Positions 1 through 64,000 of a DNA stretch of 64,000 nt are shown here, piece by piece. Origin of the DNA: Chloroflexota bacterium (GTDB taxonomy: Bacteria; Chloroflexota; Anaerolineae; UBA7937; B3-Chlor); contig JAUVXJ010000013.1 of the NCBI GenBank assembly GCA_030603665.1, positions 23,910 to 87,909 on the forward strand. Reading direction: 5' to 3'. Every line of letters starts with the position of its first letter. The stretch's first letter is position 1. A model generated the notes under the pieces. It saw only the letters and a program-made list of their open reading frames with translations. It was not told the origin of the DNA and searched no databases. Position numbers and translations under genes: made by a program.

Positions 1-411
1 GTGAGCCAGCCTCTCGATTTCCAATGGGCTCAGGTTGTTCACCCTGGCCAAGACTCTTCTCGCGATGACTATGTCGACCGTGTCAAGCGAAGGCTCAAGG
101 CGCGGCTTCCCACCTAGTGCATGAGCCTTCTTGGGATACGGCGAAGCTCTGCGACTTGCCGCAATGGTGACGCTGATTTCGAAGCCATCCATATCCTCAA
201 CGGAGGAATCGAAATTCCTAGCGAGTGGTCCCTTCTTCTGGCGAGTATAGCTTTCGCCAGTCATCGTCTCGCCAATCAGCCTTACTTTTTCGACGTCGAT
301 CAAGTAGACAATCTTTGCAAGCTCGATAGCACCCGGCTCTCTGTCCATTTCAGAGAGAACGAAAAACATCAGGCTGTGAAGTACTGTCGGTGAGAATCCA
401 ATACTATCCAT
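1..411 (-). CDS. Panacea-domain (DUF4065, SocA-like antitoxin) protein, 3'-partial (C-terminus runs off the window start)
   Basis: The reverse-strand translation from the ATG at 411 reads MDSIGFSPTVLHSLMFFVLSEMDREPGAIELAKIVYLIDVEKVRLIGETMTGESYTRQKKGPLARNFDSSV...LSPLEIERLAH. The pattern KxxYLxDxE...xTGxxYxxxxxGPxxxxx and the later LSxxExxxLxH match the Panacea fold. Local GC is low. The ORF is missing from the supplied track because it has no in-window stop. Confidence 0.6.
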   Translation of the reverse strand, partial: MDSIGFSPTVLHSLMFFVLSEMDREPGAIELAKIVYLIDVEKVRLIGETMTGESYTRQKKGPLARNFDSSVEDMDGFEISVTIAASRRASPYPKKAHALGGKPRLEPSLDTVDIVIARRVLARVNNLSPLEIERLAH

Positions 412-555
412 GTCTCTCCTCCAGACGTATCCTGTGTACCCTGCCTCGTCCTCATCGAGATTCTTCCGAAGTACCATAGCCAGTTTATCAGAGAATCTGC
501 GCCCTGTCAAGTTGTTCCGCTTCACATACTATTACGCAACGGGCTATTCCTTGTC

Positions 556-1684
556 AAGCCAAGCACAACACCCGTTCCAGCTCCATTGCCGTATTTGCGA
601 CCCACACGCCCAGGCGTGCAGCTACTAAATGCGGCAGAGCATCCAGGCTGACCGAGCAAACAGTACCAGGCAGCCAACATAGTGGTGCCAGCCTGCAAGA
701 AGGAATTGCCGACTCGCGCCATCCAGCGTAGAATAGGCCGGTCTCACAGGCTACAGATGGACCACCAAGCTGAAGGATGCTCCACATGTCCTGGAGTGTT
801 GTCCACAACGTCCTCATGACTGGACCGCCCGGGGCCGGCAAGACTCTCATGGCGCGGTCCTTGCCTTCCATCCTGCCCAGCATGACCATCGAGGAAGCCC
901 TCGACGTGACCAAGATCTACTCTGTCTCGAGCCTGTTGCCTCCTGAGACCCCCCTCATCCGCCACCGTCCTTTCCGCGCCCCCCACCATACCATCAGCCA
1001 CGCGGGTCTCGTCGGCGGCGGCCAGTGGCCTCGCCCAGGGGAGATCAGCCTGGCCCACCACGGCGTCCTCTTCCTGGACGAGGTCCCAGAGTTCGGCACC
1101 CGGGTACTAGAGGTGATGCGCCAGCCCATGGAGGACAAGGTGGTCACCATCAGCCGGGCCCAGGGTACCCTCACCTTCCCAGCCAAGTTCACCCTGATAG
1201 GAGCCATGAACCCCTGCCCGTGTGGCTACTTCGGAGACCCTAGCCGGGAGTGCACCTGCGCCCTGTCCATGGTCAGCCGGTACCAGAAGCGCCTCTCGGG
1301 ACCTCTGCTGGATCGCATCGATATCCACATCGACGTACCCCGGGTGGATTATGAGAAGCTAACCGACGATCGTCTGGGCGAGCCGTCGGAGGCCATCCGC
1401 AAACGCGTGGAGAAGGCCCGCCGCGCGCAGCGCCAGCGCTTCGAGGGCACGCCAATGACCTGCAACGCAGACATGGGCCCGGCCGAGGTTAGAGAGTATT
1501 GCCAGGTTGACGACGCGGGAGGGAGCCTGCTGCGCGCGGCCATGGAGCAGCTGCAGATGAGCGCCCGAGCTTTTCACCGGGTGCTCAAGCTGGGCCGCAC
1601 CATCGCCGACCTGGCCGGGTCGGAGACCATCGAGACCGCCCACCTGGCCGAGGCTATCCAGTACCGGCCCAGGACGCACATGTA
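556..1684 (+). repeat. Direct repeat, copy 1 (about 1.13 kb), comprising a roughly 250-bp leader plus a truncated comM-like CDS. It pairs with 14126-15262.
   Basis: By eye the leader is about 80% identical to copy 2 and the CDS about 97%. Similarity begins at gtcaa(g/c)ccaagcacaacacccg and ends exactly at the stop codon. Confidence 0.85.
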
Positions 1685-1685
1685 G
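777..1685 (+). CDS. comM: YifB/ComM-family Mg-chelatase-like AAA+ ATPase, N-terminally truncated form (AAA+ core and C-terminal domain only, no Lon-like N domain)
   Basis: It carries Walker A GPPGAGKT and Walker B VLFLDEVPEF. The PCPCGYFGD...CTC zinc motif and the C-terminal Mg_chelatase_C-like region are present. The start coincides with strand beta1 (HNVLMTG). Confidence 0.8.
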   Translation: MLHMSWSVVHNVLMTGPPGAGKTLMARSLPSILPSMTIEEALDVTKIYSVSSLLPPETPLIRHRPFRAPHHTISHAGLVGGGQWPRPGEISLAHHGVLFLDEVPEFGTRVLEVMRQPMEDKVVTISRAQGTLTFPAKFTLIGAMNPCPCGYFGDPSRECTCALSMVSRYQKRLSGPLLDRIDIHIDVPRVDYEKLTDDRLGEPSEAIRKRVEKARRAQRQRFEGTPMTCNADMGPAEVREYCQVDDAGGSLLRAAMEQLQMSARAFHRVLKLGRTIADLAGSETIETAHLAEAIQYRPRTHM

Positions 1686-2086
1686 GGCGGCGCGAGGACG
1701 CGCTGGCCAGAGTCAGTCGTTGTTCACCCTTCGAGGGGCGGCAAATGGCTGTGGCTGAGCGTGATCCCGCCGAGTAGTGCACGCGCTCCGGCATACGGGC
1801 AGTGCAGGGCCTGCGGGGATTCTGACATCTCCCGCGTATCTGCGGCTCACCATAGAGCAGGATGCTCAACCTTGCCACTGAGCTAGCCTATGTCCGCTTG
1901 CTCCGCTCTCGCGCGGACGAGACGTGGTCCACGTAGGCAGCCCTGGGCAATGGAGGTCAACTTGTGATAGCGGTGCTAAGTCGGTGCATTCTTGGCCATG
2001 GCCCTATGCGGCCAGCGTTGCTCACGTAGGTCAGGGATGGGCACCCTTTCGTGTGTCCCAGAGGTCCGGCGGAGAGGAGAGGATTG

Positions 2087-2368
2087 ATGGCGCATTGTCT
2101 GGTCACCTGCGACCTATTCAGAGCTGATCTCGACAGCCTGCCCCGCAAGATCCAAACTCGCACCGTAGCGAAGTTCCCCTTTCTCGAACGAAACCCGCGC
2201 CACCCCAGTCTGAACAGCCACAGGGTTCACGCTTCTCCCAGTGGCAGAGACATCTGGGAATCGTACGTAGACAAGACGAGGTACCGAATCCTGTGGGAGT
2301 TCCTCCCGGGACAGGACCTTGCCCTCTGGCGCACGCTCACAGAGATATCATTCAGCGGGCAGCACTGA
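2087..2368 (+). CDS. RelE/ParE-family type II toxin-like protein (orphan; no antitoxin ORF is evident upstream)
   Basis: CDLFRADLDSLPRKIQTRTVAKFPFLERNPRHPSLNSHRVHASPSGRDIWESYVDKTRYRILWEF fits the RelE/ParE pattern (KDLkkLpk..q.ri...i..L.enP..p.l..h.L.g.....we.rv.dyRIi). The region is lower in GC. Confidence 0.5.
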   Translation: MAHCLVTCDLFRADLDSLPRKIQTRTVAKFPFLERNPRHPSLNSHRVHASPSGRDIWESYVDKTRYRILWEFLPGQDLALWRTLTEISFSGQH

Positions 2369-2841
2369 ATGGCGAACATTGAGTCAGGTTGCGGATGGTC
2401 CGGTCAAATCAATGTCCGGGTCGCAGCCTTGACTCATGTAGGTAGCCGAGCTAGAATAGACTCGCGAGGCTGTGCACTATGCCACCCTCATCTCTGAGGA
2501 TCCACTGCCATGCAAGATGACATTGACTTCAGCCCCCAGGTGCGCTCTTGCATCGTGAGTTCCTGGAGTCTGCATCAACCGATGACACAGCAGACCTCGA
2601 TCAAGGCAGGGCAAGGATGAGACCCAAGACCTGGACGCGAAGTACCGAAACTGTGGTGGGTTGTGCTATTGCGCGAGCCCGTGTCCATATGCGCTCAACC
2701 TGACCCTTCCCTTGAATAGCACAAGGTTTCGATGAGAGAATCCTAGCTTGACCAGGGATTCCGTGAACTGGGCATCTGCAGAACAATGGAACAACCAGTT
2801 TTCGTTGGTCAGTTCTTGATGGGCAAGGGGGAGTTCTCACC

Positions 2842-3780
2842 ATGGAGGTCCTGACTGGTGTATTCATTGTCGCGCTCTATAGGACAATGGAGAAGATTTG
2901 GGAGAAGAGCTTCGACGCGGCGTGGGAGCCCGTAGACGACACATTGAAAGCCAGATTCACCATTTGGGCTGGAAGTGGCGACGAGCGGAAACGCCGCATC
3001 GCCTTCGGAAGGGCCGCAGGCAAAGCCCGGAACTTGACCCTGCTCAAGGCTGAGGACGATCCACTGCAGAGAGTGCAGACAGAGCTGGTTCTCAAGGTAC
3101 TAGACGAAGGGCTGACGGACAGCGCTGCTGAGGAGTTGGCTGAAGAAGCTGCCAAGCTCATACTTTTCTCGGAGGACCCAGACATCGCTCGCATGACGAC
3201 ATACTGCCAAGAGCGCCTGAAGTGGGATGTGCTATGGTCTGGGGGTGAGCGCCCAGAAAGCAACGCCGTAACAGCCGTCTTAACTGCATTTCTGGACAAC
3301 CTGCGGGGATCGTTGCTGGACCAGGAGATCTACCGTGACGTTATGCACGACAAAGAACTGCTGGGGTTGCTGGGGAAGATAGCGCATGACCAACACCGCA
3401 CCGCAGAGGCCACGGTTCGGTGGTTGGAGGCGTCTGAGGACGCGGGACCGGCACCGGCCAGCATTGTGTGTGCGAAGGCTGTTAGTAGAGCCTCAATGCA
3501 AGGGGCAAGACTACTTGACGCCTCCAGCCAAAGACCTTTGCCACGAAGATGTCGTAGCCGCCGTTGTAGGTTCTGTCGAAGGCCCCGGGCGTCGTTGGAA
3601 AGCCTGAACACTCAGTGTGACCGGTCACATATGCATCACCCCCGGTATCCACAGCAATGCCGAAGGCAACGGACCAGCACCAGCTGCCACCCAGCCATTG
3701 GCGGAATACCAGGTCTGTTCCAGCCTCATTCAGCTTCGCCACGAAAGCCATGGCGTAGCCCGGCCCGGCAGAACCCGTGA
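2842..3780 (+). CDS. Hypothetical protein. The 3' end is uncertain, because the reading frame runs 300 nt into the convergent SBBP gene.
   Basis: It is a long ORF with coding-like composition over 2842 to about 3480. It has no NTPase or other recognisable motif. The last roughly 100 codons are Arg/Cys/Pro-rich junk, antisense to real SBBP repeats. Confidence 0.3.
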   Translation: MEVLTGVFIVALYRTMEKIWEKSFDAAWEPVDDTLKARFTIWAGSGDERKRRIAFGRAAGKARNLTLLKAEDDPLQRVQTELVLKVLDEGLTDSAAEELAEEAAKLILFSEDPDIARMTTYCQERLKWDVLWSGGERPESNAVTAVLTAFLDNLRGSLLDQEIYRDVMHDKELLGLLGKIAHDQHRTAEATVRWLEASEDAGPAPASIVCAKAVSRASMQGARLLDASSQRPLPRRCRSRRCRFCRRPRASLESLNTQCDRSHMHHPRYPQQCRRQRTSTSCHPAIGGIPGLFQPHSASPRKPWRSPARQNP

Positions 3781-5725
3781 TGTATGCCGAGCCCCTCTGA
3801 TCCACATCAATCGCCCCGGGCCATGAGCAGACTCGCTGTCCCAGGTATTGCCATCCCATGAAGGTGCTGTATACCAGGCCCGTACCATTGCTGTTCAACT
3901 TCGTCACGAAAGTATCAAGATCCCATTCGTCCTCACCCGCGTAGGTCCTGCAGAATGCTCCAGGCGTGGTCGGGAAGTCGAAAGAGCTCGTATAGCCAGA
4001 GACATAGGCTTCGCCTGCTGAGTTAGCGGCGACCCCGCCCCCAAAATACGAGTCGACGCCATCATTGTAGCTTCCTCCCAGCAATGTGCAGTACTCGAGA
4101 TCAGTGCCAGAAGGGTTCAGCTTGGCCACAACAGCGTCACTCTCACCATCCCGCGTTCTGTCGAAGGCACCGGTAGTTGTGGGGAACGTCGTCGAGCGCG
4201 TCCAGCCTGCCACATAAGCCGACCCTGTGGGATCCACCGCAACTCCCAAGGCTTCGTCGAAGTCGCTTCCTCCCAGAAACGTGCTGTAGACGAGATCGCT
4301 TCCGCTGGGGTTCAGCTTGGTGATGAAGAAGTCGGCGGTACCTCCGTTGTACGTGCTGTCATAGGCGCCAACCGTTGTGGGGAATCCAGAGCCCGCCCGG
4401 CCCGCCACATACGCGGAGTTGTCGTCGCCTATCGCGATCGAGAATCCTGTGCCGCCGCCGAGCGAAGTGCTGTAGACTAGGTCGCTTCCACTGGGATTCA
4501 GCTTCGCCACGAAGGCACCGCTCCCCGTTGCGTATGCCCCCGGTGTGGTTGGGAAGTCGGACGAGCCCGAGCCAACGACGTAGGCGGCGCCCGAAGCATC
4601 GACCGCTATGTCGTAGCTACGGTCGTCTCCCGACCCGCCGAGAAGGGTGCTGTAGACGAGAGCCGTGCCGTTCGGATTCAGCTTGGCCACGAAGACATCT
4701 AATCCTCCTCCATGGCTCGGGTCAAAGGAACCAGGAGTGGTGGGGAAGCCCGACGAGTATGTCTCGCCCGCCACGTAGGCAGCGCCAGAACCATCGACGG
4801 CAACCACCGCGCTTTGTGCCACTGGATCCGGCCACGGCTCGCCCACCGTGCCAAGGAAGGTGCTGTAGAGAAGACTGAACGAGCCCTCTGCCAGATGGGC
4901 GTCGCTACCACTCGGAACCCTGTCGGTGAATGGAGACAGGATCTCGAAGCTTCCTTCTCCGCGCTGGTAGATGCAAGGTTCGGCACTGACGTCGAACTGC
5001 TCGACTGACAACAAAGGCAAGGCCAAATCACCCAGCGTAGTACCCACCAGCAAGTGATCGGTGTCCGTCTGCACCCCAGTTGCACCATCCAGCCGCAGTC
5101 GAACAGCACTACTGTCGGAGTCCGGAGCCATGGCTGCGCGCAGCATCAGCTGACCATTCTCGCTGCTGACCTCAAGATCAATGCCAGGGTACAGGTCTTT
5201 GTAGCGCACACCGGCCCAGGCTGCTACTCCTATGTGCCACTCAGACGGTGCGTCACCGGTCAAATAGGATACGAGAGTGTCTTGCCTATTGAAGCCGACG
5301 AGTGCAGGATGAGGGTTGGCACCAACGAAGGTGACCTTGAGGCTCACGCCACGCAACTCTGCGGCCGCACTCTCCGCCGACCGATTGAAGAGCTCTCGCG
5401 ATGCGCCAAGACCTACCGAAGCACGAGAGGGCCGCGTGAGCGAGAGCCACATCGCATTCTCGGTAAGGGACAAGGACGCTCCGTTACCGACCGCTTGGAA
5501 CCGCACCTGGGGATCATACTGGCCAGCATTCTCCACGAACGCGGACAGCACAACGCTAGGTAGGCCGGTCACCTCCGCGCGGGGAGTTCGAGAGGTGTTA
5601 CCGGACTGGACGGCACTGGGAGGCTGCTCCATTGTGCGCGAGCGTGCTGCTGACCAGACCGCTGGGCACGAAGCCACGAGCAACGCGAGCGCAAAGAGGA
5701 ACCTAGGCAATCGTCTCAGCTCCAT
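3482..5725 (-). CDS. Secreted SBBP (beta-propeller repeat, PF06739-like) repeat protein
   Basis: It has an N-terminal signal peptide, MELRRLPRFLFALALLVASCPAVWSAA. About 8 copies of ...G.AYV.G.T.S.DFPTT.GA.D.......D.FV.KLN..G..L.YST.LGGS... continue through to the C-terminus. Confidence 0.7.
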   Translation of the reverse strand: MELRRLPRFLFALALLVASCPAVWSAARSRTMEQPPSAVQSGNTSRTPRAEVTGLPSVVLSAFVENAGQYDPQVRFQAVGNGASLSLTENAMWLSLTRPSRASVGLGASRELFNRSAESAAAELRGVSLKVTFVGANPHPALVGFNRQDTLVSYLTGDAPSEWHIGVAAWAGVRYKDLYPGIDLEVSSENGQLMLRAAMAPDSDSSAVRLRLDGATGVQTDTDHLLVGTTLGDLALPLLSVEQFDVSAEPCIYQRGEGSFEILSPFTDRVPSGSDAHLAEGSFSLLYSTFLGTVGEPWPDPVAQSAVVAVDGSGAAYVAGETYSSGFPTTPGSFDPSHGGGLDVFVAKLNPNGTALVYSTLLGGSGDDRSYDIAVDASGAAYVVGSGSSDFPTTPGAYATGSGAFVAKLNPSGSDLVYSTSLGGGTGFSIAIGDDNSAYVAGRAGSGFPTTVGAYDSTYNGGTADFFITKLNPSGSDLVYSTFLGGSDFDEALGVAVDPTGSAYVAGWTRSTTFPTTTGAFDRTRDGESDAVVAKLNPSGTDLEYCTLLGGSYNDGVDSYFGGGVAANSAGEAYVSGYTSSFDFPTTPGAFCRTYAGEDEWDLDTFVTKLNSNGTGLVYSTFMGWQYLGQRVCSWPGAIDVDQRGSAYITGSAGPGYAMAFVAKLNEAGTDLVFRQWLGGSWCWSVAFGIAVDTGGDAYVTGHTECSGFPTTPGAFDRTYNGGYDIFVAKVFGWRRQVVLPLALRLY

Positions 5726-6023
5726 CCCTGACCTCCTTCACGCGGACGTCGCGTTTCCGCGGTGCCGCTCCTTGCAGGCGAAGCAAAACGGCCTCGCTGA
5801 GATGACGCGCCGCAAGTCGGCAGATGGGTCATCAGCAGGATCCGCCTGTCACACGCAGGATGCGGCCCTCCGGCGACCGATTCCCTTGTGGGCTAGGTCC
5901 GCAGCGGTCTGGTGCGCATTCGCTGCAACAGATGCTGGATCGTAAGCTATCGATATCGAGACCTCTTCTGCCGCGCGCACTGGTACAGGGGTGAACTGCT
6001 CGGTTAAGGGATTGACAACAGGT

Positions 6024-9000
6024 TCATCGTGTCGCCTTGTGCAGTCCTCGCCAGAGTTGCACCCCCGCCGGCAGTACCAACACTAGGGGCAGAGCAGCGC
6101 CCCAACACGGCCCGCGTCCGCCAGTCGTCGGCGTTGGCTCCAAAGCAGCTTCGGCAACCTCCGTCGTAGCCTCCGTGGCAACGCCAACATCCACGTCGCC
6201 TGTCAACTTCCCTCCATCCCCTGTCAACACGAAAGCTGCCCAGTAGTATGGATGCGGATACTCTGCTCTCACATCAATCTGTGCCTGACGTAGCGCCTCC
6301 GCTTTGCCCATCCCGGCACGAAGATGAGTGTAGAACCGCTCCATCAGCAGCGCCGTCGCCTCGTCATCGACGCTCCACAGGCTGGCAAGCACGCTCGGCG
6401 TTCCAGCGTAGAGGAACGCTCGACTCAAACCCACCACTTCATCACCTGCGCTCAACGTGCCGAGTTGCGTCTGGCACGCGCTGAGGACTACCAGATTGGT
6501 GGCTGCCGTCAAGTCTAGTCCGTAGACTTCGTGGACTTCCAGACGGCCGTCGTTTTGGGTATCTTCTGCCAGATAGATTGTGCTGAACAAGGGGTTGTTG
6601 CGGTCGTATTCGCCATGGGCTGCGATATGCAAGACACCTGCACCGCCACCCTGTGACCACACCACACTTTCCGTAGCGTCTTCTCCCGTCATGGCCTGCG
6701 TCCCGAAAAGTGCTGCGATGCTTATGGCTTCCTGTTCGGCAAAGCGCAACGCAGGCATTGGCTCGACAATGGTTGGATTGCCTAGCGCTAGCAGGTTGCC
6801 AGATTCGGACTTGCATTTCCCCTTAACGAAGGGCAGTAGGCTGGCACTGGGTAGGGTGAACAAGCCATGGTCGTCGCTCAGATACCTGTCGCCATCGGTG
6901 AGGGCGGCAAAGGGAAGGTAGTGGAGCACGTTGTGGGGGACAATCCCGAGCATCGAGGTGGTCAGATATGCTCTCAGCGGGGAGATGAGCCAGGCATAGA
7001 GTTGTTGCAGACTGGCCGGGTGGGGATCCTCCAGCCTGGCGAAATCCCGGAAGATTGTGATGGTCTCCGTTAGGTCTTCGCGACTGATGTCCAGCGCTAG
7101 GGCATTGAAGGTATCATGGGTGATGATGAAGGCCAGTGTTCGTCCTTCAGTTACGAAGTATTCGACCAATGTGGTGTTGGCGTCAAGCAGACCTTGGATC
7201 TCAGCCAACGAGGCCACGTCGACGCTGACGAGCGAGGCGAGCTCAGAGCTCTGTAGTTTGAGTTCGATCAGCAGGGCTTCGTAGTCTGCTTCAAGAGTGA
7301 TGAGCTCAGCTTGCGTGTCCATGATCGCACTAGTGTCCCGTTGCTCACGGGGACGATTGCGAAGAGTCACTAGTTGGGCGCGTCGCGCTGCGATTTCCGC
7401 GCGAAGCGTCTGCTCTTGGTCTAGCAGTATACGGGGGGCTCCGGCTCGGAAGTCTACCAGGCCACCCGCAAGTTGGTCGAGGAGTGCCCTTGCTCGAGCA
7501 CGCTCCGCATACTCGAAGGCCTCTTGGAGGCGACCCTCTTCCCAAAGGAGGTTGACGAGACGATCGTACACCGCGACCTCTTGAGCTGCATAGGTTCCCT
7601 TCAGTTCTGGGATCCCGATCTCTTTCTGAATGGACTCGACGACATCAGCGGCCTGCTGGTAGAAGGCGATCGCCTCTGAAACAAGACCGAGTTGCTCGTA
7701 TGCCAACCCAATCTTGTTGAGTGTCTTTCCTTCCCCCCTCCGGTCGCCGATCTCCTGTTGGATAGCCAGCGCCCGCTGGTGATAGTCAAGAGCCTGCTCA
7801 TTTTCGCCCAAGCTCCCGTAGACTGAGCCGATGTTGTCGAGCGTGTATCCTTCCCCGGCCCGGTCGCCGATCTCCTGTTGGATAGTCAGCGCCCGCTGGT
7901 GGTAGACCAGAGCCTGCTCATGTTGCCCCAGGGTCCAGTAGATCGTCCCAATGTTGTAGAGCGTGTTTCCTTCCCCGGCCCGGTCGCCGATCTCCTGTTG
8001 GATAGCCAGCGCCCGCTGGTAGTAGTCCAGAGCCTGCTCGTATTGGTTCGGACTCTCGTCGGCCCCGATGCTGTCCCGCGTGGCTGACTCGTCCGTCTGG
8101 TCGCCAGTGTCCTCGAGAGCATCATCGTGCCGGTGGTATACTAGACCAATGTTGTTGAGCGTCGTTGCTTCGCCCATCCGGTCGCCGATCTCTTGTTGGA
8201 CAGCCAGCGCCCGCTGATAGTACTCCAGCGCCCGGTCGTCTTGCCCCAAGTAGTCATAGACCAGACCGATGTTGTTGAGCCCGGATCCTTGTCCCAGCCG
8301 GTATCCAATCTCCTGGTAGACGGCCAGCGCCTGATGAAAGTAGACCAGCGCCTCCTCGTATTGGCCCAGGCTCCAGTAGACTGCCCCAGTGTTGTTGAGC
8401 GTCAGTGCTTCGTCCGCCGGGTCCTCGATCTCCTGTTGGATGGCCAGCGCCCGCTGGTGGTAGTCTAGAGCCCGCTCGTATTGGCCCAGGAGCCAGTAGA
8501 CTACACCGGTGTTCTGGAGCGTGGCTCCTTCCCCCGCCCGGTCTCCGATCTCCTGTCGGATGGCCAGCGAGCGCTGGTGGTAGTCAAGGGCATGATCGTA
8601 TCGGCCTAAGCTCCGGTAGACTGCCCCAATTGCGTTGAGCGCCCTTCCTTCTCCCGCGCGGTCGCCGATCTCCTGTTGGATAGCCAGCGCCTGCTGGTGG
8701 CAGTCCAGAGCCTCCTCATTCTGGCCCAAGTTCCCGTAGACTGTCCCGATCCTGTCGAGCACCGTTCCTTCGTGCCGCCGGTCGCCGATCTCCCGTTGGA
8801 TAGCCAGCGCCCGCTGGTAGTAGTCCAGAGCCTCCTTGTATTGGCCTAGGCTTGAGTAGATCGCCCCGATGTTATGCAGCGTTGCTCCTTCTCCCTCCCG
8901 GTCGCCGATCTCCTGTTGGATGCCCAGCGCGCGCTGGCAGTAGTCCAGAGCCTGCTCGTACTGGCCCACGCTCGCGTAGAAGGCAGCAATGTTGGCGAGC

Positions 9001-9389
9001 GTTGTTCCTTCTCCCTCCCGATCGCCGATCTCCTGTTGGATGCCTAGCGCCCGCTCGTAGTAGTCCATCGCCTGCTCATCCTGCCCCAGGTCGTAGTGGA
9101 CCACCCCGATGTCGTTCAGCGCCTCTGCTTCCCCCGCCCGGTCTCCGATCTCCTGTCGGATAGCGAGCACAGCTTCCAACGTACTAAGTGCTCCCTGGTA
9201 GTCTGCGTCATTATAGAGGCCGACGGCTTCCTCATAGAGGGCATCGGCCTGTGCCTGCGGATCATCCTGAGTGGCTGGAGTAGCGGCGATTTGGGCTGGA
9301 AACAGGGCCAGAACTAGCGTCGCGACCAGCAGCCAGGCACCTATGCAATTGACCCACAACTTCCTCAGACTACTGCCGCTCCTCTTCAC
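6024..9389 (-). CDS. Exported TPR-repeat protein with a C-terminal CHAT (caspase-like) protease domain and a C-terminal hydrophobic anchor-like tail
   Basis: It has a signal peptide, MKRSGSSLRKLWVNCIGAWLLVATLVLALFPAQIAA. About 13 TPR_12-like 40-42 aa units follow (YEQALDYYQRALAIQQEIGDRAGEG.TLNNIG.VY). It then has a CHAT core, with the His-Cys catalytic dyad in LHIAAHG...LVVLSACQT...PYYWAAFVLTGD. It ends in GGRGPCWGAALPLVLVLPAGVQLWRGLHKATR. Confidence 0.85.
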   Translation of the reverse strand: MKRSGSSLRKLWVNCIGAWLLVATLVLALFPAQIAATPATQDDPQAQADALYEEAVGLYNDADYQGALSTLEAVLAIRQEIGDRAGEAEALNDIGVVHYDLGQDEQAMDYYERALGIQQEIGDREGEGTTLANIAAFYASVGQYEQALDYCQRALGIQQEIGDREGEGATLHNIGAIYSSLGQYKEALDYYQRALAIQREIGDRRHEGTVLDRIGTVYGNLGQNEEALDCHQQALAIQQEIGDRAGEGRALNAIGAVYRSLGRYDHALDYHQRSLAIRQEIGDRAGEGATLQNTGVVYWLLGQYERALDYHQRALAIQQEIEDPADEALTLNNTGAVYWSLGQYEEALVYFHQALAVYQEIGYRLGQGSGLNNIGLVYDYLGQDDRALEYYQRALAVQQEIGDRMGEATTLNNIGLVYHRHDDALEDTGDQTDESATRDSIGADESPNQYEQALDYYQRALAIQQEIGDRAGEGNTLYNIGTIYWTLGQHEQALVYHQRALTIQQEIGDRAGEGYTLDNIGSVYGSLGENEQALDYHQRALAIQQEIGDRRGEGKTLNKIGLAYEQLGLVSEAIAFYQQAADVVESIQKEIGIPELKGTYAAQEVAVYDRLVNLLWEEGRLQEAFEYAERARARALLDQLAGGLVDFRAGAPRILLDQEQTLRAEIAARRAQLVTLRNRPREQRDTSAIMDTQAELITLEADYEALLIELKLQSSELASLVSVDVASLAEIQGLLDANTTLVEYFVTEGRTLAFIITHDTFNALALDISREDLTETITIFRDFARLEDPHPASLQQLYAWLISPLRAYLTTSMLGIVPHNVLHYLPFAALTDGDRYLSDDHGLFTLPSASLLPFVKGKCKSESGNLLALGNPTIVEPMPALRFAEQEAISIAALFGTQAMTGEDATESVVWSQGGGAGVLHIAAHGEYDRNNPLFSTIYLAEDTQNDGRLEVHEVYGLDLTAATNLVVLSACQTQLGTLSAGDEVVGLSRAFLYAGTPSVLASLWSVDDEATALLMERFYTHLRAGMGKAEALRQAQIDVRAEYPHPYYWAAFVLTGDGGKLTGDVDVGVATEATTEVAEAALEPTPTTGGRGPCWGAALPLVLVLPAGVQLWRGLHKATR
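7560..9200. repeat. Intragenic tandem repeat array (about 120-126 bp units) encoding the TPR units of the CHAT protein
   Basis: The near-identical 40-mer ccggtcgccgatctcctgttggatagccagcgcccgctggt recurs about every 120 bp (for example near 7741, 7861, 7981, 8656, 8776, 8896, 9016). One divergent unit with an acidic insertion lies near 8040-8160. Confidence 0.8.
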
Positions 9390-10471
9390 TGGCTCAAATC
9401 CCCGAGACGTTCCTCCAACTCGGTCACTCGTTGCGCATCCCCCAAGACTTCGTATCCAGCAAGCGCCCGCTCCAGCCAGCGTACTGCGTGGTACACATTC
9501 CCCATCTTTCCATACATTTCCCCTAATCCAGCCTGCGCCGCCGCTTGCCCCTCTACATCTCCGGCGGCCTCCGCCAGCTCGACGGCCGTCGAGTATCGAG
9601 CCTCAGCCTCAAGGCTGACTCCAATGTGCCGATAGAGATCGCCCAACGTCCGGTAAACGGCCGCGGACTGGCTCCCAGCCTGCACCAACCTTTCGAGAAT
9701 CTCGATCGCTTCGGCAGTGAGATCATAGCCAGTGTAGAGCTGAGCCAAGCCAAAGGCTTCCGCGTCAGGTGTCAATCCCAGGTCAGCGAGTCTGCCAGCA
9801 GCGGCCCGCACGCGTTGGGCGTCATTGGCATTGAGCAAGGTGAGCCCCAGTCCAGGCACATCTTCATCCTGAGAAGATGCGCCATTGTCGGCTTCAACAA
9901 TGAGTAGATAGGTAGCCCCAGATTCGAGGGCTGGCTCACCCGGATAGGTCACACCAGACTCATCCGTCATCGTGCTCCAAATGATCCGGCCCGTGTTGGT
10001 GCCCTTGATCTGCACACTATAGATGGATGCACCTGGGATTTCATTCCAGCGCAGTATCGGCGTACCACTCAGGAGCTGAGTTCTCCGTGGGCTGATGATG
10101 TAGGGAATAGAGGGATCACCTACGCCGCGAGTACTGCCAAGCCCGCTTCCTTCACGCATTCGCGCAGTTTCCTCTGGCGCCGGGCAACCATTCATCACGC
10201 CAGATACCTTGCCGGCGAGCGGAGACCAGGCGGTAAGGTCGTCACAGAGGACAATTGCCCTCGCCTCGCTCGTCGGTTTCAGCAGGTCCCCGCGATGGAG
10301 CACTGCGCCAAAGGCCGTACGGTGGTAGTCCGACCACACCCCGCGCCTCAACCACACTTCGCCCTCGGCCACTATCAGCAGATTGACACTGCTGTCAGCG
10401 GGGGCAGCAGGAGTTGGCTGACTACAAGAGCCAGCAAGAGCTATCGGAATCAGTATCAGTGCTATCGACAA
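9386..10471 (-). CDS. Secreted hypothetical protein with a C-terminal TPR-like helical region, in the CHAT operon (4-bp ATGA overlap with the downstream gene)
   Basis: It has an N-terminal hydrophobic signal, MSIALILIPIALAGSCS. The middle looks beta-rich and the C-terminal helical region is Ala/Leu-rich. Its stop overlaps the CHAT gene start. Confidence 0.55.
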   Translation of the reverse strand: MSIALILIPIALAGSCSQPTPAAPADSSVNLLIVAEGEVWLRRGVWSDYHRTAFGAVLHRGDLLKPTSEARAIVLCDDLTAWSPLAGKVSGVMNGCPAPEETARMREGSGLGSTRGVGDPSIPYIISPRRTQLLSGTPILRWNEIPGASIYSVQIKGTNTGRIIWSTMTDESGVTYPGEPALESGATYLLIVEADNGASSQDEDVPGLGLTLLNANDAQRVRAAAGRLADLGLTPDAEAFGLAQLYTGYDLTAEAIEILERLVQAGSQSAAVYRTLGDLYRHIGVSLEAEARYSTAVELAEAAGDVEGQAAAQAGLGEMYGKMGNVYHAVRWLERALAGYEVLGDAQRVTELEERLGDLSQ

Positions 10472-10497
10472 AGATGCTGCGCGTCTGATCGTTCCTC

Positions 10498-11700
10498 CTA
10501 TTCTGCTTCCAGGCGTTGGCTAGCGAATCCGATCCATGCATCTTCATCTGGGTTGCGTGCACTGGCAAGTCTCAGGCAGTCTTCCCATTCAGGCCGAGCA
10601 CGTGCTGCGTCGCCCAGGCCTTCCAGCACCTGGGCGAGCAAACAGTGAGCAGGGGCCTCGTCCTTCGCCAGATCAATGGCGCTCCGTAGGTGATACTCTG
10701 CCTCGTCATAGCGAGCTTGGCCCAGTCGTGCCCAACCCAGGTTCTTGAGCATGTCGTACCTCACCTGGTCCTCCTCGGCGAGGTCTAGACCGCTCAACAG
10801 CAGGGAGACAGCTGCCGCATAGTCTCCGTCCAGCACGTATAAGCGAGCGAGGTTGTTGTAAGCCGCGTCGAGCCCGCCTTGCATCGCAATCCTGTACTCC
10901 GTGCGGGCAAGGTCGAGATCGTGCAGATCTTCGTATAGCAGCCCTAGGTTGTAGTGAGCTTCCGCGTAGTCAGGCCTGAGTTTGATGGCCCGGGAGTAGT
11001 CAGATTGGGCGCTATCCCATCGACCGCCACGGTAGTTCTCCAGACCGCGGTTGTTGTAGGAGACCGCGATCCTTGGCAAGGAGGAACGGAAAAGCATCAG
11101 GCCAAGCAAGAGTACCATCGTGAGGCCAAGCTCGGTTTCCTGCCACGCACTCCTAGGAATACGCAGACTCATGAGTATCCGCTCGATCGCCTTCCGCCCA
11201 GATGTACTCAGCGCGCCCCCAGCTACCAGCATGGTCACCACAATCTGAGCGATGACCGCAAAGACCCCCAGCGCATCTGGACCGTCAGCTAAGAACCTCC
11301 AGGAGATATCCACTATCAGGCTCAAGGATGCTATCAGGCACAGAACAGCCAGGACGCTCCACAGCCAATCGAGGCGTGCCGCCCGCTGAGGCTGCTTGGA
11401 GGTCTCAAAGAACCACCACCATGCCTCGGGTGATGGATTCAACGTGCTGCGCCATTGCGACAGTCCCGCCACCTGGGCGATAGACTCAGATTGCTTCCTC
11501 AGCCGGTCATCTAGCTCGACAAGGGTGATCAGGGTGTGCGCGGAGTCCTGCGTCTTGTCAGTCAATCTTGCGTGAACGGCATCGCGAGCGACAAGGGCTT
11601 CAAGAGCTTGCTCGGCTGATGGATGGGGGGCAGCGTCTTCCAGCACAGTGAGCTTGCTGCCATAGCGTCTGAGGGCACGCTCCAACTGCGAGGCAGTCAT
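10498..11700 (-). CDS. Membrane-anchored TPR-repeat protein, first gene of the CHAT operon
   Basis: It has three predicted TM segments (LWSVLAVLCLIASLSLIV, VFAVIAQIVVTMLVAGGAL, LGLTMVLLLGLMLF). C-terminal TPR motifs follow (AIKLRPDYAEAHYNLGLLYEDL...). It lies 26 bp upstream of the next gene on the same strand. Confidence 0.6.
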   Translation of the reverse strand: MTASQLERALRRYGSKLTVLEDAAPHPSAEQALEALVARDAVHARLTDKTQDSAHTLITLVELDDRLRKQSESIAQVAGLSQWRSTLNPSPEAWWWFFETSKQPQRAARLDWLWSVLAVLCLIASLSLIVDISWRFLADGPDALGVFAVIAQIVVTMLVAGGALSTSGRKAIERILMSLRIPRSAWQETELGLTMVLLLGLMLFRSSLPRIAVSYNNRGLENYRGGRWDSAQSDYSRAIKLRPDYAEAHYNLGLLYEDLHDLDLARTEYRIAMQGGLDAAYNNLARLYVLDGDYAAAVSLLLSGLDLAEEDQVRYDMLKNLGWARLGQARYDEAEYHLRSAIDLAKDEAPAHCLLAQVLEGLGDAARARPEWEDCLRLASARNPDEDAWIGFASQRLEAE

Positions 11701-12378
11701 TTGCTACCTCCTTCAAGGTAGGGAGACTGCATCCTTCGACTGACGTGTGAGCTCATTCCCATGTGCGGGCAACTTCCCTACTCTAGGGACGGCGGTCACT
11801 TGGCTGCCGGAGTAGAGCCGAAGTCACTGGATGATAGCACAAGTAGAGAGAGAGGGCAAGCCAGGTTGCCTATAGTGGAACGAGGCCCCGCTGTTGAGGA
11901 GAGAATGTACCAGAAGGTTTGATCAACCTCTGTATCTCGCAACGGGGCCTCAAGGGGATTCTAGCAGCAACGCCCATCGTCGGCAATCGACTCCCTCTCG
12001 ATACGCTTGACCTCTCGCTGAAACAACAGTGCTGACGCTGCACGAGCGGCTTGGTGTTCCGGGTTCAACTGTAGCACCGCTTGTAGAAAGCACCACTTGT
12101 CCTCAACGTCGTCGGTCTCTGCTGCCAGCCACAGCCAGGCGTGGATCACAAGGGGGCGGGGGCGGCGGACGAATCGGACCTTGAGTTTGGCCGCAGTGGT
12201 ACGGAGCTGGTCAAGCTTGGGAAGGCGGGAGCATCACCGATAGTGGAACCGTTGACCATGCCCAGCGGACGCGGCAAGAATCTCAGATCGCACGGGATGT
12301 CTTGGGGCGGAATGACAGATCACTACAGCGTTCAGGGTATCCCTCGGTCCTCACGGCAGCCGGGGCATGTTGCCTGCG

Positions 12379-12678
12379 CTAGATCAGGCCTTGACTCAGT
12401 TTCTCGTGCAGCATCTCCTCGTAGTCGGGGCCGGTAAGAGTGCAATCGACAAGGTGGTCGAACTCGTCATGGTTGAGCTGAAGATCCTTCCTGACAGATT
12501 CCTGAAAACCGATTCCCCACTCGCCACGCCCCTTTGGGACTCGGACCTTGAAGCGTTTCCGTCCCTCTAGGACAACCCAGTAGATCTCCTCTTTGCCGGA
12601 TCTGTACTGGCCCGGTACCTTCTTGTCCACCGCCGATCGGACTTTCTGCTTACGATATCTTTTCGCTCTTGGCGACAT
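12379..12678 (-). CDS. Small basic hypothetical protein (possible toxin-like partner), last gene of a 3-gene module
   Basis: It is an ORF with an Lys/Arg-rich N-terminus, MSPRAKRYRKQKVRSAVDKK. It lies immediately downstream of the HicB-like gene with an overlap, and I recognise no family. Confidence 0.35.
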   Translation of the reverse strand: MSPRAKRYRKQKVRSAVDKKVPGQYRSGKEEIYWVVLEGRKRFKVRVPKGRGEWGIGFQESVRKDLQLNHDEFDHLVDCTLTGPDYEEMLHEKLSQGLI

Positions 12679-13252
12679 AGTCTCGAAGTACCCTCGACCA
12701 AGCCGTGGGGAGCTTGCCAAGTTCTTCCGGGTCGGCCTCAGTCAGTTCCTCGTATAGAAGTATGACTTGGTCCTTGAGGTCATTGACTGCCTCAGCAGGC
12801 GTGGTGCCCCAGCCGCGGGCCTCCACTTCCAGGAACGTCGCGACCGCTTCGTCGCGGTACTCTTCGACCACGACGGGAATCGGATGCCGGAGGGAGTATG
12901 ACGATGAGTTTAGATCAACGATCGCGGTGCTGGTCACGACCGGTCTACTCAGCAATGCTTCGCTTAGCTCCAATACTGCACCCTCCAGCCTCTCCAACCT
13001 GTCTTCGAGGTTGGCCGGCGTGCGGGTGCCAAGCTCCCCCGTGCGCATCATGGAGAGCCACTGCTGGCCGAGTGTGGGCCACTCCTGAGAGTACTCTAGT
13101 GGTAGGATGTCCGTCGACAAGGCAACCGGATCCTCCCAATGACCCTCGTCGTACTTCAACACCAAGCGTACCGATTCGCCAATCTTCAGGGTGCCGCGGG
13201 CGATTGTGGGGTCGTCCTTCCACGCACCGTCCAGTTCTTTCCACTCACTCAT
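12650..13252 (-). CDS. Hypothetical protein with a C-terminal HicB-like (UPF0150 / RNase-H-fold antitoxin-like) domain
   Basis: The C-terminus IPVVVEEYRDEAVATFLEVEARGWGTTPAEAVNDLKDQVILLYEELTE matches the HicB pattern. The likely true start is MSEWKELDGAW, which gives an 8-bp overlap with the upstream gene. Confidence 0.5.
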   Translation of the reverse strand: MSEWKELDGAWKDDPTIARGTLKIGESVRLVLKYDEGHWEDPVALSTDILPLEYSQEWPTLGQQWLSMMRTGELGTRTPANLEDRLERLEGAVLELSEALLSRPVVTSTAIVDLNSSSYSLRHPIPVVVEEYRDEAVATFLEVEARGWGTTPAEAVNDLKDQVILLYEELTEADPEELGKLPTAWSRVLRDYVAKSEKIS

Positions 13253-13895
13253 CTGGCCCACCAAACTCCTTCGAAATACCCGCCGCGAATCGCAGGACGT
13301 CACTAGGCAGCTCTGGCGTGAATCTTGACAAGTACTCAAACGATATCAAATGTCTCACCGTGTCGGCCTTAGGTGGTGCATGATCGATGATTATGTCATA
13401 CAAGTGTGCTTCGTCTCGCACCTTGGCCAAGTGCACCCCTCGGATATCGGTGTAGGGCAATCTCGTTGCGTGACCGACTACAAGAGGCATGGGAACACAC
13501 GAGACATATTCGCTCGCTCGATATCGGAAACTGGCTCGGCAGTCGAACGCGTGCTCCTCAGGCATGTCAGAAAGCATGTGTAGCATGTCAAGCACGGGTC
13601 TTGTCCCCTCGGGCACTGGCACAGATGCCGTCGTGCCAACCGAATAGGTCAAAACAAGCCGATATTCTTCACCTCCTGGTTTGACCTGGACAATGCTACC
13701 CAAGCAGGCGTGTTCGACCCGACTCCTCCGGTACTCAGTATAGAAGAAAGCGACGCTTCTGCCTGAGGAGGCTCTCACCGCGTATTCGACCAGTAGGTCG
13801 GTGAAGGATGCGGAATCGAGCTCTAATAGGGCCTCAAGGGCCAATTCCGTAGCAGATGATCGTACTAGGTCGAGTCTTGAGGGGTCGCTAGCCAT
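13245..13895 (-). CDS. Hypothetical protein, first gene of the 3-gene module
   Basis: It is a 216-aa ORF with coding-like composition. Its stop overlaps the next gene's start. I recognise no motif. Confidence 0.4.
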   Translation of the reverse strand: MASDPSRLDLVRSSATELALEALLELDSASFTDLLVEYAVRASSGRSVAFFYTEYRRSRVEHACLGSIVQVKPGGEEYRLVLTYSVGTTASVPVPEGTRPVLDMLHMLSDMPEEHAFDCRASFRYRASEYVSCVPMPLVVGHATRLPYTDIRGVHLAKVRDEAHLYDIIIDHAPPKADTVRHLISFEYLSRFTPELPSDVLRFAAGISKEFGGPDE

Positions 13896-14125
13896 TAGCG
13901 CTCGATGGCGAGGTAGTTCGCGGGCGTCATTAGATTCTTCGCTCTCACGGGCGTCCGCATTGTCTTGCGCGACAGCATACGAGCAGGAAGCCCGTTGGAT
14001 GGCGCTTCCCGAGCACTACACGATCGCCCGCTCAGTGCTGACGCAACCGCCAGCTCACCATACGCAGAGTCGGGCGAATCACATGCCGGCGGACTCACTG
14101 CCAATGGAGACATTGTACATCGATT

Positions 14126-15262
14126 CTCCAAGAATGTCAACCCAAGCACAACACCCGCTCCAGCTCTACCGCCGTATTTGCGCTCCACACGGGCAGGCGT
14201 GTGGCTACTGCGGTAAGGCACCCAAGCTGACCAAGCCCACACTATGAGGCAGCCAAAATGTGGTGCCAGCGTGGCAGAACGAATTGCCGCCCCGCTCGAT
14301 CCAACGTACAATGGGTTGGCCTCACTGACTATAGATGTATCACCAAGCTGAAAGGCGCTCCAGATGCGCTGGAGTATTGTCCACAACGTGCTCATGACTG
14401 GACCGCCCGGAGCTGGCAAGACTCTCATGGCGCGGTCCTTGCCTTCCATCCTGCCCAGCATGACCATCGAGGAAGCCCTCGACGTGACCAAGATCTACTC
14501 CGTCTCTGGTCTGTTGCCCCCTGAGACCCCCCTCATCCGCCACCGTCCTTTCCGCGCCCCCCACCATACCATCAGCCACGCCGGTCTCGTGGGCGGCGGC
14601 CAGTGGCCTCGCCCAGGGGAGATCAGCCTAGCCCACCACGGAGTGCTTTTCCTGGACGAGGTCCCAGAGTTCGGCACCCGGGTGCTAGAGGTGATGCGCC
14701 AGCCCATGGAGGACAAGGTGGTGACCATCAGCCGGGCCCAGGGTACCCTCACCTTCCCAGCCAAGTTCACCCTGATAGGAGCCATGAACCCCTGTCCGTG
14801 TGGCTACTTCGGAGACCCTAGCCGGGAGTGCACCTGCGCCCTGTCCATGGTCAGCCGGTACCAGAAGCGCCTCTCGGGACCCCTACTGGACCGCATCGAC
14901 ATCCACATCGACGTGCCGCGGGTGGATTATGAGAAGCTAACCGACGATCGTCTGGGCGAGCCGTCGGAGGCCATCCGCAAGCGCGTGGAGAAAGCCCGCC
15001 GCGCACAGCGCCAGCGCTTCGAGGGCACGCCAATGACCTGCAACGCAGACATGGGCCCCGCCGAGGTTAGAGAGTATTGCCAGGTCGATGACGCGGGAGG
15101 GAGCCTGCTGCGGGCAGCCATGGAGCAGCTGCAGATGAGCGCCCGAGCCTTCCATCGCGTGCTCAAGCTGGGCCGCACCATCGCCGACCTGGCCGGGTCG
15201 GAGACCATCGAGACCGCCCACCTGGCCGAGGCTATCCAGTACCGGCCCAGGACGCACATGTA
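14126..15262 (+). repeat. Direct repeat, copy 2 (pairs with 556-1684)
   Basis: See copy 1. Confidence 0.85.
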
Positions 15263-15263
15263 A
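14364..15263 (+). CDS. comM: YifB/ComM-family AAA+ ATPase, truncated form, second copy
   Basis: The protein is identical to copy 1 apart from the first 6 residues and one S/G change. Nearly all nucleotide differences are synonymous. Confidence 0.8.
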   Translation: MRWSIVHNVLMTGPPGAGKTLMARSLPSILPSMTIEEALDVTKIYSVSGLLPPETPLIRHRPFRAPHHTISHAGLVGGGQWPRPGEISLAHHGVLFLDEVPEFGTRVLEVMRQPMEDKVVTISRAQGTLTFPAKFTLIGAMNPCPCGYFGDPSRECTCALSMVSRYQKRLSGPLLDRIDIHIDVPRVDYEKLTDDRLGEPSEAIRKRVEKARRAQRQRFEGTPMTCNADMGPAEVREYCQVDDAGGSLLRAAMEQLQMSARAFHRVLKLGRTIADLAGSETIETAHLAEAIQYRPRTHM

Positions 15264-15508
15264 GTCTGTCGGCTTGTTGCGACGCTCTGGATGCGCGATG
15301 AGGAGCATCGCCAACTCGCGCAGACAGGAGTGTTACTACTGGTGCGTTCGATGGGCCTAGCCCAGGGGGTTCTGCCCGAGAGGGTGGCAATCTCAGTTCC
15401 GCAATCTCATTGGGAGGGGCGGCGTCAACCCAGAAACGGCAGATTTCTGGACCTCTGCGCAGTATCGCGGAGACAGATGAGGAGGTTGGATCACCAAGGA
15501 GGAGAGAG

Positions 15509-16213
15509 ATGAGGAGGAAATCGCTGCTCGTAGCAGCATCGGTGTTGGCCCTGTGGATACTGCTAGTGACGCCAGCGTTCGCTCAGGGTCCATCGCCTGA
15601 GGAGAAACTACAGGAACTCGCTTCCCAGGCTGGGCCGGCCCAATTCGTGATGTGTGGGCTCGATTTCTGCGCCTACGTCACCAACGAGGACAACCTGAAC
15701 AACGCCGGTGTGGACACCGCCGACAATGACATGGGATGGAATCGGCCGCTGTACGATGCCATATATCGCACCTGCCAGGGCAATGCCAAGCATCCCATCG
15801 AGTCCACCATCGACGTGCCCAGCGCGCCCTTCAACACCGACGCCACACTCTCCCTCAACGCATTGGACACCGGCATCCTGTGGCCGGATATTCAACGCGT
15901 CGAGTTAAATGGATCGTTGTGGGAACCGGAGATAGAGTACGTCCACACCAATCCAGACGGCCGGACCTGGGTCTGGTGGCAAGGCCACATCGACCCCGCT
16001 CACGTACGAGTGGCCCCCAGCCAGAATCTGGTGAGGGTATACCTGAAGAGTGGGCGATGCATCCAGCTCGGGGGCAGCTTCATTCTCATGACCGACCACG
16101 CCATCGTCCTCGAGGAAGAGTTCGTGCCCGAGCCCGGTACCATCGTCCTCCTAGGTAGCGGGATGGCTGGGCTGGCAGGATATGCCAGCTGGCGCTGGAG
16201 GACGAGAAGGTAG
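15509..16213 (+). CDS. PEP-CTERM sorting-domain secreted protein
   Basis: It has the signal peptide MRRKSLLVAASVLALWILLVTPAFA. The C-terminus VPEPGTIVLLGSGMAGLAGYASWRWRTRR shows PEP, a TM segment and an Arg-rich tail. An RBS ggagg lies upstream of the ATG at 15509. Confidence 0.75.
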   Translation: MRRKSLLVAASVLALWILLVTPAFAQGPSPEEKLQELASQAGPAQFVMCGLDFCAYVTNEDNLNNAGVDTADNDMGWNRPLYDAIYRTCQGNAKHPIESTIDVPSAPFNTDATLSLNALDTGILWPDIQRVELNGSLWEPEIEYVHTNPDGRTWVWWQGHIDPAHVRVAPSQNLVRVYLKSGRCIQLGGSFILMTDHAIVLEEEFVPEPGTIVLLGSGMAGLAGYASWRWRTRR

Positions 16214-16360
16214 TGCCCCTGTACCAAGCGAGGGGGCGGCAAAGGGGCCAGCAAGCAGCAGTGTCCTGGTCTCCGGTATCGGACCGCCGGCTCCCATGGC
16301 AGCGGGCAGACGGGGCCCTCAAGGAGCCGCCCAGTCGACGCGCGCGAAAGGAGAGTCCAA

Positions 16361-17365
16361 ATGACGAGGACCCTGGTAGCGACCGCGCTCCTCGCGGTAG
16401 CCCTGCTGACGCTCCTCACCGGCTGCGGTCAACTGGCAACACAGGTACCTGCACCGACCCTACCGCCAGAGCCATCGGCCACTCCGCCGCCGCCCACCAA
16501 CACTGTGCCACCTACACCGCCTGAAACGGTCACCGCCCCTCCGCCCGCTGCCACGCCGACCAGCACTCATATCCCTACTCACACACCGGGGCCAAGGATA
16601 CTTGCCTTCCAGATCACGCCGACCGCCACGGCCAACGTGGGCGACGTACTCACGATGTCCTGGCAGGCAACGGGCGAGCGGGCCGAGATCTGCCCCGTCG
16701 GTGCCTTGGGACCCATCGAGCAGCTTTGCCGTGCCGTGTCCGTGTCAGGGAGCACACAGTGGACGACCGACGAAGAGGCGATGAGCTACTCCGGCTTTGC
16801 CCTGCGGGCCTGGTATGGCACGGCCAATACGCTGAAGGTCGTCGAAGTCAAGCTTCAGTGCCAGAACCTGCGCCAGTGGTTCTTCCCCAACCCCCCGCAG
16901 AACTGCCCCGCCGCCCAGGCCGCTACCTCCTATGCTGTCGGTCAGTATTTTGAGGACGGCTTCATGATCTGGATCCAGGAGCCAGACAGCTTCTACGTCT
17001 TCTATCAAGGCCAGGACGCAGCAGGGTTCCAGACCTTCGACTGGGTCATTGATCCCGGCACGGCGCTCAAGCGGGGCGCCTCGCCCGACAACCGGGTTGG
17101 GGAGCCGACGCCAGCTGGCCTGTTCGAGCCGGTGAGCGGCTTTGGCATGGTCTGGCGAGGAGAGATCAACGGCATCCGCCCCGACGTACGTGAGCGCCTG
17201 GGCTGGGCGACTGAGCCCGAATTCGCCTTCGACAGCGCCCACCAATGCATGACCCTATCGCTAATGCGCTACTGGGTCTGTTTCCAGCGCGGACCGCGCG
17301 GCGAGATCCTGCACCTGCACCCCGATTCGACCGCCCAGGTGCGCTTTCTTTGGGAAGAATGGTAG
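16361..17365 (+). CDS. Lipoprotein with a Pro/Thr-rich linker, function unknown
   Basis: It has a lipobox LLTGC after the signal peptide. A PT-rich low-complexity stretch is followed by a globular Cys-containing domain. Confidence 0.6.
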   Translation: MTRTLVATALLAVALLTLLTGCGQLATQVPAPTLPPEPSATPPPPTNTVPPTPPETVTAPPPAATPTSTHIPTHTPGPRILAFQITPTATANVGDVLTMSWQATGERAEICPVGALGPIEQLCRAVSVSGSTQWTTDEEAMSYSGFALRAWYGTANTLKVVEVKLQCQNLRQWFFPNPPQNCPAAQAATSYAVGQYFEDGFMIWIQEPDSFYVFYQGQDAAGFQTFDWVIDPGTALKRGASPDNRVGEPTPAGLFEPVSGFGMVWRGEINGIRPDVRERLGWATEPEFAFDSAHQCMTLSLMRYWVCFQRGPRGEILHLHPDSTAQVRFLWEEW

Positions 17366-17532
17366 AACGGTCGCCGCGAACCAGGCGGGGTGGAGTAGGT
17401 GTGGTTCAGAAGCAACCGGATGCGGTAACCCCGCCGTCCCTCGCGCAAGGCAGCGCGATGTGCTAGAGTCACAGTGAGAGACGTTTTGGAACGCTTGTAC
17501 TCATCAGATATTGGACCGAAGGAGGTAGCAGA

Positions 17533-18090
17533 GTGCTAGTAGACCGCATCATCGGAGCGTTCACCTTCCGCAAGGGAGTCTATGCGGAAGTCGAGCAGGA
17601 TGCCGCGTTCTCCACCACTGCGTGGATCCTCGTCGTCGTGGTGGCGTTTTTCAACCAGCTTGGGGCAGCTGCATCCCCAAACCTCACAGGATGGCTGATT
17701 GGCGCGGCGGTGGGCACAGTCATTGCAGTCGTCGCTTTCGCCCTGGGCGCCTTCGTTGTCAACCTGGTGGGGCGCGCGGCATATAACGCCGAAGTGAACT
17801 TCGACGAGATGGTTCGCACCCTGGGACTGGCCTACGTCTGGCAAATCGTGGGAGCCATCGGCATCGTGGCCGCCTTCTCACCCGCCCTATCCGGCGTGAC
17901 GACTCTTGCAGTCGCTGTGGCCGCGGTATTGGGGCTCATCGCCTGGCTCGTGGCGACGAAGGAAGCGCTGGATCTAGCGTGGCTTCATACCATCGTGACC
18001 GTGATCATCGGCTGGCTGGTATTCGCGTCCATCGTGGTAGCAGGCAACATAGTGCTGTCGAACCTGGGCCTCGGTGTGCCTGTGGTGTGA
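17533..18090 (+). CDS. Yip1-family integral membrane protein
   Basis: It has about 5 TM helices with the characteristic N-terminal region (GVYAEVEQD...). It is 185 aa and carries an upstream RBS ggagg. Confidence 0.55.
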   Translation: MLVDRIIGAFTFRKGVYAEVEQDAAFSTTAWILVVVVAFFNQLGAAASPNLTGWLIGAAVGTVIAVVAFALGAFVVNLVGRAAYNAEVNFDEMVRTLGLAYVWQIVGAIGIVAAFSPALSGVTTLAVAVAAVLGLIAWLVATKEALDLAWLHTIVTVIIGWLVFASIVVAGNIVLSNLGLGVPVV

Positions 18091-18200
18091 GGGCTCCTCG
18101 CGTATCCAGGTCCTGACAGCAATTAGTCAACACCCGCGCCGAGGGCCAGCGGCAGGCGCGGAAAGCGGCCATCTCTGCCCTCATCACTCTTCATGGTCTT

Positions 18201-19373
18201 TCACCTGCGATTGCCCCCTGCACTTCTCGCTGCCTTTCGCTGGCGCTGCAGAAGGTATTTCGGCATTCTGGGAATCAGCCACCTGAGATACCGCTCGTAG
18301 GTCCACTGCGCAGTAGCCACTCTGGCGAAGTTGTCGATCACGTCCTGGCTACCAGCGAGTAGCTTGAACAAGACCCCGGGGAAGCGGTGCATCAACCTGG
18401 CCAGGAGCAGCGAGTACCGCAAGTTAGCCCCGAACTCCTCCTCACAGATCGTCTGGTATTCTCGCAGCGCTTCAGAATCGCCGCTGGAGGACAACGAATC
18501 ACCTATCACCTTTACCGCATTCTGGCCCGAGCGGATGGCGTAGGCGATGCCCTCCCCCGTGAAGGAATCCAGAAGCCCGGCGGCGTCCCCCGCCAGCAGG
18601 ATCCGTCGGCTGGCCAGGGTCCGCCTGATCCCTCCCGCGGGAATCATGTGTCCTGTCATCCTGTGATTTGGATCGAAGCCCCGGTCGCGAAGGAACCCGG
18701 CCATGATTCTCCTGGGCCTGTGCAGCGAACTGGCCAGCCCACCGATGCCCACTGAGCGGTACTCACCGTGGGGGAAGACCCAGCCATAGCCCATGCCCCC
18801 GATGCCGAAGTGGATATCGATGGCGTCCTGGGGATACTCCTGTGAGGTGCCTTCGTTCTGGATCTCCGCGACCAGGCAGACACCGTATTCGTCCTTCCGG
18901 TCTCTGCTGCGGATTCCGTGCTGAAGTGTCCCCTGCGCACCCTCGGCGACGATCACGAACGTTGCTTCGTAGGCCCCCTGGTCGGTGAAGACCTCCACAG
19001 CGTTCTCCTTCTCCTCCAGTCCCCTGACCCTCTCGCCCATGCGCGCGGTGATGCCGCTTTGCCGTGCCTTTTCCAATAGAAGAGCGTCGAAAGCGCTCCT
19101 GCTCACCATGACAGCCAGTGGATTCTCGCCCCGGGCCTCGATGGATCTGCCCTCATAGTGGACTCTCATCGCGAAGATGGTCGCTTCACGCAGGTGAGCG
19201 GGGAGATCGAAATCGAGATAGGACAGCGCCTGCTCCGTGACGGCGCCCCCGCAGGCTTTGTACCTGGGGAACTGCTCCTTCTCCAGCAGCAGGGTCTCCA
19301 AACCCAGATTCCCTGCCAGCCTGGCGGCAGACGAGCCAGCTGGACCACCGCCCACGACGATCAGGTCGAACAT
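18201..19373 (-). CDS. Geranylgeranyl reductase family FAD-dependent oxidoreductase
   Basis: The N-terminus is MFDLIVVGGGPAGSSAARLAG. It has a C-terminal helical domain typical of ChlP or archaeal GGR-like enzymes. Confidence 0.7.
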   Translation of the reverse strand: MFDLIVVGGGPAGSSAARLAGNLGLETLLLEKEQFPRYKACGGAVTEQALSYLDFDLPAHLREATIFAMRVHYEGRSIEARGENPLAVMVSRSAFDALLLEKARQSGITARMGERVRGLEEKENAVEVFTDQGAYEATFVIVAEGAQGTLQHGIRSRDRKDEYGVCLVAEIQNEGTSQEYPQDAIDIHFGIGGMGYGWVFPHGEYRSVGIGGLASSLHRPRRIMAGFLRDRGFDPNHRMTGHMIPAGGIRRTLASRRILLAGDAAGLLDSFTGEGIAYAIRSGQNAVKVIGDSLSSSGDSEALREYQTICEEEFGANLRYSLLLARLMHRFPGVLFKLLAGSQDVIDNFARVATAQWTYERYLRWLIPRMPKYLLQRQRKAARSAGGNRR

Positions 19374-19665
19374 CCTGCCCTCTCCGCTCTGAGGTTAGCC
19401 AAGGAGCGTCTTCACGTCAAGTCCTCGTCAACTCAGAGCATACGTGCGCCACACAGAAGGCGCTGCCGAATCGTTCCTTGGATACGACCTACGGTGTGCT
19501 CAGGATGTGTGCGGCCGCGTGCAGATCCCGAATACCAGCTGTCTCCGCTTCGAAGTCTCGTTCCGCCGTGTCCTTGTCGTCCGCTGGGGCTTGCATTTCG
19601 GAACACGCGAGCGTACATTGTGGCGGGCTAGGAGACGCCACAGACCAGGAAGTTTGGAGGGCCAC

Positions 19666-20403
19666 ATGCCACCAGAGAGGAGCGAACAGAAGCCAGCACC
19701 CAGCGTGGAAGAGGACCCCACTTACTTCGAGCTGCACGCCTACACCGGTGCCACCAAGCACATGGGAGGCCTGAGAACGACCAAGGAGCTGATAGAGCTG
19801 TGCGGCATAGACGAAGGGACCTACGTGCTGGAAATCGGCTGCGGCGTCGGTGCCACGGCCTGCTACATGGCCAAAGAGATCGGGTGCCGTGTCTTGGGCG
19901 TGGACATCCGCCCCAGCATGATCGAGCGGGCCAAGGAAAGGGCAGCTAGAGAACATGTGGAGGACAGGTTAGAGTTCAGGGTGGCCGACGCCACGGACCT
20001 ACCCTTCGAGGACGGCCTTTTCGACGCCGCCCTGGTGGAGTCGGTGACCACCTTCATTGAGGACAAGACCGCGGCCATCCAAGAGTACGCGCGGGTCCTC
20101 AAGCCGGGCGGCTGCGCGGGGCTCAACGAGGAGATTTGGCTGAAGACGCCACCTCCAGAGGAGATCGTCGACTACGCCGCCAAGACCTGGGACATCCACA
20201 CTGAGATCGTCACGCTTGACCGCTGGGTGGAACTCCTCGAAGCCTCCGGCCTGGAGATCACCCTCGCCAGCCCGCGCACCTTCGGCGTCATGACCAACGT
20301 CAGCGAGCTGGCACGGTACGGCTGCCGGGATTTCCTCACCCTGCTCTGGCGCACGACGAAGCTGTACTTCACTAGCGCCCCCTTCAGGCAGGGCAGTACA
20401 TGA
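19666..20403 (+). CDS. Class I SAM-dependent methyltransferase
   Basis: It carries motif I, VLEIGCGVGATACYMA. The acidic post-I residue and motif II (LEFRVADATDLPFEDGLFDAAL) are present. The start was chosen at MPPERSEQ. Confidence 0.7.
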   Translation: MPPERSEQKPAPSVEEDPTYFELHAYTGATKHMGGLRTTKELIELCGIDEGTYVLEIGCGVGATACYMAKEIGCRVLGVDIRPSMIERAKERAAREHVEDRLEFRVADATDLPFEDGLFDAALVESVTTFIEDKTAAIQEYARVLKPGGCAGLNEEIWLKTPPPEEIVDYAAKTWDIHTEIVTLDRWVELLEASGLEITLASPRTFGVMTNVSELARYGCRDFLTLLWRTTKLYFTSAPFRQGST

Positions 20404-20585
20404 GGAAGCGGGGCCGCCTGCCCAGGGGCATCTGGGACTACCTGGGGTATGCACTCCTCGTGGGCCGCAAGTAGCGAACAAGTAAGTTCGCCTCCCCAAT
20501 ATCGCGCGAAACCAACAGGCGAGGGAATGAACTCCCCCGCTAGGGTCGACAGGTCCCTCCGGGAGTCAACTCCTCCATGACACCC

Positions 20586-20614
20586 TTGCGAAAAGCCACC
20601 TCAGGTGATATACT
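20586..20614 (+). promoter_or_regulatory. Candidate sigma70-type promoter for mrfA (TTGCGA-17 nt-TATACT)
   Basis: TTGCGA lies at 20586-20591. A 17-nt spacer precedes TATACT at 20609-20614, about 37 nt upstream of the GTG start. GAGG lies about 7 nt before the start. Confidence 0.4.
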
Positions 20615-20650
20615 GAACATCAGTTCTATTCCTCCGATTCGAGGCCAAGT

Positions 20651-22918
20651 GTGAAGCTTAGCCAGGTTCTCACCCAGATGCAGGCCACCCCGAAGCTTCG
20701 GGACCACGTCACCGCCTGGAAGGTCACGCCCCGCTCCGAGGGAACCTTTGCCGACTTCCCTGTCAGTGTCGACCCGCGCCTGGTCAGCGTCCTGCGCGAG
20801 CGAGGCATCGAGCGCCTCTTCACCCACCAAAGGGAGGCCATCGAGGCCGTGCTCCAGGGCGAAAACGTGGTCGTGGTCACGCCCACCGCCTCGGGCAAGA
20901 CACTGTGCTACAACGTCCCCATCCTCAACTCCCTGCTGGAGAACTCCGAGTCCCGGGCCATGTATCTCTTTCCCACCAAGGCCCTCTCCCAGGATCAGCT
21001 GGACGAGCTCCACGGGCTGATCACCGATCTCGGTGTAGACATCAAGACCTACACCTACGACGGCGACACCCCGGTCAACGCCAGAAAGGCCATCCGCGCC
21101 GCCGGGCACGTGGTGATCACCAACCCCGACATGCTGCACACCGGCATCCTCCCCCACCACACCAAGTGGGTCAAGCTCTTCGAGAATCTCCAGTACGTGG
21201 TCATCGACGAAGTCCACCAATACCGCGGCGTCTTCGGCAGCCACTTGGCCAACGTCATCCGCAGGCTGAAGCGCATCTGTCAGTGGTACGGCGCCGATCC
21301 CACCTTCGTCCTCTGCTCCGCCACCATCGCCAATCCGGACGAACTGGCCCGTAGGCTCATCGAGGAGGACGTGCGCCTCATTGACACCGACGGCTCGCCC
21401 AAGGGGGAGAAGCACTTCGTCTTCTACAACCCTCCAGTGGTGAACAAGGAGCTGGGCATCCGCCGCTCCTCGGTCCACGAGGCCCGCTCCATGGCCAGGA
21501 ACTTCCTGCTCAACGACGTGCAGACTATCGTCTTCGCCCGCCGCCGCAAGACGGTGGAGGTGCTCCTTTCCTACCTCCAAGAGGACCTGAAGGGGACGCG
21601 CAGGGGAAGAAAGCAGGTGCGAGGCTATCGCGGAGGATATCTTCCCCAGGAGCGCAGGGAGATCGAAAAAGGGCTTCGCGAAGGAAAGGTGCGGGGCGTG
21701 GTGGCCACCAACGCCCTGGAGCTGGGCATAGACATCGGCGCTCTAGACGCCTGTGTGATCACCGGGTATCCCGGTACGATAACGAGCACCTGGCAGCAGG
21801 CCGGTCGCGCCGGCCGCCGGGCCGACGTCTCCTGCGCCGTCCTCGTCGCCAGTTCGTCGCCATTGGACCAGTACATCGTCACCCACCCGGAGTATTTCTT
21901 TGCACAGCCGCCGGAGCACGCTCTGGTCAATCCCGACAACCTGCTCATCCTCTTGAGCCACATCAAATGCGCTGCCTTCGAGCTGCCCTTCCAAGAAGGT
22001 GAGCCGTACGGTGGACAATCCATCGATCAGATCCTTCAATTCCTGGAAGAGCAAGGCATCCTCCACAAGGCGGGAGACACCTACCACTGGAGCGCCGACG
22101 CGTACCCTGCAGGGGAGATTAGCCTCCGCACCGCAGCCCGCGACAACTTCGTGATCATCGACACCTCTGGCAGCGAGCCCCGCGTTATCGGGGAGGTGGA
22201 TAGCTTCAGCGCCCCCACCACGGTCCACGAAGATGCCATCTACATCCACCAGGGAGAGCAGTATCAGATCGACACGCTGGATTGGGAAGGGAAGAAGGCC
22301 TACGCCACCCACGTGGACGTCGACTACTACACGCAGGCCAGCCTGGCCGTCGAGGTGAGGGTCATAGATGAGTTCCAGGCGGAGCGCATCCAAAGATGCG
22401 ACAAGGCCCACGGAGAGGTCCTCCTCTCCGCCCTGGCTACCATCTACAAGAAGATCAAGCTGTGGACCCACGAGAATATCGGCTGGGGGGACGTGCGGCT
22501 CCCTGAGCAAGAGATGCAAACCACCGCCTACTGGCTCAGCTTCCCAGAAGAATTGACGGCGACCTTCAAGGCCTCCGACGTGGAAAGCGGGCTGGTGGGG
22601 CTCTCCAACGTCCTGGCCAACGTCGCCCCCCTCTTTCTGATGTGCGATCCTGGCGACGTTGGTGTGAAGGCCGAGGTGCGCTCCCCTCACACCAAGAAAG
22701 CCACCATCTTCATCTACGACCGGGTACCAGCGGGCATAGGCTTCGCCGAGAAATTGTATCGCGTTCATGGCCAGCTTCTGCATGCGGCCGAGCAGTTGAT
22801 CGGCGACTGTGGCTGTCCCACTGGCTGTCCCTCTTGCGTGGGCCCGGAGGACGAAATAGGTACAAGGGGAAAGAGGAACGCCCTCCGCCTGTTGGAGGAA
22901 GCCAGGAAGGACAACTAG
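20651..22918 (+). CDS. mrfA: MrfA/YprA-family DEAD/DEAH-box helicase with a C-terminal DUF1998 zinc domain
   Basis: Helicase motifs are TPTASGKT, VIDEVHQY and QQAGRAGRR. The C-terminal four-Cys cluster is GDCGCPTGCPSC. Confidence 0.8.
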   Translation: MKLSQVLTQMQATPKLRDHVTAWKVTPRSEGTFADFPVSVDPRLVSVLRERGIERLFTHQREAIEAVLQGENVVVVTPTASGKTLCYNVPILNSLLENSESRAMYLFPTKALSQDQLDELHGLITDLGVDIKTYTYDGDTPVNARKAIRAAGHVVITNPDMLHTGILPHHTKWVKLFENLQYVVIDEVHQYRGVFGSHLANVIRRLKRICQWYGADPTFVLCSATIANPDELARRLIEEDVRLIDTDGSPKGEKHFVFYNPPVVNKELGIRRSSVHEARSMARNFLLNDVQTIVFARRRKTVEVLLSYLQEDLKGTRRGRKQVRGYRGGYLPQERREIEKGLREGKVRGVVATNALELGIDIGALDACVITGYPGTITSTWQQAGRAGRRADVSCAVLVASSSPLDQYIVTHPEYFFAQPPEHALVNPDNLLILLSHIKCAAFELPFQEGEPYGGQSIDQILQFLEEQGILHKAGDTYHWSADAYPAGEISLRTAARDNFVIIDTSGSEPRVIGEVDSFSAPTTVHEDAIYIHQGEQYQIDTLDWEGKKAYATHVDVDYYTQASLAVEVRVIDEFQAERIQRCDKAHGEVLLSALATIYKKIKLWTHENIGWGDVRLPEQEMQTTAYWLSFPEELTATFKASDVESGLVGLSNVLANVAPLFLMCDPGDVGVKAEVRSPHTKKATIFIYDRVPAGIGFAEKLYRVHGQLLHAAEQLIGDCGCPTGCPSCVGPEDEIGTRGKRNALRLLEEARKDN

Positions 22919-22958
22919 CATCGCTCAACCTCACAGCAGGCACACAGAGAAGACATCT

Positions 22959-24221
22959 ATGGTCGAGGACCTGCGCCAGCAACTGGAGCGGTTGGTATCG
23001 GGCCGGCTAGGGACCACTCATCTGCAGCGACCAGAGAGGGTGCGCTCCCGACCCATCGAGGAGTTGGTCGGCGGCGAGGTGAGAGAGGCCTCGCACGGCA
23101 CTTGCGTCGTTGTGGATCAGATCTACCCAGCCGGGTACCAGCAAGGACAGGTGGAGATCAGCAGCGCGCTGTCTCACCGTTCGCAGACGGTGGCCGGCAT
23201 AGGTCGCGACCCCGGGCTGGAGGCGCTGGAGCTCCAGAAGAGCGCCTTCCTCGATGTGGAGACTACGGGACTGGCAGGAGGCGCGGGCACCTACGCGTTC
23301 CTGGTGGGCATAGGATGGTTCGATGGGCAGGACTTCCGCCTCCGCCAGGTCTTCATGCGCGACTACGGAGAGGAACCAGCCCTCGTCTCTGCGCTAGAGG
23401 AAACTCTGGAGCCTCTATCAGGCGTAGTCTCCTTCAACGGCAAGGCCTTCGACGTTCCCCTGCTGGAGACCCGTTTCATCATGTCACGGCGGCGCTTCCC
23501 CCTCTCCTCCGCACCACACCTTGACCTCCTGCACATGGCGCGCCGTCTGTGGAGTCTGCGATTGGAGAACTGCCGGCTCTCCAGCCTGGAGACGGAGATC
23601 CTGGGACTCGAACGTCACGGTGACGTGCCCAGCCATCTCGTGCCCCAACTCTACTTCGACTACTTGAGGCACGGCCGCGCGGAGCCACTGGAGGGAGTGT
23701 TCTACCACAACGCTCAGGACATCCTCTCCCTGGCGGCCCTGACCGCGCTCTCATGCACGGTCTATGAGGACCCCCTGAGCCACGAGACGACGTGCGGCGA
23801 AGATCTCTACAGCCTGGGAAGGCTCTATTCCCTCGCTGGGCTGGGTGACCGCGCCGAGATAGCGCTCCGCGCTGCCCTGGATGCACCTATCCCTGAAGAA
23901 CTGAGGTGGCAGACGGTCCACCACCTCTCCTTCCATCTCAAGCGCCAGGGCATGTGGCCAGAGGCCATTGAGCTGTGGCAGTTGGCCATCGAAGAAAATC
24001 ACGGGAGGCTGTACCCTTTCTTGGAGCTGGCCAAGTACTACGAGCACCGAGCCAAGGACTTCCAAACGGCTGAGGCGCTGGTCTTGAGAGCCATGGAACT
24101 CGTACAGGCTTCGGCTGCCAGTCGCGGGACGTGGTGGACCGAGAGGCGGCTGGGGGAGCTGGAGCACCGGCTGCGGCGGGTGCAGCTCAAGAGAGCCCGC
24201 CACGGGGACGGTGAAAGCTGA
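22959..24221 (+). CDS. mrfB: MrfB/YprB-like RNase-H-fold exonuclease with a C-terminal TPR-like domain
   Basis: It has the DnaQ/RNaseH-like motif FLDVETTGL and the later acidic residues. It lies immediately downstream of mrfA, as in Bacillus mrfAB. Confidence 0.65.
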   Translation: MVEDLRQQLERLVSGRLGTTHLQRPERVRSRPIEELVGGEVREASHGTCVVVDQIYPAGYQQGQVEISSALSHRSQTVAGIGRDPGLEALELQKSAFLDVETTGLAGGAGTYAFLVGIGWFDGQDFRLRQVFMRDYGEEPALVSALEETLEPLSGVVSFNGKAFDVPLLETRFIMSRRRFPLSSAPHLDLLHMARRLWSLRLENCRLSSLETEILGLERHGDVPSHLVPQLYFDYLRHGRAEPLEGVFYHNAQDILSLAALTALSCTVYEDPLSHETTCGEDLYSLGRLYSLAGLGDRAEIALRAALDAPIPEELRWQTVHHLSFHLKRQGMWPEAIELWQLAIEENHGRLYPFLELAKYYEHRAKDFQTAEALVLRAMELVQASAASRGTWWTERRLGELEHRLRRVQLKRARHGDGES

Positions 24222-24251
24222 TCGTCTGACGGACGGAGGAGGCCAGACATC

Positions 24252-24806
24252 GTGAGCCAGCAGAAACTACCCTTGTCGTATGAGGAAATCACGGAAGCAG
24301 ATATACCCCAGCTCACAGAAGTGATGACCAGAGCCTTCGACGACGATTCCCAAAAGCACCGGGGACTGGAGCGGGGAGGCCCTGAAGGATACGACAACGG
24401 GGACTTCTTCCGGACGTGGCTCTTTCCGTATGAGCAGAGCGTCGGCTACAAGATTCTCTCGGAAGGTGAACTCATCGGCGGCATCATCGTCTGGATACTG
24501 CCAGAAGGACACAACATCTTGGGAACGATATTCGTCGACCCGGCCTACCAGGACCGTGGGGTGGGAGCGCAAACCTGGCAGTTCATCGAGGCCACCTATC
24601 CTGAGACCAAGAGCTGGCGGCTGGCCACCCCAGATTGGGCAACGAAGAACCACCATTTCTATGCAGAGAAGTGCGGCTTTGAGAAGGTCGACTCGGACCC
24701 CCTGATCCCCGAGCCAGAAGGCAACACCATCTATCGGAAAGAGATGGGCGACACGGCATCCGGTCCGGCGGTATCGCCAGCCCCTGACGTCAGCCTGACT
24801 GACTGA
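24252..24806 (+). CDS. GNAT-family N-acetyltransferase
   Basis: The acetyl-CoA binding motif is VDPAYQDRGVGAQTW. It is 184 aa. Confidence 0.65.
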   Translation: MSQQKLPLSYEEITEADIPQLTEVMTRAFDDDSQKHRGLERGGPEGYDNGDFFRTWLFPYEQSVGYKILSEGELIGGIIVWILPEGHNILGTIFVDPAYQDRGVGAQTWQFIEATYPETKSWRLATPDWATKNHHFYAEKCGFEKVDSDPLIPEPEGNTIYRKEMGDTASGPAVSPAPDVSLTD

Positions 24807-24937
24807 CGGCGTCACCTGGCGTCATACCCCTGCCTGTCAGGTGGAGCGCCAGCGAGCTCGTCCAGGCTGAGTAGGAATCAGTCTCACGTCAGAAGTTGCG
24901 TCCGCACTGGAACCCCCATCAATACCCAGGAGTGCTC

Positions 24938-26035
24938 ATGCCTGAGAAACTCAAGGATCTCTTCTTCACCCCCTCGTTTGTCGCCCAACTGGGTAATGCC
25001 ATCCAGCAAGTCCTCCCCAACTTCGACAAAGCGAACTTGAACGATCTCGTATTCGACGCCGGCTGGGAGACCAGAGAGCTGAAAGAGAGGATGCGCCACA
25101 TCACTGAGTGCCTGCATGAGACGCTGAACAAGGAGTACCCCGAGGCGCTAGAGATTCTGCTCAAGGTAGCCCCATCGTTCACTGGTTTCGATTCCATGAT
25201 CTTCCCGGACTACGTAGAGCGGTACGGCTTGGAGCACTGGGACCTGTCCATTCACGCTCTGGCCTTCTTCACCACGTTGTGCAGCTCCGAGTACGCCATC
25301 CGCCCCTTTCTGGACCGGGACCCACAGCGAGCGATGCAGTTTCTGTATGCCTGGGCGGAGGACGAGAACCACCATGTGCGGCGCCTGGCCAGCGAGGGCT
25401 GCCGCCCCAGGCTTCCCTGGGGAATGGCGCTGCCCCAATTCAAGAAAGACCCCAGCCTCATACTGCCGGTTCTGGAGAAACTGAAGGATGACCCGTCGGA
25501 GTACGTGCGCAAGAGCGTCGCCAACAACCTGAACGAGATCTCCAAAGACCACCCGGAATTGGTGCTGGACATCTGTGAGCGTTGGTATGGACACAGCGCA
25601 GACACCGACTGGATAGTCAAACATGCCTGCCGCACTCTGCTGAAAGCAGGCAATAGACGAGCCATGCTGCTCTTTGGCTTCGCGGACCCCACCGAAATCA
25701 GCGTGGAGAACCTGATACTGGATAGAGAAGCCCTCGCCATCGGCGACGACTTGCGTTTCACATTCGATCTCGGAGTTGACACCCCTACCCCCTCCAAGGT
25801 GCGCCTGGAGTACGTCATCGAGTACGTGAGACCGAGGGGCAAGACATCGCGCAAGATATTCCAGCTCAAAGAAGCGAGCTTTGGCCCCGGCAGTCACCCT
25901 ATCTCCAAGAAGCGGTCCTTTGCGGACCAGTCCACCCGAAAGCACTATCCAGGGCAGCACAAGATCTCCGTGATTGTCAACGGCGTGAAGAAGGCGGCGG
26001 CGGCCTTTCGCTTGAGGGAAGCTGCGCCTCATTGA
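24938..26035 (+). CDS. DNA alkylation repair protein (AlkC/AlkD-like HEAT-repeat glycosylase family)
   Basis: HHVRRLASEGCRPRLPWGMALPQF and later HEAT-like repeats are typical of PF08713. Confidence 0.6.
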   Translation: MPEKLKDLFFTPSFVAQLGNAIQQVLPNFDKANLNDLVFDAGWETRELKERMRHITECLHETLNKEYPEALEILLKVAPSFTGFDSMIFPDYVERYGLEHWDLSIHALAFFTTLCSSEYAIRPFLDRDPQRAMQFLYAWAEDENHHVRRLASEGCRPRLPWGMALPQFKKDPSLILPVLEKLKDDPSEYVRKSVANNLNEISKDHPELVLDICERWYGHSADTDWIVKHACRTLLKAGNRRAMLLFGFADPTEISVENLILDREALAIGDDLRFTFDLGVDTPTPSKVRLEYVIEYVRPRGKTSRKIFQLKEASFGPGSHPISKKRSFADQSTRKHYPGQHKISVIVNGVKKAAAAFRLREAAPH

Positions 26036-26103
26036 AGGGCGAGATGGCAAGAATCACCGCTCGACAGCCCAAATACGGCGCGCGGTCTGCGCAGAGCAGA
26101 GAT

Positions 26104-26502
26104 ATGCAACGGGAGACAACAAGCGAGAAGACCGTGACCAATAAGACTCAAGAAGTGGCCAACTACCTGGAGGAGCTCGATCCTCAGCGCCGAGCCGCCC
26201 TGACCTAAGTGAGATCGCTGATCCTGGCAACCGTACCGGACGCCCTGGAGAGCGTGAAGTACAAGATGCCCACCTATGACTGCGATGGCGCGATGCTCTG
26301 TGCCTTTACCTCCCAGAAGCGGTACATGAGCCTGTACATGGAGCCGCGCATCGTGGACAGGCACAGGCCAGAGCTCAAGCACCTCAATCTCGGCAAAAGC
26401 TGCATCAGGTTCAAGAGCATCGACCAGCTCCCGCTAGATATCGTCGGCCAGATGCTCGAGGAGACGGTGGAAGCAATAGACGAGGACCAGGCCTCCTCCT
26501 GA
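26104..26502 (+). pseudogene. DUF1801 (YdhG-like) domain gene interrupted by one in-frame TAA (26206-26208)
   Basis: The ATG at 26104 gives MQRETTSEKTVTNKTQEVANYLEELDPQRRAALT*. The same frame continues as VRSLILATVPDALESVKYKMPTYDCDGAMLCAFTSQKRYMSLYMEP..., which is a typical DUF1801 layout. Confidence 0.6.
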
Positions 26503-26702
26503 TTTGCCCATGGGGTCCAGCTGAAACATCGGCCAGTCACTCCCCTACGACCCAGACTGTGGCCAGGCGATGGGGCTGGGTTGCTGCCTGATTCTCCGCA
26601 CCTCACTTCACCACATGCCGGGCTCAGGCTAGCCGTTCGCCGGAGAGCCGGTGTACAATGGCTGCACCGCGCAGGACCCCTGATGCGAGGAGGAGATCAG
26701 CA

Positions 26703-28190
26703 ATGACAGTGGCGGACCACACGTCTATGGAAGAGACCCTTGATCCCCAGGACTGGGAGTCCATGCGCGCGCTCGGCCATCGCATGCTGGACGACATGAT
26801 GACCTATCTCGAAACGGTAGAAGAGCGCCCCGTATGGCAACCTATCCCCGACGAGGTCAAGGCGCGCCTCCGCACGTCTCTGCCGCTCGAGCCAGGTGAT
26901 CCGCAAGAGATCTACGAGGAGTTCCTGAAACTGGTGCTACCCTACCCCATGGGCAACATACATCCCAGGTTCTGGGGCTGGGCGTTGGGCACCGGCACAC
27001 CCTTCGGCATGCTGGCGGAGATGCTGTCGTCGGGCCTGAACTCCGTCCCTGGCGGCGGAGAGCAGGTGCCCAACGATGTCGAGTTGCAGGTGCTCGATTG
27101 GTGCAAGGAGATGCTTGGCTTTCCCTTGGAGGCCAGCGGGCTGCTGGTCAGCGGCTGCTCCATGGCCAACTTGGTGGGACTGACCGTGGCGCGCAACGCC
27201 ATGGCCGGATTCAACCTCCGCCAGGAAGGCCTACAGGCTTCACGCCATAGAATGACCTTCTACTGCTCCACTGAGACTCATAGTTCGGTCCAGAAGGCCA
27301 TAGAGTTGCTGGGGCTCGGCGCCGAATACCTGCGCCAGGTACCTGTGAACGAGGAGTTTCAGATCGACCTCGCGGCACTACAGCAGGCAATCGCCGAGGA
27401 CCGGGATGCTGGTCACAAGCCAACCTGTATCGTGGGCAACGCGGGTACGATCAACACCGGCGCCTTCGATGATCTCGATTCCCTGGCGGACATCTGTGAG
27501 CGCGAGGGGATGTGGTTCCACGTTGACGGCGCCTTTGGCGCGTGGGCCGCCCTCGCCCCTCAGCTGCGGCCGATGGTGGCGGGTATGGAGCGTGCTCAGT
27601 CCCTCGCCTGCGACCTGCACAAATGGATGTACATGCCCTATGAGATAGCGTGCGTCCTGGTGCGTAGCGCGGAAGACCACCGTCGGTCCTTTTCGCTGAG
27701 CCCGGACTATCTTGAGCACCACACCCGGGGACTGGCCGGCGGAAAGGTCTGGTTCACCGACTATGGCATTCAGCTCTCGAGGAGCTTTCGGGCCCTGAAG
27801 GCCTGGATGTCCCTCAAAGAGCACGGCATCGAGAAGTACGGGCGCTTGATACAGCAGAACGTGGACCAGGCGCGCTACCTGGCAAACCTCGTGGAGTCCT
27901 CGCCAAAACTGGAGATGCTGGCACCCGTCCCTCTCAACACGGTCTGTTTCCGCTTCCATGCCGATCAGCTCGATGAGCCAACTATGAACCGGCTCAATGA
28001 GGAGTTGATGATTCGCCTTCAAGAAGAGGGGAAGGTGCTCATCTCGTACACGACCTTGAATGGCACGTACGCCCTCCGCGCGGGGATCACCAATCACCGC
28101 AGCCGCAAAGAGGATTTCGATCTCCTCATCCAAGAGGTGGCGAGGGTCGGAGGGGAGCTGCTCGACGAGGGCTTCGTCGGCGCTGAGTAG
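26703..28190 (+). CDS. PLP-dependent group II decarboxylase (aromatic-L-amino-acid / glutamate / diaminobutyrate decarboxylase family)
   Basis: It has the PLP-Lys motif DLHKWMYMPYEIACVLVR and the family-typical N-terminal helix (ETVEERPVWQPIP). Confidence 0.75.
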   Translation: MTVADHTSMEETLDPQDWESMRALGHRMLDDMMTYLETVEERPVWQPIPDEVKARLRTSLPLEPGDPQEIYEEFLKLVLPYPMGNIHPRFWGWALGTGTPFGMLAEMLSSGLNSVPGGGEQVPNDVELQVLDWCKEMLGFPLEASGLLVSGCSMANLVGLTVARNAMAGFNLRQEGLQASRHRMTFYCSTETHSSVQKAIELLGLGAEYLRQVPVNEEFQIDLAALQQAIAEDRDAGHKPTCIVGNAGTINTGAFDDLDSLADICEREGMWFHVDGAFGAWAALAPQLRPMVAGMERAQSLACDLHKWMYMPYEIACVLVRSAEDHRRSFSLSPDYLEHHTRGLAGGKVWFTDYGIQLSRSFRALKAWMSLKEHGIEKYGRLIQQNVDQARYLANLVESSPKLEMLAPVPLNTVCFRFHADQLDEPTMNRLNEELMIRLQEEGKVLISYTTLNGTYALRAGITNHRSRKEDFDLLIQEVARVGGELLDEGFVGAE

Positions 28191-28351
28191 CGCAGCAAGC
28201 TGAGTCCCTTGGTTTGCCCGCGGCAGCGGACCCCTCCGTAGGGTAGTACGCGGCTTTTCTTATGCGATTCCGGTGCAGGATGGCCGCCACAGGTGGTCTG
28301 GTCGGTCCAGTCTTCCATCCGGAGCCTTAGACATATCAGGAGGCCCTCATC

Positions 28352-29260
28352 ATGAGCTTTCTCAGAAGATTCGTGTCGGATAAGGGACCACTGATCAAAC
28401 GCGTTCTTGGCGGCAGCCTGATGGTCTTCTCGGCGCTGGGCCTGGTGATCAGCTTGCTCGGACTGGGGGGCGTCTGCAGGTTCAGCGGACCAGTTGCCGC
28501 CAGCGCTGACGAGGCCCTCACACTGACCGTCGCCGCCTTGACCTCGACCCAAGAGAACCTCGACCTGGCCCAGACGGCACTGGGAGAGGCACAAGTTGCC
28601 CTCGGCGCCATGCAAGACCTGGTAGAGGGCGCAGGCGAAGGCATGGAGAACACCAGTGCGCTGGTGGGGTCGGTGGGTGACATGCTGCTGAAGGATCTGC
28701 CAGACGTGATTGAGGAATCACAGCTCTCGCTGGCCGCCGCGGAGGAGGGCGCCGCGGTGATAGAGGAGTTGCTCTACGGGCTGAACGCCATCTCCAGACT
28801 CACCGGTGTGACCTATGACCCGGATGTCTCGCTGACGGAAGGCTTCGCTCGCATCAACGAGAGCCTGGATGCGCTTCCGGAATCACTGGCCGAGCTTGAT
28901 GGAAGCCTGAACGCAACTCAAGAGAATCTCGATGACCTGCAAACCACATTCACGGAGCTGACCGGCCCGCTTTCTGAGAGCCAGGCAGTCCTGTCGGAAG
29001 CCCAGTCGAGTGTGGAAACCTACAGCGATACGATCGAACAACTGACCCTCAGGGTCAGCAATCTCCGGGAGAGTCTCCCCAATTGGATCCGCATCACTGT
29101 AGTCTCTCTATACTTCTTGCTCATCTGGCTAGCGGTCTCCCAGATGGGACTCCTCTGGCAGGGCTGGGAGATGCTAAGCCATCATCCCAGACTGTTGGAG
29201 GATCGCGTCCGAGAGCTGGAGGAGAAGGTGGAAGAACTTGCGATGCACTCCAGAGAATAG
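28352..29260 (+). CDS. Membrane-anchored coiled-coil hypothetical protein
   Basis: It has an N-terminal TM (LGGSLMVFSALGLVISLLGLGG) and a C-terminal TM (ITVVSLYFLLIWLAV). The helical core is Leu/Glu/Ala-rich. Confidence 0.45.
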   Translation: MSFLRRFVSDKGPLIKRVLGGSLMVFSALGLVISLLGLGGVCRFSGPVAASADEALTLTVAALTSTQENLDLAQTALGEAQVALGAMQDLVEGAGEGMENTSALVGSVGDMLLKDLPDVIEESQLSLAAAEEGAAVIEELLYGLNAISRLTGVTYDPDVSLTEGFARINESLDALPESLAELDGSLNATQENLDDLQTTFTELTGPLSESQAVLSEAQSSVETYSDTIEQLTLRVSNLRESLPNWIRITVVSLYFLLIWLAVSQMGLLWQGWEMLSHHPRLLEDRVRELEEKVEELAMHSRE

Positions 29261-29904
29261 AACAGCCTAGCTCCTCCAATCACGCCGTTCGCCGACGATG
29301 CCATCGACGAATCACCCTACGGCATCCTCATCGGATATGTCGCCTCATGGTCCTAGCACCTAGCTTGTCCTGCAACAGACAACACGCATGGGCCGAAATG
29401 GCTATTGACAGTACAGATGCTAGACCGATATACGCAGCTACCGATGCATCCGTGCCCATGTCCCCGGCTCGACTCCTTGACAGTCGGGATCACACGCCAG
29501 AAGGGAGATGGATCGCGAACTTGCAGACATCGTCGCCTTGGAGCACGCTCTCCAGCATCTCCACTTCGACGCTCTGTTGCAGTATCTCCTCCCAGATGCC
29601 CCTGTAGAAGCCACCCCCACAGTAGCAGTACGTTGGAGAGATGCTCACGGATGACTTCAACGCATCCCGGACTCTAGGGCAATGACAGTACAGCTGCTGC
29701 CACGTGGCCCCCGGCAAGGGATGTACCCCACTCTTGCCCGCTTGTGCCCCTCAGCGTATCATTAGTCAACTAGGAGACGGCGCATCACTCCCGCGGGGCA
29801 TGCTCCGAGGAACCAGTGCGGGGTGGCAGGGTCGGCGGCGAGCACAGGACCCCCGGCATCAAGCGGGTCCCTGACGCGAATAGCCAGAAGGGTAGGAGGG
29901 CACC

Positions 29905-30465
29905 ATGCGTATCGAGAAAGCATCATTCCTGGGAGGCGCCGACTTCCAATCAGGCGATCAGACCTACAAGGACGTTTTCGAGACCGCCAGACTCCTGGCT
30001 CAGAGCAGCATCACGGTGTTGAACGGTGGCGGCCCCGGTGTGATGCGAGCTGCAACCGAGGGAGCTCATGAAGGCGGCGGCCGCGCCGTGGGAGTCACCT
30101 ACTACCCCAAGTACGAACACGCCACGTACGAAGGCAGGGATTTCCTCAACCATTTCGATGAAGAGGTGGTAACGGCAGACTATTTCGAGCGTACCCAGAC
30201 TCTCTTGGAGATGGGAGATGTCCACATAGTGTTCAGGGGCGGGACGGGCACCATCAGTGAATTCGGCATGAGCTGGGCCCTGTCCAGGATTCACCTGGGC
30301 CACAGCGTCCCCCTGCTCCTCTTCGGAGGGTTCTGGGAGGAGATCACCAACTGCCTCAAGGAGTACATGTACATGCGGGAGGACGAGTTCCGCATCTACC
30401 ATGTCGTCACTTCCCCACAAGAGGTCCTCGATACGATACGGAAGCTGGAGCAAGCCACAACCTGA
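29905..30465 (+). CDS. LOG-family (TIGR00730, Rossmann-fold nucleotide-binding) protein
   Basis: It has the motifs LNGGGPGVMRAATEGA and FRGGTGTISEF (GGGxGxM / PGGxGTxxE) and is 186 aa. Confidence 0.7.
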   Translation: MRIEKASFLGGADFQSGDQTYKDVFETARLLAQSSITVLNGGGPGVMRAATEGAHEGGGRAVGVTYYPKYEHATYEGRDFLNHFDEEVVTADYFERTQTLLEMGDVHIVFRGGTGTISEFGMSWALSRIHLGHSVPLLLFGGFWEEITNCLKEYMYMREDEFRIYHVVTSPQEVLDTIRKLEQATT

Positions 30466-30493
30466 CAGCGCATCTAGAGAGGGAGAGTAGTCC

Positions 30494-31351
30494 ATGACCA
30501 GCGAGAAGATCACGGTCGTGAAGCGCTCCGGGGAATACGAGCCCTTCTCCGAAAGAAAGGTTCGAACCTCCCTCATGAGGGCCGGAGCAGATGATGGGCT
30601 CATCGACGCCATCGTCCGCCGGGTCGAGAGAGAGCTCTACGATGGCATCTCCACCAGGGAGATCTATGCCCACGTCTTCGCACTGCTCAGAGAACTCCAG
30701 AGCCCCCTGGTGTCCAAGTATGACTTGAAGAGATCGATCATGGAGCTTGGTCCCTCGGGCTTTCCCTTCGAGAAGTTCGTGGCCGGTGTCCTCCAGGCCC
30801 AGGGGTTCACCGTGGCGGTGGGGCAGATAGTCCAGGGTAAGTGCGTCGACCATGAGGTGGATATGATCGCCCAGAAGGGTCACAGGCATTACATGATCGA
30901 GGCCAAGTTTCACAACCAGCCCGGCCTTAAATCGGACATCAAAGATGCACTGTACACCTATGCCAGGTTTCTGGACGTCGAGCAAATCTGGGTGGAGATC
31001 GCCGGCCACCGGGCTCACCTGCACCGGGCCTGGCTCATCACCAACACCAAGGTCACGTCGAAAGTGAGGGAATACGCCAAGTGCGCAGGCATGCGGGTGA
31101 CGAGCTGGAACTACCCCTCCAGAGCCAGTCTGAGGTTGATGGTAGAAGAGAGCGGCCTGCTCCCTGTGACCTCTCTCCAGTCCCTTGGCCCAGAGGACAA
31201 GGCGAGGCTCCTCGGGGAAGGTATCATCTTCTGTCGCGAGCTGCCGGAACGGGACATCCCCTTCCTGAGCCGCCACAAGCTCGAGAAAGCACGCAAGGAG
31301 GCCCTGGAGGCGTGCAGAGGGAAGGTCTCTCCATCCCAGGTAGAGTCATGA
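30494..31351 (+). CDS. ATP-cone domain fused to a Mrr-cat-like PD-(D/E)xK restriction-endonuclease domain
   Basis: The N-terminus ITVVKRSGEYEPFSERKVRTSLMRAG matches the ATP-cone start. The nuclease core is FEKFVAGVLQAQGFTVAV...VDHEVDMIAQK...YMIEAKFH...LITNTKVTSKVREYAKCAGM. Confidence 0.65.
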   Translation: MTSEKITVVKRSGEYEPFSERKVRTSLMRAGADDGLIDAIVRRVERELYDGISTREIYAHVFALLRELQSPLVSKYDLKRSIMELGPSGFPFEKFVAGVLQAQGFTVAVGQIVQGKCVDHEVDMIAQKGHRHYMIEAKFHNQPGLKSDIKDALYTYARFLDVEQIWVEIAGHRAHLHRAWLITNTKVTSKVREYAKCAGMRVTSWNYPSRASLRLMVEESGLLPVTSLQSLGPEDKARLLGEGIIFCRELPERDIPFLSRHKLEKARKEALEACRGKVSPSQVES

Positions 31352-31448
31352 ATGCCCGGACCGAGGTGGCAGGATTCACATCAAGCTTCGTAGGCGCGAC
31401 GCCACACACCTGCCGTGGAATGCCTCGCCCATCACAGCGCTGATCCAC

Positions 31449-32639
31449 CTACACTCCCTTCAGCGCCTCTGCCGAGAATGACCGCTCCAGCTCCTCGTCG
31501 ACGAACACTCCATCTTCTCGAATGAGCTCGCCGTCGAAGTAGATCTCCCCGCCACCGTACTCCTTCCGCTGGATCTGCACCAGGTCCCAGTGTATGGCAG
31601 ACCGATTCCCGTTGGACGCATCGTCGTAGCAGTTACCGGCGGCCAGATGCAAGGAGCCGGCTATCTTCTCCGTGAACAGGACGTCCCTGCTGGGATGCAG
31701 GATGAAGGGATTGAGACCGAGAGCGAATTCCCCGATGTAGCGCGCACCTTCGTCGGTGTCCAGAATCTGATTCAACCGCTCGTTGTCGCCTTGACACGTG
31801 GCGTCAACGATCTTGCCATCGCGCAGCTCGAACCTAACATCGTGGAACACCGACCCCTTGAATAACCCCGGGGTGTTGAAGGTGATCGTCCCGTTGACAG
31901 AATCCTTCACGGGGGCTGTCAACAGCTCGCCATCCGGGATGTTGCTCTTGCCGTCCCATTTCATGGAGGGGATACCCTTGATGGAAAAGGTGAGGTCGGT
32001 GCCTGGCGCAACGAGGTGTACGATATCTGTCCTCTCCATCAGCTCTGCCAGAGGGTCCATGGCCTTCGACATCCTGGCATAGTCCAGGCAGCAGACGTCG
32101 TAGTAGAGGTCCTCATAGGACTCCTGACTCATCTCCGACAGCTGAGCAATGGAGTTGGAAGGGTAATGGAGTATGCACCATTTGGTTCTCCTGACACGGA
32201 TCTCTTGGTGGACCGGTTTCACGTAAAGCGTTTGGTTCATCCGTAACTGCTGAGCTGAGACATCGGCCAGGTCGAAGGGATTGTCGTCGGCGATCACCAC
32301 GAGCCAGGCATCACTCTGCTCCACGAGCCTCAGATGCCAGTCTGTGCGAGCCCTGAACTGCTCCTCCGTGGCGAACGGAATCCACTGGCGCTGAAACGAT
32401 GCGTCGTTGAAGTACCAGAAGGGCACGGCGCCCCTCTGCGTAGCCTGCCTGACCAGGACCTTGGTCAGTTCCAGAGCCTCTCTCCCGGAGACCTCGATGA
32501 ACAAGCGCTCGCCAGGCTGCAATTCGATGGAGTACCCCAGAAGCTGTCTCGCCAGGACTTCGTTTCGCTCGTCTCTCACGATCGTCCCTTTCTCCCTCCT
32601 GCCACGAAGGCTGCCCGCACCCACGGTGGAGGCGCCCAC
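31449..32639 (-). CDS. M29-family aminopeptidase (AmpS/PepS-like)
   Basis: EGARYIGEFALGLNP and the overall length fit the M29 family. The exact start is uncertain, and the N-terminal MGASTVGAG... may be upstream extension. Confidence 0.55.
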   Translation of the reverse strand: MGASTVGAGSLRGRREKGTIVRDERNEVLARQLLGYSIELQPGERLFIEVSGREALELTKVLVRQATQRGAVPFWYFNDASFQRQWIPFATEEQFRARTDWHLRLVEQSDAWLVVIADDNPFDLADVSAQQLRMNQTLYVKPVHQEIRVRRTKWCILHYPSNSIAQLSEMSQESYEDLYYDVCCLDYARMSKAMDPLAELMERTDIVHLVAPGTDLTFSIKGIPSMKWDGKSNIPDGELLTAPVKDSVNGTITFNTPGLFKGSVFHDVRFELRDGKIVDATCQGDNERLNQILDTDEGARYIGEFALGLNPFILHPSRDVLFTEKIAGSLHLAAGNCYDDASNGNRSAIHWDLVQIQRKEYGGGEIYFDGELIREDGVFVDEELERSFSAEALKGV

Positions 32640-32653
32640 CTTCGCATCCGCCC

Positions 32654-33289
32654 CTACCCAGCTCCAACAAGCTCGCTCGCTTTCCTCACCGCCGCGGATG
32701 CATCTGGAGCGTAGCCGTTGGCACCTATCTCGTCGCAGTACTCCTGGGACAAGGGCGCGCCGCCCACCAGCACCTTCACCCCATCGAGCAGACCGGCCTT
32801 GGCCAGCGCCTTCATGGTCCTCTCCATAGCGGGCATGGTGGTAGTCATCAGCGCCGACATGCCCACGATATCCGTCTTGGCCTGTTGCAGCGCTGCTACG
32901 AACTTCTCAGGAGCCACGTCTGCTCCCAGGTCAACGATCTCAAAGCCCGCTCCTTCGAGCATCGTACAGACCAGGTTCTTCCCCAAGTCGTGCATGTCGC
33001 CCTGCACGGTCCCCATGGCCACACGACCGACTGCGGTCGATTGTTCACCCACCATCAAGGGCCTCAACACACCGAGTCCAGCCTGCATCGCACGAGACGC
33101 GATGAGCATCTCAGGCACGAAGAACTCGGCTCTCTCGAACCGAGCACCCACCTCCGCCATAGCCGGAACGAGACTCTCGGCGATGACCTGCTGAGGTGTT
33201 GCACCTTCTGCCACAGCCTGCTTCACCAGTGTCTCAACAGAAGTCCCGTCGCCTCGCAACACCGCGTCGTATATCTCTCTCACGTCCAT
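32654..33289 (-). CDS. Corrinoid (B12)-binding protein of a methyltransferase system
   Basis: The B12-binding motif is GTVQGDMHDLGKN (DxHxxG). A Rossmann-like C-terminal domain and an N-terminal helical cap are present. The start is taken at MDVREIYDAV. Confidence 0.7.
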   Translation of the reverse strand: MDVREIYDAVLRGDGTSVETLVKQAVAEGATPQQVIAESLVPAMAEVGARFERAEFFVPEMLIASRAMQAGLGVLRPLMVGEQSTAVGRVAMGTVQGDMHDLGKNLVCTMLEGAGFEIVDLGADVAPEKFVAALQQAKTDIVGMSALMTTTMPAMERTMKALAKAGLLDGVKVLVGGAPLSQEYCDEIGANGYAPDASAAVRKASELVGAG

Positions 33290-33402
33290 CGATGATCCTC
33301 CGGCCTCCTGCACCGCCTGCGTTCTCCGGCCCAACTGCCGCTGACTTATGACCTATTGGGAATACTGCACTCCCGATCCGCGCCCGTCTCCAAGCCCTCC
33401 GA

Positions 33403-34548
33403 TTACCCTCCGATAGGATACTGGCCGTATTCGTGTGCGGCTTCGAACAGAGCCACGATATTATCCGGGGGTACATCGGGCTGTATGTTGTGTATAGTAC
33501 CAAAAACGAATCCTCCCCCCGGCGCCAAGTCGTTGATACGCCTCCTTGCCTCCTCCTTCACATCACGCGGCGTTCCAAAGGGCAGCACCCGTATTGGATC
33601 GGCGCCTCCACCCCAGAAGACGATGTCCCGTCCAAACTCCCGCTTCAGTCTGTCCGTCTCCATGTCCCTGGCTGAGACCTGCACCGGGTTGATGATGTCT
33701 ACTCCGCTCTCGATTATGTCGGATAGGGCCCAGTAGATAGATCCACAGCAGTGCAGGAAGATCTTGGCATCGGTCTTCTGGTGAATGAGATCCGTGAGGC
33801 GACGATGCCGCAGCTTGTACACCTCCCGGTACAGGTCGGGGGAGAAAAGAGGCCCGTGTTGGCCACCCAGGTCGTCGCTCAACTCGACCACGTGAACGGA
33901 TGGTCCCACCTCGTCCAGCACCAGGCTCCAGAACTCCAGCAGCCACTCCAGCACCCTCTCGGCCAGGGCCTCCACGTACGCCCTGTTATCCGCCATGTCC
34001 ATGAACAACGCTTCAAGTCCGCGCAGCCAGTACGACTGTTCGAAGACACCGCCGATGGGCGCGTGAATCATTACCGCCTTGTCGGTCTCCTCCAGCAGGC
34101 GCTTGGCCTCATCCGCCAGGCCCTTCACTCGACTGGGGTCGCCCGCGTCGGGAAACTGGAAGTTCTTCAACTCCTCGATGGTCCCCTCCTGGAGAGGATG
34201 ACCTGCCAGATCATACCAGTATCCCCCTGGAGGTCGCCGGTAGACCACGCCCCACTCGTCCACGAAGCTGTCGGTCTCCGGGTCAAGCTTGAACTCGAAA
34301 TCGGCTGCATCGTGAGGAAAGAAGCCCACGACATCCGCATGGAACATATCCTTCACTGCAGGTGCCGGGTCCACTATCTGCTGGAAGGTGTCCATGATGG
34401 GGATGTCGTCCGTCGGGAGTCCCAGATACAGGAGAAGGTTGCGATAAGCCTCGTGGTGCAGCGAGGTGACCAGCCCCCCGAAGTCGATGGGCACCCGATC
34501 AGGCTCTTGGTGGTCCAGAGCAAGAAGAACTCTCTCCCGACTGTTCAT
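33403..34548 (-). CDS. Uroporphyrinogen-decarboxylase-family methyltransferase (MtaA/MtbA/CmuA-like, methylcorrinoid:acceptor)
   Basis: It has a URO-D-like TIM-barrel signature (PIDFGG near the N-terminus; FLHCCGS). It is adjacent to a corrinoid protein. Confidence 0.6.
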   Translation of the reverse strand: MNSRERVLLALDHQEPDRVPIDFGGLVTSLHHEAYRNLLLYLGLPTDDIPIMDTFQQIVDPAPAVKDMFHADVVGFFPHDAADFEFKLDPETDSFVDEWGVVYRRPPGGYWYDLAGHPLQEGTIEELKNFQFPDAGDPSRVKGLADEAKRLLEETDKAVMIHAPIGGVFEQSYWLRGLEALFMDMADNRAYVEALAERVLEWLLEFWSLVLDEVGPSVHVVELSDDLGGQHGPLFSPDLYREVYKLRHRRLTDLIHQKTDAKIFLHCCGSIYWALSDIIESGVDIINPVQVSARDMETDRLKREFGRDIVFWGGGADPIRVLPFGTPRDVKEEARRRINDLAPGGGFVFGTIHNIQPDVPPDNIVALFEAAHEYGQYPIGG

Positions 34549-34647
34549 TCAAACCTCCAGACCATGAGCGCCCCTTGGAGAAAGGTCGCGTGCAGCATTC
34601 GCGTATCTGCCGAGTACGATTGCCCGTAGGCCCATTCCCACGCATGA

Positions 34648-35289
34648 TCACGGTTCCAGCACCGGGAGATCGTCACAGGGGCCGTTCATGTTCAGGGTCG
34701 CGGCAGGGACCCATCCTGTTATGTCCATCCCTGTGCTACCTAGACTCAGGTCGACCTGAGCCCAGTCGCCGCTCATGCCCAAGACTGCAGCATAGTCGCC
34801 GTGCAACAGTGTCGCCACCACTTCAGACGACCGGTCAGGCTCGGCGTGAACCTGGACCTCGTCCATGGGCATGGTGAAGCAGACCCCGGCAGGAGGCCCG
34901 ATCAGCTCCGGAACTCCCCCACACTGACCCTCCAGACGAACAGCGCCGTTTCCCTCGACCCAGCGTAGCCTGAAGACTCCCACGTTGGCCGCCTGTGCGA
35001 CACCGGGCTCAAGACCCCACCAGCCATCCAGCGTTCTGCCCTCCACCCTCGCGCGGGAGCCTGGCTGCATCACGCCGAAGACGGCGGCGCTGGGATCTGG
35101 CCTGTTGTAGACAATGACCTCACCCTCGGCAACTAGTTCACAGAGCTCAGCGGGTCCGGCGCCCCGCCCGCCGAGATCTCCGTTCGATTGACCTCTCAGG
35201 GCGCAGCCACCACAGAACAGTATGACCAGCAAGGCTCCAGACAATGCCGCCCTTCCCACGCGTCGCTCTACCCCCTCGCCAGCACTCAC
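34648..35289 (-). CDS. Secreted hypothetical protein with SH3b-like repeats
   Basis: It has a signal/TM segment, ALSGALLVILFCGGCA. Two similar beta-rich modules with W...G motifs follow. Confidence 0.45.
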   Translation of the reverse strand: MSAGEGVERRVGRAALSGALLVILFCGGCALRGQSNGDLGGRGAGPAELCELVAEGEVIVYNRPDPSAAVFGVMQPGSRARVEGRTLDGWWGLEPGVAQAANVGVFRLRWVEGNGAVRLEGQCGGVPELIGPPAGVCFTMPMDEVQVHAEPDRSSEVVATLLHGDYAAVLGMSGDWAQVDLSLGSTGMDITGWVPAATLNMNGPCDDLPVLEP

Positions 35290-35975
35290 CAGTACCGCCG
35301 GGGATGCCGATTTGCCACCGCCTCGAGAAGGATGCGCACGTAGTTCGGATCCCCCCGCACCTCCCGGGAGAACCCGGTATCCGAAAGCTCCTCCGTCCCG
35401 TGGGTCCGTACCAGCTCCCTGGCCCTATCCACCATGGGTTCAACCATCGAAGCCAGAGACTCTGCGCTCTCAGCTGAAGGCTGGAGTTGCCGTGCCCGGT
35501 CGTAGAAGTCCTCGATCAGTTCTGAGTACTCCGATCCCTCCTGGAACTGCTCCGGGGGGAGGTGATACCCGGCCGCCACCAGCTTCTCCCACACTCTGAA
35601 GACTTGCCCCGCCATCTCTGGACTTCGAAGCCACCCTGCCCCATACAGCTCGGTCAGAGTGGCGTTGACATCCTCTATCCTCCTGTCCACGTGGGACACG
35701 TCGCTGCCAGGCGGCTTATCTCCTGAGGCCTGCGGGATAAGCGTCGTCAGGTACTCCTGCATCTTCTCCGTCAGGCCAGTACTTGTCTGGGTCTTCACAC
35801 CGTCCTCTATGTCCAGCAGCAAGGAGGCCAGGCTCCTGAGGCTGCCCCTGGGGACCCCCGCCGCCTCCCCGAGATCGCGGGCCTGCTTGGCCATCGACAG
35901 CATCTTCCTGGAGAAGTTCAGGACGTCTCCAAAGCTCAGACTCTCCTGCTCCCAGCTACGCTTTCTAGCGCACAT
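35286..35975 (-). CDS. Hypothetical protein
   Basis: It is a 229-aa ORF with coding-like composition and a 4-bp overlap with the downstream gene. I recognise no motif. Confidence 0.35.
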   Translation of the reverse strand: MCARKRSWEQESLSFGDVLNFSRKMLSMAKQARDLGEAAGVPRGSLRSLASLLLDIEDGVKTQTSTGLTEKMQEYLTTLIPQASGDKPPGSDVSHVDRRIEDVNATLTELYGAGWLRSPEMAGQVFRVWEKLVAAGYHLPPEQFQEGSEYSELIEDFYDRARQLQPSAESAESLASMVEPMVDRARELVRTHGTEELSDTGFSREVRGDPNYVRILLEAVANRHPRRYW

Positions 35976-36266
35976 CTATCCGGCCCTCCTTCAAGCTACC
36001 AAGCACTTCCGCCACCGACGGCTACCGAGAGGATTCTATCAGGGCATGTTAGCACCGGCAAGCGTTGCTCCAAGACGCTGTTCCAGGATATTCCAGCTCA
36101 CCTTTCAGCGGCGCTGCTCAAGCACGCAGCGCCATCGGATCCCTTCCTCGACCAAGATTCTAGCCGGCCGGTGCACGCGGCTTGCGTAGTCGGGGCGTCT
36201 GCAAAGCGGGGCGGGGTCAGGGCGATGCCCGGACTAGCGGCCTACTACTAGGGCATCCAGAAAGGC

Positions 36267-37514
36267 CTACTCCGCCTCCTTTTCCCAGGGGTGCGGTGTC
36301 GGTTGGTCATGCCGCGGCGAGGGACGCCTGCGCCCAATGATCAAGAAAGCCACCGTGCCCACCGCGGCCAGGCCCAGGGTCAGGTACCAGACTCCCACGG
36401 GGGCCACGTTGTCATATACGTATCCGCTGGCGATGGGGCCGATTCCCCAGGCGATGCTGCCCACTATGCCATATACCGCCATGTATCTGCCGCGCATGTC
36501 GATAGGCGCCATCCTGGCCACGAAGGACACGGAGGTGGGAGCCCAGATCAGCTCTCCGACGGTAAGAACGATCATGGCGAGAAGGAACCACCATATGTTG
36601 TATGAAAGGGCCACGGCAAACGCAGCCATCCCTGTCCACAAGGCACCGGCGGCCATCACGTAGGCCTCCGCGTACTTCTCCGTCCTCCTGGTCACTGCAA
36701 ACTGGAAGAAGACCACCATCAGAGCATTGACGGTCATGATCAGGCCAAAACCGCTCTCCGGGATGGCAAACCCCTCCTTCATGTACACTGGGAGAAGCTG
36801 CATGAACGGCTCGTACGCCATCCACAGCAGGATGGAGGCCAGACAGAAGGCTACGAAGTAGTAGTCGCGCAGGATGTACCCATAACCGCCTCCCGGCCGC
36901 TCCACCTTCTCCACCTCAGAAAGCTCTGGCTTGGTCTCCCTGACCAGGAAGACAACCAACAGCAGCGCGATGCTGGCGGCAACTGCCGCAGCGCTGAAGG
37001 TCAAAAAATAGGAAGCAGCGGCCAGAAAGCCGCCCACGGCGGGACCTATGGCGATGCCAGCGTTCGACACCATCCTCAAGAGGGCGTATGCCCCAGCGCG
37101 CTTCTCCTCATCTATCAGATCGGCGATCATGGCGTCCGATCCTATGCGGGAAGCAGGTTCGATGAGTCCGCTCATGGCGATCAGAACAGCATACGCCTGC
37201 AGCGAACCCAGCAGTGCGAAGCCCATCATGATCACGACCTCGTTCGCCAGCCCGGCGACCATGGCCGTCTTCCGCCCGTACTTGTCCACGACGGGGCCCC
37301 ACAACACCTGAGAGAACAGGCCCACCCCCGCATTGAGGGCGAAGAGAACCCCTATTGTAGTCAGAGGGATCTCCAGCCTCTGCCGGAGGTACACCGTGAG
37401 AAAAGGCCATACCAGGCTACCCCCGGTGGCCCCGATGAACCTGGCCACGAACAGGATCCAGAACTGGAGAGGGTATTCGGCTATGGTGTTTCTGATCCTT
37501 GAAATCATCCCCAC
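36267..37514 (-). CDS. MFS transporter (candidate substrate permease of the MtmB-like system)
   Basis: It has 12 predicted TM helices and the MFS motif GPVVDKYGRK. It lies directly downstream of the mtmB-like gene. Confidence 0.7.
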   Translation of the reverse strand: MGMISRIRNTIAEYPLQFWILFVARFIGATGGSLVWPFLTVYLRQRLEIPLTTIGVLFALNAGVGLFSQVLWGPVVDKYGRKTAMVAGLANEVVIMMGFALLGSLQAYAVLIAMSGLIEPASRIGSDAMIADLIDEEKRAGAYALLRMVSNAGIAIGPAVGGFLAAASYFLTFSAAAVAASIALLLVVFLVRETKPELSEVEKVERPGGGYGYILRDYYFVAFCLASILLWMAYEPFMQLLPVYMKEGFAIPESGFGLIMTVNALMVVFFQFAVTRRTEKYAEAYVMAAGALWTGMAAFAVALSYNIWWFLLAMIVLTVGELIWAPTSVSFVARMAPIDMRGRYMAVYGIVGSIAWGIGPIASGYVYDNVAPVGVWYLTLGLAAVGTVAFLIIGRRRPSPRHDQPTPHPWEKEAE

Positions 37515-37761
37515 AACCTATGAGGTCGGAGCCGCATCACTGGAACGTAGCTCCACCTCAGGCACGGACTTTGGACAATGAGTGCTATTGTACCACAATG
37601 ATCTGACAATGCCCCTTCAGGATTGCTCCAACGTCGCCGAGGCTGATGCGCGAGGTGCAGACACACAGAGAGATCATACGCGACAAAGGGGGTGCAGCGT
37701 TCAGACCTGCGGTCGCCGGGCACCTTGGTGGGACAGGGAGCTCGCTACGCGTGCTCCGTGG

Positions 37762-39147
37762 TCAATAGGGGAACTGGAGGCCCAGAGTTGCTAGCTGTTC
37801 CTTGACTCGCCGGTAGAGGCCGAGATAATCCTCACTCGGCAGAGATGTCCGCACATCGTAGCACTCCCGGAACTCACTGCCCAGAGGTGCATCGGCGATC
37901 TGCTCTTCGTACCTGTCCAGGATCTTCGAGACGAGATCGTTGGCCTCCTTGCGACTGAGCCGCATATTGGCGACGGCGTGTCCCGTTTCAGCAGCCATGC
38001 GCGCCTCCATGGGGGTGGCCCGATTCTTGTGTTTGTTGCGCGCTGGCGCCGCCTCCCAGAGATTAGCGCCGGACACAGTGCTGGTCAGCGCGTGAGCTGC
38101 CGCTTCGTAGAGCACCATCTCCGTTGCCGGGCCTGCGTTGAGGAAGCCATTGGACACAGAGATGATCTTGCTGTTTCTGGCAACGGCCTGATGGCTGGCG
38201 CTGGCCACCCACAGCAGTTCCCTGCTCGTTCCGGACGTGTAGTGGATGTGGAAGGGGAAGTTCATCTGGTAGTGCGCCTGATGGACCAGCAGACCCATGA
38301 GATGATAGGCCACCTGAAGCACGGCCGTCCCCTCAGCCCGGCCCGCGTATCCACCAAAGATCGGTCCTGTCAGGCTCCCGGTGAAACAGCCGAACTGCTG
38401 ATAGTGAGCAGCCTTATTGAGCAGCGCGTTGTCGATCTTCAGCTCGGTCAGTCCTCCAACGAGGCGGCTGTCCGAAGTCCGCACCCCCCAATCGGAACTG
38501 CTGATCGATATCTGCCCCACGTCCGACTCGGCGGTCCCCGCGGCGACCAGGAAGATGCCCGGGCGCCCCACCAGCTTGGCCGCCTCACGCAGACTCATAG
38601 CATGTTCCATGCTCCCCGCCAGTTCGGTGGGCGTCTTGGCCTTGATCTTCAGACCCATGCTCTCCTCGAGAATGGGAGCGCAAAACCCGTCGGCCAGGGG
38701 TTCTCTCAAGTACGCCACGCACATGGGCAGGAACAGCTCCTCGTCGCAGGAGATGTCAGGACTGAAGATCACGAAGGGAGGGTCCTCGTCCTCCACGTCA
38801 CGGCATCTCAACAGGCAGGAATCCTTGCCCAAACCGACCGTGTACTGTCCGGGAATCAAGTATAGCGCTTCCCGCACCTCACTCTCATCGAAGGTGAGAA
38901 TGCGGTGGGTATCCACGCAGAGAACGCCCACCTCCAGGAAGAACTCCACCCCGGCTTGCCACACGGCGTCGGCCAACGCATCATCGCTGGGGATAGGAGT
39001 GGCAGGATCGTACTCTATGCCGTACTTCTTGATCACCTCCTGCATCTTGGGCATGAAGCGGTCCATGGTGAACGCCTCGTCCTCACAGAAGGGGCCCGTG
39101 CGAGCTCGCTCCAGGATCTCCCACATCTTATACGGTGGCGCTGGCAT
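37762..39147 (-). CDS. MtmB-superfamily (monomethylamine methyltransferase-like) protein lacking pyrrolysine
   Basis: It is 461 aa, the same size as MtmB. A GRPG motif lies near residue 210 where MtmB carries Pyl, with no in-frame TAG here. The C-terminal FRECYDVRT...LGLQF resembles the MtmB C-terminus as I recall it. The gene order corrinoid protein - this gene - permease mirrors mtmCBP. Confidence 0.5.
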   Translation of the reverse strand: MPAPPYKMWEILERARTGPFCEDEAFTMDRFMPKMQEVIKKYGIEYDPATPIPSDDALADAVWQAGVEFFLEVGVLCVDTHRILTFDESEVREALYLIPGQYTVGLGKDSCLLRCRDVEDEDPPFVIFSPDISCDEELFLPMCVAYLREPLADGFCAPILEESMGLKIKAKTPTELAGSMEHAMSLREAAKLVGRPGIFLVAAGTAESDVGQISISSSDWGVRTSDSRLVGGLTELKIDNALLNKAAHYQQFGCFTGSLTGPIFGGYAGRAEGTAVLQVAYHLMGLLVHQAHYQMNFPFHIHYTSGTSRELLWVASASHQAVARNSKIISVSNGFLNAGPATEMVLYEAAAHALTSTVSGANLWEAAPARNKHKNRATPMEARMAAETGHAVANMRLSRKEANDLVSKILDRYEEQIADAPLGSEFRECYDVRTSLPSEDYLGLYRRVKEQLATLGLQFPY

Positions 39148-39793
39148 CCCCTCTCCTCAACTCCATCACCTTGCCCAAGACTGCCACGGCTTGCATGGCA
39201 TTCTCCGCCCACGAATCGGCGCCGATCTCCTCCGCCCAGGCATCCGTCACGGGCGTGCCTCCTACCATGACGATGAAGCGCTCGCGCAGCCCCATGTCCT
39301 TCAACAACTCGACTATCTCCTGCTGGCCGGGCATCGTCGTGGTCATCAATGCCGAGGCGCCGATGACGTCAGCGTCAACCTCCTGTGCCTTCTTGATGAA
39401 ATCGAGGGCGTTGACGTCGGGCCCCATATCGTGAACAGTGTAGCCGTTCACCTCGAGAAGCAGAGCCACGATGCTCTTGCCGATCTCATGGATGTCTCCT
39501 TCCACCGTGCCGATGACCACTGTGCCTTTCGGGGGCCGCTTCTCCTTCAGTAGCTCCAGGTGGGGAGCTACTGGCTCCAGGGCCTTCTGCATGGCCTGGG
39601 CCGCCAGCATCATCTCCGGCAGGAAGACCTCCATGCGCTCGAAACGGTCCCCCACCTCCCGGATGGCATCGGTCAAGGCATCCACCACTGCCAGAGGATC
39701 CATCTTGTCCGCCATAGCCTGTTGGGCCAGGGCCAGGGCATCCTCGTCTTCACCGTCTTCCACAGCCTGCACCAGACTCTCCAGCAAATCCAT
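39128..39793 (-). CDS. Corrinoid (B12)-binding protein, translationally coupled to the MtmB-like gene (20-bp overlap)
   Basis: The B12-binding motif is GTVEGDIHEIGKS (DxHxxG) and it is 221 aa. Its stop at 39128 lies inside the start region of the next gene. Confidence 0.7.
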   Translation of the reverse strand: MDLLESLVQAVEDGEDEDALALAQQAMADKMDPLAVVDALTDAIREVGDRFERMEVFLPEMMLAAQAMQKALEPVAPHLELLKEKRPPKGTVVIGTVEGDIHEIGKSIVALLLEVNGYTVHDMGPDVNALDFIKKAQEVDADVIGASALMTTTMPGQQEIVELLKDMGLRERFIVMVGGTPVTDAWAEEIGADSWAENAMQAVAVLGKVMELRRGDASATV

Positions 39794-39987
39794 CGAACCA
39801 CGCCTCCTCGCTCGTATTGCTGGTCACATTATAGGCGAATGGGAGCCCGCCAGCAATGGTCGCAGAGCCAGCGCGATCTCCCCTGGGGGCAGCGCCGCGC
39901 AATCCCCCCAGAGGATGTCGCCCTTGTAAGGGCATGGCCGGGATGGTATGATCCCTGCGAGAAAACCGCAGGGCAGGGAAGGCAGCA

Positions 39988-40863
39988 ATGGGATTCTTGG
40001 ACAGGCTCGCTACCGGTGAGACGCTCCTGGCCGACGGCGCCATGGGTACCATGCTACAGGCCGCTGGGCTGGAGAAGGGACATGCCCCCGAGGAGATGAA
40101 CCTCACTCAGCCCGACAAAGTCCTGGCCGTTCACAAGGGATACGTCGATGCTGGCTCCGAGCTCATCCTCACCAACACCTTCGGCGCCAACCGCTTCAGG
40201 CTGGAGAAGTACGGTCTGGCGGACAGAATCTATGAGCTCAGCCGTCGCGCTTCGGAAATCGCCCGAAAGGCAGGTGCCTCCTTCGTCGCTGGCTCCATTG
40301 GCCCCACTGGGGAGTTCCTCGCCCCTCTGGGCACTCTCAGTCCGGAGGACGCCAGAGACACCTTCGGTGAGCAGGCAAGAGGGTTGGCCGCCGGCGGTGC
40401 GGACCTTTTGGTCATCGAGACCATGTCCGATCTCCAAGAGGTGGAAGCGGCGGTCCAGGCCGCGCGCGAGAACACCAATCTGCCCCTCCTCTGCACCATG
40501 ACCTTTCAGCAGAAGCTGCACACGGTGATGGGGGTCACCCCCAAGGAGGCCGCAGAGAGGCTCAGCGGCTGGGGCGTAGCCGCCATGGGAGCCAATTGCG
40601 GCACAGGTCCCCAGGAGGTAGAGCAGGTGTTGGCACAGATGAAGGAGGCCGTCCCCGACGCCGCGCTGGTGGCCAAGCCTAACGCGGGGGTCCCGCGCCT
40701 GGTTGAAGGGCGCACGGAGTACGACGCGACGCCCGAACTCATGGCCGACCACGCCCTTCGCTTCGCGCAAGCGGGAGTGACCATCATCGGCGCCTGCTGC
40801 GGTTCCACACCCGAGCACATCTCAGCCATGGCGCAGGCGCTGGGCAAGTCCGCAAGCGCATGA
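39988..40863 (+). CDS. Homocysteine S-methyltransferase domain protein (MetH N-domain / BHMT-like)
   Basis: The motifs are LADGAMGTML, TNTF and the zinc motif GACCGSTPEHI. Confidence 0.75.
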   Translation: MGFLDRLATGETLLADGAMGTMLQAAGLEKGHAPEEMNLTQPDKVLAVHKGYVDAGSELILTNTFGANRFRLEKYGLADRIYELSRRASEIARKAGASFVAGSIGPTGEFLAPLGTLSPEDARDTFGEQARGLAAGGADLLVIETMSDLQEVEAAVQAARENTNLPLLCTMTFQQKLHTVMGVTPKEAAERLSGWGVAAMGANCGTGPQEVEQVLAQMKEAVPDAALVAKPNAGVPRLVEGRTEYDATPELMADHALRFAQAGVTIIGACCGSTPEHISAMAQALGKSASA

Positions 40864-40927
40864 GGGATGCCATCCCGCTGACCGGCGGGGTTTCAGCCTG
40901 CCCGTCCTCGGCGCTTCCGGCACATCA

Positions 40928-41809
40928 CTACACGTCTGCGCTGAATGGGAGTTGTGAGACGACACCAGCTTGCACGATGACGCTCCCGTTGATGTCCCCG
41001 AAGCGGCCAAGACCAAGACTGGCGGTGTAGGTGTACTCACCAGGTGGCAACTCGATGCGGCGATTGGAGTTGGCCTCCACCGTGTACATCTGACCCGAGA
41101 TGGTGAAGGTCATGCTGGTGCCGCAGTAGTTCTGCACCTCCACCCACCCCACCGCTGGCCCGGGCTCCGCTGTCGGGCTGAAGGTAGCGGTCGGCTCTGG
41201 TCGGGATGTGGGTGTACTGGTAGGCGCTGGAGCAACGGTCTGAGTTGGCGCTGGCGGCTGAGTCGCAGTCTGCGTCGGCGCCTGAGTCGCGGTCGGCGTT
41301 GGTGCCTCTCGGACCTCGCAGCTGTCCTGAAGCACCACCCGATCACCAACCTTGACAACTAGCTCGTAGATGCCGGGCTCAAGGGGCTTCCCCTCCTTGC
41401 CGAAGATCCACTGCCACTGATTGCCCGACTCGTACTCCAAGGTTCCGTACTCTCCGTAGAAATGAGAGCCATCGTGGTAGAAGTCCCACCGGAAGCGCTC
41501 TCCCCCTTCCACATCTTCGTACGGCCAGTAAGCGTACAGTCTGGCAATGCCGTGGTCGAAGGCCATCCCCACATCCACTGGCTCTTGCTCTTGGTCGTCG
41601 AAATCGCTGCTGAAGGTCACTGGCCCGAAGGACGGCGTGCGCACAGGGCTGGGCGTGACGACGGTCGTAGGCTCGGGGTCCGCCGGCAGCGTCGCCCTGG
41701 CCGGTTCCACCGTCGGGGACGCCGCCCCTCCATCACAGGCCATCAGCCCGAGCAACATCGAGGCGGTCAAGATCAGCAACAGCGTTCTGCCCCCGCTCCA
41801 CATCAGCAA
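40928..41809 (-). CDS. Lipoprotein with a PT-rich linker, function unknown
   Basis: A lipobox-like LGLMAC follows the signal peptide. It is flanked by two beta-rich domains. Confidence 0.5.
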   Translation of the reverse strand: MLMWSGGRTLLLILTASMLLGLMACDGGAASPTVEPARATLPADPEPTTVVTPSPVRTPSFGPVTFSSDFDDQEQEPVDVGMAFDHGIARLYAYWPYEDVEGGERFRWDFYHDGSHFYGEYGTLEYESGNQWQWIFGKEGKPLEPGIYELVVKVGDRVVLQDSCEVREAPTPTATQAPTQTATQPPAPTQTVAPAPTSTPTSRPEPTATFSPTAEPGPAVGWVEVQNYCGTSMTFTISGQMYTVEANSNRRIELPPGEYTYTASLGLGRFGDINGSVIVQAGVVSQLPFSADV

Positions 41810-42074
41810 GTCTCCTTCCTATGCCCGGCACTCAACGCGTGCGCCGGTGAAGTCACCGTACGCCCATGCATGCGCAATTCTCTCACGTCTAGCTGGATTT
41901 GTCAAGCCTCGCCCGATGGTTCGCGGACTAGCCGGCCCGTGACTCCCTGTGCCTGACCATTGGGTCACACAGCAGTCCACCACGCCATGACCCGCAGTCC
42001 AAGTTGCATACTCTTGGCCGAACGGCGTAGAATAGCTATAGTGAGACCACTCCACCCGTGAGATCCCTGGCTGG

Positions 42075-42851
42075 GTGCAGCAGATGGACATTCAATGGAC
42101 GCCGGTCATCATCGGCTTCGCAACAGGCGCCCTCAGCGGCGCTCTGGTCACGTACTTCCGGCACTGGCTCGCCCAGCGTAGAGAAGCGGAGAGTCGCGAG
42201 TTCGCCAAGGGACAGGAGCGGGAGCGCATCAGGCGCGAGCACTACGCCCGCACACTGGCTTACGCCAACACCAAAGAGAGCCTGCGGGGCTGTGACCTGG
42301 CTGAGCAGGACCTGGCCGGAGTATACCTCGCCAAAGCAGACCTCCAACGCGCGACTCTCAGCGCCGCAGACCTCTCCAACTCGAACCTGGAGGAGGCCAA
42401 CCTCATCGGCGCAGACCTCAGGGGGGCAAACCTGACAGGAGCCAACCTGACGAAGACGGCGCTGGAAGGGGCCAACCTGGAGGGCGCAACCATTCGGTCC
42501 GCGGTACTCACGTACACCAACTTGGCCGGGGCCAGCCTACGACGAACCGATCTGCGCGATGCGGTGCTCGAAGATACAAACCTGGAATGGGCCGATCTCC
42601 GAGAGGCCCAGCTCCAGGGGGCGGAGCTCAAGAAAGCTAACATGAAGGCCGCGAGTCTGGAAAGGGCCAACCTCGAAGGGGCCAACCTCAAAGGGGCCCG
42701 CCTGGTAGAGGCCAGACTGGAGGGCGCGAACCTCCTGGGCGCCGACCTCAAGAAGGCGGAACTGGCAGGTGCCCATCTCAAAGGCGCGAAGCTGGATTCC
42801 ACCTCCATCATGCCTAAGGACTGGGAGACCGCCGTAGCCAGCAAGCCATGA
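42075..42851 (+). CDS. Pentapeptide-repeat protein with an N-terminal TM anchor
   Basis: The pentapeptide repeat A(N/D)L.GA.L runs for about 35 consecutive repeats. Confidence 0.8.
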   Translation: MQQMDIQWTPVIIGFATGALSGALVTYFRHWLAQRREAESREFAKGQERERIRREHYARTLAYANTKESLRGCDLAEQDLAGVYLAKADLQRATLSAADLSNSNLEEANLIGADLRGANLTGANLTKTALEGANLEGATIRSAVLTYTNLAGASLRRTDLRDAVLEDTNLEWADLREAQLQGAELKKANMKAASLERANLEGANLKGARLVEARLEGANLLGADLKKAELAGAHLKGAKLDSTSIMPKDWETAVASKP

Positions 42852-43270
42852 GGGGAGAACTGCCTTGACTCCAGGACCCTGCTGCGAGCGCTCAGCGCTC
42901 CTCCTGGCATCATTCGCACGCTGCTCCAAAGGGTCGCGGACTGGCCCATCCAAGCTGCATACCCGTACCAGGACGCTCAGCCGGCTTTGCCTACCTATAT
43001 CGCCAGTGCCACACCTGCTGCATTTGCAGCGTAGCTTTGATTGTGCTATATTGAACTAGGATGTCGGTAGGGTCCATGGCCCTGCCATCCAGCGTAGTCG
43101 GAAGAAAACGTCGAGCACATCGCCGCCAGCGCACGGGCAGTCGGTTCCGGGACCAGGCGAGAGGAAGACTAATCAAGCCGTGGCGAGCACCCTCCCGCCC
43201 CGCCCGTGCCCGTGCATTGATGAGGGAGTATGTACTCCGCAGGCAAGAGACGGAAAGGAGAACGAGAACA

Positions 43271-43417
43271 ATGGAAGGCTACTGCGTCAAGGAGAAGATG
43301 AAGCGGGAGATAGTCGATCCTAAGGAAGTCGTGCTCAAGAACGGGCGCCATGCCGTTCAAGGGACCTGTGCGGTCTGCGGCACGAAGATGACGAGATTCG
43401 TCAAGAAGAGTTCCTGA
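43271..43417 (+). CDS. Small zinc-ribbon protein (DUF5679-like)
   Basis: The sequence MEGYCVKEKMKREIVDPKEVVLKNGRHAVQGTCAVCGTKMTRFVKKSS carries CxxC...CxxC. It has a strong RBS, ggaaaggag. Confidence 0.5.
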   Translation: MEGYCVKEKMKREIVDPKEVVLKNGRHAVQGTCAVCGTKMTRFVKKSS

Positions 43418-43695
43418 GCCACCAAGACCAGGAGTGTTTCCGTCGGGTACTGCGGTCGGCTGAGGCGACGGGCCGGGTCAAAGGTCCATACAGCACAGCG
43501 TCGGCAGCATCTGGCGGAAACTTCCTGCGGCAAACCCAGTCCCTTCGGGATGCACGTCGCCTAGGCCTTCCCCGTCAAAGACGCCGAGCAACTGGCCTCT
43601 TTGCTGCGACCCCAGCTCACCTCGTGGACGCCGAGCCAGGCCTCCTGTTCGTACAACCAACTAGCACTAGAGATTGAAAGAGGCGATCACCAGGC

Positions 43696-44514
43696 ATGGA
43701 GCCCGCAGCCACCACGATTCGCCTCGGTGTTCAGGGGTTCAGCCCCAAGGACTGGAAAGGCACTTTCTACCCGCCCCGCTTCCCCGCGAACCAGTTCCTA
43801 CCGTTCTACGCTCGCGTCTTCGGCTCCGTGGAGATAAACAGCACCTTCTACGCCATACCCTCTACTTCCACCGTCCGGTCATGGGCCCAGCGAACGCCGC
43901 CGAACTTCGTTTTCGCCTGCAAGATGCCACAAGAGATCACCCATGACCAGCGCCTCAAGGGGCCGGCAGACCGGCTCGCCATCTTCCTGGACCAGATGGG
44001 GAATCTGGGGGAGAAGCTGGGACCGGTGGTCATCCAGTTCCCAGGCTCCTTCACCAGGCGCTTCGAGGAAAACCTACGTGACTTCCTCCCCCTGCTGCCC
44101 GAGGACGTGCGCTTCGTCACCGAGTTCCGCTCCCCATCCTGGAACGACGACGAGGTATTCGATCTCTTGCGGGAGTTCAACGTTGCCTGGTGTATCAATC
44201 ACTGGCAGGACCTGCCACCCGTGGTGGAGACAACCACGGACCTTGCCTACCTGCGCCTGGTTGGCTACCACAGGGAGTTCAAATACCTGGGGGAGGTGCA
44301 GAGGGACAGGTCAGAGGACTTGGCCATGTGGGCCAGCACGATCAAGGATCTGGCGATCCGGGTCCCGCGCGTCTACGTCTTTGTCAACAACCACTACGCG
44401 GGCCACGCCCCGGCCACAGTGAATCGACTGGCTGAGTTGCTGGACCTGCCCACCGTCGATCCCCACAGCCTGTGGCCTGACCAGACCACCATGTTCAAGG
44501 ACGAGGAGGGGTAA
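43696..44514 (+). CDS. DUF72 (UPF0759) family protein
   Basis: It has the N-terminal motif IRLGVQGFSPKDWKGTFYP and the family-typical NSTFY. Confidence 0.75.
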   Translation: MEPAATTIRLGVQGFSPKDWKGTFYPPRFPANQFLPFYARVFGSVEINSTFYAIPSTSTVRSWAQRTPPNFVFACKMPQEITHDQRLKGPADRLAIFLDQMGNLGEKLGPVVIQFPGSFTRRFEENLRDFLPLLPEDVRFVTEFRSPSWNDDEVFDLLREFNVAWCINHWQDLPPVVETTTDLAYLRLVGYHREFKYLGEVQRDRSEDLAMWASTIKDLAIRVPRVYVFVNNHYAGHAPATVNRLAELLDLPTVDPHSLWPDQTTMFKDEEG

Positions 44515-44554
44515 GCCTCTCGCCTCTCAGTTTGGATAGCCCGTCGGATCTCCT

Positions 44555-44902
44555 CTACTCTTGGTATGGGTTAAACTGGGATTCAGGCCAGTCCCCCATC
44601 AGTCGGGTGGGGCCGAACTCCAGAATGTCGGAGACCTCCCTGAAGGCAGCGTGCTTTTCTGGGGTGGAGGTCAGATCCTCATCCAGCCGGTCGTAGGTGC
44701 CGTAGCCTTCGATCTCTCTCCAGATCTCAAGCTGATACTCCCCACCGAAGCCGAACTGCACGGCGTGGGCCCTCACAGACTTGGTGCCAGGCGCGACTCT
44801 GCCGCGTCTCCGCCCTTGTTGGGCTTGATCTTGATGCTGGTAACCTCGTAGATACGATACTTCTCCACGGCTCGGACCTCCTCCTGCAGACATCCATTGC
44901 AT
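44555..44902 (-). CDS. Hypothetical protein (start uncertain)
   Basis: It is an ORF with coding-like C-terminal two-thirds. The N-terminal roughly 40 aa are low complexity. Confidence 0.25.
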   Translation of the reverse strand: MQWMSAGGGPSRGEVSYLRGYQHQDQAQQGRRRGRVAPGTKSVRAHAVQFGFGGEYQLEIWREIEGYGTYDRLDEDLTSTPEKHAAFREVSDILEFGPTRLMGDWPESQFNPYQE

Positions 44903-45031
44903 GTTATGGAGGATTGTCGGGCCGCTTCAAGTGCCAGCGAGGTGCGCCGCAGTCATCACAACCAGGTTAGGCGAACCGCCCGACCTGCCTCTGCCACACA
45001 CACTACATCACCACGTCTTGACGCAGCAGGT

Positions 45032-45349
45032 TCACTTCTCGGCAAGCGAGGCGCCACAATACTCACAGAAAGCGTTGTCCGCCGGGTTGTCCGCCCCACA
45101 GGAACCACACGAGATCAGGTCAGGCACCGCCACCGCCTTGGGCTTCGCTTCAGCGGCGGGCTTGGGTTCCACCACAACTGCCGCCTTGGGTGGACTCGCC
45201 TTCTTGGGCTCGGCCTTGGGCTTCTTGCGCCCGAAAACCACCAGCAACACGATCACCGCGCCCACTCCCAGGACTATGGGGACGCAGCAGACCGCCAGAG
45301 GCACAATCATCTGGACCAAGCCCTCAACCATATCGAAATCCATCGCCAT
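45032..45349 (-). CDS. Small membrane protein with a C-terminal zinc ribbon
   Basis: It has a TM helix (MIVPLAVCCVPIVLGVGAVIVLLVVF), a Lys/Pro/Ala linker and CGSCGADN...CEYCG. Confidence 0.5.
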   Translation of the reverse strand: MAMDFDMVEGLVQMIVPLAVCCVPIVLGVGAVIVLLVVFGRKKPKAEPKKASPPKAAVVVEPKPAAEAKPKAVAVPDLISCGSCGADNPADNAFCEYCGASLAEK

Positions 45350-45394
45350 TCATCTCCTTTGCTGCTCGATGCGTCAATCTACAGGCGGCAGGGC

Positions 45395-46588
45395 CTATCG
45401 ATCTGCCAATGCTAGACCACAATAAGGACACGCCACCCAGTCAGGTTCGGTTGTCTTGCCGCACTGCGGACACTCAGCCGTCGTCCTGGTACCGCAGTAT
45501 GGGCAAGCCTGCCAGTCCTCCTCGATGGGCTTTCCACACTCTAGACAGGTGCCGGCAAGCGCCTCTTCCGCAGATGGTTCATCCTGCGCCGGTTCCTCGA
45601 CAGCTGGTTCCTCGACCTCTGGCTCCAGGGCCGGCTCTTCAGCCTCTCCCAGGCCATGACCGCACTTGCCACAAAACAGCACCCCTTGTCTCACAGACTC
45701 GCCGCAGTTGGAGCACTGATCTCCTACCGTCTCCTTAGCCTCCGCTTCCTCAGCGTCGAAGCTATGGCCGCACTTGCCGCAGAACTGGACACCAGATCTG
45801 AGGGGAGCACCGCATTCCGCACAGACCGCTGCCTCCTCCTCAGCCACCGCCGCTACTGCAACTTGCACCAGGGCCTTCTCCTCACTCGGTCTCTCATCCG
45901 CTGCTGCCGCAGCTGTGGCAGGTGTGTCCGTCTCCACTGCCTCGCGCCCTTCTGAGCCTCCACCTGGCGGAGTCTTGATCGCACGGCGCGTATCGTTCTC
46001 CATCAGCCACAGCTCACCTGCCGAGACAGGGATACGGCTGTCGTAAGCCTCCATCAGCTGGTCGTACAGTTCACGACCCTTTCCCCCTTGGAACTTGCCG
46101 CTCTCCGAATTCAACCACTCGAGGCCGGACAGTTCGTACTCGAAGGCTTCATCCTCCTTGCCGTCGGTGCGGGTGAGGACACCTGAGATCATGATCTGCC
46201 GACCTACGATGCCCTTCTTGAATCTGGGGCGGACCAGGCCCAAGGAGGCGTACTCTCTCTTCCTCACCGTGCCTTTCTGCCACGTACGACCTTCGGTGTC
46301 CACCGCGAACCAGTAGGAGCGACAGAGGTCGCTGAACACCGAGGCGGCCCTGTAGAAGACCACGCGGTACGGCGAGATACCCATGTACACCCCAAAGTCC
46401 TTGTTATTGCGCGTGGAGAACATCTCTGTGTCCACCTTGCCGATCCATCGCACACGCTCTCCGACAAAAGTAGCCACGGCTATCGGTTCCCCACTGCGCA
46501 GCCTGTCCCCGCGCTTATAGAATGGTGACGGAGCACCCATGGACCAGTTGTCCATCAGCTTCTTGAGTTCGGCGTGGCTTATGTCCAT
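45395..46588 (-). CDS. Protein with an N-terminal unknown domain and four C-terminal zinc-ribbon (CxxC-x-CxxC) repeats
   Basis: The motifs are CAECGAP...CGKCGH, CSNCGES...CGKCGH, CLECGKP...CPYCG and CPQCGKT...CPYCG. The start is taken at MDISHAEL. Confidence 0.5.
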   Translation of the reverse strand: MDISHAELKKLMDNWSMGAPSPFYKRGDRLRSGEPIAVATFVGERVRWIGKVDTEMFSTRNNKDFGVYMGISPYRVVFYRAASVFSDLCRSYWFAVDTEGRTWQKGTVRKREYASLGLVRPRFKKGIVGRQIMISGVLTRTDGKEDEAFEYELSGLEWLNSESGKFQGGKGRELYDQLMEAYDSRIPVSAGELWLMENDTRRAIKTPPGGGSEGREAVETDTPATAAAAADERPSEEKALVQVAVAAVAEEEAAVCAECGAPLRSGVQFCGKCGHSFDAEEAEAKETVGDQCSNCGESVRQGVLFCGKCGHGLGEAEEPALEPEVEEPAVEEPAQDEPSAEEALAGTCLECGKPIEEDWQACPYCGTRTTAECPQCGKTTEPDWVACPYCGLALADR

Positions 46589-46806
46589 CTCCGCCTCCGA
46601 TTGACCTCTGTGTAGTCCGTTGCTCGAGCTCTCTAACGCAGGTGGGAGAACTCCCAGCCCAGCCGCCCCTCCCGGCCACGCTCCGGACGCGTCCGCTTGA
46701 GTGGCGCCGCGCAGTACGGTAAGAATAGTCCAGGGCAAGGACAGATGCCACCGCGGCCCTCTCCCTGCGCGGCCTCACCCTCCTCCTCCGCCGCAGTCAC
46801 CGGCCC

Positions 46807-47874
46807 TCACATGCGCATCACTTCGGGACCAGAGGGGGTATCCCTCACCTGCCAGCCCAGCTCCGCGATGCGGTCTCGCAGTTCGTCGGAGGTGGCCCAA
46901 TCCCGCCGTTCGCGGGCCGCTTCACGCTCTGCCACCAAAGAGGCCACGTCTGGAGGAGGGTCGGAGGTCGGTTCTTCGTTTGACCCGCGATCAGCAGCGA
47001 GGACCTGCTCCCAGACATCCTGCGGTATCAACTCCTCGGGTGCTGGCAGCCGGAAAGGCCCCAACTCAGACACAGCGAACCTTTCCCCGGCCTGGTGTTG
47101 AGTCTCCTGGCCACTTCGGATCAGGGTGACGGCACCCTTCCCCATGACCTGGCATGCTCCGCTCTCCAGATCGATGATCAGCGCCGTGTGCTCGTCTATT
47201 CCGACCACCGTCACCTCACCAGGGAGCATAGCCACCAGTTCCTCAAAGCGGGCTCGCCCCATGAAACCACAGCAGGTGTCCAGCTCTGCCCCGCCTTCGG
47301 TGTTGTCCCAGTGAGACACGATGGCCAGTAAGAGGCCGTACGCCCCGAAGAGATCCAGCCCCTCGGTCCAATGCAGGTCAGCCCCCACCTTGTAGATCTC
47401 ATACACGGGAAGGGTGTGCGAGCCGCTGGCGATGGCCGCGGCGCTGCCCATAACCATCGCTGCTCCCAGTCGGTGCCGGGCCACCATCAGGCGCCAGGCC
47501 AGGCTGTTCTCCAGCTGTCGCACGGCGTAGCTGGGGCTTCCTGGTCCCCAGAAGATGTAGTTGGCATGGAGAAGAGGTGCCACTATCTCCGGTTCGTCGG
47601 GACTGAACGGAGTGCCCCGCTTGCGGGCAGGAATCACCGTCACCTGAGGATCGTAGTTCTGAAGGCTATGGCTCACGAACTCCGCCATCTTGCGGGCCAC
47701 CACATCTGAGTTAGGCTGAAAACCCGCCGGCGTCTCGAGGATCGCCATTCTGATGGGAAGCGACAGCTGGCGCATCACCCAGTCGTGAACCTTTCGGCCG
47801 CTGGGCGCGATCTCTCCCGATCCGAAGAGGACCACCAGTCCCGGTGGCCTGACGCCTTGATCTAGGTTGGTCAC
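46807..47874 (-). CDS. Type-1 glutamine-amidotransferase-like / S51-peptidase-like protein with a C-terminal CysRS-C-terminal-like (DALR-2-like) tail
   Basis: GSAAA lies around a putative nucleophile Ser. The C-terminal DWATSDELRDRIAELGWQVRDTPSGPEV resembles the CysRS C-terminal motif. Confidence 0.4.
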   Translation of the reverse strand: MTNLDQGVRPPGLVVLFGSGEIAPSGRKVHDWVMRQLSLPIRMAILETPAGFQPNSDVVARKMAEFVSHSLQNYDPQVTVIPARKRGTPFSPDEPEIVAPLLHANYIFWGPGSPSYAVRQLENSLAWRLMVARHRLGAAMVMGSAAAIASGSHTLPVYEIYKVGADLHWTEGLDLFGAYGLLLAIVSHWDNTEGGAELDTCCGFMGRARFEELVAMLPGEVTVVGIDEHTALIIDLESGACQVMGKGAVTLIRSGQETQHQAGERFAVSELGPFRLPAPEELIPQDVWEQVLAADRGSNEEPTSDPPPDVASLVAEREAARERRDWATSDELRDRIAELGWQVRDTPSGPEVMRM

Positions 47875-48259
47875 AGATTGAGACTCCCCTCTACTCCGTT
47901 TCTCTCAGGACGCGGGGATGATTCGCTCTCCCAGCTCCACATGTCACGGCACTTCGCTAAGGTGCTGCGCCATGCGTGAGTGCCGTCGCTCTGTTTGCAG
48001 GTGTGGAGTCAACCTCCAGCCAAACGGCCGGTGTGATTCTAGCACCTGGACTACGTGTCGGCAAACCGGAGAGGCGCCGCACTATCCAAGATGAGCGCTC
48101 TCTATCTACAGCGTGGCCGCAGCAGATGCCTGTCGCCCACTGTCGAAGGGTGCAGCGGATCGCGGCTACAAGGGGCCTCCCCTCTCCTCAAGCCCTCAAG
48201 AGATATGCCCTAGCCGAGACGTTGCTCGGACCCTCCAGTGTTGAGGGAAGTGAAAGCTA

Positions 48260-49261
48260 TCACTCACCCTGTGATTCGAAGCCCACGCTGGTCTGAGGTT
48301 GGTCATTCACTTCGAGGCGGAACACGTCGGGTCGCGAGTAGTGCCCGTCCGTGTCCAGGAGCATCTGCCCCTCGGTTACGCGGTCCAGGTCCAGCTCGGC
48401 GCAGATGATGCCTGGTTCTTCGAACACTGGCTCCACGACATACCTGTAGTCGGGGCCGATGACGGCGCTGCCCCCCTTCATCAGCAGGTCCTCGTCCTCA
48501 CCAGGTAGAGCTTCTAGCAGCTCGAGGGCCTGGGTGTCCTTCTCCCCCAGCGAATGGAAACCCTCGATGACATCTCCCTTGGTCAGCACGCAACCCGCGG
48601 CGATGACGAAGCACTGACCCTCAAAGGCGTAGTGCCTGCTGGCTAGCTGGTGCAACCCTCTCACCCAGGGCCATTGGGCGATGTGGATCGTCTCCTTCTT
48701 GGCATGCATGGCCGCCCGGGCCAAGGGCATCCAGTGCTCCCAGCAGATCAATCCTCCGAGGTTGCCCCACTCGGTCTCCAGCACGCTGAGTGTGCTGCCG
48801 TCGCCGCGACCCCAGACCAACCGCTCGGTGTAAGTGGGGACGAGCTTGCGATGGACCTTGAACTGTTCACCGTCCTTGTGGATGAAGATCATGGTGTTGT
48901 AGAGCGTGCCGCCCAGTCGCTCGTGAGCGCCCATAACCACGTAGGTACTTGTCGTGCGAGCGACCTCCATGAGCGTGTCCAGGTGCTTGCCGGGTAGAGT
49001 GATGGAATTGTCGGCCAGCAGCCGGTAGAGGGCCTTGGCCGCAGGGTGACCCCACAGCGCAGCTTCGGGCGACGAGTCGATCCACACGGGATAGCCCGGC
49101 AGCCAGGTCTCGGGGAAGACCACAAGGTCCGCTTCCTGCCCCATTGCAGCCCCCACGATCAAGGAGCATGCCTTCTCGACGCTGGCATCGAGATTGAGGA
49201 AGACAGGCGGATGCTGGATGACCGCCGCCTTCGCCAACGATGCCGTGATCGCTTCACTCAT
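48260..49261 (-). CDS. Nitrilase / cyanide hydratase family carbon-nitrogen hydrolase
   Basis: The catalytic Glu (FPETW), Lys and Cys (LICWEHWMP) contexts are present. The start is taken at MSEAITAS. Confidence 0.75.
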   Translation of the reverse strand: MSEAITASLAKAAVIQHPPVFLNLDASVEKACSLIVGAAMGQEADLVVFPETWLPGYPVWIDSSPEAALWGHPAAKALYRLLADNSITLPGKHLDTLMEVARTTSTYVVMGAHERLGGTLYNTMIFIHKDGEQFKVHRKLVPTYTERLVWGRGDGSTLSVLETEWGNLGGLICWEHWMPLARAAMHAKKETIHIAQWPWVRGLHQLASRHYAFEGQCFVIAAGCVLTKGDVIEGFHSLGEKDTQALELLEALPGEDEDLLMKGGSAVIGPDYRYVVEPVFEEPGIICAELDLDRVTEGQMLLDTDGHYSRPDVFRLEVNDQPQTSVGFESQGE

Positions 49262-49377
49262 GGTTCGCCTCCAACCTTCCAGGATGTGGCCGCCTGACGC
49301 CCCTCGTCTCGGCAACCGTGTCCATTCCGAAACCGATGATGTAGGACGAGCTTGAGCTCGTCCTACGGGTGGCCGCC

Positions 49378-49770
49378 CTATGCATTCCGCAAACGATACG
49401 GCACCCCGAAGAAGGTCTTCCCACCGATAATCTCCTCAATGGCTAGCCTATTCTGATGCGTGGCGTAGCTGATGATGATGTCCGCCCTACCAGGGCACGT
49501 CCAGGCATCCACCTCCACGAAGATGAATCCAGGGTTGACGTCCTCTATCGCCTCCAGCACATCCTGGTGCACGTCGAGAATCCGGTTGACCTCCTCAGAG
49601 GTGGGGAGTTCCTCACAGGGTAGGAAGTGATCATAGTTGTCCAGCACTATGTCGTTGTAGAGTCTCCCCAACAGGCTGCCTCTGACCACGGACACCACTG
49701 CCCCACAGCACAGGGTCGCGGCGAGCACGAATACAAGACGAACGGCTCTCCCCGTTTTCCAACTGCTCAT
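49378..49770 (-). CDS. Small secreted/membrane hypothetical protein
   Basis: It has an N-terminal hydrophobic segment (VRLVFVLAATLCCGAVVSV) and is 130 aa. Confidence 0.35.
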   Translation of the reverse strand: MSSWKTGRAVRLVFVLAATLCCGAVVSVVRGSLLGRLYNDIVLDNYDHFLPCEELPTSEEVNRILDVHQDVLEAIEDVNPGFIFVEVDAWTCPGRADIIISYATHQNRLAIEEIIGGKTFFGVPYRLRNA

Positions 49771-49866
49771 GGTAGGTCTCCCTACTCCTTGGGCCGCCGC
49801 TCCCTGATGGCCCGGCACCACGGGACAACGAGCCCAGCACGTGTGGGCCGGGTCGCTCAGCTGAGA

Positions 49867-50178
49867 CTAAGACAGACGAGCCCCTTGGAGAGCGAGGGAT
49901 GCCTGAAGTTCCGATCGGTCAATCTCCCTGGGCGTCACACCCTGCGCCACCGCCATCGCTGCCGCGGTTCCAGCTGCCTGTCCCGTGGCCAGACAGGGCG
50001 GGATGAGCCTCACGCAGCTATGCACCACAGTGTCAAGGGAGATACACCGTCCCGCGGCGATGGCTGCCGCCAGGCCCGCAGGTCCTCCTCCCACCACGAG
50101 CACATCGGTTCGGTCCAGTACAGGAATCTCGCGCGTTTGCTCCAAGACGGTTTCCCCGTGCTTCTCTGGCCGTTTCAA
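49867..50178 (-). pseudogene. FAD-dependent oxidoreductase (FAD_oxidored family) remnant with an in-frame internal deletion of about 330 codons
   Basis: The N-terminal Rossmann motif DVLVVGGGPAGLAAAIAAGR is joined directly to the family's C-terminal segment CISLDTVVHSCVRLIPPCLATGQAAGTAAAMAVAQGVTPREIDRSELQ. Confidence 0.6.
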
Positions 50179-50391
50179 ACCCTGCCTCCTTGTCTATCGG
50201 AGCGTTACATGAGCGGACTTCGCCCCGATTGCCTGGATTGTACCGCCACGCGCGGCCAAAGGCAAGGCCTATGGCGGATGCAGACAGCCCGTTGACAAGA
50301 TGGTCCAAGCCGCGTATAATGACAGGGAACGAACTCGGCACAGCGTATGTGTCCCCTCACGCTCGCCGCCACGAGCCAACTAACAGCCGCC

Positions 50392-50850
50392 ATGAACATC
50401 CTAGTCATCTACGATTCCACGTACGGCACTACTGAGCAACTCGCCCAGGCCATTCTCGACGCACTGGGGGAACGCGCCTCTGTTCGGCTGATCAGGGTCA
50501 ACAAGGTGCAGCACTCTGACCTGGAGAATGTCGACCTGCTGGTACTCGGTTGCCCTACTCACAAGCGGAAGCCAACGCACGCAGTGCAGGCCTTTCTGGA
50601 TTGCGTCTCCAAGAGGTCTCTGGACGGCATCTCCGCAGCCGTCTTCGACACACGATACCGCAAACCACGGCTCCTCACCGGATCCGCGGCCGCGCGGGTG
50701 GCGAAGAGCCTTCGCAAAGCCGGAGCGGATGTGGAAGCTCCGGCTGAGAGCTTCTTCGTGGCGTCCAGGGAAGGTCCTCTGGAAGAGGGAGAGTCGGGCC
50801 GGGCGGCCGACTGGGCTCTACAGATCCTCCACACGTTGCAGGAATCCTAG
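50392..50850 (+). CDS. Flavodoxin-like protein
   Basis: The N-terminus MNILVIYDSTYGTTEQLAQAI and a second loop LLVLGCPTH are present. Confidence 0.65.
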   Translation: MNILVIYDSTYGTTEQLAQAILDALGERASVRLIRVNKVQHSDLENVDLLVLGCPTHKRKPTHAVQAFLDCVSKRSLDGISAAVFDTRYRKPRLLTGSAAARVAKSLRKAGADVEAPAESFFVASREGPLEEGESGRAADWALQILHTLQES

Positions 50851-51166
50851 ACAGAGGGTTACTGCTTGACGTGTCCCATCCGCGCCACCACCGGCGCCCA
50901 CGGGCCTCACTGAGCAAGAAGAAGTGGCCCCATGAGCCCAAGAACCGTGCTCTCGTACGCCTAGCGGGTGCCGGTGTGTGGCCTGGCATTCTTGGCGGCC
51001 ACCATTCTCGGGAACATCCTGGCCGATTCTATGATCTACGCCTGGGTGATAGTGGTCCTGCTTTGGGGATCGCGCGAGCCGCGTTGGCCAGTCTGTGAGT
51101 AGCCACGTATAATCACAGCCGCCTCAAACGTAGCCCGGAGTTCAACCGTCGTTCGGAAGGTGTGCT

Positions 51167-52066
51167 ATGCCTCAAACCATACTCGAGACACGAAACCTGG
51201 TGAAGCGATACAACGGCTTCACAGCGGTGGATGACCTCTCCTTCGAGGTGTACGAAGGCGAGATCTTCGGCCTGCTGGGACCCAACGGGGCAGGGAAGAC
51301 CACCGCCATCCGCACCATCATGGACATCTTCAAACCTGACGAGGGCACGATAACCGTCCTGGGCGAGCCTCCGGGGGTGGTCCGCAGGCGGATCGGCTAC
51401 CTACCCGAGGAACGGGGTCTGTATCAGGACCTCAAGGTACTCGACGTCCTCGTGTACCTCGCCCAGTTGAAGGGCACCTCACGATCCACGGCGCGCGAGC
51501 AATCGCTGATCTGGCTCGACAAAGTGGAGCTGGGCGACTGGGCGAACAAGAAGGTGCAGGATCTCAGCCGCGGCATGCAGCAGAAACTCCAGTTTGTGGC
51601 CAGCGTGGTTCACGACCCGCAGCTGCTGATCCTCGACGAGCCGTTCCAGGGACTGGACCCCATCAATGTGGATCTGCTTAAAGGACTGATACGGGACCTG
51701 CGCAGCGAGGGCAAGACGGTGATGCTCAGCGCTCACCAGATGAACCTGGTGGAAGCCCTCTGCGATCGCATCCTGCTCATCGACGACGGCAAGGGCGTGC
51801 TCTACGGCGACCTGGCGGAGATCAAGCGCCGTCATGCACCTGGCACCGTGCGGCTCCGCACCTCTGATCCCCTGGTGGAGCTACCAGGTGTGATACGGGT
51901 AGAGCAGCGCGACGACACCTACACCCTCACTCTGGAAGGCGTCACAGCGCAGGATCTGCTCAGAGAGCTCTTGGAGAGAGATATCTCCGTTGGATCCTTC
52001 GAGGTAGCCACGGCACCTCTGGAGGACATCTTCATCGCCGTGGTCAAGGAGAGAGACGATGCGTAG
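51167..52066 (+). CDS. ABC transporter ATP-binding protein
   Basis: It has Walker A GPNGAGKTT, the signature LSRGMQQKL and Walker B LLILDEP. Confidence 0.85.
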   Translation: MPQTILETRNLVKRYNGFTAVDDLSFEVYEGEIFGLLGPNGAGKTTAIRTIMDIFKPDEGTITVLGEPPGVVRRRIGYLPEERGLYQDLKVLDVLVYLAQLKGTSRSTAREQSLIWLDKVELGDWANKKVQDLSRGMQQKLQFVASVVHDPQLLILDEPFQGLDPINVDLLKGLIRDLRSEGKTVMLSAHQMNLVEALCDRILLIDDGKGVLYGDLAEIKRRHAPGTVRLRTSDPLVELPGVIRVEQRDDTYTLTLEGVTAQDLLRELLERDISVGSFEVATAPLEDIFIAVVKERDDA

Positions 52067-53294
52067 AGTGCTCATCGTCGCACGCCACGAGTACCTGGTC
52101 AACGTGCGCCGGGTCGGCTTCATTGTCATGACACTTCTGGTCCCCTTGATCGGAGCATTGGGCCTCTTCGTGGCCGCCTTCTTCGGCGGCCAGGCGGCCT
52201 CCCTCTTGGCCAGCACCTTCACCCCCGAGGAGGGGAACATCGGCGTGGTGGACCAGATGGGGGCCTTCACCCCTCTCCTGTCGGAGTATGAGGAACGGAT
52301 CAGCCTCTACCTGGATGAAGAACAAGGGCGCGCCGCCGTCCGGGAGGAGAAGATCACCACGCTGCTGGTCATCCCTGAGGACTATATTGAGACCGGGAAG
52401 GTGATCATCATCAGCAAGGAGGGAGGCTTCGGCTCCGCGATCCTGGAGGAGTCCGACACCTTGCGGGCCTTTTTCGTGGATCACCTTCTCCGGGATGAGG
52501 TCGACCCTGCGCTCAGACAGCGTCTGGCCAATCCCATCGAGCCCGTGGTGGTCAGTCTGGAGCAGGAAGGGGAACCCGAGGGAGGACCGCTGAGCATCAT
52601 CCTCAACATGATGGTGCCCTATTTCCTGGGCATGCTCCTGGTGATGACCATCTTCGTCTCGTCGGGCTACCTGCTGCAGGGGGTGGCCAAGGAGAAGACG
52701 AGCCGGGTGATAGAGATCCTCCTCTCCTCTGTGACCGCTCGTGAGCTTCTGGCGGGCAAAGTCCTGGGGCTGGGAGCGCTGGGCCTCACCCAGATATCCA
52801 TCTGGCTGGCTTCCTCCGTTGTCCTGAGCGGTGGCAGCGCGGGCCTCCTGGGCATATCCCTGCCATTCATGGTGCGACCTCAGGTGCTGATTCTGGGGGT
52901 GGTCTACTACGTTCTCGGTTTTCTGGTCTACGCCGTCTTGATGGGAGGGGTCGGGGCGCTGGGCACCAACCAGCAGGAGTCTCAGCAATTGGCCGGCATC
53001 TTCTCCCTCATGGCCGCCATCCCACTTATGGTCAGTGGATTCATGTTCACCAACCCCAATATGACCTTTGTCCGGGTCCTGTCCTGGTTCCCGCTCACCG
53101 CTCCAACCATGATGCTGCTCCGGATGCCCATGGCTGAAGTGCCCATGGTAGACGTTGTGGGTAGCATCGTGATGCTCATCATCTCCATCCCCATCATACT
53201 GTGGGCAGGCAGCAAGCTCTTCCGCATGGGCCTGCTGATGTATGGGAAGCGACCCAGTCTGAGGCAGATCGCCAGGGCCCTTCGGCAGGCCTAG
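52059..53294 (+). CDS. ABC-2 family transporter permease
   Basis: It has an 8-bp overlap with the ATPase gene and 6 TM helices, with a large first extracytoplasmic loop. Confidence 0.7.
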   Translation: MRRVLIVARHEYLVNVRRVGFIVMTLLVPLIGALGLFVAAFFGGQAASLLASTFTPEEGNIGVVDQMGAFTPLLSEYEERISLYLDEEQGRAAVREEKITTLLVIPEDYIETGKVIIISKEGGFGSAILEESDTLRAFFVDHLLRDEVDPALRQRLANPIEPVVVSLEQEGEPEGGPLSIILNMMVPYFLGMLLVMTIFVSSGYLLQGVAKEKTSRVIEILLSSVTARELLAGKVLGLGALGLTQISIWLASSVVLSGGSAGLLGISLPFMVRPQVLILGVVYYVLGFLVYAVLMGGVGALGTNQQESQQLAGIFSLMAAIPLMVSGFMFTNPNMTFVRVLSWFPLTAPTMMLLRMPMAEVPMVDVVGSIVMLIISIPIILWAGSKLFRMGLLMYGKRPSLRQIARALRQA

Positions 53295-53456
53295 CAGAAG
53301 CTCAAGAATCGCCGATTCACTGCGTAGGCCACCGAAGTGGCATCAGTCAGTGAGACACTCGCCAGCTCACTACCGCGCAGGCCGCACCTTCCGACACCAT
53401 TCAGTATTGGGATAGCAGACAGCACGACCACTGACGAAGAGGAGGGTACACTCACT

Positions 53457-54617
53457 ATGACAGTCACTCTCATCGAGGAGATTCCCCTGGGCGATGATCG
53501 CCTGCGCGAATTCGTGGAGCTGCCCTGGCGCCTGTACAAGGGCGATCCCTTCTGGACCCCACCTCTCAGGTCGGAGTACCTGGGTAGCAGGCTGCTGGGC
53601 ACACCCGGGCTGCTGACCTCCAGACACCCCTACCACCAGCACGCAGAGGTCACCCACTTTCTGGCCAGAAGAGGTTCACAAGTCGTGGGTCGCATCTCAG
53701 CGGCCGTCAACCACCGCTTCAATGAATACCATAACACAAAGATCGGATTCTTCGGATTCTTCGAAACGGTCGAGGACTTCGAGGTGGCCCGCAGTCTGCT
53801 GGATGCTGCCCGAGACTGGGTGGAGAAGCGGGGCATGAAGGTGCTGCGCGGCCCTGGGGAGTACTCCAACGCCACCCACGAACGTCAGGGTGTGCTGGTC
53901 CACGGCTTCGACACTCCGCCCACGGTGGAATTGACCCACAATCCGCCCTATTACGGCGATCTACTGGAGCAGTATGGATTTCGCAAGGCCAAGGACTACT
54001 ACGCCTACATGGCAGAGGACTTCAGGGCCGAGAACGCCTCCCGGCTGGCTCGCCTGTCGGAGCGCGTTCGAAAGCGGTACGGCATCACCACCCGTGTGGT
54101 CGATCTCGACTCGCTGGACGAGGAGATTCAGATCCTGGTCAGTATCTACAATGAAGCGTGGGCGCGGAATTGGGGCTTCCTGCCTCTGACGGATGAGGAC
54201 GCTTCCGCCCTGGCGGAGACCCTGCGCCCCGTGCTCATACCAGAGCTGCTACGTTTCGCCTTCGTGAAGGGGGAACCAGCCGCGGTGGTGGGTGCCCTAC
54301 CCGACCTCTACGTTCCCCTGAGACCTCGCTGGCGCTGGCCCCTGGACACGGATCTGGTGCGCACCCTGCGTGTGCTGCGGCAGCGAAGGCGCATCCCCAG
54401 GCTGCGCATCATGTTCATGGGTACGCGGCCGGAATTCAGGCAAATGGGAGCAGACGCCGTCCTGTTCCACGAACTGTACACCGCTGCCGCGCCCATGGGC
54501 TTCACCATGGCGGAGGGGTCCATGATGCTGGAGGACAACGAGGACGTCACCAGGCTCACCAGCGCCATTGGCTTCCACCACTACAAGACCTGGCGCATCT
54601 ACGACCTGAATCTCTGA
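53457..54617 (+). CDS. GNAT-like N-acyltransferase family protein
   Basis: It has a two-lobed GNAT-like fold signature (FGFFETVED..., RQMGADAVLF). Confidence 0.5.
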   Translation: MTVTLIEEIPLGDDRLREFVELPWRLYKGDPFWTPPLRSEYLGSRLLGTPGLLTSRHPYHQHAEVTHFLARRGSQVVGRISAAVNHRFNEYHNTKIGFFGFFETVEDFEVARSLLDAARDWVEKRGMKVLRGPGEYSNATHERQGVLVHGFDTPPTVELTHNPPYYGDLLEQYGFRKAKDYYAYMAEDFRAENASRLARLSERVRKRYGITTRVVDLDSLDEEIQILVSIYNEAWARNWGFLPLTDEDASALAETLRPVLIPELLRFAFVKGEPAAVVGALPDLYVPLRPRWRWPLDTDLVRTLRVLRQRRRIPRLRIMFMGTRPEFRQMGADAVLFHELYTAAAPMGFTMAEGSMMLEDNEDVTRLTSAIGFHHYKTWRIYDLNL

Positions 54618-54677
54618 AAGCCAACACCGCCTCAGTCGCCCGGCTGTAAGAGGAACGCCGATCGCAGATCTGCTCCG

Positions 54678-56192
54678 CTACGCGTTTTGGGCGCCAGCAG
54701 ACCGCCCTCGCCAGATCAAGTATCCGGCGTAGGCCAATGGCGCCCCAAAGATCAGCGACACCGCGACCAAAGTCACGCCCATTGAGTTGCCCCACATCAT
54801 GAGAGGGAAGAACCACATCAGCAAGAAGATGTAGACCACGTAGTTCCACGTCGCTGTGTAGGAGAACAGCATGGTCAATCTAGCTATTCCGACAGAAGGT
54901 ATCACCGCCCCCAGCGCCACCAGCCAGACCACATACCAGGGCTGCCACCATAGCACCGCGAAACTCAGGAAGACGAACACCGTCCAGTAGAGACTCATGA
55001 GCAGCGAGTGCATCCCTCTCTTCAGTCTGACAATCTGCCAGACGTAGAACAGGCCAAATAGACCCAACGCCGCGTACCGCACCGAACTCTGCACCAGCTC
55101 CGCGCCCTCCACCCACCGTCGCACGGCCAGCATGGCCAGCGTCGCGAACGACGACGTGAACATGTTTTGCCGTTCCAGCCAGCCCAACGAGGCCCTGCCT
55201 TCCCACAAAGGCGCATGAAGTAGGAGCACCAGGGCTACGGTCAATCCCAACCCCAGCGCCATGACGCGCAATCTGCTACGCTTCCCCGAGAGTGCCCGCC
55301 ATCCGGCAACGACGAACAAGGGGACTACGATCACCGTAGGCATCTTCACCAGACAGGAAAGCGTGGCCACAGGGATGGCCAAGGCGAAGCGCCCCCGCGC
55401 AAAGAGGAGCAACGCCAGCAGAATGAAGGACACCACCAGTCCATCGTGGTGGCCGCCCGCTGCGCTCTCGAACAGCACCAGGGGGTTCCAGGCGTAGAGT
55501 ACCGCGCCCGCCAGCGCATAGGAGGGTCGCCAGCGAGCCAGGAGGGCATAGATCAGTCCTGAGTTCAGCAGATGTACGGCCAGAGCCAAGCCCTTGAACA
55601 GCAGTAGATAGGTCAGCAGGCTGGATCCGCTGAGCATGCCGATGGCTGCCGACAGGTAGGTCCATACAGGACCATACGGGGAGGTGATGTGGGGCCAGGC
55701 CGAATACCACATCAAAGGATCGCCCAGGAAGTCCGCCGGCCGGTACAGATGAGGATTGACCCCGTGATGGACCGTGATCCTCGCGTAGGCGATGTACTCG
55801 AAGATGTCGACAGCGGTGATAGGATATACCAGGACCAGAGCCAGGCCGCACAGGAAGGCAAACAGCAGTACCAGCAGCAGGCCAAACCAGGAAGACCGCC
55901 CGCGGCACAACACGTACGCCGCGTAAGCGAGGGCAAAGAGCACCAAGAAGACGAGGACAAAATCGCGGGCCGCATCGTGGCTGTAGCTCGTCACCTTCCC
56001 CAGATCGAGGAGAGGCACATCGTACAGCCTGAGTAGTGGGTATGGCCTGAGGAAGTACCTGAGATACAGTAGTTGCGAGAGGAGCCCCAGAATGATGAGG
56101 CACAACCAGTGCAGATTGGACGTGCACACAGCCGCAAAGCGTGCAGGCAACTCGCTCAGAGGTATGCCGGTACTCGCTCCAGAATCGTGCAC
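54678..56192 (-). CDS. Polytopic membrane protein, probable GT-C-fold glycosyltransferase (DUF2029 / PMT_2-like)
   Basis: It has about 12 or more TM helices and the loop motif ITAVDIFEYIAYARITVHHGVNPH early in the protein. Confidence 0.45.
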   Translation of the reverse strand: MHDSGASTGIPLSELPARFAAVCTSNLHWLCLIILGLLSQLLYLRYFLRPYPLLRLYDVPLLDLGKVTSYSHDAARDFVLVFLVLFALAYAAYVLCRGRSSWFGLLLVLLFAFLCGLALVLVYPITAVDIFEYIAYARITVHHGVNPHLYRPADFLGDPLMWYSAWPHITSPYGPVWTYLSAAIGMLSGSSLLTYLLLFKGLALAVHLLNSGLIYALLARWRPSYALAGAVLYAWNPLVLFESAAGGHHDGLVVSFILLALLLFARGRFALAIPVATLSCLVKMPTVIVVPLFVVAGWRALSGKRSRLRVMALGLGLTVALVLLLHAPLWEGRASLGWLERQNMFTSSFATLAMLAVRRWVEGAELVQSSVRYAALGLFGLFYVWQIVRLKRGMHSLLMSLYWTVFVFLSFAVLWWQPWYVVWLVALGAVIPSVGIARLTMLFSYTATWNYVVYIFLLMWFFPLMMWGNSMGVTLVAVSLIFGAPLAYAGYLIWRGRSAGAQNA

Positions 56193-56321
56193 AGGAGGAA
56201 CCGCAACCTTGTCCGATTAGCACTGTAGTGCGGCCCCGCCCCTGGTCAACGAACCGGAGCGGCGAGGCCACCATCCCCACACTTCACTGCGCGACGGCCT
56301 GGCACCGCGGGCAAGAGAATC

Positions 56322-58799
56322 CTACTCGCGCAACTTGGCTCCCAGTTCCTTGCTCAATCGCTTGACAATCTTGGAGTGCACCTTCGCCACCTGCTTGTCG
56401 GTCAGGGTGCGTTCCTCGTGTCTATATGTTAGCGAATAGGCCAGGCTCTTCTTGCCAGCCGGTATCGGATCGCCTCGGTACACATCGAACAGAGTCACGC
56501 CCACAAGGAGTCGGCCGCCTGCCTTCCGGATGAGGTCCTCCATCCGCTGGGCGGAGACCCCCTCGTCGACGACCAGGGACATGTCCTGACTGACGGACGG
56601 GAAGCGCGGTAGAGGCTGGAGATGGCGGATCGGCTCCACTTGAGCCAGCAACTCCTCCAGGTCCAGCTCCAGCAGGCAGACAGGTTGCTCAGGAAGATCG
56701 AACCCATCCCGCACCGTGGCATCCACCTCTCCCATCACGCCGATCTCCGTCTCACCCAACCGCAGGACCGCCGCACCCCCGGCGTGGAAGGTTGGATGCT
56801 CCAGCCGAACGAAGCTCGATTCAGGAAGAACCAGGTGGTCCAGCAAGGTCTCCACCACCCCTTTGAGGGCGAAGAAGTCCACGTGCTCCTGATTCTGACC
56901 CATCCAAGAGCGCTCCTGCCAGAGCCCGGTCATCGCTATGCAGAGTCTCCGCGGCTCCTTCGGCAGCTCCTCCCCAGGATCAGGCAGGTACACCCGCCCG
57001 ATCTCGAACAGCGCCACTCGATCCGTGTAGCGAAGGTTGTCGCGCACCGCCTCCAGAAGACTCGCCAGCAGAGTGCGGCGCATGAACTCACGCTCAGTGG
57101 TCAGTGGATTGGCGATTCGCACATAATCCGCCGGGTCCGGCTCAGGCTGCCCCGGAGTAAGCTTGCCGAAGGTCTCCAGATTCCCTAGGGAGTAAGTGAT
57201 CGCTTCGGTAAGCCCGCAACCGACCAAGATGTCACGAACCCTCTCCTCCCCCTCCAGCGAGAAGTCGCGCTCCTGGGGCGGCAGCTCGTCCGTCATCAAG
57301 GTCGTGGGCAGCCTGTCGTAGCCCCAAACGCGAGCCACGTCCTCAATCAAGTCCGCGGCCACGGTCACGTCCAGCCGATAGTAGGGTACAGTGGCACGAA
57401 TGGTCCCTTCTACGACCTGGCAGTCGAACTCCAACGACTCCAGGATGTTCACGATCTGCTCTGTCTCCAGGTCGACGCCAAGGATACGCTCCACTTCTGC
57501 TGCGGTCAGCTCAATCCCCTTGCCCTCCGGCCTTAGCGGGTAGGCATCCCCGTGCCCCTCCTCCATCGTACCGCCAGCCAGCTCTTCCATCATTCTGGCG
57601 GAGCGCTGCACGGCGATCATCGACAGGTCGGGCGGCACTCCACGGCCAAAGCGCGCAGAGGCCTCGCTGGGCAACTTCAAGGCCTGGGAGGTCTTGCGTA
57701 TGCTGATGTTGTTGAAGTTCGCCGACTCGATGAGGATGTTGGTGGTTGCCTCGGTGATCTCGCTTTGCAGACCGCCCATCACTCCGGCCACCGCCACCGG
57801 CCCGCCACCGTCGGTGATGAGTAGCATGTCCTCGGTGAGAGCGTGGTGCTCCCCATCCAGCGTGGTCATTGTCTCGCCGGGACGCGCCCTGCGGATGACG
57901 ATCAGCGGCACGCTGGACGGTGGAGTCTTTCCGTCGCGGCCTCTCAAGAGGTCGTAGTCGAAGGCATGCAACGGCTGACCCCATTCCAGCATCACGTAGT
58001 TGGTCACGTCCACGGTGTTGCTGATGGGCCTCATGCCGGCGAGAGTCAATCGCCGCTGCATCCAAGAAGGCGATGGGCCGCTGCTCAGACCTCTCACCAG
58101 CGCAGTTGTGTACCGTGGGCACAGATCTGGATCAGCGATCTCTATCTCCACCCAGGGAATAGACTCAGACCCCACCACGCTCGCCAACTCCGGCCACTCT
58201 CCCAGCCTGCACTCCTGCCCCGTCAGGGCGGCCACCTCGCGGGCCACACCGACCATGGAGAAGCAGCGGGCCAGATTGGGCGTCAGGTCCAGGTCTAGCA
58301 CCACATCACCCATGTAGTCGCGCAACGGCATGCCCGTCGGCGCGTCATCGTCCAGAATCATGATGCCTTCATGATCTTCGGAGATGCCCAACTCCTTCTC
58401 GGAGCAGACCATGCCCTCCGATGGCACTCCCCGGATCTTCGTCGGCTTTAGAGTGATGTACTTCAGTTCCTCGGAATAGCCATCAATGAGACGTGCCCCC
58501 GTCGTCGCGAATGGAACCTTCACCCCCTTGTCTCCGACTCGGATGTTCGGCGCGCCGGTGACAACGGCCATGGGCTCGCCGGCGCCGTACTCGACCACCG
58601 CGATCGTCAGCCGGTCGGCGTTGGGATGAGGTCCTACCTCCAGTATCTCGCCTACGAACATCTTGTCCCGATCCCACTCGGCACCGACATGCTCGATCGC
58701 TCCTACTTCCAACCCGGCCATGGTCAAACGCTCGGCGAGTTCCTCGAGCGGTATAGTTATCTCAACGTAATCCTTCAGCCAGCTGATGGGTACCCTCAT
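56322..58799 (-). CDS. pheT: Phenylalanine--tRNA ligase beta subunit
   Basis: The N-terminal tRNA-binding domain is MRVPISWLKDYV.... The B3/4 and FDX-ACB regions are present. It lies immediately downstream of pheS. Confidence 0.9.
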   Translation of the reverse strand: MRVPISWLKDYVEITIPLEELAERLTMAGLEVGAIEHVGAEWDRDKMFVGEILEVGPHPNADRLTIAVVEYGAGEPMAVVTGAPNIRVGDKGVKVPFATTGARLIDGYSEELKYITLKPTKIRGVPSEGMVCSEKELGISEDHEGIMILDDDAPTGMPLRDYMGDVVLDLDLTPNLARCFSMVGVAREVAALTGQECRLGEWPELASVVGSESIPWVEIEIADPDLCPRYTTALVRGLSSGPSPSWMQRRLTLAGMRPISNTVDVTNYVMLEWGQPLHAFDYDLLRGRDGKTPPSSVPLIVIRRARPGETMTTLDGEHHALTEDMLLITDGGGPVAVAGVMGGLQSEITEATTNILIESANFNNISIRKTSQALKLPSEASARFGRGVPPDLSMIAVQRSARMMEELAGGTMEEGHGDAYPLRPEGKGIELTAAEVERILGVDLETEQIVNILESLEFDCQVVEGTIRATVPYYRLDVTVAADLIEDVARVWGYDRLPTTLMTDELPPQERDFSLEGEERVRDILVGCGLTEAITYSLGNLETFGKLTPGQPEPDPADYVRIANPLTTEREFMRRTLLASLLEAVRDNLRYTDRVALFEIGRVYLPDPGEELPKEPRRLCIAMTGLWQERSWMGQNQEHVDFFALKGVVETLLDHLVLPESSFVRLEHPTFHAGGAAVLRLGETEIGVMGEVDATVRDGFDLPEQPVCLLELDLEELLAQVEPIRHLQPLPRFPSVSQDMSLVVDEGVSAQRMEDLIRKAGGRLLVGVTLFDVYRGDPIPAGKKSLAYSLTYRHEERTLTDKQVAKVHSKIVKRLSKELGAKLRE

Positions 58800-58859
58800 G
58801 ATGGTTTCCTCCTGTTGATGGCTCCTCTGCCAGGTAGTCCGCGCACCCCCTCGTGGCAA

Positions 58860-59897
58860 CTACCCAAACTGCCGTGCAAAGCGCAGATCGTTGCTATAGA
58901 AGAGCCGGATGTCGTCGATGCTGTACTTGATCATGGCGATTCGTTCGGGTCCCATCCCGAATGCGTAGCCGCTATAGACGTCCGGATCATAACCGCCGTT
59001 CCTCAGCACCTGCGGATGCACCATTCCTGCACCGGAGATCTCGACCCACCCGGTGTGTTTGCACACCCGGCATCCCTCGCCTGCACAGATGATGCAATCC
59101 ATGTCCACCTCCACGCTGGGCTCAGTGAAGGGGAAGTGGCTGCAGCGGAATCGCACCTTGCGGTCCGCGCCAAACATCTGGCGGGCGAAATCGACCATCG
59201 TCCCTTTCAGATCGGCCAAGGTGATCCGTTTCCCAACCGCCAACCCCTCAACCTGGTAGAACATGAACTCAGAGCGGGCAGTGACCGCCTCATATCTGTA
59301 GCACTTACCAGGGAGGATGACCCTTATGGGATCTGGACAGTGTTTCCTCATGCTGCGAATCTGACCGGGAGAGGTATGGGTTCGGAGCACCACCTTCGGA
59401 TTCACGTAGAACGTGTCCCACATGTCCCTGGCAGGATGATGAGGAGGCATGTTGAGCAACTCGAAATTGAGCAAGTCGCTCTCCACCTCGGGCCACTCCT
59501 CTACCTGGAAACCCATGCGTGCGAAGATGGCGTATATCTCCCTCAGGGTTTGAGTCGTAATGTGCAGCCGACCCACGTTGACCGGTCTGCCTGGCAGCGT
59601 AATGTCCAGGGCCTCAGCCGGGCCTGCGGCCGCTCGGCTCAGTTCCTCGTGGCGGGCATCATAGGACTCAGCCAGCAACTCCTTGAGTTCGTTGGCGGCC
59701 TGACCGAAGGCAGGCCGGTCCTCAGGAGGAAGCTCCCCCACACCTCGGAGCAGCTGGGCCACCGCTCCCTTCCGTCCGAGGTACTTGACTCGCCAATCAG
59801 CCAGCTGGTCCAGACTGGACGTTGCCTGCAAGGCCTCTCGGGCCTCCTCTCCAAGCTTGTCTAGCTTCCCCGACATCGCACTCACTCCTTGTTTCAT
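58860..59897 (-). CDS. pheS: Phenylalanine--tRNA ligase alpha subunit
   Basis: It has class II aaRS motifs (FRCSHFPFTEPS, GAGMVHPQVL) and a coiled-coil N-terminus. Confidence 0.9.
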   Translation of the reverse strand: MKQGVSAMSGKLDKLGEEAREALQATSSLDQLADWRVKYLGRKGAVAQLLRGVGELPPEDRPAFGQAANELKELLAESYDARHEELSRAAAGPAEALDITLPGRPVNVGRLHITTQTLREIYAIFARMGFQVEEWPEVESDLLNFELLNMPPHHPARDMWDTFYVNPKVVLRTHTSPGQIRSMRKHCPDPIRVILPGKCYRYEAVTARSEFMFYQVEGLAVGKRITLADLKGTMVDFARQMFGADRKVRFRCSHFPFTEPSVEVDMDCIICAGEGCRVCKHTGWVEISGAGMVHPQVLRNGGYDPDVYSGYAFGMGPERIAMIKYSIDDIRLFYSNDLRFARQFG

Positions 59898-59933
59898 AAG
59901 AAAGAAGCCCCCTTCAGGTCACCTAAAGAGGGC
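59898..59933 (-). terminator. Hairpin plus U-tract immediately upstream of pheS (candidate attenuator/terminator)
   Basis: On the minus strand, GCCCUCUUUAGGUGACCUGAAGGGGGC is followed by UUCUUUCUU. The pheS RBS AAGGAG follows. Confidence 0.3.
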
Positions 59934-60767
59934 TACGTGTGTCAACAGACAATCGACGGATTCATCCGTACGGTACGGGTAGACGGGTGCCCTCTATGGC
60001 ACTAGCAAAGGTGAACATCTGGAGTTCCCCGCGAGCCACCATCGTTGTCTACCTCAGCCGCTCACTCATGCCACATTATAGCACAAAGCCATCCGCTTGG
60101 CAAGGGCACGAACGCAGCTTGTGCGGCTACCCATGCTACGAACACCGCTGGTATTGATCCGTTTGAAACTGCTGCCGCATCGACCTGAAAACCCCAGAGT
60201 GGTCCCACCTGTTGGCGGGTTCGCGCCACTCCTCACCTGCTGCATTCATGGCTCTGCGAACGAACTCGCGATTGCCTAGGTCCGTCAACTGCACTATAAT
60301 CCTTGTGTGTCTTCGTGATATGGAATAGGCAGCACCGGCCGAGGACGACGGTCGCTCGTTCGGCGAGAGCAGAGCCCGGTGGAGTGGGTGGCGCGGCTGT
60401 GGGACCCTCACATCCGGAGATAGCTCCGACCAGGACCATGTGTGGGCATTCTCAGGTCCTTGAAGCAGGCAGGGCTTGCGTGATCTTCCTCCACAGGAGG
60501 ACAAACACTTGCACGGTGGCCTCTGGACACTTCCTTGCGCAGACCGCGGAGCCAACATGACTTCAACCACGCTCCGCCGGACTCCAGCCTGCCGAAAGCG
60601 CGCATTCGTCCCCCACCGCATTCCCTCCTTGATCCTATCTAGCGTAGGCGGAGCACTGTCGGAGGCTCCTTACAGACGAGATGCGGACACCGGCGAGGCA
60701 ATCCAGGCCGGCCTGGAGATCCTCTCGCCTGTGATCTGCAATACTACACACGGAGGTGAAACGCTCT

Positions 60768-61682
60768 ATGAAAGTTCAGTACCGCCCGGCAGATGACGGG
60801 GACCTCCACCCAGCCCACACGGCCTTGGTGGACTCCCTCAACCAGTTCGCGGCCCAGAGAGCCATGCCGCTGGTCGAACTCGACTTCGAGGAGAACCTCC
60901 CACTGTGGCGGCATCTTCTCGGCGCCGGAGGCAAGGGCTTCCTGGTAGCAGAGGTGAAGAAGAACATCGCTGGCTTCTGCTGCTACATCGTGAGAGATGG
61001 CCTCTGGTTTCTCTCCTACCTGGCTGTGGCACCAGAGTTCCAGGGCACAGGCATCGGCAGGGAACTCTTCGACAGAGCACTCTCTGAGGCCCAAGGCAAC
61101 CAGACGGCCAAGGTGGTAGCAGCGTACACCAACGCCTCCAATTGGCCCTCTATTTCCCTGTACACTCGCAACGGTATCTACCCCCGCATGCCCGTCCTCA
61201 AGCTAGAGGGCAGCATCACCAATCTGTGTGAGCCCCCAGAGCCAGTCGATCCCATGCCAGGGGAGGTGGCGTCCCTCGACGAGGAGACGATAGCTCTTAT
61301 CGACGACATAGACCTCGAAATCAGACACTTCAAGCGAGATATCGATCACCGCTTTTGGCTGGGCGCTCGCAGCATGCGGTGCTACCTCTTCAAGAAGAAC
61401 GGCGGTACGACCGGGTACGCCTACGTGGCCGACGACGGCACCATCGGACCCCTGGCCGCCTTGAGCACAGACGATATCGCCGCCATGCTCTGCTTCTGTC
61501 TAGACCGCCTCTCCTCCCAGGGCGTGGACATGTTCGCCGTGCATGTGCCTGGTGAAAACAGGGCGGCTCTCTCACTGCTCTACGACAGAGGGTTCAAGAT
61601 ACAGGACCTCAGCTTAGTGATGTCCTCACTCCCATTCTGCAAGTGGGAGAACTACGTCATCTCCAGACCCTCTCTGCTGTAG
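60768..61682 (+). CDS. GNAT-family acetyltransferase (two-domain)
   Basis: It has the motif LAVAPEFQGTGIGRELF plus a second GNAT-like half. Confidence 0.6.
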   Translation: MKVQYRPADDGDLHPAHTALVDSLNQFAAQRAMPLVELDFEENLPLWRHLLGAGGKGFLVAEVKKNIAGFCCYIVRDGLWFLSYLAVAPEFQGTGIGRELFDRALSEAQGNQTAKVVAAYTNASNWPSISLYTRNGIYPRMPVLKLEGSITNLCEPPEPVDPMPGEVASLDEETIALIDDIDLEIRHFKRDIDHRFWLGARSMRCYLFKKNGGTTGYAYVADDGTIGPLAALSTDDIAAMLCFCLDRLSSQGVDMFAVHVPGENRAALSLLYDRGFKIQDLSLVMSSLPFCKWENYVISRPSLL

Positions 61683-61718
61683 GACGGCGGTAGGGTTCGA
61701 CAAGCGGAGCCATAGCCT

Positions 61719-62504
61719 ATGTCTCAGAGAAGTAAGTTGCTCGTCGTGGATGACGAGCCAGGCGTGCGTACCTCCCTCGAGGGCATCCTGGAGCAGGAAG
61801 GACATCAGGTGACTACGGCAGCCAGCGGGGAAGAGGCGCTGGCTGCCATGGACAGGGACGTCTTCGATCTGATCCTGGTAGATCTCAAGATGCCGGGTAT
61901 GGATGGCCTGGAGGTGATGGCCGCGGCCAAGGGCATAATGCCCGACACCGTGGTCATCATACTGACCGCATATGGCACCGTCGACTCGGCGATAGACGCG
62001 CTACGCCAAGGGGCGCACGACTACCTCCTCAAGCCCTGCAGTGTCCAGGAAATCGTCGGCAGTGTGGAGATGGGGCTGGCGAAGCACCGGCAAACCCTGC
62101 GCCGTCGCGAACTGGTGAGCAGCATCGAACAGAGCGTGCGCCAGTTGGAGGCCTCGACCGTAGCGCCTAAACAACAAGAAGAAGAACCGTCCCTCCCTCG
62201 CTTCGTCAGAACGAGGCTTCTCCTTCTGGACCGAGAGAAGCAGATCGTGGTTGCCAAAGGCGAGCCCTTGAGCCTGACCCCCACAGAGTTCAGGCTGCTC
62301 GCCTGCCTCATGGACAACATGAACCGTACGCTTAGTTACAAAGGGCTGGCCCGCGCGGTGCTCCACTATGAGTGTTCGGACCTGGAGGCTCGACGCGCGC
62401 TCAAGACCCACCTCTGGCGGCTGCGCAAGAAACTGAGATCCGCAGCCGGAGATGACTCCTGGATCGTCAACACACGAGGCAAAGGGTATATGTTCAAGCC
62501 ATAG
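61719..62504 (+). CDS. OmpR/PhoB-family response regulator
   Basis: A REC domain (DDEPGV...D...DLKMPGMDG...K) is followed by a winged-helix trans_reg_C (LSLTPTEFRLLACLM...RGKGYMF). Confidence 0.8.
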   Translation: MSQRSKLLVVDDEPGVRTSLEGILEQEGHQVTTAASGEEALAAMDRDVFDLILVDLKMPGMDGLEVMAAAKGIMPDTVVIILTAYGTVDSAIDALRQGAHDYLLKPCSVQEIVGSVEMGLAKHRQTLRRRELVSSIEQSVRQLEASTVAPKQQEEEPSLPRFVRTRLLLLDREKQIVVAKGEPLSLTPTEFRLLACLMDNMNRTLSYKGLARAVLHYECSDLEARRALKTHLWRLRKKLRSAAGDDSWIVNTRGKGYMFKP

Positions 62505-62618
62505 GAGAGGTCACTGAATCGGAACTGAATCGTGACCATTCTGGAACTGATGCGCCCCGGGGCGTGTGGTATACTGAAAGCAGACCCGGTATCTGCGCAA
62601 CTAGGGAATGTATGAGAG

Positions 62619-63665
62619 ATGGCTGTGAACAAGCGTGTTCTTATCGTTGATGACGAAGAGAAGGTGGTCTTCTTCCTGCGCGAGAGCCTGGAGGAGTTGG
62701 GGCAGGACTGCACCATAGGCACCGCCAGGTCAGCCGAAGAGGCACTGGAGAAGATCGATACCCATCCATACGACCTGGTCATCAGTGACCTCCGTATGCC
62801 CGGGCTCGACGGACTACAGTTGCTGGAGAGGGTCAAGGAGAAGCACCCCAACACCCGTTTCATCCTGATGACGGCTTATGGCTCCGACGAGGTGGAGACG
62901 CAGGCCCACAGTCTCCAGGTGTACGACTACATCACCAAGCCATTCCACGTATCAGATCTCCTCAGGGTCGCCCGCCACGCGCTTACGGAGATGGCTGCCG
63001 ACGCGGACAACGATGCCGCTCTCCCTGATGAGCAGATGGAGGCCATCAACAGGCCCTTGAGCAACCTGCGCTTCGAAGTGAGTGCCCAGTGTGTGGTTCT
63101 GGCCGATATGAAAGGGCAGGTCGTGTCGGAGGTGGGAATAACACAGGGTCTGGAGACAGGCACCCTCATACCCCTCGTCGCTGATGGACTGACCACCGTC
63201 TCAGGAATGGCCCAGTATCTTCAGGATGAAGAGACATTCAACCTCAACGTCTACGAGGGGAAGAAGTACGACATCTATTCCACCGGCGTCAGCGACAAAC
63301 TCTTCCTGACCCTCGTTTTCGATAGAAGGAAACAACCCAGCCGCATAGGCATGGTCTGGCTATACGTCAAGCGCACCATAGAGGAGCTACTGCGGACGCT
63401 ATACGGGGAGGAGCCCGAAGACGTAGATAGCCAGCTAGAATCCGCGGAGGAAAGCTCTCCCTCGGAGATCGTGCCAGAAAGCCCAGAGGTTGACGTAGAG
63501 GCAGAACCAACGATCTCAGCCATGACCCAGCTGGACGAGACGGTACACGAAAACGAAGTCATCGCTGACTCAGACGACAACGACTCGACCTTCGGTGTGG
63601 AGGAAGCACTCAGGAAGGGGCTGATCGATGAGGACTTCGCTCAGTTGCTGAAGCGAGAGGGCTGA
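62619..63665 (+). CDS. Response-regulator receiver protein with a C-terminal roadblock/LC7-like domain and an acidic tail
   Basis: It has REC motifs (VDDEEKV, DLRMPGLDG, TAYG). The following CVVLADMKGQVVSEVG is roadblock-like. Confidence 0.5.
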   Translation: MAVNKRVLIVDDEEKVVFFLRESLEELGQDCTIGTARSAEEALEKIDTHPYDLVISDLRMPGLDGLQLLERVKEKHPNTRFILMTAYGSDEVETQAHSLQVYDYITKPFHVSDLLRVARHALTEMAADADNDAALPDEQMEAINRPLSNLRFEVSAQCVVLADMKGQVVSEVGITQGLETGTLIPLVADGLTTVSGMAQYLQDEETFNLNVYEGKKYDIYSTGVSDKLFLTLVFDRRKQPSRIGMVWLYVKRTIEELLRTLYGEEPEDVDSQLESAEESSPSEIVPESPEVDVEAEPTISAMTQLDETVHENEVIADSDDNDSTFGVEEALRKGLIDEDFAQLLKREG

Positions 63666-63919
63666 GGAAGGCTACAGGGAATCGAGCCGCGCATAGTGGG
63701 CCACCGCGATGGAATGGTGGCCCTTTCCTGTGTTGACTCAAAGTCTCGACCCCTGCCTGAGACGAGTCGAGATCTGCTCAGCTACTGCTCAGCCCCTCTC
63801 TTGCCGCCTCTGTGGCCGATTCACACTCCGCGAGGGATGCCCGCCCCACAGCAAGTGTGTTATACTGTATGCAACTATCGAGACACGCACCGTGCACCAG
63901 GACTGTGGAGGATGATGGT

Positions 63920-64000
63920 ATGGGAGAGATCCGTGTGTCCACCAAGAGCCGTACAGAGCTCGTTGACATCACCAGCCAGGTACAGGACGCGGTGAGGGAG
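63920..64000 (+). CDS. YjbQ (UPF0047) family protein, 5' fragment that continues beyond the window
   Basis: MGEIRVSTKSRTELVDITSQVQDAVRE matches the YjbQ N-terminus. Confidence 0.45.
   Translation, partial: MGEIRVSTKSRTELVDITSQVQDAVRE

Follow-up and report, generated by a model that had tools for sequence, protein, structure and literature searches.

Split genes that are re-joined when a recombinase element excises are known in sigK (skin), spsM (SPbeta) and comK (a Listeria prophage), and some integrative elements, e14 and phage 21 in icd among them, carry a replacement part of the gene they enter. Attachment sites of large serine recombinases (LSRs) show dyad symmetry around a core. Acinetobacter comM is the home of AbaR/Tn6022-type (Tn7-like) islands, which move by transposition with TnsABC-type machinery. 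The closest described systems are LSR elements in magnesium-chelatase-like or comM genes (Durrant et al. 2022, PMC10083194), so that the general phenomenon is already known; of the predicted site-specific LSRs, 12.4% target homologs of magnesium chelatase and ATP-dependent protease, and LSR targets are enriched in competence genes (PMC10083194). The locus analysed here, within a 64-kb stretch of DNA called the window, shares with those elements the target gene family, insertion inside the gene at a single conserved nucleotide, a Resolvase- and Recombinase-domain protein beside one junction (here in relatives), and a dyad-symmetric attachment site with a shared core. It differs in that only the attR side is present, twice, the junctions share a long core (at least 15 nt), the element end is predicted to restart transcription and translation of the downstream half, and the Anaerolineae family concerned is so far uncharacterised. 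We consider it fairly probable that two repeats in the window are tandem attR-type junction modules of LSR elements, each made of an element end and comM codons 213-506.

The repeats lie in direct orientation at 552-1685 (copy A) and 14135-15263 (copy B). By blastn, 552-1684 matches 14135-15262 at 92.1% identity over 1133 nt, and no third copy was found within the 64-kb window. In both, comM codons 213-506 come after a leader of about 250 nt. The leaders (552-803 and 14135-14381) are 80.2% identical over 247 aligned nt, with 5 gap positions, and the comM-derived parts (804-1685 and 14382-15263) are 95.9% identical, with 36 differences in 882 nt, 35 of them synonymous and 1 non-synonymous; the longest stretch free of mismatches between the copies is 104 nt. 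Homology stops at the stop codon, TAG in A and TAA in B. The encoded proteins, 299 aa from ATG 786 and 299 aa from ATG 14364, are 98.7% identical. Pfam detects Mg_chelatase (PF01078, 279 bits), running from profile position 21-23 to 206 of 207, and Mg_chelatase_C (PF13335, 117 bits), and the Walker A sequence GPPGAGKT is present. NCBIfam model TIGR00368 (YifB) scores 372.9 bits against a cut-off of 362.4, over profile positions 211-499 of 499. The N-terminal Lon protease-like ChlI domain (PF13541), found in full-length comM relatives, occurs in neither copy nor anywhere else in the 64-kb window, and no comM 5' half was found within the window or joined to either copy. The first-pass annotation had described two direct, 5'-truncated comM/yifB copies with leaders of about 250 nt and about 80% identity, coding regions that start at the Walker A strand and lack the Lon-like half, and repeats that end at the stop codon; all of this agrees with our results. 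Features are collected in Table 1.

Table 1. Features in and around the two comM-derived repeats, in window coordinates.
Feature	Position	Strand	Details
SocA/Panacea-domain ORF (cargo A, next to leader A), runs off window	1-477	-	Pfam PF13274, 30.3 bits, cut-off 25.7
Two promoter-like sites reading left into cargo A	482-557	-	TTGACA-18-AATAGT and TTGACA-17-TAAACT
Leader A, left part	552-637	+	X motif (552 to ~611) and 52-bp imperfect palindrome centred at 611/612
Outward sigma-70-like promoter, leader A	706-734	+	TTGCCG-17-TAGAAT
Short comM copy A, 299 aa (P0001)	786-1685	+	Six leader-encoded codons (MSWSVV), then comM codons 213-506
Putative attR-type junction A	791-818	+	Element arm CTGGAGTGTTGTC, then core CACAACGTCCTCATG (804-818)
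Accessory genes between modules, including small unannotated ORFs	1686-11807	.	
SBBP/DUF7948 propeller	3482-5725	-	Pfam
CHAT-TPR gene	6024-9389	-	Pfam
Two TPR genes	9386-10471, 10498-11700	-	
W+IG unit	11808-12230	-	Small TPR-like ORF (12230 to 11958) and promoter-bearing intergenic stretch
Cargo B	12379-13895	-	Three ORFs of 113, 229 and 216 aa; no family assignment
Strong promoter-like site into cargo B	14112-14140	-	TTGACA-17-TACAAT, 11/12 matches, at X outer edge
Leader B, left part	14135-14217	+	X motif and palindrome CCACACG-GGCAGG-CGTGTGG
Outward sigma-70-like promoter, leader B	14284-14312	+	TTGCCG-17-TACAAT
Short comM copy B, 299 aa (P0251)	14364-15263	+	MRWSIV, then comM codons 213-506; putative native-locus copy
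Putative attR-type junction B	14369-14396	+	Element arm CTGGAGTATTGTC, then core CACAACGTGCTCATG (14382-14396)
Native comM downstream flank	15264-15338	+	Homologous to 75 nt past the stop of the intact comM of L002

The comM part begins at the core CACAACGTGCTCATG, which encodes HNVLM and lies directly 5' of the Walker A codons, and many Chloroflexi ComM N-terminal halves terminate at this core too. Five short copies that are independent of one another (window A, window B, and those of related loci L018/L026, L001 and L035) have an identical junction: in all of them CACAACGTGCTCATG comes right after an arm ending in ..GTC. Among 136 database proteins (120 N-terminal-half matches plus 16 cluster members), 37 lose homology to ComM at residue 216-220, just past HNVLM, and the tails beyond often read xW(T/S).., which corresponds to TGGAC.., an inverted copy of the ..GTCCA arm. 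The core at the ends of N-terminal halves in L034, L031 and many database proteins is that of junction A, and one such protein, P0129, has a tail (YWTILQ) that corresponds to the junction B arm read in antisense. The junction arm of L035, GGTTGGGGTATCGTC, is the reverse complement of the L034 arm, GACGATAGCCCAAC, at 13 of 15 positions, which gives the attachment site dyad symmetry about the shared core. The symmetry is imperfect, with inverted-repeat arms ..TATTGTC / GACGATA.. on either side of CACAACGTGCTCATG, and attP can be reconstructed as ..CTGGAGTATTGTC CACAACGTGCTCATG TACTGGACAATACTCCAG... The target gene is cut at the same nucleotide in independent genomes and is uninterrupted in relatives.

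The actual integration junction coincides with the 5' edge of the comM parts (804 and 14382), not with the outer edges of the repeats. It follows that 1686-14134 is not a discrete island with attachment sites of its own; the element or elements continue past the left edge of the window. The first-pass annotation had read the arrangement as one genomic island of about 12.4 kb in comM, the truncated copies being direct repeats made by, or used for, integration. Accessory genes are indeed bracketed by direct repeats, comM is a known hotspot, and the segment is missing in relatives. A target duplication of that kind nevertheless sits poorly with repeats of 1.13 kb that include 250 nt of non-comM element DNA and differ at 8% of positions (dS 0.17), with a conserved junction on the inner edge, and with the lack of both a comM 5' half fused to either copy and an integrase in 1686-14134; we regard a single island as very unlikely.

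Evidence for the recombinase comes from relatives. In L034, a 518-aa protein containing Resolvase and Recombinase domains is encoded right after comM(1-217), and L031 retains a 135-nt relic of the C-terminus of that recombinase at the same place. Because this other junction in L034 adjoins the LSR gene, and because the arms are inverted repeats, the leader is taken to be the right end of the element. Within the window, the scanned ORFs of 1-19.4 kb and the nine largest ORFs further along showed no recombinase or transposase domain; the first-pass annotation had likewise described the DNA between the copies as free of integrases and transposases. We infer that the window's own elements have, or formerly had, an LSR. 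No attL-type site was found within the 64-kb window, both ends of one element were seen together in none of the loci examined, and viral contigs yielded no related sequence. The putative proximal element, 803-14380, encodes no recombinase, an observation that counts against the explanation we favour. As with the AbaR/Tn6022-type islands, comM is interrupted by accessory DNA, and ComM probably no longer functions in natural transformation as a result; unlike those products of transposition, the junction here has the symmetry of a recombinase site, and scanned ORFs in and near the region contain no Pfam domains of TnsA/B/C-type transposition genes.

Related loci show several states of the site. 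Intact comM occurs in L002, L003, L005, L006 and L020. That of L002, at 506 aa and 90.7% nucleotide identity, has the 75-nt downstream flank in common with copy B, and that of L006 shares 94.8% identity with the L018 short comM. Only the N-terminal half is present in L031, a locus syntenic with window positions 16313-21592, the synteny picking up again at 16313. L026/L018 contain a single leader with a short comM, L035 has a short comM and two more comM fragments, and L020 has three relics besides its intact gene. For this clade, the earlier description of comM as an integration hotspot is borne out by such site variants.

On the reading of the repeats as junction modules, each would consist of the last ~250 nt of an LSR mobile element that split comM at the core, just ahead of the ATP-binding motif, and the two would derive from two related element variants. 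Copy B would be the native comM 3' half with its ancestral downstream flank retained, and copy A another comM 3' half, derived from a related lineage (dS 0.17) and embedded in accreted DNA. The 12.4 kb between the modules, with the CHAT/TPR operon, the propeller and small ORFs, would be cargo, while the other junction, beyond the window, would have the recombinase gene together with the 5' half of comM (codons 1-217). A single LSR integration duplicates no 880 nt of its target, and copy A therefore demands an extra, putative step. It probably came in with an element, which may have happened by single-crossover recombination of a circle carrying a leader and short comM, or by arrival of an element that brought a replacement comM 3' part, after which a second LSR insertion took place at the site so regenerated.

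The second route recalls e14 and phage 21, in which a displaced native 3' fragment is found at the far end of the insert and a second copy at the near end. Copy B with its native flank fits the displaced copy, and the relic arrays of L020 and L035 resemble repeated use of a regenerated site. Copy A, however, is preceded by a second element end and is not fused to the 5' part of the gene, so comM is not restored at present; the duplicated part is also 880 nt plus a 250-nt leader, and the recombinase is of a different type. With sigK, spsM and comK the locus shares a conserved gene cut by a serine-recombinase element, both halves intact and under purifying selection, but here there are two 3' halves, only one of them re-joinable, and the sequence gives no indication of excision.

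Absence of the 5' half from the 64 kb could also be explained if an LSR had recombined the comM site with an attP on the same chromosome, causing a large inversion or translocation, with the tandem copy arising later by homologous recombination; the comM halves would then be far apart, with no discrete element between them. The candidate half P0129, whose tail is antisense to the window arm, is on a different, 215-kb NCBI contig, and gene order around the N-terminal half in L031 is rearranged relative to L005. P0129 may nevertheless belong to another genome, and copy A is explained no better than by junction modules. We judge such a rearrangement quite improbable.

Leaders and coding regions give conflicting trees. 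Leader A is closer to the L018 leader (87.3% identity) than to leader B, and the leader tree places A with L018 and B outside. The coding sequence of A, by contrast, falls with B and then L002 (90.5% identity to A), L018 being distant (81.5%, dS 1.08). Judging from these sequences, leader history appears to follow the element and coding sequence history the host. Between the two coding sequences dS is 0.17, with a dN/dS of 0.009, and leader divergence, at about 0.2, is near dS; with such a dS, the copies are not products of one integration event. The -35 box, -10 box and spacing of the outward promoter are unchanged among A, B and L001, and promoter (17-nt spacing), ribosome-binding site and in-frame ATG are kept across leaders just 64-87% identical. 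This combination within an element end is why gene callers report a 299-aa "short ComM".

Such conservation might suggest an independent functional gene family, duplicated in place with both copies selected and the intervening DNA inserted later. The low dN/dS between A and B at similar leader divergence, the conserved expression signals, a dN/dS of about 0.05 for short versus full-length comM that equals the full-length versus full-length value, and the lack of frameshifts and internal stops in all short comM copies would all fit. Yet the leader tree conflicts with the coding tree, and each short copy is closest to a full-length comM (L002; L006), which makes the short form a recurrent product and not one clade. 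The first ~20 positions of the Mg_chelatase domain are missing, as is the Lon-like domain, which is reported from cryo-EM to be needed for ComM oligomerisation and DNA translocation (PMC11612176). We hold a dedicated short-ComM family to be quite unlikely; the strong coding conservation more probably reflects, for the most part, evolution as intact or re-joinable comM than the function of a short protein alone.

No match to 1686-11807 was found in any fetched related locus. Pfam confirms the propeller and CHAT genes named in the first-pass annotation, while its "RelE-like" and "HicB-like" labels find no support in Pfam, NCBIfam, PHROGs or PADLOC. The GC contrast between the segment (56-62%) and its flanks (about 60-65%) is weak. 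A Panacea gene is found at the cargo A position beside X in L026/L018 as well, with 32% identity over 47 aa only. The W+IG unit, here upstream of the TPR/CHAT operon, is directly upstream of comM in L006, L020 and L034, and is a dispersed repeat in L012, L018 and L030. Such a repeat could have joined alleles or loci of related strains during assembly: the tandem order is known from one contig, which is metagenome-assembled, and a dS of 0.17 is typical of related strains. The contig runs through both copies in full, however, and their four flanks all differ; identical runs between the copies reach at most 104 nt, W+IG is single-copy in the window, and the independent relatives L035 and L020 have tandem comM pieces too. 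An assembly artefact is accordingly considered very improbable.

The junction-module reading in its simple form leaves the X motif and the 52-bp palindrome at the left of the leader unexplained. X occurs in at least 17 distinct related loci, the palindrome has dyad symmetry at 17 of 26 positions (maximum 16 in 500 shuffles), and the outer edge of X at copy A is the first leftward -35 box (TTGACA). Elsewhere in relatives, X and palindrome abut comM at codon 354. A joint reading, that the ends of comM-targeting elements evolved to re-express the AAA+ core (299 aa) and that related elements carry replacement comM pieces, is conceivable but doubtful. Were it true, the 299-aa protein could poison ComM hexamers, blocking transformation-mediated removal of the element, or alternatively act with a separate N-terminal half as a split helicase. 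Replacement pieces would regenerate attachment sites, giving arrays of elements and relics at two or more comM sites, among them codon 218 and, marked by X and the palindrome, codon 354. In leader B, the minus strand at 14185-14197 reads CCTGCCCGTGTGG, identical to the CPCG-coding comM stretch of copy A (1213-1225).

The metagenome-assembled Anaerolineae (Chloroflexota) contig of 98.8 kb from which the window is taken carries a direct repeat of 1.13 kb; blastn finds exactly two copies in the window, A and B, with no third, and aligns them at 92.1% identity over 1133 nt. Each copy consists of a leader of about 250 nt (80.2% identity between A and B over 247 aligned nt) followed by 882 nt of comM (95.9% identity, 36 differences), colinear with codons 213-506 of full-length ComM/YifB, and homology between the copies ends at the stop codon, TAG in A and TAA in B. 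Both encoded proteins contain Mg_chelatase, from profile position 21-23, and Mg_chelatase_C; a domain search detected no Lon-like ChlI domain in the protein of either copy, and the alignment of model TIGR00368 to these short proteins starts at profile position 211. No comM N-terminal half was found in the 64-kb window by tblastn with a full-length relative as query. The observation of two direct, truncated comM/yifB copies in the first-pass annotation is thus borne out by blastn, domain search and tblastn. Its placement of an integration hotspot at comM was right in spirit, but the model of a genomic island bracketed by the repeats was wrong in detail.

Coordinates of features in the window
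Feature	Position (nt)	Strand	Remarks
Copy A unit	552-1685		direct repeat, 1.13 kb (blastn)
Copy B unit	14135-15263		direct repeat, 1.13 kb (blastn)
Sigma-70-like promoter, leader A	706-734		TTGCCG/TAGAAT, 17-nt spacing
Sigma-70-like promoter, leader B	14284-14312		TTGCCG/TACAAT, 17-nt spacing
ATG, leader A	786		
ATG, leader B	14364		
Promoter-like site at X edge, cargo B side	14140 to 14112	minus	11/12 matches
Panacea-domain ORF, left of leader A	477 to 1	minus	
Three ORFs, left of leader B	13895 to 12379	minus	no family assignment
W+IG unit, beyond cargo B	12230 to 11808	minus	
CHAT-TPR gene	6024-9389	minus	
120-nt periodic repeat in CHAT-TPR gene	7697-9274		ten copies, 60-74% identical
Variable spot downstream of comM	15339-16312		native comM flank to L031-syntenic block
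PEP-CTERM protein gene	15410-16213		
Helicase and RNase_H_2 superfamily genes	20651-24221	plus	
Sequence aligning to B12-binding-domain and URO-D-type genes	~32.6-35.2 kb		
MtmB homologue	37762-39147	minus	full length, no internal stop codon

The comM part of all short copies starts with CACAACGTGCTCATG (HNVLM). The element arm before this core reads ..CTGGAGT(G/A)TTGTC, or ..GGTTGGGGTATCGTC in the related locus L035, and the uninterrupted comM site reads GGC CACAACGTGCTCATG ACTGG. Among 136 proteins examined in a search for ComM N-terminal halves (120 matches plus 16 cluster members), 37 have ComM homology that stops at residue 216-220, just past HNVLM; their tails often have the form xW(T/S).. 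(YWTILQ, YWTIAQ, LWTTSH, FWSKSR), which corresponds to TGGAC.., an inverted copy of the ..GTCCA arm. At locus L034, the gene directly after such an N-terminal half encodes a large serine recombinase of 518 aa, with Resolvase and Recombinase domains, and the arm there, GACGATAGCCCAAC, matches the reverse-complemented L035 arm at 13 of 15 positions. A 135-nt relic of this recombinase's C-terminus (10608-10742) adjoins comM(1-217) in L031, which has lost the comM 3' half and everything else of the element. A shared core, arms in inverted repeat and a recombinase gene at one junction are together what is expected of a serine-recombinase attachment site that has been divided into attL and attR, and the window leaders appear to be attR-side element ends. 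The other junction would read from comM codons 1-217 through TACTGGACAATACTCCAG into the serine recombinase gene; the recombinase and the 5' half of comM, together with that junction, would lie beyond the window.

This reading agrees with a published survey, according to which 12.4% of predicted site-specific large serine recombinases target magnesium chelatase/ATP-dependent protease homologues and the targets are enriched in competence genes (PMC10083194). Since serine-recombinase elements in comM-like genes are known to be very common, the Anaerolineae example adds no new principle: the feature is a further, untidy case of a known phenomenon, although a putative attachment core with its arms is now defined for an uncharacterised recombinase family. 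Viral contigs scanned with the X motif described below, both junction patterns, short ComM and the L034 recombinase yielded nothing relevant, a match involving L025 being due to chance.

The short genes do not appear to form a separate family. The short proteins have their closest homologues among ComM proteins of 506 aa; the full-length relative P0002 is 95% identical to them in protein sequence, and its gene in L002 90.7% identical in nucleotides. The unit of leader plus short comM occurs also in other Anaerolineae (L001, L014/L018/L026, L035, P0256, P0260 and P0263), with proteins that start MLPMSWGIV|PNVLMTG in L001 and MVQGGWGIV|HNVLMTG in L035 and the three database proteins. In each case the closest coding relative of a short copy is a full-length gene: short L018 is 94.8% identical to full-length L006, and the window copies are 90.5-90.8% identical to full-length L002 but only 81.5% to short L018. 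Leader A, conversely, is 87.3% identical to the L018 leader (leader B, 76.4%). These identities point in opposite ways, which argues that the leader moves separately from the coding sequence and has become attached to the comM genes of different hosts, always at the same nucleotide. The 299-302-aa "magnesium chelatase family proteins" from Chloroflexi metagenomes would then be recombinase junction products rather than a short ComM family.

The first ~60 nt of each leader form a conserved motif, designated X. Between X and the junction, every leader contains a sigma-70-like promoter with a fixed spacing of 17 nt, a purine-rich ribosome-binding site, and an ATG followed by six to nine codons in frame with comM codon 213. 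The positions of all three signals are invariant though the leaders are only 64-87% identical, which suggests that the element end restarts expression of the downstream gene half from the predicted promoter and ribosome-binding site. On the opposite strand, the outer edge of X supplies a TTGACA -35 box, giving promoters directed into the adjoining cargo genes. Should the conserved promoter and in-frame restart be selected for a truncated ComM, they would be relevant to the proposal that natural transformation is manipulated by mobile elements so as to escape deletion. Other identities for the leader were rejected. A group II intron end, a riboswitch or a tRNA-type attachment site finds no counterpart in Rfam matches, of which window and leader have none, or in tRNA and tmRNA genes, absent from the window. 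Derivation from comM would rest on a 13-nt match to the CPCG-coding stretch; a coding leader, on minus-strand ORFs (554-913 and 13895-14491) that are not conserved; a coding X, on a frame, (M/V)ELERVLCL(G/A)*, without a start codon in half of the loci. A small transposon with terminal inverted repeats and a CACAAC target duplication would require a comM 5' half before the leader, and there is none; for an invertible promoter switch between two CPCG-type 13-mers, no locus occurs in the flipped state.

X is conserved in at least 17 distinct related loci, and in many of them it comes after comM fragments whose common end is at the NPCPCG codons (residue 354), a hot spot seen also in N-terminal halves that end ..NPCPCG|AQMRQ*. 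X serves in the window and in L018 as the left arm of an imperfect 52-bp palindrome whose dyad matches at 17 of 26 positions, against a maximum of 16 in 500 shuffles, and the break point in the relic loci lies 3-4 nt from its center. X and its palindrome could serve as attachment site for another recombination system, or as an operator placed between the two divergent promoters; at none of the loci with X was a recombinase found beside it. When database proteins P0129-P0248 are aligned to P0002, the ends of the Chloroflexi ComM N-terminal halves recur at four positions, ~218 (HNVLM|), ~324 (RQPLED|), ~344 (ANFML|) and 352-354 (NPCPCG|), a pattern that suggests several distinct attachment sites within Chloroflexi comM. 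Of these features, the X/palindrome site and the conserved signals for restarting the gene half deserve closer attention.

The 75 nt after the copy B stop codon match the post-stop sequence of intact comM in L002, and the window from 16313 onward is syntenic with L031, which carries a comM N-terminal half at the same locus. For copy A, all homology is gone at the stop codon. Copy B, then, is probably the native comM copy, and copy A would be embedded in accreted DNA. Just downstream of comM is a second small variable spot, occupied in the window by a PEP-CTERM protein gene, in L002 and L005 by a 182-aa ORF, and in L031 by two Big_7 genes.

To the left of the two leaders lie different cargo genes. 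Beyond cargo B is W+IG, a small TPR-like ORF (..RPRPLVIHAWLWLAAETDD..LQLNPEHQAARA..) with a promoter-bearing spacer, which heads the TPR/CHAT operon in the window, lies directly upstream of comM in L006, L020 and L034, occurs twice in each of L012, L018 and L030, and behaves as a portable unit. In L026/L018, a single module of W, cargo, X, leader and short comM abuts chromosomal genes whose counterparts are found at 29.5-36 kb in the window. The different cargo, the flanks and these single-module relatives together suggest that two junction modules, derived from two variants of the element, are present in the window. Between the Panacea genes of the window and L026 the relationship is no more than distant, and the 216-aa and 229-aa cargo ORFs, considered as homologues of the post-X ORFs in L020, proved not homologous. 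PHROGs, PADLOC and NCBIfam assign no function to the small cargo ORFs; the ORFs at 2601-2867 and 12379-13339, previously labelled RelE-like and HicB-like, have no match above the thresholds applied for Pfam, NCBIfam, PHROGs and PADLOC. The L026 contig ends, right after W, in an IS3-family-like transposase N-terminus (8648-8716). The 120-nt periodic repeats inside the CHAT-TPR gene are probably tandem TPR units of the protein.

Because one serine-recombinase integration would not copy 880 nt of its target, copy A needs another route. A circle carrying leader, short comM and ~12.4 kb could have entered by a single homologous crossover with a resident module, which would leave repeats bounded by the conserved module edges, the start of X and the stop codon. 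Alternatively, an element bringing a replacement comM 3' part would regenerate an intact gene and attachment site, at which a second element would then insert. Both routes fit the anatomy. A recent duplication in place is made less likely by the divergence of A from B and by the disagreement between leader and coding trees, and four distinct flanks, with no identical run longer than 104 nt, count against a simple misassembly. A simple inversion of an ancestral [X-cargo-W-comM(1-212)] was rejected, as the inverted comM(1-212) it predicts is absent left of 11808. Relatives suggest that pile-ups of comM pieces recur at this locus: L035 (82-2818) has a short comM, a comM(305-354)+X relic, a 305-aa gene and comM(348-506), and L020 (154-11857) has three comM relics upstream of intact comM with different ORFs after each, at least two of the three being followed by X and different cargo.

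Between copies A and B there are 35 synonymous changes and one non-synonymous change (dS 0.174, dN/dS 0.009), and pairs of short and full-length genes show dN/dS of ~0.05, equal to that of full-length pairs. Low dN/dS does not prove that the short protein works alone: leaders move between hosts, so the divergence may mostly predate the split, when the 3' halves belonged to intact comM genes of different lineages. Cryo-EM work reports that ComM needs its Lon-like domain to oligomerise and to translocate DNA (PMC11612176); the short protein, besides having no such domain, is missing the first ~20 positions of the AAA+ domain. The short protein may function independently; the alternatives are a recent insertion, or a split gene re-joined by excision.

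Elsewhere in the window, two successive genes resemble an MrfAB-like repair pair: the first encodes a DEAD/HRQ1-like helicase that carries an MrfA zinc-binding domain, the second a member of the RNase_H_2 superfamily. Near a homologue of MtmB (monomethylamine methyltransferase) there is sequence alignable with B12-binding-domain and URO-D-type genes of L026, in a stretch syntenic with that locus, so a corrinoid methyltransferase system may be present.

Follow-up and report, generated by a model that had tools for sequence, protein, structure and literature searches.

Three adjacent genes at 6024-11700 on the minus strand of the window (the entire 64,000-nucleotide stretch of DNA analyzed here) proved to be a variant within a large family of cassettes, in which the part lying outside is constant and the cytoplasmic heads are swappable. 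On balance, we favor the view that the three encoded proteins form a single extracytoplasmic, membrane-tethered complex, in which a protease-dependent signal would be relayed to the head. Extracytoplasmic, protease-dependent signaling or conflict is the most likely function, and the recurrence of the trio with interchangeable heads suggests an undescribed transmembrane signaling or conflict module, since constant outer parts combined with an exchangeable head are the architecture expected of such a module.

The original prediction had placed a three-gene operon at this position, and open reading frames were found on the minus strand at exactly its coordinates. The first gene, g1 (component 1; 10498-11700), encodes 400 amino acids from an ATG with a GGAGG 8 nt upstream, the second, g2 (component 2; 9386-10471), 361 amino acids counted from a TTG, and the third, g3 (component 3; 6024-9389), 1121 amino acids from a GTG. 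The junctions were also as anticipated, with 26 bp between g1 and g2 and a 4-bp GTGA overlap of the g2 stop with the g3 start, which is consistent with translational coupling. A candidate promoter of sigma-70-like type (TTGCCC-17-TATCAT plus an extended TG), recognized as a consensus match, is located at 11831-11859 on the same strand, about 130 nt upstream of g1. The segment had been described as repeat-bounded, and indeed 1133-bp direct repeats with 92% identity (552-1684 and 14135-15262, both on the plus strand) flank about 12.4 kb that hold the cassette; the left copy is the 3' part of a ComM/YifB-like gene. As for the secreted beta-propeller neighbor, an SBBP propeller gene does adjoin the cassette, but it is not conserved as a partner. 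Not far away, 15410-16213 codes for a genuine PEP-CTERM protein.

The product of g3 opens with a Sec signal peptide, which is followed by about 12 repeats of the TPR_12 type, a helical linker, the CHAT domain, and a C-terminal transmembrane (TM) anchor with a basic tail; here and below, TM helices and signals were called by inspection of hydropathy and motifs. The CHAT domain, said earlier to be intact, contained both the HIAAHG and LSACQT motifs, and its residues 792-1058 (6216-7016, minus strand) matched Pfam CHAT (PF12770) with 238.4 bits (cutoff 24; E=1.5e-70) over profile positions 2-289 of 289, while the match to TPR_12 reached E=4.6e-103. His925 (AAHG; codon 6615-6617) and Cys972 (SACQT; codon 6474-6476) were invariant in all 48 of the 48 CHAT proteins encoded beside g2 homologues, as well as in alignment A5. 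The protein is thus classified, from its sequence, as a putative caspase-like (clan CD) cysteine protease. Its TPR array (7590-9257, minus strand) has a 120-nt period at the DNA level (repeat family D1) and carries an acidic insertion of about 35 amino acids at residues ~420-455.

The N-terminal signal peptide of g3 was identified as a canonical Sec signal, composed of KRSGSSLRK, IGAWLLVATLVLALF, and PAQIAA followed by T (residues 1-36; 9282-9389, minus strand), with a predicted cleavage between IAA and TP. The next in-frame methionine lies at residue ~108, within the TPR array, and the g3 orthologs of loci L002, L004, and L006 have corresponding signals whose cleavage motif is P-x-x-V-x-A. 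Because of this conservation, the signal is not an artifact of a mis-called start codon. The hydrophobic-then-basic tail was likewise found, as GPCWGAALPLVLVLPAGVQLWRGLHKATR; the C-terminal tail GGRGPCWGAALPLVLVLPAGVQLWRGLHKATR (6027-6122, minus strand) has the layout G-x-C, TM, and W-x-R/K. It is unique among the 90 window ORFs of at least 150 amino acids, and similar tails recur in the Chloroflexota relatives at L004, L006, L021, and L002. The tail may be a membrane anchor or possibly a sorting signal, and none of the NCBIfam sorting-signal models (PEP-CTERM, MYXO-CTERM/GC_trans_RRR, GlyGly-CTERM, and others) matched the window or L002 tail at E≤10.

The product of g2 had been described as secreted. 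Its export was supported by a lipobox-like LAGSC and by a lipoprotein or SPase-I signal in nearly all of the 105 g2 homologs, though apparently as a lipoprotein and not as a free secreted protein. The export signal and lipobox, read from the sequence (10424-10489, minus strand), end in IALAGS-C16, which on pattern inspection meets the permissive PROSITE-type pattern [LVI/A][ASTG][GAS]-C; the corresponding sequences in Chloroflexota homologs are LATAAC, LSLSAC, LLGC, and LGAC. The start codon of g2 is non-canonical or ambiguous. The NCBI call (P0001, 323 amino acids) is devoid of a signal peptide, and the real start is probably an in-frame ATC at 10489, upstream of the TTG. This start would extend the signal by a basic n-region, I-R-R, and is only 4 nt from the GGAGG, as compared with 22 nt for the TTG. 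The N-terminus of the homolog P0002 reads MKRRVAISILLALILATAACG.

The g2 protein was modeled by AF2 (pLDDT 91, pTM 0.87). After the lipoprotein signal come a small beta domain, a flexible loop, a beta sandwich resembling Fn3/DUF928 with an IPYIISPRxT motif at its start, and four TPR-like hairpins. DUF928 (PF06051) gave weak matches, below the gathering threshold, in 10 of 50 homologs (best E=0.0031), and none at E≤0.1 in the window protein. Two cysteine residues of the small beta domain, C76 and C96, are invariant even in cytoplasmic variants of the cassette, so that their conservation provides no evidence for disulfides. The inter-domain loop (10112-10174, minus strand; pLDDT ~60) contains a near-invariant R115 in the context x-[TSP]-R-[GA] and might be a site of protease recognition or cleavage.

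The three TM helices and TPRs expected of g1 were recovered in an AF2 model (pLDDT 86), with helices at residues 111-137, 143-163, and 183-206 and TPRs at 208-399. The N-terminal head (g1N) is a conserved, soluble, helical domain of about 100 amino acids with a WWW motif at its end. It is predicted to face the cytoplasm, and it showed no match to a Pfam or NCBIfam family and no recognizable output domain. The membrane region (residues ~105-206; 11083-11388, minus strand) has conserved polar positions (D131, R135, and GG.LT..G), and is followed by the constant module of 6 TPRs (residues ~207-400; 10501-11082, minus strand) with the motifs YNNLARLYI, KNLGWAR, AHCLLAQ, and W..C...EDxW. This module is predicted to be extracytoplasmic. 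More than 120 full-length homologs of g1 were found.

A comparison of loci revealed how the cassette varies. The 105 g2 homologs come from Anaerolineae and cyanobacteria and share 35-65% identity across the two phyla; a g2 relative is encoded in 134 GTDB species, and the g2 profile retrieved 1,312 clusters (50% identity) at E≤1e-30. Across both phyla, the three gene families keep their order and strand, and the arrangement seen in the window is present also in Moorena and in an Anaerolineae metagenome-assembled genome. In 74 of 76 loci, the gene upstream of g2 ends in the g1-type TPR module of ~190 amino acids, and immediately before this module come a basic stretch and a TM helix. A natural fusion of g1 and g2 exists in P0330 (E=1e-72 to g1, then g2). 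In 47 of 66-68 loci, a same-strand CHAT ORF follows downstream; counting any CHAT ORF of that strand at a distance of up to 3 kb, the figure is 50 of 66, and about one-quarter of the loci with enough flanking sequence have no nearby CHAT gene. By contrast with the constant module, the heads of component 1 differ: among 74 proteins, there were 26 with CHAT, 25 with g1N, 17 with a Ser/Thr kinase (Pkinase), two with EAD4, and one with an HTH domain. Moreover, NB-ARC STAND NTPases are encoded upstream of the cassette in L037 and L050.

CHAT caspase-like proteases are familiar as cytoplasmic switches (separase, Craspase, HetF), and to our knowledge DdvA is the sole described case of a periplasmic one. 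The earlier remark that CHAT/TPR proteins are usually cytoplasmic overstated the oddity of the present protein, because DdvA is a periplasmic precedent and CHAT domains fused to a signal or a two-partner-secretion (TPS) domain are common in these loci. The g2 and CHAT proteins carry signal peptides in almost all loci, and export is predicted for the overwhelming majority of homologs that share the operon structure. In Chloroflexota, the g2 protein is a lipoprotein, and the CHAT protein often has a C-terminal TM tail, while in cyanobacteria both are of soluble periplasmic types. TM or signal sequences are missing from both component 1 and g2 in L008-L010, and the CHAT protein of L008, the only one of these loci with an adjacent scored CHAT, lacks a signal as well. 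Hence, as far as can be read from sequence, the export signals co-vary among the three cassette proteins. The TPR module of component 1 must also lie outside the membrane, because in kinase-headed variants the kinase, a single TM helix, and the TPR module follow each other in that order. Based on its own signal peptide, those of its orthologs, and the co-varying signals of its partners, the g3 TPR-CHAT protein is predicted to reside outside the cytoplasmic membrane. Since the signal, the export of homologs, and the catalytic dyad all turned out favorably, the original idea of an operon for an extracytoplasmic, TPR-scaffolded protease system holds.

The same data bear on whether there is a functional unit at all, as three repeat-rich proteins might be adjacent by chance, or a cytoplasmic TPR-CHAT protein might have a mis-called start. 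These phyla are very rich in TPR and CHAT proteins, with four further CHAT genes near the cassette in L002, and the signal-less NCBI call for g2 points in this direction, too. However, gene order, co-varying localization signals, and the g1-g2 fusion already contradict such a view at the sequence level, and the conserved strand, the g2/g3 overlap, and the signal peptides shared by orthologs also speak against it. We consider it extremely unlikely.

Many cyanobacterial cassettes encode CHAT as the C-terminal domain of a protein of 1,700-2,400 amino acids with an N-terminal TPS (hemagglutinin-type) secretion domain, and sister cassettes of Microcoleus and Coleofasciculus show an NxxGxxxxxLFHSF-type TPS N-terminus; no Pfam match to the TPS/hemagglutination-activity domain was found in the window g3. 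In TPS/CDI proteins, the toxin occupies the C-terminal position, so this sublineage would fit an exported weapon or maturation enzyme, with CHAT acting outside as a toxin against neighbors or processing surface or secreted proteins, g2 serving as a periplasmic inhibitor, immunity protein, or chaperone, and component 1 regulating or positioning CHAT from the inside out. The tight coupling of g2 to the CHAT gene is in line with this combined account, as are the secreted proteins whose genes follow downstream in L004, in L002, and in the window, where it is the SBBP propeller. Nevertheless, we judge it rather unlikely. Immunity genes are normally 3' of the toxin gene, small, and hypervariable, unlike g2, which precedes the CHAT gene and is well conserved across two phyla, and the kinase, CHAT, and EAD4 heads are hard to square with a chaperone or immunity role. 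Furthermore, the window CHAT is predicted to be membrane-anchored at its C-terminus and not released, the downstream secreted proteins are not conserved, and the cassette also has variants that are cytoplasmic throughout (L008-L010, with CHAT scored in L008 alone).

DdvA is the closest described system, as both place a TPR-CHAT outside the cytoplasmic membrane, which here is a prediction. DdvA has been proposed to be a signal-activated site-1 protease (PMC11506125). A similar regulated intramembrane proteolysis, in which CHAT would clip the ectodomain of component 1 and S2P would free the g1 head as a cytoplasmic regulator, would agree with the conserved and soluble g1 N-terminal domain and with the HTH head of one component 1. 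Yet g1 has three TM helices rather than one, no linker, flexible or other, separates the last TM helix of component 1 from its TPR module, and kinase and CHAT heads act without any need for release. A ZAS anti-sigma domain was absent from g1, g2, and g3, the last of which starts with a cleavable-type signal peptide instead, and it had no match in ten other scanned ORFs (777-18090) either. Sigma-70 r2/r4 domains, as expected of an ECF sigma factor, were likewise without a match in these ten ORFs and in the four genes at 3482-11700. We therefore regard this mechanism as improbable. DdvA itself is a single polypeptide (ZAS domain, one TM helix, flexible linker, TPR-CHAT), paired with an ECF sigma factor and restricted to Myxococcota. 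In contrast, the cassette of cyanobacteria and Chloroflexota distributes its functions over three proteins, with a separate Sec-exported protease, the extra partner g2, and different cytoplasmic outputs (g1N, kinase, CHAT, EAD4).

Csx29, the Craspase protease of type III-E CRISPR-Cas, shares the TPR-then-CHAT order with g3 and was the best match of a g3 CHAT profile among solved structures (E=4e-9, as compared with E=2e-4 for DdvA). It works in the cytoplasm, where it is bound to Cas7-11/crRNA and has Csx30 as its substrate, and it is inactive until its partner signals; the cassette protease may be held in check in a similar manner. The assignment of g3 to the Csx29 family (NF041237) was rejected at 42.4 bits against a cutoff of 300 (E=4.4e-11). 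Unlike Csx29, g3 has a predicted signal peptide and membrane anchor and is surrounded by g1, g2, and the SBBP gene, with no genes for Cas7-11, Csx30, or Csx31 and no other cas genes adjacent, and no Rfam CRISPR repeat family matched the window.

A further comparison concerns the NTP-dependent conflict systems of multicellular bacteria in which EAD adaptors are employed, together with the two-gene EACC1-caspase system (Kaur et al. 2020, PMC7159879; Kaur et al. 2021, PMC8195603). These have in common with the cassette a bias toward filamentous cyanobacteria and Chloroflexota, caspase-superfamily peptidases, TPRs, kinases, EAD4, neighboring STAND NTPases, membrane association, and a constant core with variable effector or signaling domains. 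However, their cores (MoxR-vWA-VMAP, iSTAND, GAP1 GTPase, EACC1) are absent from the cassette, whose own core is a TM-TPR protein, g2, and an exported CHAT, outside the cytoplasm. In the EACC1-caspase system, the 5' gene has a variable N-terminus and a single-TM EACC1 domain, and the 3' gene an N-terminal caspase and a variable C-terminus (Kaur et al. 2020, PMC7159879). The cassette was not assigned to it, as its constant part is the 190-aa TPR module, CHAT is C-terminal after the TPRs, and a third constant gene, g2, lies between. Text searches of PMC7159879 and PMC8195603 yielded no account of the cassette, and none was found in the literature, in agreement with the earlier impression that an exported three-gene architecture of this kind had not been described.

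In the complex that we favor, g1 would be an inner-membrane protein with the TPR module directly on the outer face and with the head and two extra TM helices facing or spanning the cytoplasmic side, g2 a lipoprotein contributing two beta domains and a TPR domain, and g3 a Sec-exported cysteine protease held at the membrane by its C-terminal anchor. An envelope or extracellular cue would activate the TPR-scaffolded protease, which would cut a partner, the best candidate being the flexible loop of g2 with its conserved Arg. The resulting change would then be read by the component 1 TPR module and relayed through the membrane to the head, in the window a helical/3-TM domain that is possibly a membrane effector or adaptor. 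Since component 1 has no linker between TM and TPR parts, a DdvA-like juxtamembrane cleavage is unlikely, which makes the relay step speculative.

In the Drosophila Spaetzle/Toll pathway, a secreted protease processes a secreted pro-ligand, and a receptor with a cytoplasmic domain reads the result. By analogy, and as a tentative proposal to which we give a low probability, the cassette may be a bacterial extracellular protease-to-receptor pathway, in which an envelope, phage, or non-kin cue leads CHAT to cut a pro-ligand-like g2 at the Arg loop, and processed g2 binds the membrane-proximal TPR module and turns on the cytoplasmic head. That head would be a kinase, another caspase, or an adaptor of the death type that recruits STAND-NTPase effectors; in the window, it would be the novel helical/3-TM domain. 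The two systems have no sequence or structural relationship, but if this mechanism is right, including the presumed cleavage of g2, they would follow the same logic of a single-pass receptor with a death-fold, kinase, or adaptor head. In filamentous multicellular bacteria, such a pathway would tie what happens outside the cell to immunity or to programmed cell death.

If the cassette works as we propose, it would extend bacterial protease-based signaling to the cell envelope, wired to swappable kinase, caspase, and adaptor heads, and would provide a link to systems of conflict and cell death that have been predicted for multicellular bacteria. Its biological role may be in defense, kin conflict, or cell death of filamentous bacteria. 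The family is large (some 1,300 clusters when grouped at 50% identity) and includes genetically tractable hosts (Nostoc, Anabaena relatives, Moorena) as well as kinase-headed variants with a readily assayable output. Extracellular proteolytic signaling and the role of a caspase homolog in filamentous bacteria would therefore be directly testable.

The cassette comprises three genes on the minus strand, exactly where the original prediction had placed them: g1 (10498-11700, 400 aa), with an ATG start behind a GGAGG; g2 (9386-10471, 361 aa counted from a TTG); and g3 (6024-9389, 1121 aa), with a GTG start. The 26-bp and 4-bp junctions described earlier were also read in the sequence, the former as the g1-g2 spacing and the latter as an overlap of the g3 GTG with the g2 stop codon within GTGA. 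Since a sigma-70-like promoter candidate was present about 130 nt 5' of g1, and since the cassette showed no convincing internal terminator, it is reasonable to regard the three genes as one operon. The start of g2 was ambiguous: the TTG at 10471 stands 22 nt from GGAGG, and the translation of an in-frame ATC AGA CGC at 10489, I-R-R, can be aligned with the MKRR n-region of a homologue (P0002). This alignment points to a non-canonical AUC start codon, or to an ATG>ATC assembly error. In the public annotation of g2 (P0001, 323 aa), an internal GTG was taken as the start, and the lipoprotein signal was lost.

The g3 protein matched Pfam CHAT over the entire profile (E=1.5e-70) and TPR_12 with E=4.6e-103. 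Its CHAT domain had been considered intact, and this was borne out by the full-profile match and by the catalytic His and Cys, which were invariant in 48/48 CHAT proteins adjoining g2 homologues; judged by its sequence, g3 appears to be an active caspase-like protease. Both the signal peptide and the hydrophobic and basic tail ascribed to g3 were recognizable: at the N-terminus, a basic n-region precedes a 15-residue hydrophobic core and the cleavage-type motif P-x-x-I-A-A|T, and at the C-terminus a hydrophobic stretch is followed by basic residues. Several Chloroflexota CHAT proteins end in G-x-C, a TM helix and W-x-R/K (window 6027-6122; L004:8360-8455; the CHAT genes of loci L021 and L002), examples being GPCWGAALPLV...LWRGLHK, GLCWGAALPV...HRRR and SGCLSLILPLV...LWQRK. 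Such a tail is reminiscent of Gly-Cys/TM/basic sorting signals; NCBIfam sorting-domain models gave no match to it, and searches of the g3 tail against NCBIfam and Pfam had no consistent result. The DNA copies of the g3 TPR repeat share 60-74% identity with one another. The otherwise regular 120-nt/40-aa repeat array is broken by an acidic insertion of about 35 aa, HRHDDALEDTGDQTDESATRDSIGADESPNQ (residues ~420-455, window ~8025-8130), which is probably disordered.

The second gene had been described as encoding a secreted protein. Its export signal was found, but the lipobox-like LAGS-C indicates a lipoprotein rather than a freely secreted protein. The sole Pfam match of g2 is a C-terminal TPR_12, and searches of its N-terminal half against Pfam and NCBIfam yielded nothing consistent. 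The AlphaFold2 model (pLDDT 91, pTM 0.87) divides g2 into four regions: a small beta domain with two invariant Cys (residues 30-95), a low-confidence loop holding the near-invariant R115 (residues 100-120), a beta sandwich that opens with IPYIISPRxT, the most conserved motif of the family (residues 121-212), and a C-terminal region of four TPR-like hairpins. Weak matches to DUF928, for which a literature search retrieved no described function, were present in 10 of 50 g2 homologues, and matches to fn3 in a few. Separase, gingipain R and metacaspases all cut after Arg. The position of R115 in an exposed and otherwise variable loop suggests a putative recognition site for a clan-CD protease. Natural fusions of g2 were also encountered: a metagenomic protein of 788 aa (P0330) joins a full-length g1-type part (residues 6-424, E=1e-72) to a g2-type part (449-786), P0253 combines a WD40 propeller with g2, and P0267 combines g2 with a COP23 domain.

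Because g2 is more specific than g1 or g3, it served as the probe for related loci. Its 105 homologues, 345-400 aa long, come from Anaerolineae/Ardenticatenaceae and from cyanobacteria, the latter including Moorena, Microcoleus, Coleofasciculus, Nostoc and Tychonema. A g2 relative is encoded in 134 of 185,579 GTDB species representatives, and a g2 profile retrieved 1,312 proteins at E<=1e-30 from 1.84 billion cluster representatives. The nearest relatives of g1, g2 and g3 come from Chloroflexota/Anaerolineae MAGs, and the gene order of the window (TM-TPR, g2 homologue, TPR-CHAT) was also found in Moorena bouillonii and an Anaerolineae MAG. The survey was then extended to 80 species-level loci. 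The gene directly 5' of g2 ended in a TPR module of about 190 aa at 74 of 76 evaluable loci, with full-length homology to g1 residues 206-400 (E 1e-22 to 1e-101) and, nearly always, with a basic stretch and a hydrophobic TM helix directly before it. A same-strand CHAT ORF lay within 2.5 kb 3' of g2 at 47 of the 66-68 loci with enough flank, and a CHAT ORF lay within 3 kb on either side of g2 at 50/66. The linkage is conserved, and the gene order is not strictly fixed; at L005, L021 and L039 the CHAT gene stands upstream of component 1, the g1-type protein, in the order CHAT-g1-g2.

Hydropathy and an AlphaFold2 model (pLDDT 86) of g1 revealed the anticipated three TM helices, with a TPR domain behind them. 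Its N-terminal head, g1N, is a helical domain of about 100 aa with a WWW motif and two further TM helices bearing conserved polar residues; it matched no Pfam or NCBIfam family. Sub-threshold STAS/TIR matches in these databases were judged to be due to chance, being isolated and confined to single sequences. The part of component 1 ahead of the TM-TPR module varies from locus to locus. Among 74 component-1 proteins, the head was a CHAT domain in 26, a Ser/Thr protein kinase in 17, EAD4 in two and HTH in one, and a further 25 carried the g1N head. Three classes of partner CHAT protein can be told apart, and they go with the type of head: g1N heads pair with a signal peptide-TPR-CHAT protein like that of the window, kinase heads with another signal peptide-TPR-CHAT type, whose C-terminus reads ...FILIGNGL, and CHAT heads with proteins of 1,700-2,400 aa that begin with a two-partner-secretion (TPS) domain and have the CHAT at the C-terminus. 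At L037:4228-5841, L050:4616-6250 and L069:4771-5934, a gene immediately 5' of a kinase- or CHAT-headed cassette codes for an NB-ARC/NACHT-type STAND NTPase (with a LuxR-type HTH in one case) or for a DUF1822 protein; those at L037 and L050 are STAND NTPases of the NB-ARC type. This hints at a link of the cassette to STAND-based immunity or cell death.

Several independent lines place the constant parts of the cassette outside the cytoplasm, as far as localization can be predicted from sequence. A kinase head has to be in the cytoplasm, and as it is separated by exactly one TM helix from the TPR module, the module should lie outside; for g1, N-in and with three TM helices, the topology is the same. 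Signal peptides were present on nearly all g2 homologues and, N-terminally, on nearly all partner CHAT proteins. The style of anchoring follows the envelope type: in Chloroflexota, g2 proteins are lipoproteins and several CHAT partners (window, L004, L006, L021) have a C-terminal TM helix and basic tail, whereas in cyanobacteria the signals are of the SPase-I type and the tail is lacking. Three loci with EAD4 or HTH heads (L008, L009 and L010), from Coleofasciculus/Coleofasciculaceae and an uncultured MAG, have a component 1 without a TM helix and a g2 without a signal peptide; L008, the only one of them with a scored adjacent CHAT, has a TPR-CHAT that also lacks a signal peptide. All three loci seem to carry a cytoplasmic form of the cassette. 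The invariant Cys residues of g2 were rejected as a disulfide-based sign of export because the cytoplasmic variants retain both. That the localization signals switch together argues for joint action of the proteins in a single compartment, and the P0330 fusion of g1 with g2 is a further line of evidence. Start codon, homologue location and dyad conservation all favour the exported system proposed in the original prediction. We consider it likely that the three proteins act together outside the membrane.

The cassette had also been assigned to a repeat-bounded segment, and direct repeats of 1133 bp (552-1684 and 14135-15262, 92% identity) indeed bracket about 12.4 kb containing it. Each repeat is the 3' part of a ComM/YifB-like gene of the Mg-chelatase family (ORF 777-1685 on the left, ORF 14364-15263 on the right) and stops exactly with its stop codon. 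Insertions into comM typically leave such a pattern, and the segment looks like one of them; no integrase or recombinase was found among the ORFs scanned. An SBBP beta-propeller gene with an exported product (3482-5725) adjoins the cassette; it was rejected as a fourth component or substrate, as no homologue occurs near any other cassette. Between the cassette and the right repeat lie minus-strand ORFs of 113, 229, 216 and 62 aa (12379-13895 and 11961-12149) of uncertain coding status: none had a homologue in 83 related loci, the first three had no Pfam match, and the 229- and 216-aa ORFs had no PADLOC match. A plus-strand ORF (15410-16213) encodes a secreted protein with a C-terminal PEP-CTERM motif, VPEPGTIVLLGSGMAGLAGYASWRWRTRR (PF07589), so the organism probably has an exosortase system. 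An Rfam scan of the window returned no RNA family.

Known kinds of domain make up the cassette, and for an extracytoplasmic TPR-CHAT there is a single precedent, DdvA, an anti-sigma factor of M. xanthus and the only periplasmic TPR-CHAT described (PMC11506125). DdvA is alike in location and proposed logic, but its ZAS domain, single polypeptide, linker and ECF sigma factor are all absent here. The g3 CHAT is slightly closer to that of Csx29 from type III-E CRISPR systems (profile E=4e-9) than to DdvA (E=2e-4), yet its score of 42 bits falls short of the Csx29 family cutoff (300). Caspase, TPR, kinase, EAD4 and STAND components and the phyletic bias are shared with the conflict systems of multicellular bacteria (PMC7159879, PMC8195603), whereas the MoxR-vWA, iSTAND, GAP1 and EACC1 cores of those systems are missing here; a search of the two texts yielded no description of the cassette. 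PADLOC gave generic TPR matches only and has no model for it, and the searchable literature contained no paper on the cassette or on TPS-CHAT proteins. Consistent with the earlier impression that no such exported three-gene architecture had been described, the three-component cassette and its constant-ectodomain/variable-head organization are undescribed in that literature, as are the g1N head and, apart from the weak DUF928 link, the g2 family.

We favour outside-in signalling, its direction being inferred: CHAT would process g2, or g2 would restrain CHAT, and the TPR module of component 1 would read the outcome. A DdvA-like regulated intramembrane proteolysis is a rival, but component 1 has no linker between its TM helix and TPR module, which argues against simple clipping of this kind. 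Alternatively, the cassette may form an exported weapon or a maturation protease with its handlers. A third rival, adjacency of the three genes by mere chance, is very unlikely. Signalling as outlined here could as readily prove wrong as right. The data support an extracytoplasmic trio, linked both physically and functionally, that centres on a caspase-like protease of active appearance and that one membrane protein couples to a swappable cytoplasmic domain. Receptors or signalling modules have this architecture, as do conflict systems as understood by Kaur et al. 2020.

Follow-up and report, generated by a model that had tools for sequence, protein, structure and literature searches.

A LOG-family gene and an ATP-cone/nuclease fusion gene in a Chloroflexota bacterium: a candidate module for nucleic-acid and nucleotide turnover

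In a 64-kb stretch of DNA from a Chloroflexota bacterium (the whole of what was analysed, called here the window), a gene of the LOG family is directly followed by a gene encoding an ATP-cone fused to a PD-(D/E)xK nuclease core. We propose, with moderate confidence, that the two make up a small module, probably transcribed as one, that turns over nucleic acids and nucleotides, and not an immune system. The second gene would encode a nuclease of the AF1548 type whose activity is set by the ATP/dATP status of the cell through its N-terminal ATP-cone, as an analogy to ribonucleotide reductase and NrdR suggests. The first would encode a LOG-type phosphoribohydrolase, converting nucleoside 5'-monophosphates into free base and ribose-5-phosphate. 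In energy limitation, cells would in this way couple regulated nucleic-acid cleavage to the salvage of ribose phosphate and bases for use in the pentose-phosphate pathway. The proposal draws on the intact enzyme motifs, the stability of the pair, the metabolic operons around the nuclease, the contexts of the LOG orthologs, a Patescibacteria locus holding both genes, the associations of both with a beta-CASP hydrolase, the known chemistry of LOG and PpnN, and the negative outcome of the defence tests. The ligand, whether the substrate is RNA or DNA, the direction in which activity is regulated and any metabolic hand-over from nuclease to LOG protein are inferred from this evidence.

The two genes and their products

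A preliminary description of this DNA had reported two same-strand genes 28 bp apart, and both ORFs were confirmed at the following positions of the window.

29905..30465, + strand: LOG-family (SLOG cluster 4 / Lysine_decarbox) gene, ORF of 186 aa; predicted nucleotide 5'-monophosphate phosphoribohydrolase
30466..30493, + strand: spacer between the LOG and nuclease genes, 28 bp, with Shine-Dalgarno-like GGGAGA
30494..31351, + strand: ATP-cone / AF1548-type PD-(D/E)xK nuclease fusion gene, ORF of 285 aa
30512..30703, + strand: ATP-cone domain, residues 7-70, predicted ATP/dATP sensor (Pfam, fold superposition)
30758..31087, + strand: Mrr-like PD-(D/E)xK core, residues 89-198 (Pfam Mrr_cat, AF1548 match)
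31106..31318, + strand: C-terminal helical domain, residues ~205-275, common to AF1548 (alignment, model)

Shine-Dalgarno-like sequences precede both start codons, AGGAGG 5 nt ahead of the LOG ATG and GGGAGA 7 nt ahead of the nuclease ATG. A promoter and terminator scan, whose counts equalled the shuffled expectation and which is informative solely on this point, found no terminator-like hairpin in the gap between the genes. Because the gap is 28 bp long and without terminator, the two genes are likely co-transcribed.

In Pfam profile searches, the LOG protein matched LDcluster4 (PF18306; 1.6e-16, 60.7 bits, cut-off 26.3) and Lysine_decarbox/LOG (PF03641; 7.4e-15, 55.7 bits, cut-off 27). The fusion protein matched ATP-cone (PF03477) over residues 7-70 (1.2e-09, 39.0 bits, cut-off 25.8) and Mrr_cat (PF04471) over residues 89-198 (6.2e-07, 30 bits, cut-off 21). 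All four matches, two per protein, lie above curated thresholds and are thus far beyond chance, and the domains named in the preliminary description (LOG, ATP-cone, Mrr-like nuclease) were correctly called.

The best solved relatives of the LOG protein are TT1465 (1WEK, 3e-15) and several cytokinin riboside 5'-monophosphate phosphoribohydrolases. As in the LOG and PpnN phosphoribohydrolases, the LOG fold comes with a GGGxGxM motif, a catalytic Arg and the Glu of (P)GGxGTxxE; here these are GGGPGVM (residues 41-47), Arg96 in FERT, and GGTGTISE (residues 112-119, with Glu119), found in 118-119 of 119 subfamily members (Arg96 in 119, Glu119 in 118). Unlike those enzymes, the protein belongs to a divergent subfamily in which the Pro of PGGxGTxxE is replaced by Arg, Lys or Asn (Arg in our protein), and it is devoid of the PAG domains of PpnN. 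It scored below the NCBIfam trusted cut-offs of TIGR00730 (65.5 versus 96.35), TIGR00725 (44.5 versus 106.9) and the cytokinin-RMP phosphoribohydrolase equivalog (33.2 versus 300). The chemistry of LOG and PpnN, from NMP to base and ribose-5-phosphate, is established (PMC6717881).

The AlphaFold model of the fusion protein (pLDDT 82.5) places strands at residues 7-9 and 15-17 and helices at 20-29, 34-47 and 54-67, in agreement with a four-helix cone with a beta-hairpin lid. This domain superposes on the cones of NrdR and ribonucleotide reductase (RNR) with an rmsd of 1.6-2.2 Å over 70-80 residues. Fold comparison was used instead of a phmmer search of the ATP-cone alone against the PDB, in which the top matches were spurious, to designed helical repeats, and NrdR appeared at E 1.1. 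The signature VVKRSGxxEPFSxxKV aligns to S. coelicolor NrdR and, as in the NrdR and RNR cones, the domain occupies the N-terminal ~70 residues and carries a conserved K-(R/A)-x-G ... K signature. Unlike in known cones, the position of Arg11 in the KR pair is taken by Ala in the majority of the nuclease family (120 of 196). From the conservation of K10 (194 of 196 relatives), G13 (196 of 196) and K22 (194 of 196), the cone is predicted to bind ATP/dATP and to pass on an allosteric signal. Its output domain would be a nuclease, versus a Zn-ribbon DNA binder in NrdR and a reductase in RNR. Neither is the arrangement that of NrdR, a protein of ~150 aa with an N-terminal Zn-ribbon and then the ATP-cone: the fusion protein has no Zn-ribbon, and its cone is N-terminal and followed by the nuclease. 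To our knowledge, the experimentally established roles of ATP-cones are limited to allosteric switching in ribonucleotide reductases and in the NrdR repressor. If the cone does control the nuclease here, the same switch would extend to the cleavage of nucleic acids.

The catalytic motif pointed out earlier, VDHEVDMIAQK...IEAKFH, is real and not degenerate: it corresponds to D123 ... E136-x-K138, invariant in 17 of 17 diverse homologs, and the candidate catalytic residues E93, D123, E136 and K138 are kept in 194-195 of 196 relatives. The PD-(D/E)xK core is thus intact, and the protein is predicted to be a metal-dependent nuclease. Its core and C-terminal helical domain match AF1548 of Archaeoglobus fulgidus, a structural-genomics protein (PDB 1Y88), both by sequence (phmmer E 7.4e-34, residues 95-254) and by fold (Foldseek E 4.6e-15, TM 0.77 on the target). 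The only account of AF1548 that we found in the literature is a 2007 GOS prediction (PMC1821046), in which the predicted triad D38/E51/K53 is equivalent to D123/E136/K138 of the fusion protein. AF1548 has no ATP-cone, and its own function is predicted only. A Cys/His metal site (C117, H120, H140, C197) was considered and dropped, as H120 is Gln in AF1548. The Mrr_cat fold and the D...ExK residues are shared with Mrr (type IV) restriction endonucleases. Unlike Mrr, the fusion protein has no Mrr_N or other modified-DNA-reading domain, the ATP-cone being the only Pfam domain N-terminal to the core, and no restriction or defence context.

The C-terminal domain comprises helices 213-220, 233-241, 247-252 and 260-274 in the model, and W205, P208, L213, P224, T226, L231, K236 and L239 are invariant in the 17 diverse homologs. 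The conserved pattern GLxPxTxLxSLxxxxKxxLLxxGI suggests helix-hairpin-helix-like binding of nucleic acid. A domain of this kind would be more apt for duplex DNA than for bulk RNA, a point against the turnover reading.

Homologs with the same ATP-cone/nuclease architecture number 2,798, and the nuclease family spans at least 596 species and ~2,800 sequence clusters, Patescibacteria with reduced genomes included. The family is catalogued, and no experimental characterisation of it was found in the literature. Nor did a literature search for an ATP-cone joined to a nuclease, a restriction endonuclease, a SLOG domain or a universal stress protein, or for the gene set of the operons described below, bring up any account of such a fusion.

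Pairing of the two genes across genomes

The LOG gene lies directly upstream of the nuclease gene in 11 loci, with nuclease identities of 65-87%, in one Anaerolineales-type clade. There, the pair is a stable unit, unbroken under two different arrangements of the flanking genes. Relatives at 63%, 60%, 59% and 51% nuclease identity lack the pairing, as do approximately 74 of 75 Bacteroidota and Patescibacteria species loci, among the loci examined (the best 80 of at least 596). The preliminary description had held that its proposal would fall if the pairing were not conserved in other genomes; in our neighbourhood survey only one clade shows the pairing, and the expected conservation across taxa largely failed.

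Within a single clade, the pairing could persist by synteny inertia. The two genes might then be neighbours without joint function, the LOG protein being a housekeeping enzyme of pentose-phosphate or nucleotide metabolism and the nuclease a DNA repair or recombination enzyme tuned by dATP/ATP, structure-specific or resolvase-like, with adjacency as inherited synteny. Besides the restriction of the pairing to one clade, this would account for the wider syntenic block of the pair-bearing genomes (DNA_alkylation, PLP decarboxylase, DUF1801 and a 302-aa protein) and for the DNA-repair genes upstream in the window, which encode an MrfA-like helicase, an RNase_H_2 exonuclease and an AlkD-like DNA_alkylation protein. 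It would also agree with the helix-hairpin-helix resemblance of the C-terminal domain, with the name 'Holliday junction resolvase' given to homologs by JGI, and with a weak Pfam Hjc match (E 0.16), which however is below threshold. On the other hand, the pair remains contiguous while both flanks change, the 28-bp gap without terminator suggests a single transcript, and the nuclease is independently tied to nucleotide-cleaving and pentose enzymes in three other phyla, once to LOG. We therefore regard the absence of a joint function as rather unlikely.

Neighbours of the nuclease and of LOG in other phyla

Outside the clade, members of the nuclease family belong to operons whose genes share one strand. 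Across 51 loci of Bacteroidota, the neighbouring genes encode a beta-CASP hydrolase (23 loci), which is aCPSF1-like, tandem USP (21), a P-type ATPase (17), a TP-family protein (13), a 2-hydroxyacid dehydrogenase (12), GAPDH type II (11), PRPP synthetase (9) and PPK2 (6). The TP-family neighbour is of the archaeal type (NF003338/TIGR02645 by NCBIfam) and scores 495 bits against the AMP-phosphorylase model. A common core, ATP-cone protein > MBL > TP-family > PRPP synthetase, is annotated in RefSeq for both Pontibacter and Criblamydia; in Criblamydia its flanks hold phosphoketolase, GlgP and acetate kinase. One Patescibacteria locus (L072) carries both genes of our pair on a single strand, in the order NUC > TIM > RpiB > PGK > GAPDH > Rpe > LOG.

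Two kinds of neighbours do not speak for turnover. The nuclease gene follows YceG/MnmA in 6-7 of 19 Patescibacteria loci, and as these have no link to nucleotide catabolism they count against the turnover reading. P-type ATPases of several subtypes, the most pervasive neighbours, are left unexplained by it. Furthermore, genes for beta-CASP, TP, PRPP synthetase, USP, PPK2 and P-type ATPase are all absent from the 64-kb window, so that the argument from operons is borrowed from other phyla.

Orthologs of the LOG protein, at 56-63% identity, are found in sugar-phosphate operons (RpiB > Rpe > LOG > transketolase > PfkB > 2-HADH) and, in a second setting, near DeoC, PfkB and FBP aldolase. Because of these pentose-phosphate operons, the predicted role of an enzyme leading from NMP to ribose-5-phosphate fits the LOG protein better than that of a signal processor. 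In Patescibacteria, LOG orthologs function without the nuclease, which counts against a joint module. The beta-CASP protein adjoining LOG in loci L093-95 is a full-length homolog of the beta-CASPs adjoining the nuclease (35-38% identity, E ~1e-100), and the associations between LOG, beta-CASP and nuclease form a triangle.

Archaea and CPR bacteria reportedly salvage nucleotides via AMP phosphorylase, in the pentose bisphosphate pathway, by which nucleotides feed central carbon metabolism. The operon partners of the nuclease in Bacteroidota and Chlamydiota recall this pathway, as an archaeal-type AMP/thymidine-phosphorylase homolog occurs among them, together with sugar-phosphate enzymes. They differ from it in that neither R15P isomerase nor RuBisCO is present in the loci examined. 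LOG is predicted to hydrolyse its substrate, versus phosphorolysis in the archaeal/CPR pathway, and a nuclease would be a new element there, proposed only. Under the turnover proposal, LOG would replace, in the Anaerolineales-type clade, the archaeal-type AMP/thymidine phosphorylase and the PRPP synthetase of the Bacteroidota and Chlamydiota operons headed by the same nuclease.

A broader scheme can be put forward tentatively, as a possibility that we hold less firmly than the module itself. The nuclease may act, under adenylate gating, as the entry enzyme of a so far undescribed, multi-phylum energy-salvage route from nucleic acid to pentose phosphate, of which the LOG-nuclease pair would be the minimal form. 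Switched on by a drop in ATP/dATP, such as dormancy or hypoxia might bring, the nuclease would be followed by the beta-CASP exonuclease, then by NMP cleavage by the AMP-phosphorylase-like enzyme or LOG, and finally by steps of the pentose-phosphate, phosphoketolase or glycolysis pathways, with PPK2 and USP as adenylate-linked accessories. The recurrent operon partners thus amount to a concrete proposal for how bacteria might recycle nucleic acids to ribose phosphate and ATP under energy limitation.

In the conserved core operon, the gene of the ATP-cone protein often comes first, a position that would also suit a regulator. The protein could be an NrdR-like, nucleotide-responsive DNA-binding protein whose nuclease fold and C-terminal helices bind operators, the adjacent metabolic genes being controlled by ATP/dATP. 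NrdR shows that an ATP-cone can be joined to a DNA-binding module, and the cone of our protein is structurally closest to that of NrdR. However, conservation of the four PD-(D/E)xK catalytic residues at ~99% across phyla is unexpected for a purely DNA-binding derivative, and the match to NA-iREase1, a Pfam family of inactive REases, is below threshold (13.8 bits versus 27). A purely regulatory role appears improbable to us.

Defence context

The preliminary description had seen a nucleotide-sensing nuclease beside a nucleotide-processing enzyme, and from this a nucleotide-signalling conflict system. The first part stands as a prediction; the second does not agree with the evidence from PADLOC, phages, plasmids, flanks and neighbourhoods. 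In such a two-gene system, LOG would make or degrade a signal, and the ATP-cone nuclease would be the effector destroying phage or host nucleic acid. The idea has a structural basis, since the CARF-fused Can2, Card1 and Cdn1 of type III CRISPR follow the same logic of a small-ligand sensor and an Mrr-like nuclease. After AF1548, the nuclease domains of CARF enzymes, including the Can2/Cdn1 effectors, are among the next-best matches by fold (E 5e-3 to 5e-2). Moreover, SLOG domains are said, after Burroughs et al. 2015, to occur in some conflict systems. Unlike the CARF enzymes, the fusion protein has an ATP-cone as sensor, no CARF match, and no CRISPR or defence context; PADLOC CARF_PDDEXK gave insignificant matches, to its nuclease part only (E 0.008-0.025). 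If the ATP-cone does act as proposed, an adenylate/dATP-sensing member would be added to the ligand-gated PD-(D/E)xK nucleases, of which the CARF enzymes are the best-known examples.

Neither protein had a significant match in PADLOC-DB v2. The best one, at E 3.2e-4, was between LOG and a 40-residue stretch of PsyrA, a weak point in favour of defence, and the others were at E 3e-3 to 3.5e-2. As these matches are sub-significant and partial, membership of a known defence system was rejected. No defence enrichment was detected near the nuclease by PADLOC in 150 flanking genes, supplied via a dummy alignment, from 75 genomes. Few and scattered matches occurred in these flanks, mainly to generic PP-loop, ABC-ATPase and methyltransferase profiles, with single RT_UG29 and RTasDnaG-like (reverse-transcriptase-type) matches. 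In the window, the pair is surrounded by housekeeping and repair genes, and neither composition anomaly nor mobile-element genes were seen at the locus. Family-wide, the nuclease neighbours are genes of stress, nucleotide and pentose metabolism.

An immune role is very improbable in view of these results, of the pairing not being conserved across taxa, of the pentose-phosphate operons of the LOG orthologs, and of the stable, vertically conserved metabolic operons that hold the nuclease across genera and phyla, reduced Patescibacteria genomes included. This negative also matters, because a sensor-nuclease next to a SLOG enzyme resembles an immune system on paper, and the context evidence here points away from one. 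Mobile genomes gave the same picture: tblastn searches found nuclease homologs in none of 50,697 phage records and on only 2 of 72,556 plasmids, and both of these plasmid copies lie in the metabolic operon and not among defence genes.

The LOG gene, the nuclease gene and their pairing

The two genes lie on the same strand, 28 bp apart, exactly as the preliminary description had placed them, and its LOG, ATP-cone and Mrr-like assignments were confirmed by Pfam profile search, all four matches exceeding the curated thresholds:

29905-30465 (+): LOG/SLOG gene, 186 aa; LDcluster4 (1.6e-16) and Lysine_decarbox (7.4e-15)
30494-31351 (+): ATP-cone/nuclease gene, 285 aa; ATP-cone at residues 7-70 (1.2e-09), then Mrr_cat at residues 89-198 (6.2e-07)

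Each is preceded by a properly spaced Shine-Dalgarno-like sequence, and a terminator scan of the gap found none, so that co-transcription is likely.

Conservation across taxa, which the preliminary description had proposed to survey, did not hold: the pairing is kept in one clade only. Nuclease homologs are carried by at least 596 species-representative loci, and among the best 80 of these, an adjoining LOG was found in L008 only. A co-oriented LOG lies directly upstream of the nuclease in L001 (78% nuclease identity), L003 (66%) and L008 (65%, labelled Anaerolineales), and in metagenome loci L096-L101, L107 and L111 (65-87% where measurable). Contigs of equal length in the nuclease and LOG match lists indirectly suggest the pairing in further contigs, down to ~61% identity. 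LOG is absent upstream of the nuclease in L103 (63%), L114 (60%), L117 (59%) and L104/105 (51%). Where present, the contiguous pair occurs in two arrangements, either between DUF6144 and an M29 peptidase gene, both on the opposite strand, or between a 302-aa gene and DUF6144, all co-oriented. The pair therefore behaves as a unit.

The Cys-rich DUF6144 gene is full-length and divergently upstream of LOG in the close relatives L001, L096, L098 and L100, and directly downstream of the nuclease in L003, L008 and L101. In the window, only its C-terminal 69 residues (162-230 of 234) remain, at 29502-29708 (-), between the 302-aa gene and LOG. Thus DUF6144 tracks the pair and is truncated here, the region upstream of LOG having been remodelled.

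Restriction to one clade is what would be expected if the two genes were independent neighbours and the nuclease acted in DNA repair or recombination. Its tail is helix-hairpin-helix-like, and repair genes lie upstream: at 20651-24221 (+), the gene of an MrfA-type helicase (DEAD/Helicase_C/WHD_HRQ1/MZB) precedes that of a TPR-tailed RNase_H_2 exonuclease, and the two presumably form an MrfAB-like DNA-repair pair. We consider this explanation unlikely, though the best of the alternatives. Other genes around the pair encode GNAT, DNA_alkylation and DUF1801 proteins, a PLP decarboxylase, an M29 aminopeptidase, corrinoid proteins, a URO-D-type methyltransferase, an MFS transporter and an MtmB homolog.

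Anatomy of the two proteins

An AlphaFold model of the nuclease, built on 17 diverse homologs, was confident (pLDDT 82.5, pTM 0.73) and has three parts. The modelled N-terminal domain overlays the ATP-cones of both NrdR and class I ribonucleotide reductases with an rmsd of 1.6-2.2 A, and S. coelicolor NrdR aligns to its VVKRSGxxEPFSxxKV signature. The core and the C-terminal helical domain together match one solved structure, AF1548 (PDB 1Y88; sequence E 7.4e-34, fold E 4.6e-15). AF1548 is a structural-genomics protein of predicted function, proposed in 2007 to be restriction-endonuclease-like with catalytic D38/E51/K53 (PMC1821046); the literature searched contained nothing else on it. These residues correspond to D123/E136/K138 of the nuclease.

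Degeneracy of the catalytic residues is clearly absent: E93, D123, E136 and K138 are conserved in 194-195 of 196 family members, and the cone residues K10, G13 and K22 in 194-196. The protein therefore gives the impression of a functional nuclease that carries a functional sensor. An NrdR-like regulator built on a nuclease scaffold would hardly keep its catalytic residues near-invariant, and we hold this alternative improbable.

Among solved structures, LOG is closest to TT1465 (1WEK, 3e-15) and to several cytokinin riboside 5'-monophosphate phosphoribohydrolases. Its GGGxGxM loop, catalytic R96 and E119 of the (P)GGxGTxxE motif are conserved in 118-119 of 119 subfamily members. It scores under the NCBIfam cut-offs of TIGR00730 and TIGR00725, and so belongs to a divergent LOG subfamily.

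The nuclease combines known kinds, ATP-cone allostery and sensor-fused PD-(D/E)xK nucleases. Its architecture is already catalogued, with thousands of proteins annotated 'ATP cone domain-containing protein', and the window locus is an ordinary member; the literature searched contained no paper on the family and no characterised member.

Search for defence associations, and neighbourhoods in other phyla

The proposal of a nucleotide-signalling conflict system found no support and is very improbable. PADLOC gave no significant match for either protein; the direct neighbours of the nuclease in 75 genomes, 150 genes in all, gave scattered, mostly generic matches (QueC-like PP-loop, ABC-ATPase-like AriA/LmuA/PtuA, methyltransferases and isolated reverse-transcriptase-type DRT matches). 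Homologs of the nuclease numbered 0 in 50,697 phage records and 2 in 72,556 plasmids, both in loci with the metabolic operon described below, and neither the surrounding genes nor the locus GC (0.58; rest of the window mostly 0.58-0.63) points to defence. This corrects a tempting annotation of a sensor-nuclease beside LOG as a defence system.

ORFs of 80 loci were clustered, and clusters typed by Pfam and NCBIfam. A same-strand operon recurs in Bacteroidota: 2-hydroxyacid dehydrogenase (2-HADH), tandem USP, nuclease, (84-aa ORF), aCPSF1-like beta-CASP/RMMBL hydrolase, archaeal-type thymidine/AMP-phosphorylase family, PRK07199-type ribose-phosphate diphosphokinase (PRPP synthetase), unknown 217-aa and 97-aa proteins, PPK2 and P-type ATPase, with type II GAPDH upstream. 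Among the 51 Bacteroidota loci within the best 80 of at least 596, the nuclease lies beside beta-CASP in 23, USP in 21, P-type ATPase in 17, the phosphorylase in 13, 2-HADH in 12, type II GAPDH in 11, PRPP synthetase in 9 and PPK2 in 6. RefSeq annotation independently confirmed the core (ATP cone protein, MBL fold, thymidine phosphorylase family, ribose-phosphate pyrophosphokinase) in Pontibacter actiniarum and in Criblamydia sequanensis (Chlamydiota), where it sits amid P-type ATPase, phosphoketolase, glycogen phosphorylase (GlgP) and acetate kinase. No description of this operon was found in the literature searched.

The same-strand core crosses phyla (L017, L024, L030, L048, L051, L052, L054, L069, L070, L112 from Pontibacter, L113 from Criblamydia), frequently accompanied by tandem USP, PPK2, type II GAPDH and 2-HADH. 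The ~84-aa ORF, without Pfam or NCBIfam match, immediately follows the nuclease in 9 Flavobacteriia-type loci (L027, L030, L035, L036, L041, L051, L052, L054, L056; ~6850-7150 in each), and the 217-aa and 97-aa proteins of no known function are conserved further along. L069, L087, L015, L064, L073 and L077 come from MAGs labelled Citrobacter or Gammaproteobacteria, yet have Bacteroidota-typical arrangements, L087 sharing the gene order of Terrimonas locus L081; these labels are probably wrong.

In Patescibacteria, u411, YceG and MnmA often precede the nuclease (6-7/19 loci). In one locus (L072), it heads a series of FeS-assembly, TIM, RpiB, PGK, GAPDH, Rpe and LOG genes, this 45%-identical LOG lying 5 kb downstream on the same strand.

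P-type ATPases of varying subtype (HMA/HMBD heavy-metal, Cation_ATPase_N/C) are the most pervasive neighbours across phyla, in 24 of 80 species loci. In L001, L003 and L008 the distance between such a gene and the pair is 3-4 kb, and others occur at L006, L010, L113, L114 and L117; the 64-kb window has none. A mechanistic link to the nuclease is not evident.

LOG orthologs of 56-63% identity in Patescibacteria lack a neighbouring nuclease. Some occur in the order RpiB, Rpe, LOG, transketolase N/C, PfkB, 2-HADH, others near DeoC, PfkB and FBP aldolase. The operons lie on Patescibacteria/WWE3-type contigs (L088-L092, L115-L116), with transketolase split. Their content points to LOG as a source of ribose-5-phosphate, made from NMPs, in these reduced genomes. 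In some loci, LOG is divergently adjoined by a beta-CASP hydrolase, a full-length homolog of those beside the nuclease (35-38% identity, E ~1e-100). Thus any two of nuclease, LOG and beta-CASP are associated in one lineage or another, and each of the three is linked to pentose-phosphate or nucleotide enzymes.

A candidate role in nucleotide turnover

To judge by their motifs, the PD-(D/E)xK nuclease and the ATP-cone of the fusion are both intact, as is the LOG enzyme encoded just upstream. Within its clade the pair is stably kept, and each of the two genes turns up repeatedly in the company of nucleotide, pentose and energy-stress genes. The physiology of nucleotide turnover or energy stress, and not defence, is the probable setting of the locus.

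Enzymes of the LOG/PpnN type split nucleoside 5'-monophosphates by hydrolysis, releasing the base and ribose-5-phosphate (PMC6717881). In a coupled scheme, the ATP-cone would report ATP/dATP status and gate cleavage; the 5'-phosphate ends left would suit beta-CASP 5'-3' exonucleases, where present; the resulting NMPs would be split into bases and ribose phosphate, by LOG here and by the AMP-phosphorylase-like enzyme in Bacteroidota/Chlamydiota; and ribose phosphate would enter co-encoded pentose-phosphate, phosphoketolase or glycolytic steps. This specific scheme is tentative, and the general reading blended with it stands at about even chances. With USP, PPK2, PfkB and P-type ATPases, the gene set has something of an energy-limitation/dormancy regulon and may compare with the mycobacterial DosR regulon. 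Drawn wholly from genomic context, the proposal gives a large orphan family a hypothesis specific enough to be put to the test.

Elsewhere in the window, 32654-34548 (-) and 37762-39793 (-) encode two corrinoid (B12-binding) proteins, a URO-D-type methyltransferase and a full-length 461-aa homolog of the monomethylamine methyltransferase MtmB. The last has no in-frame stop, which makes it a bacterial member of the MtmB family without pyrrolysine.
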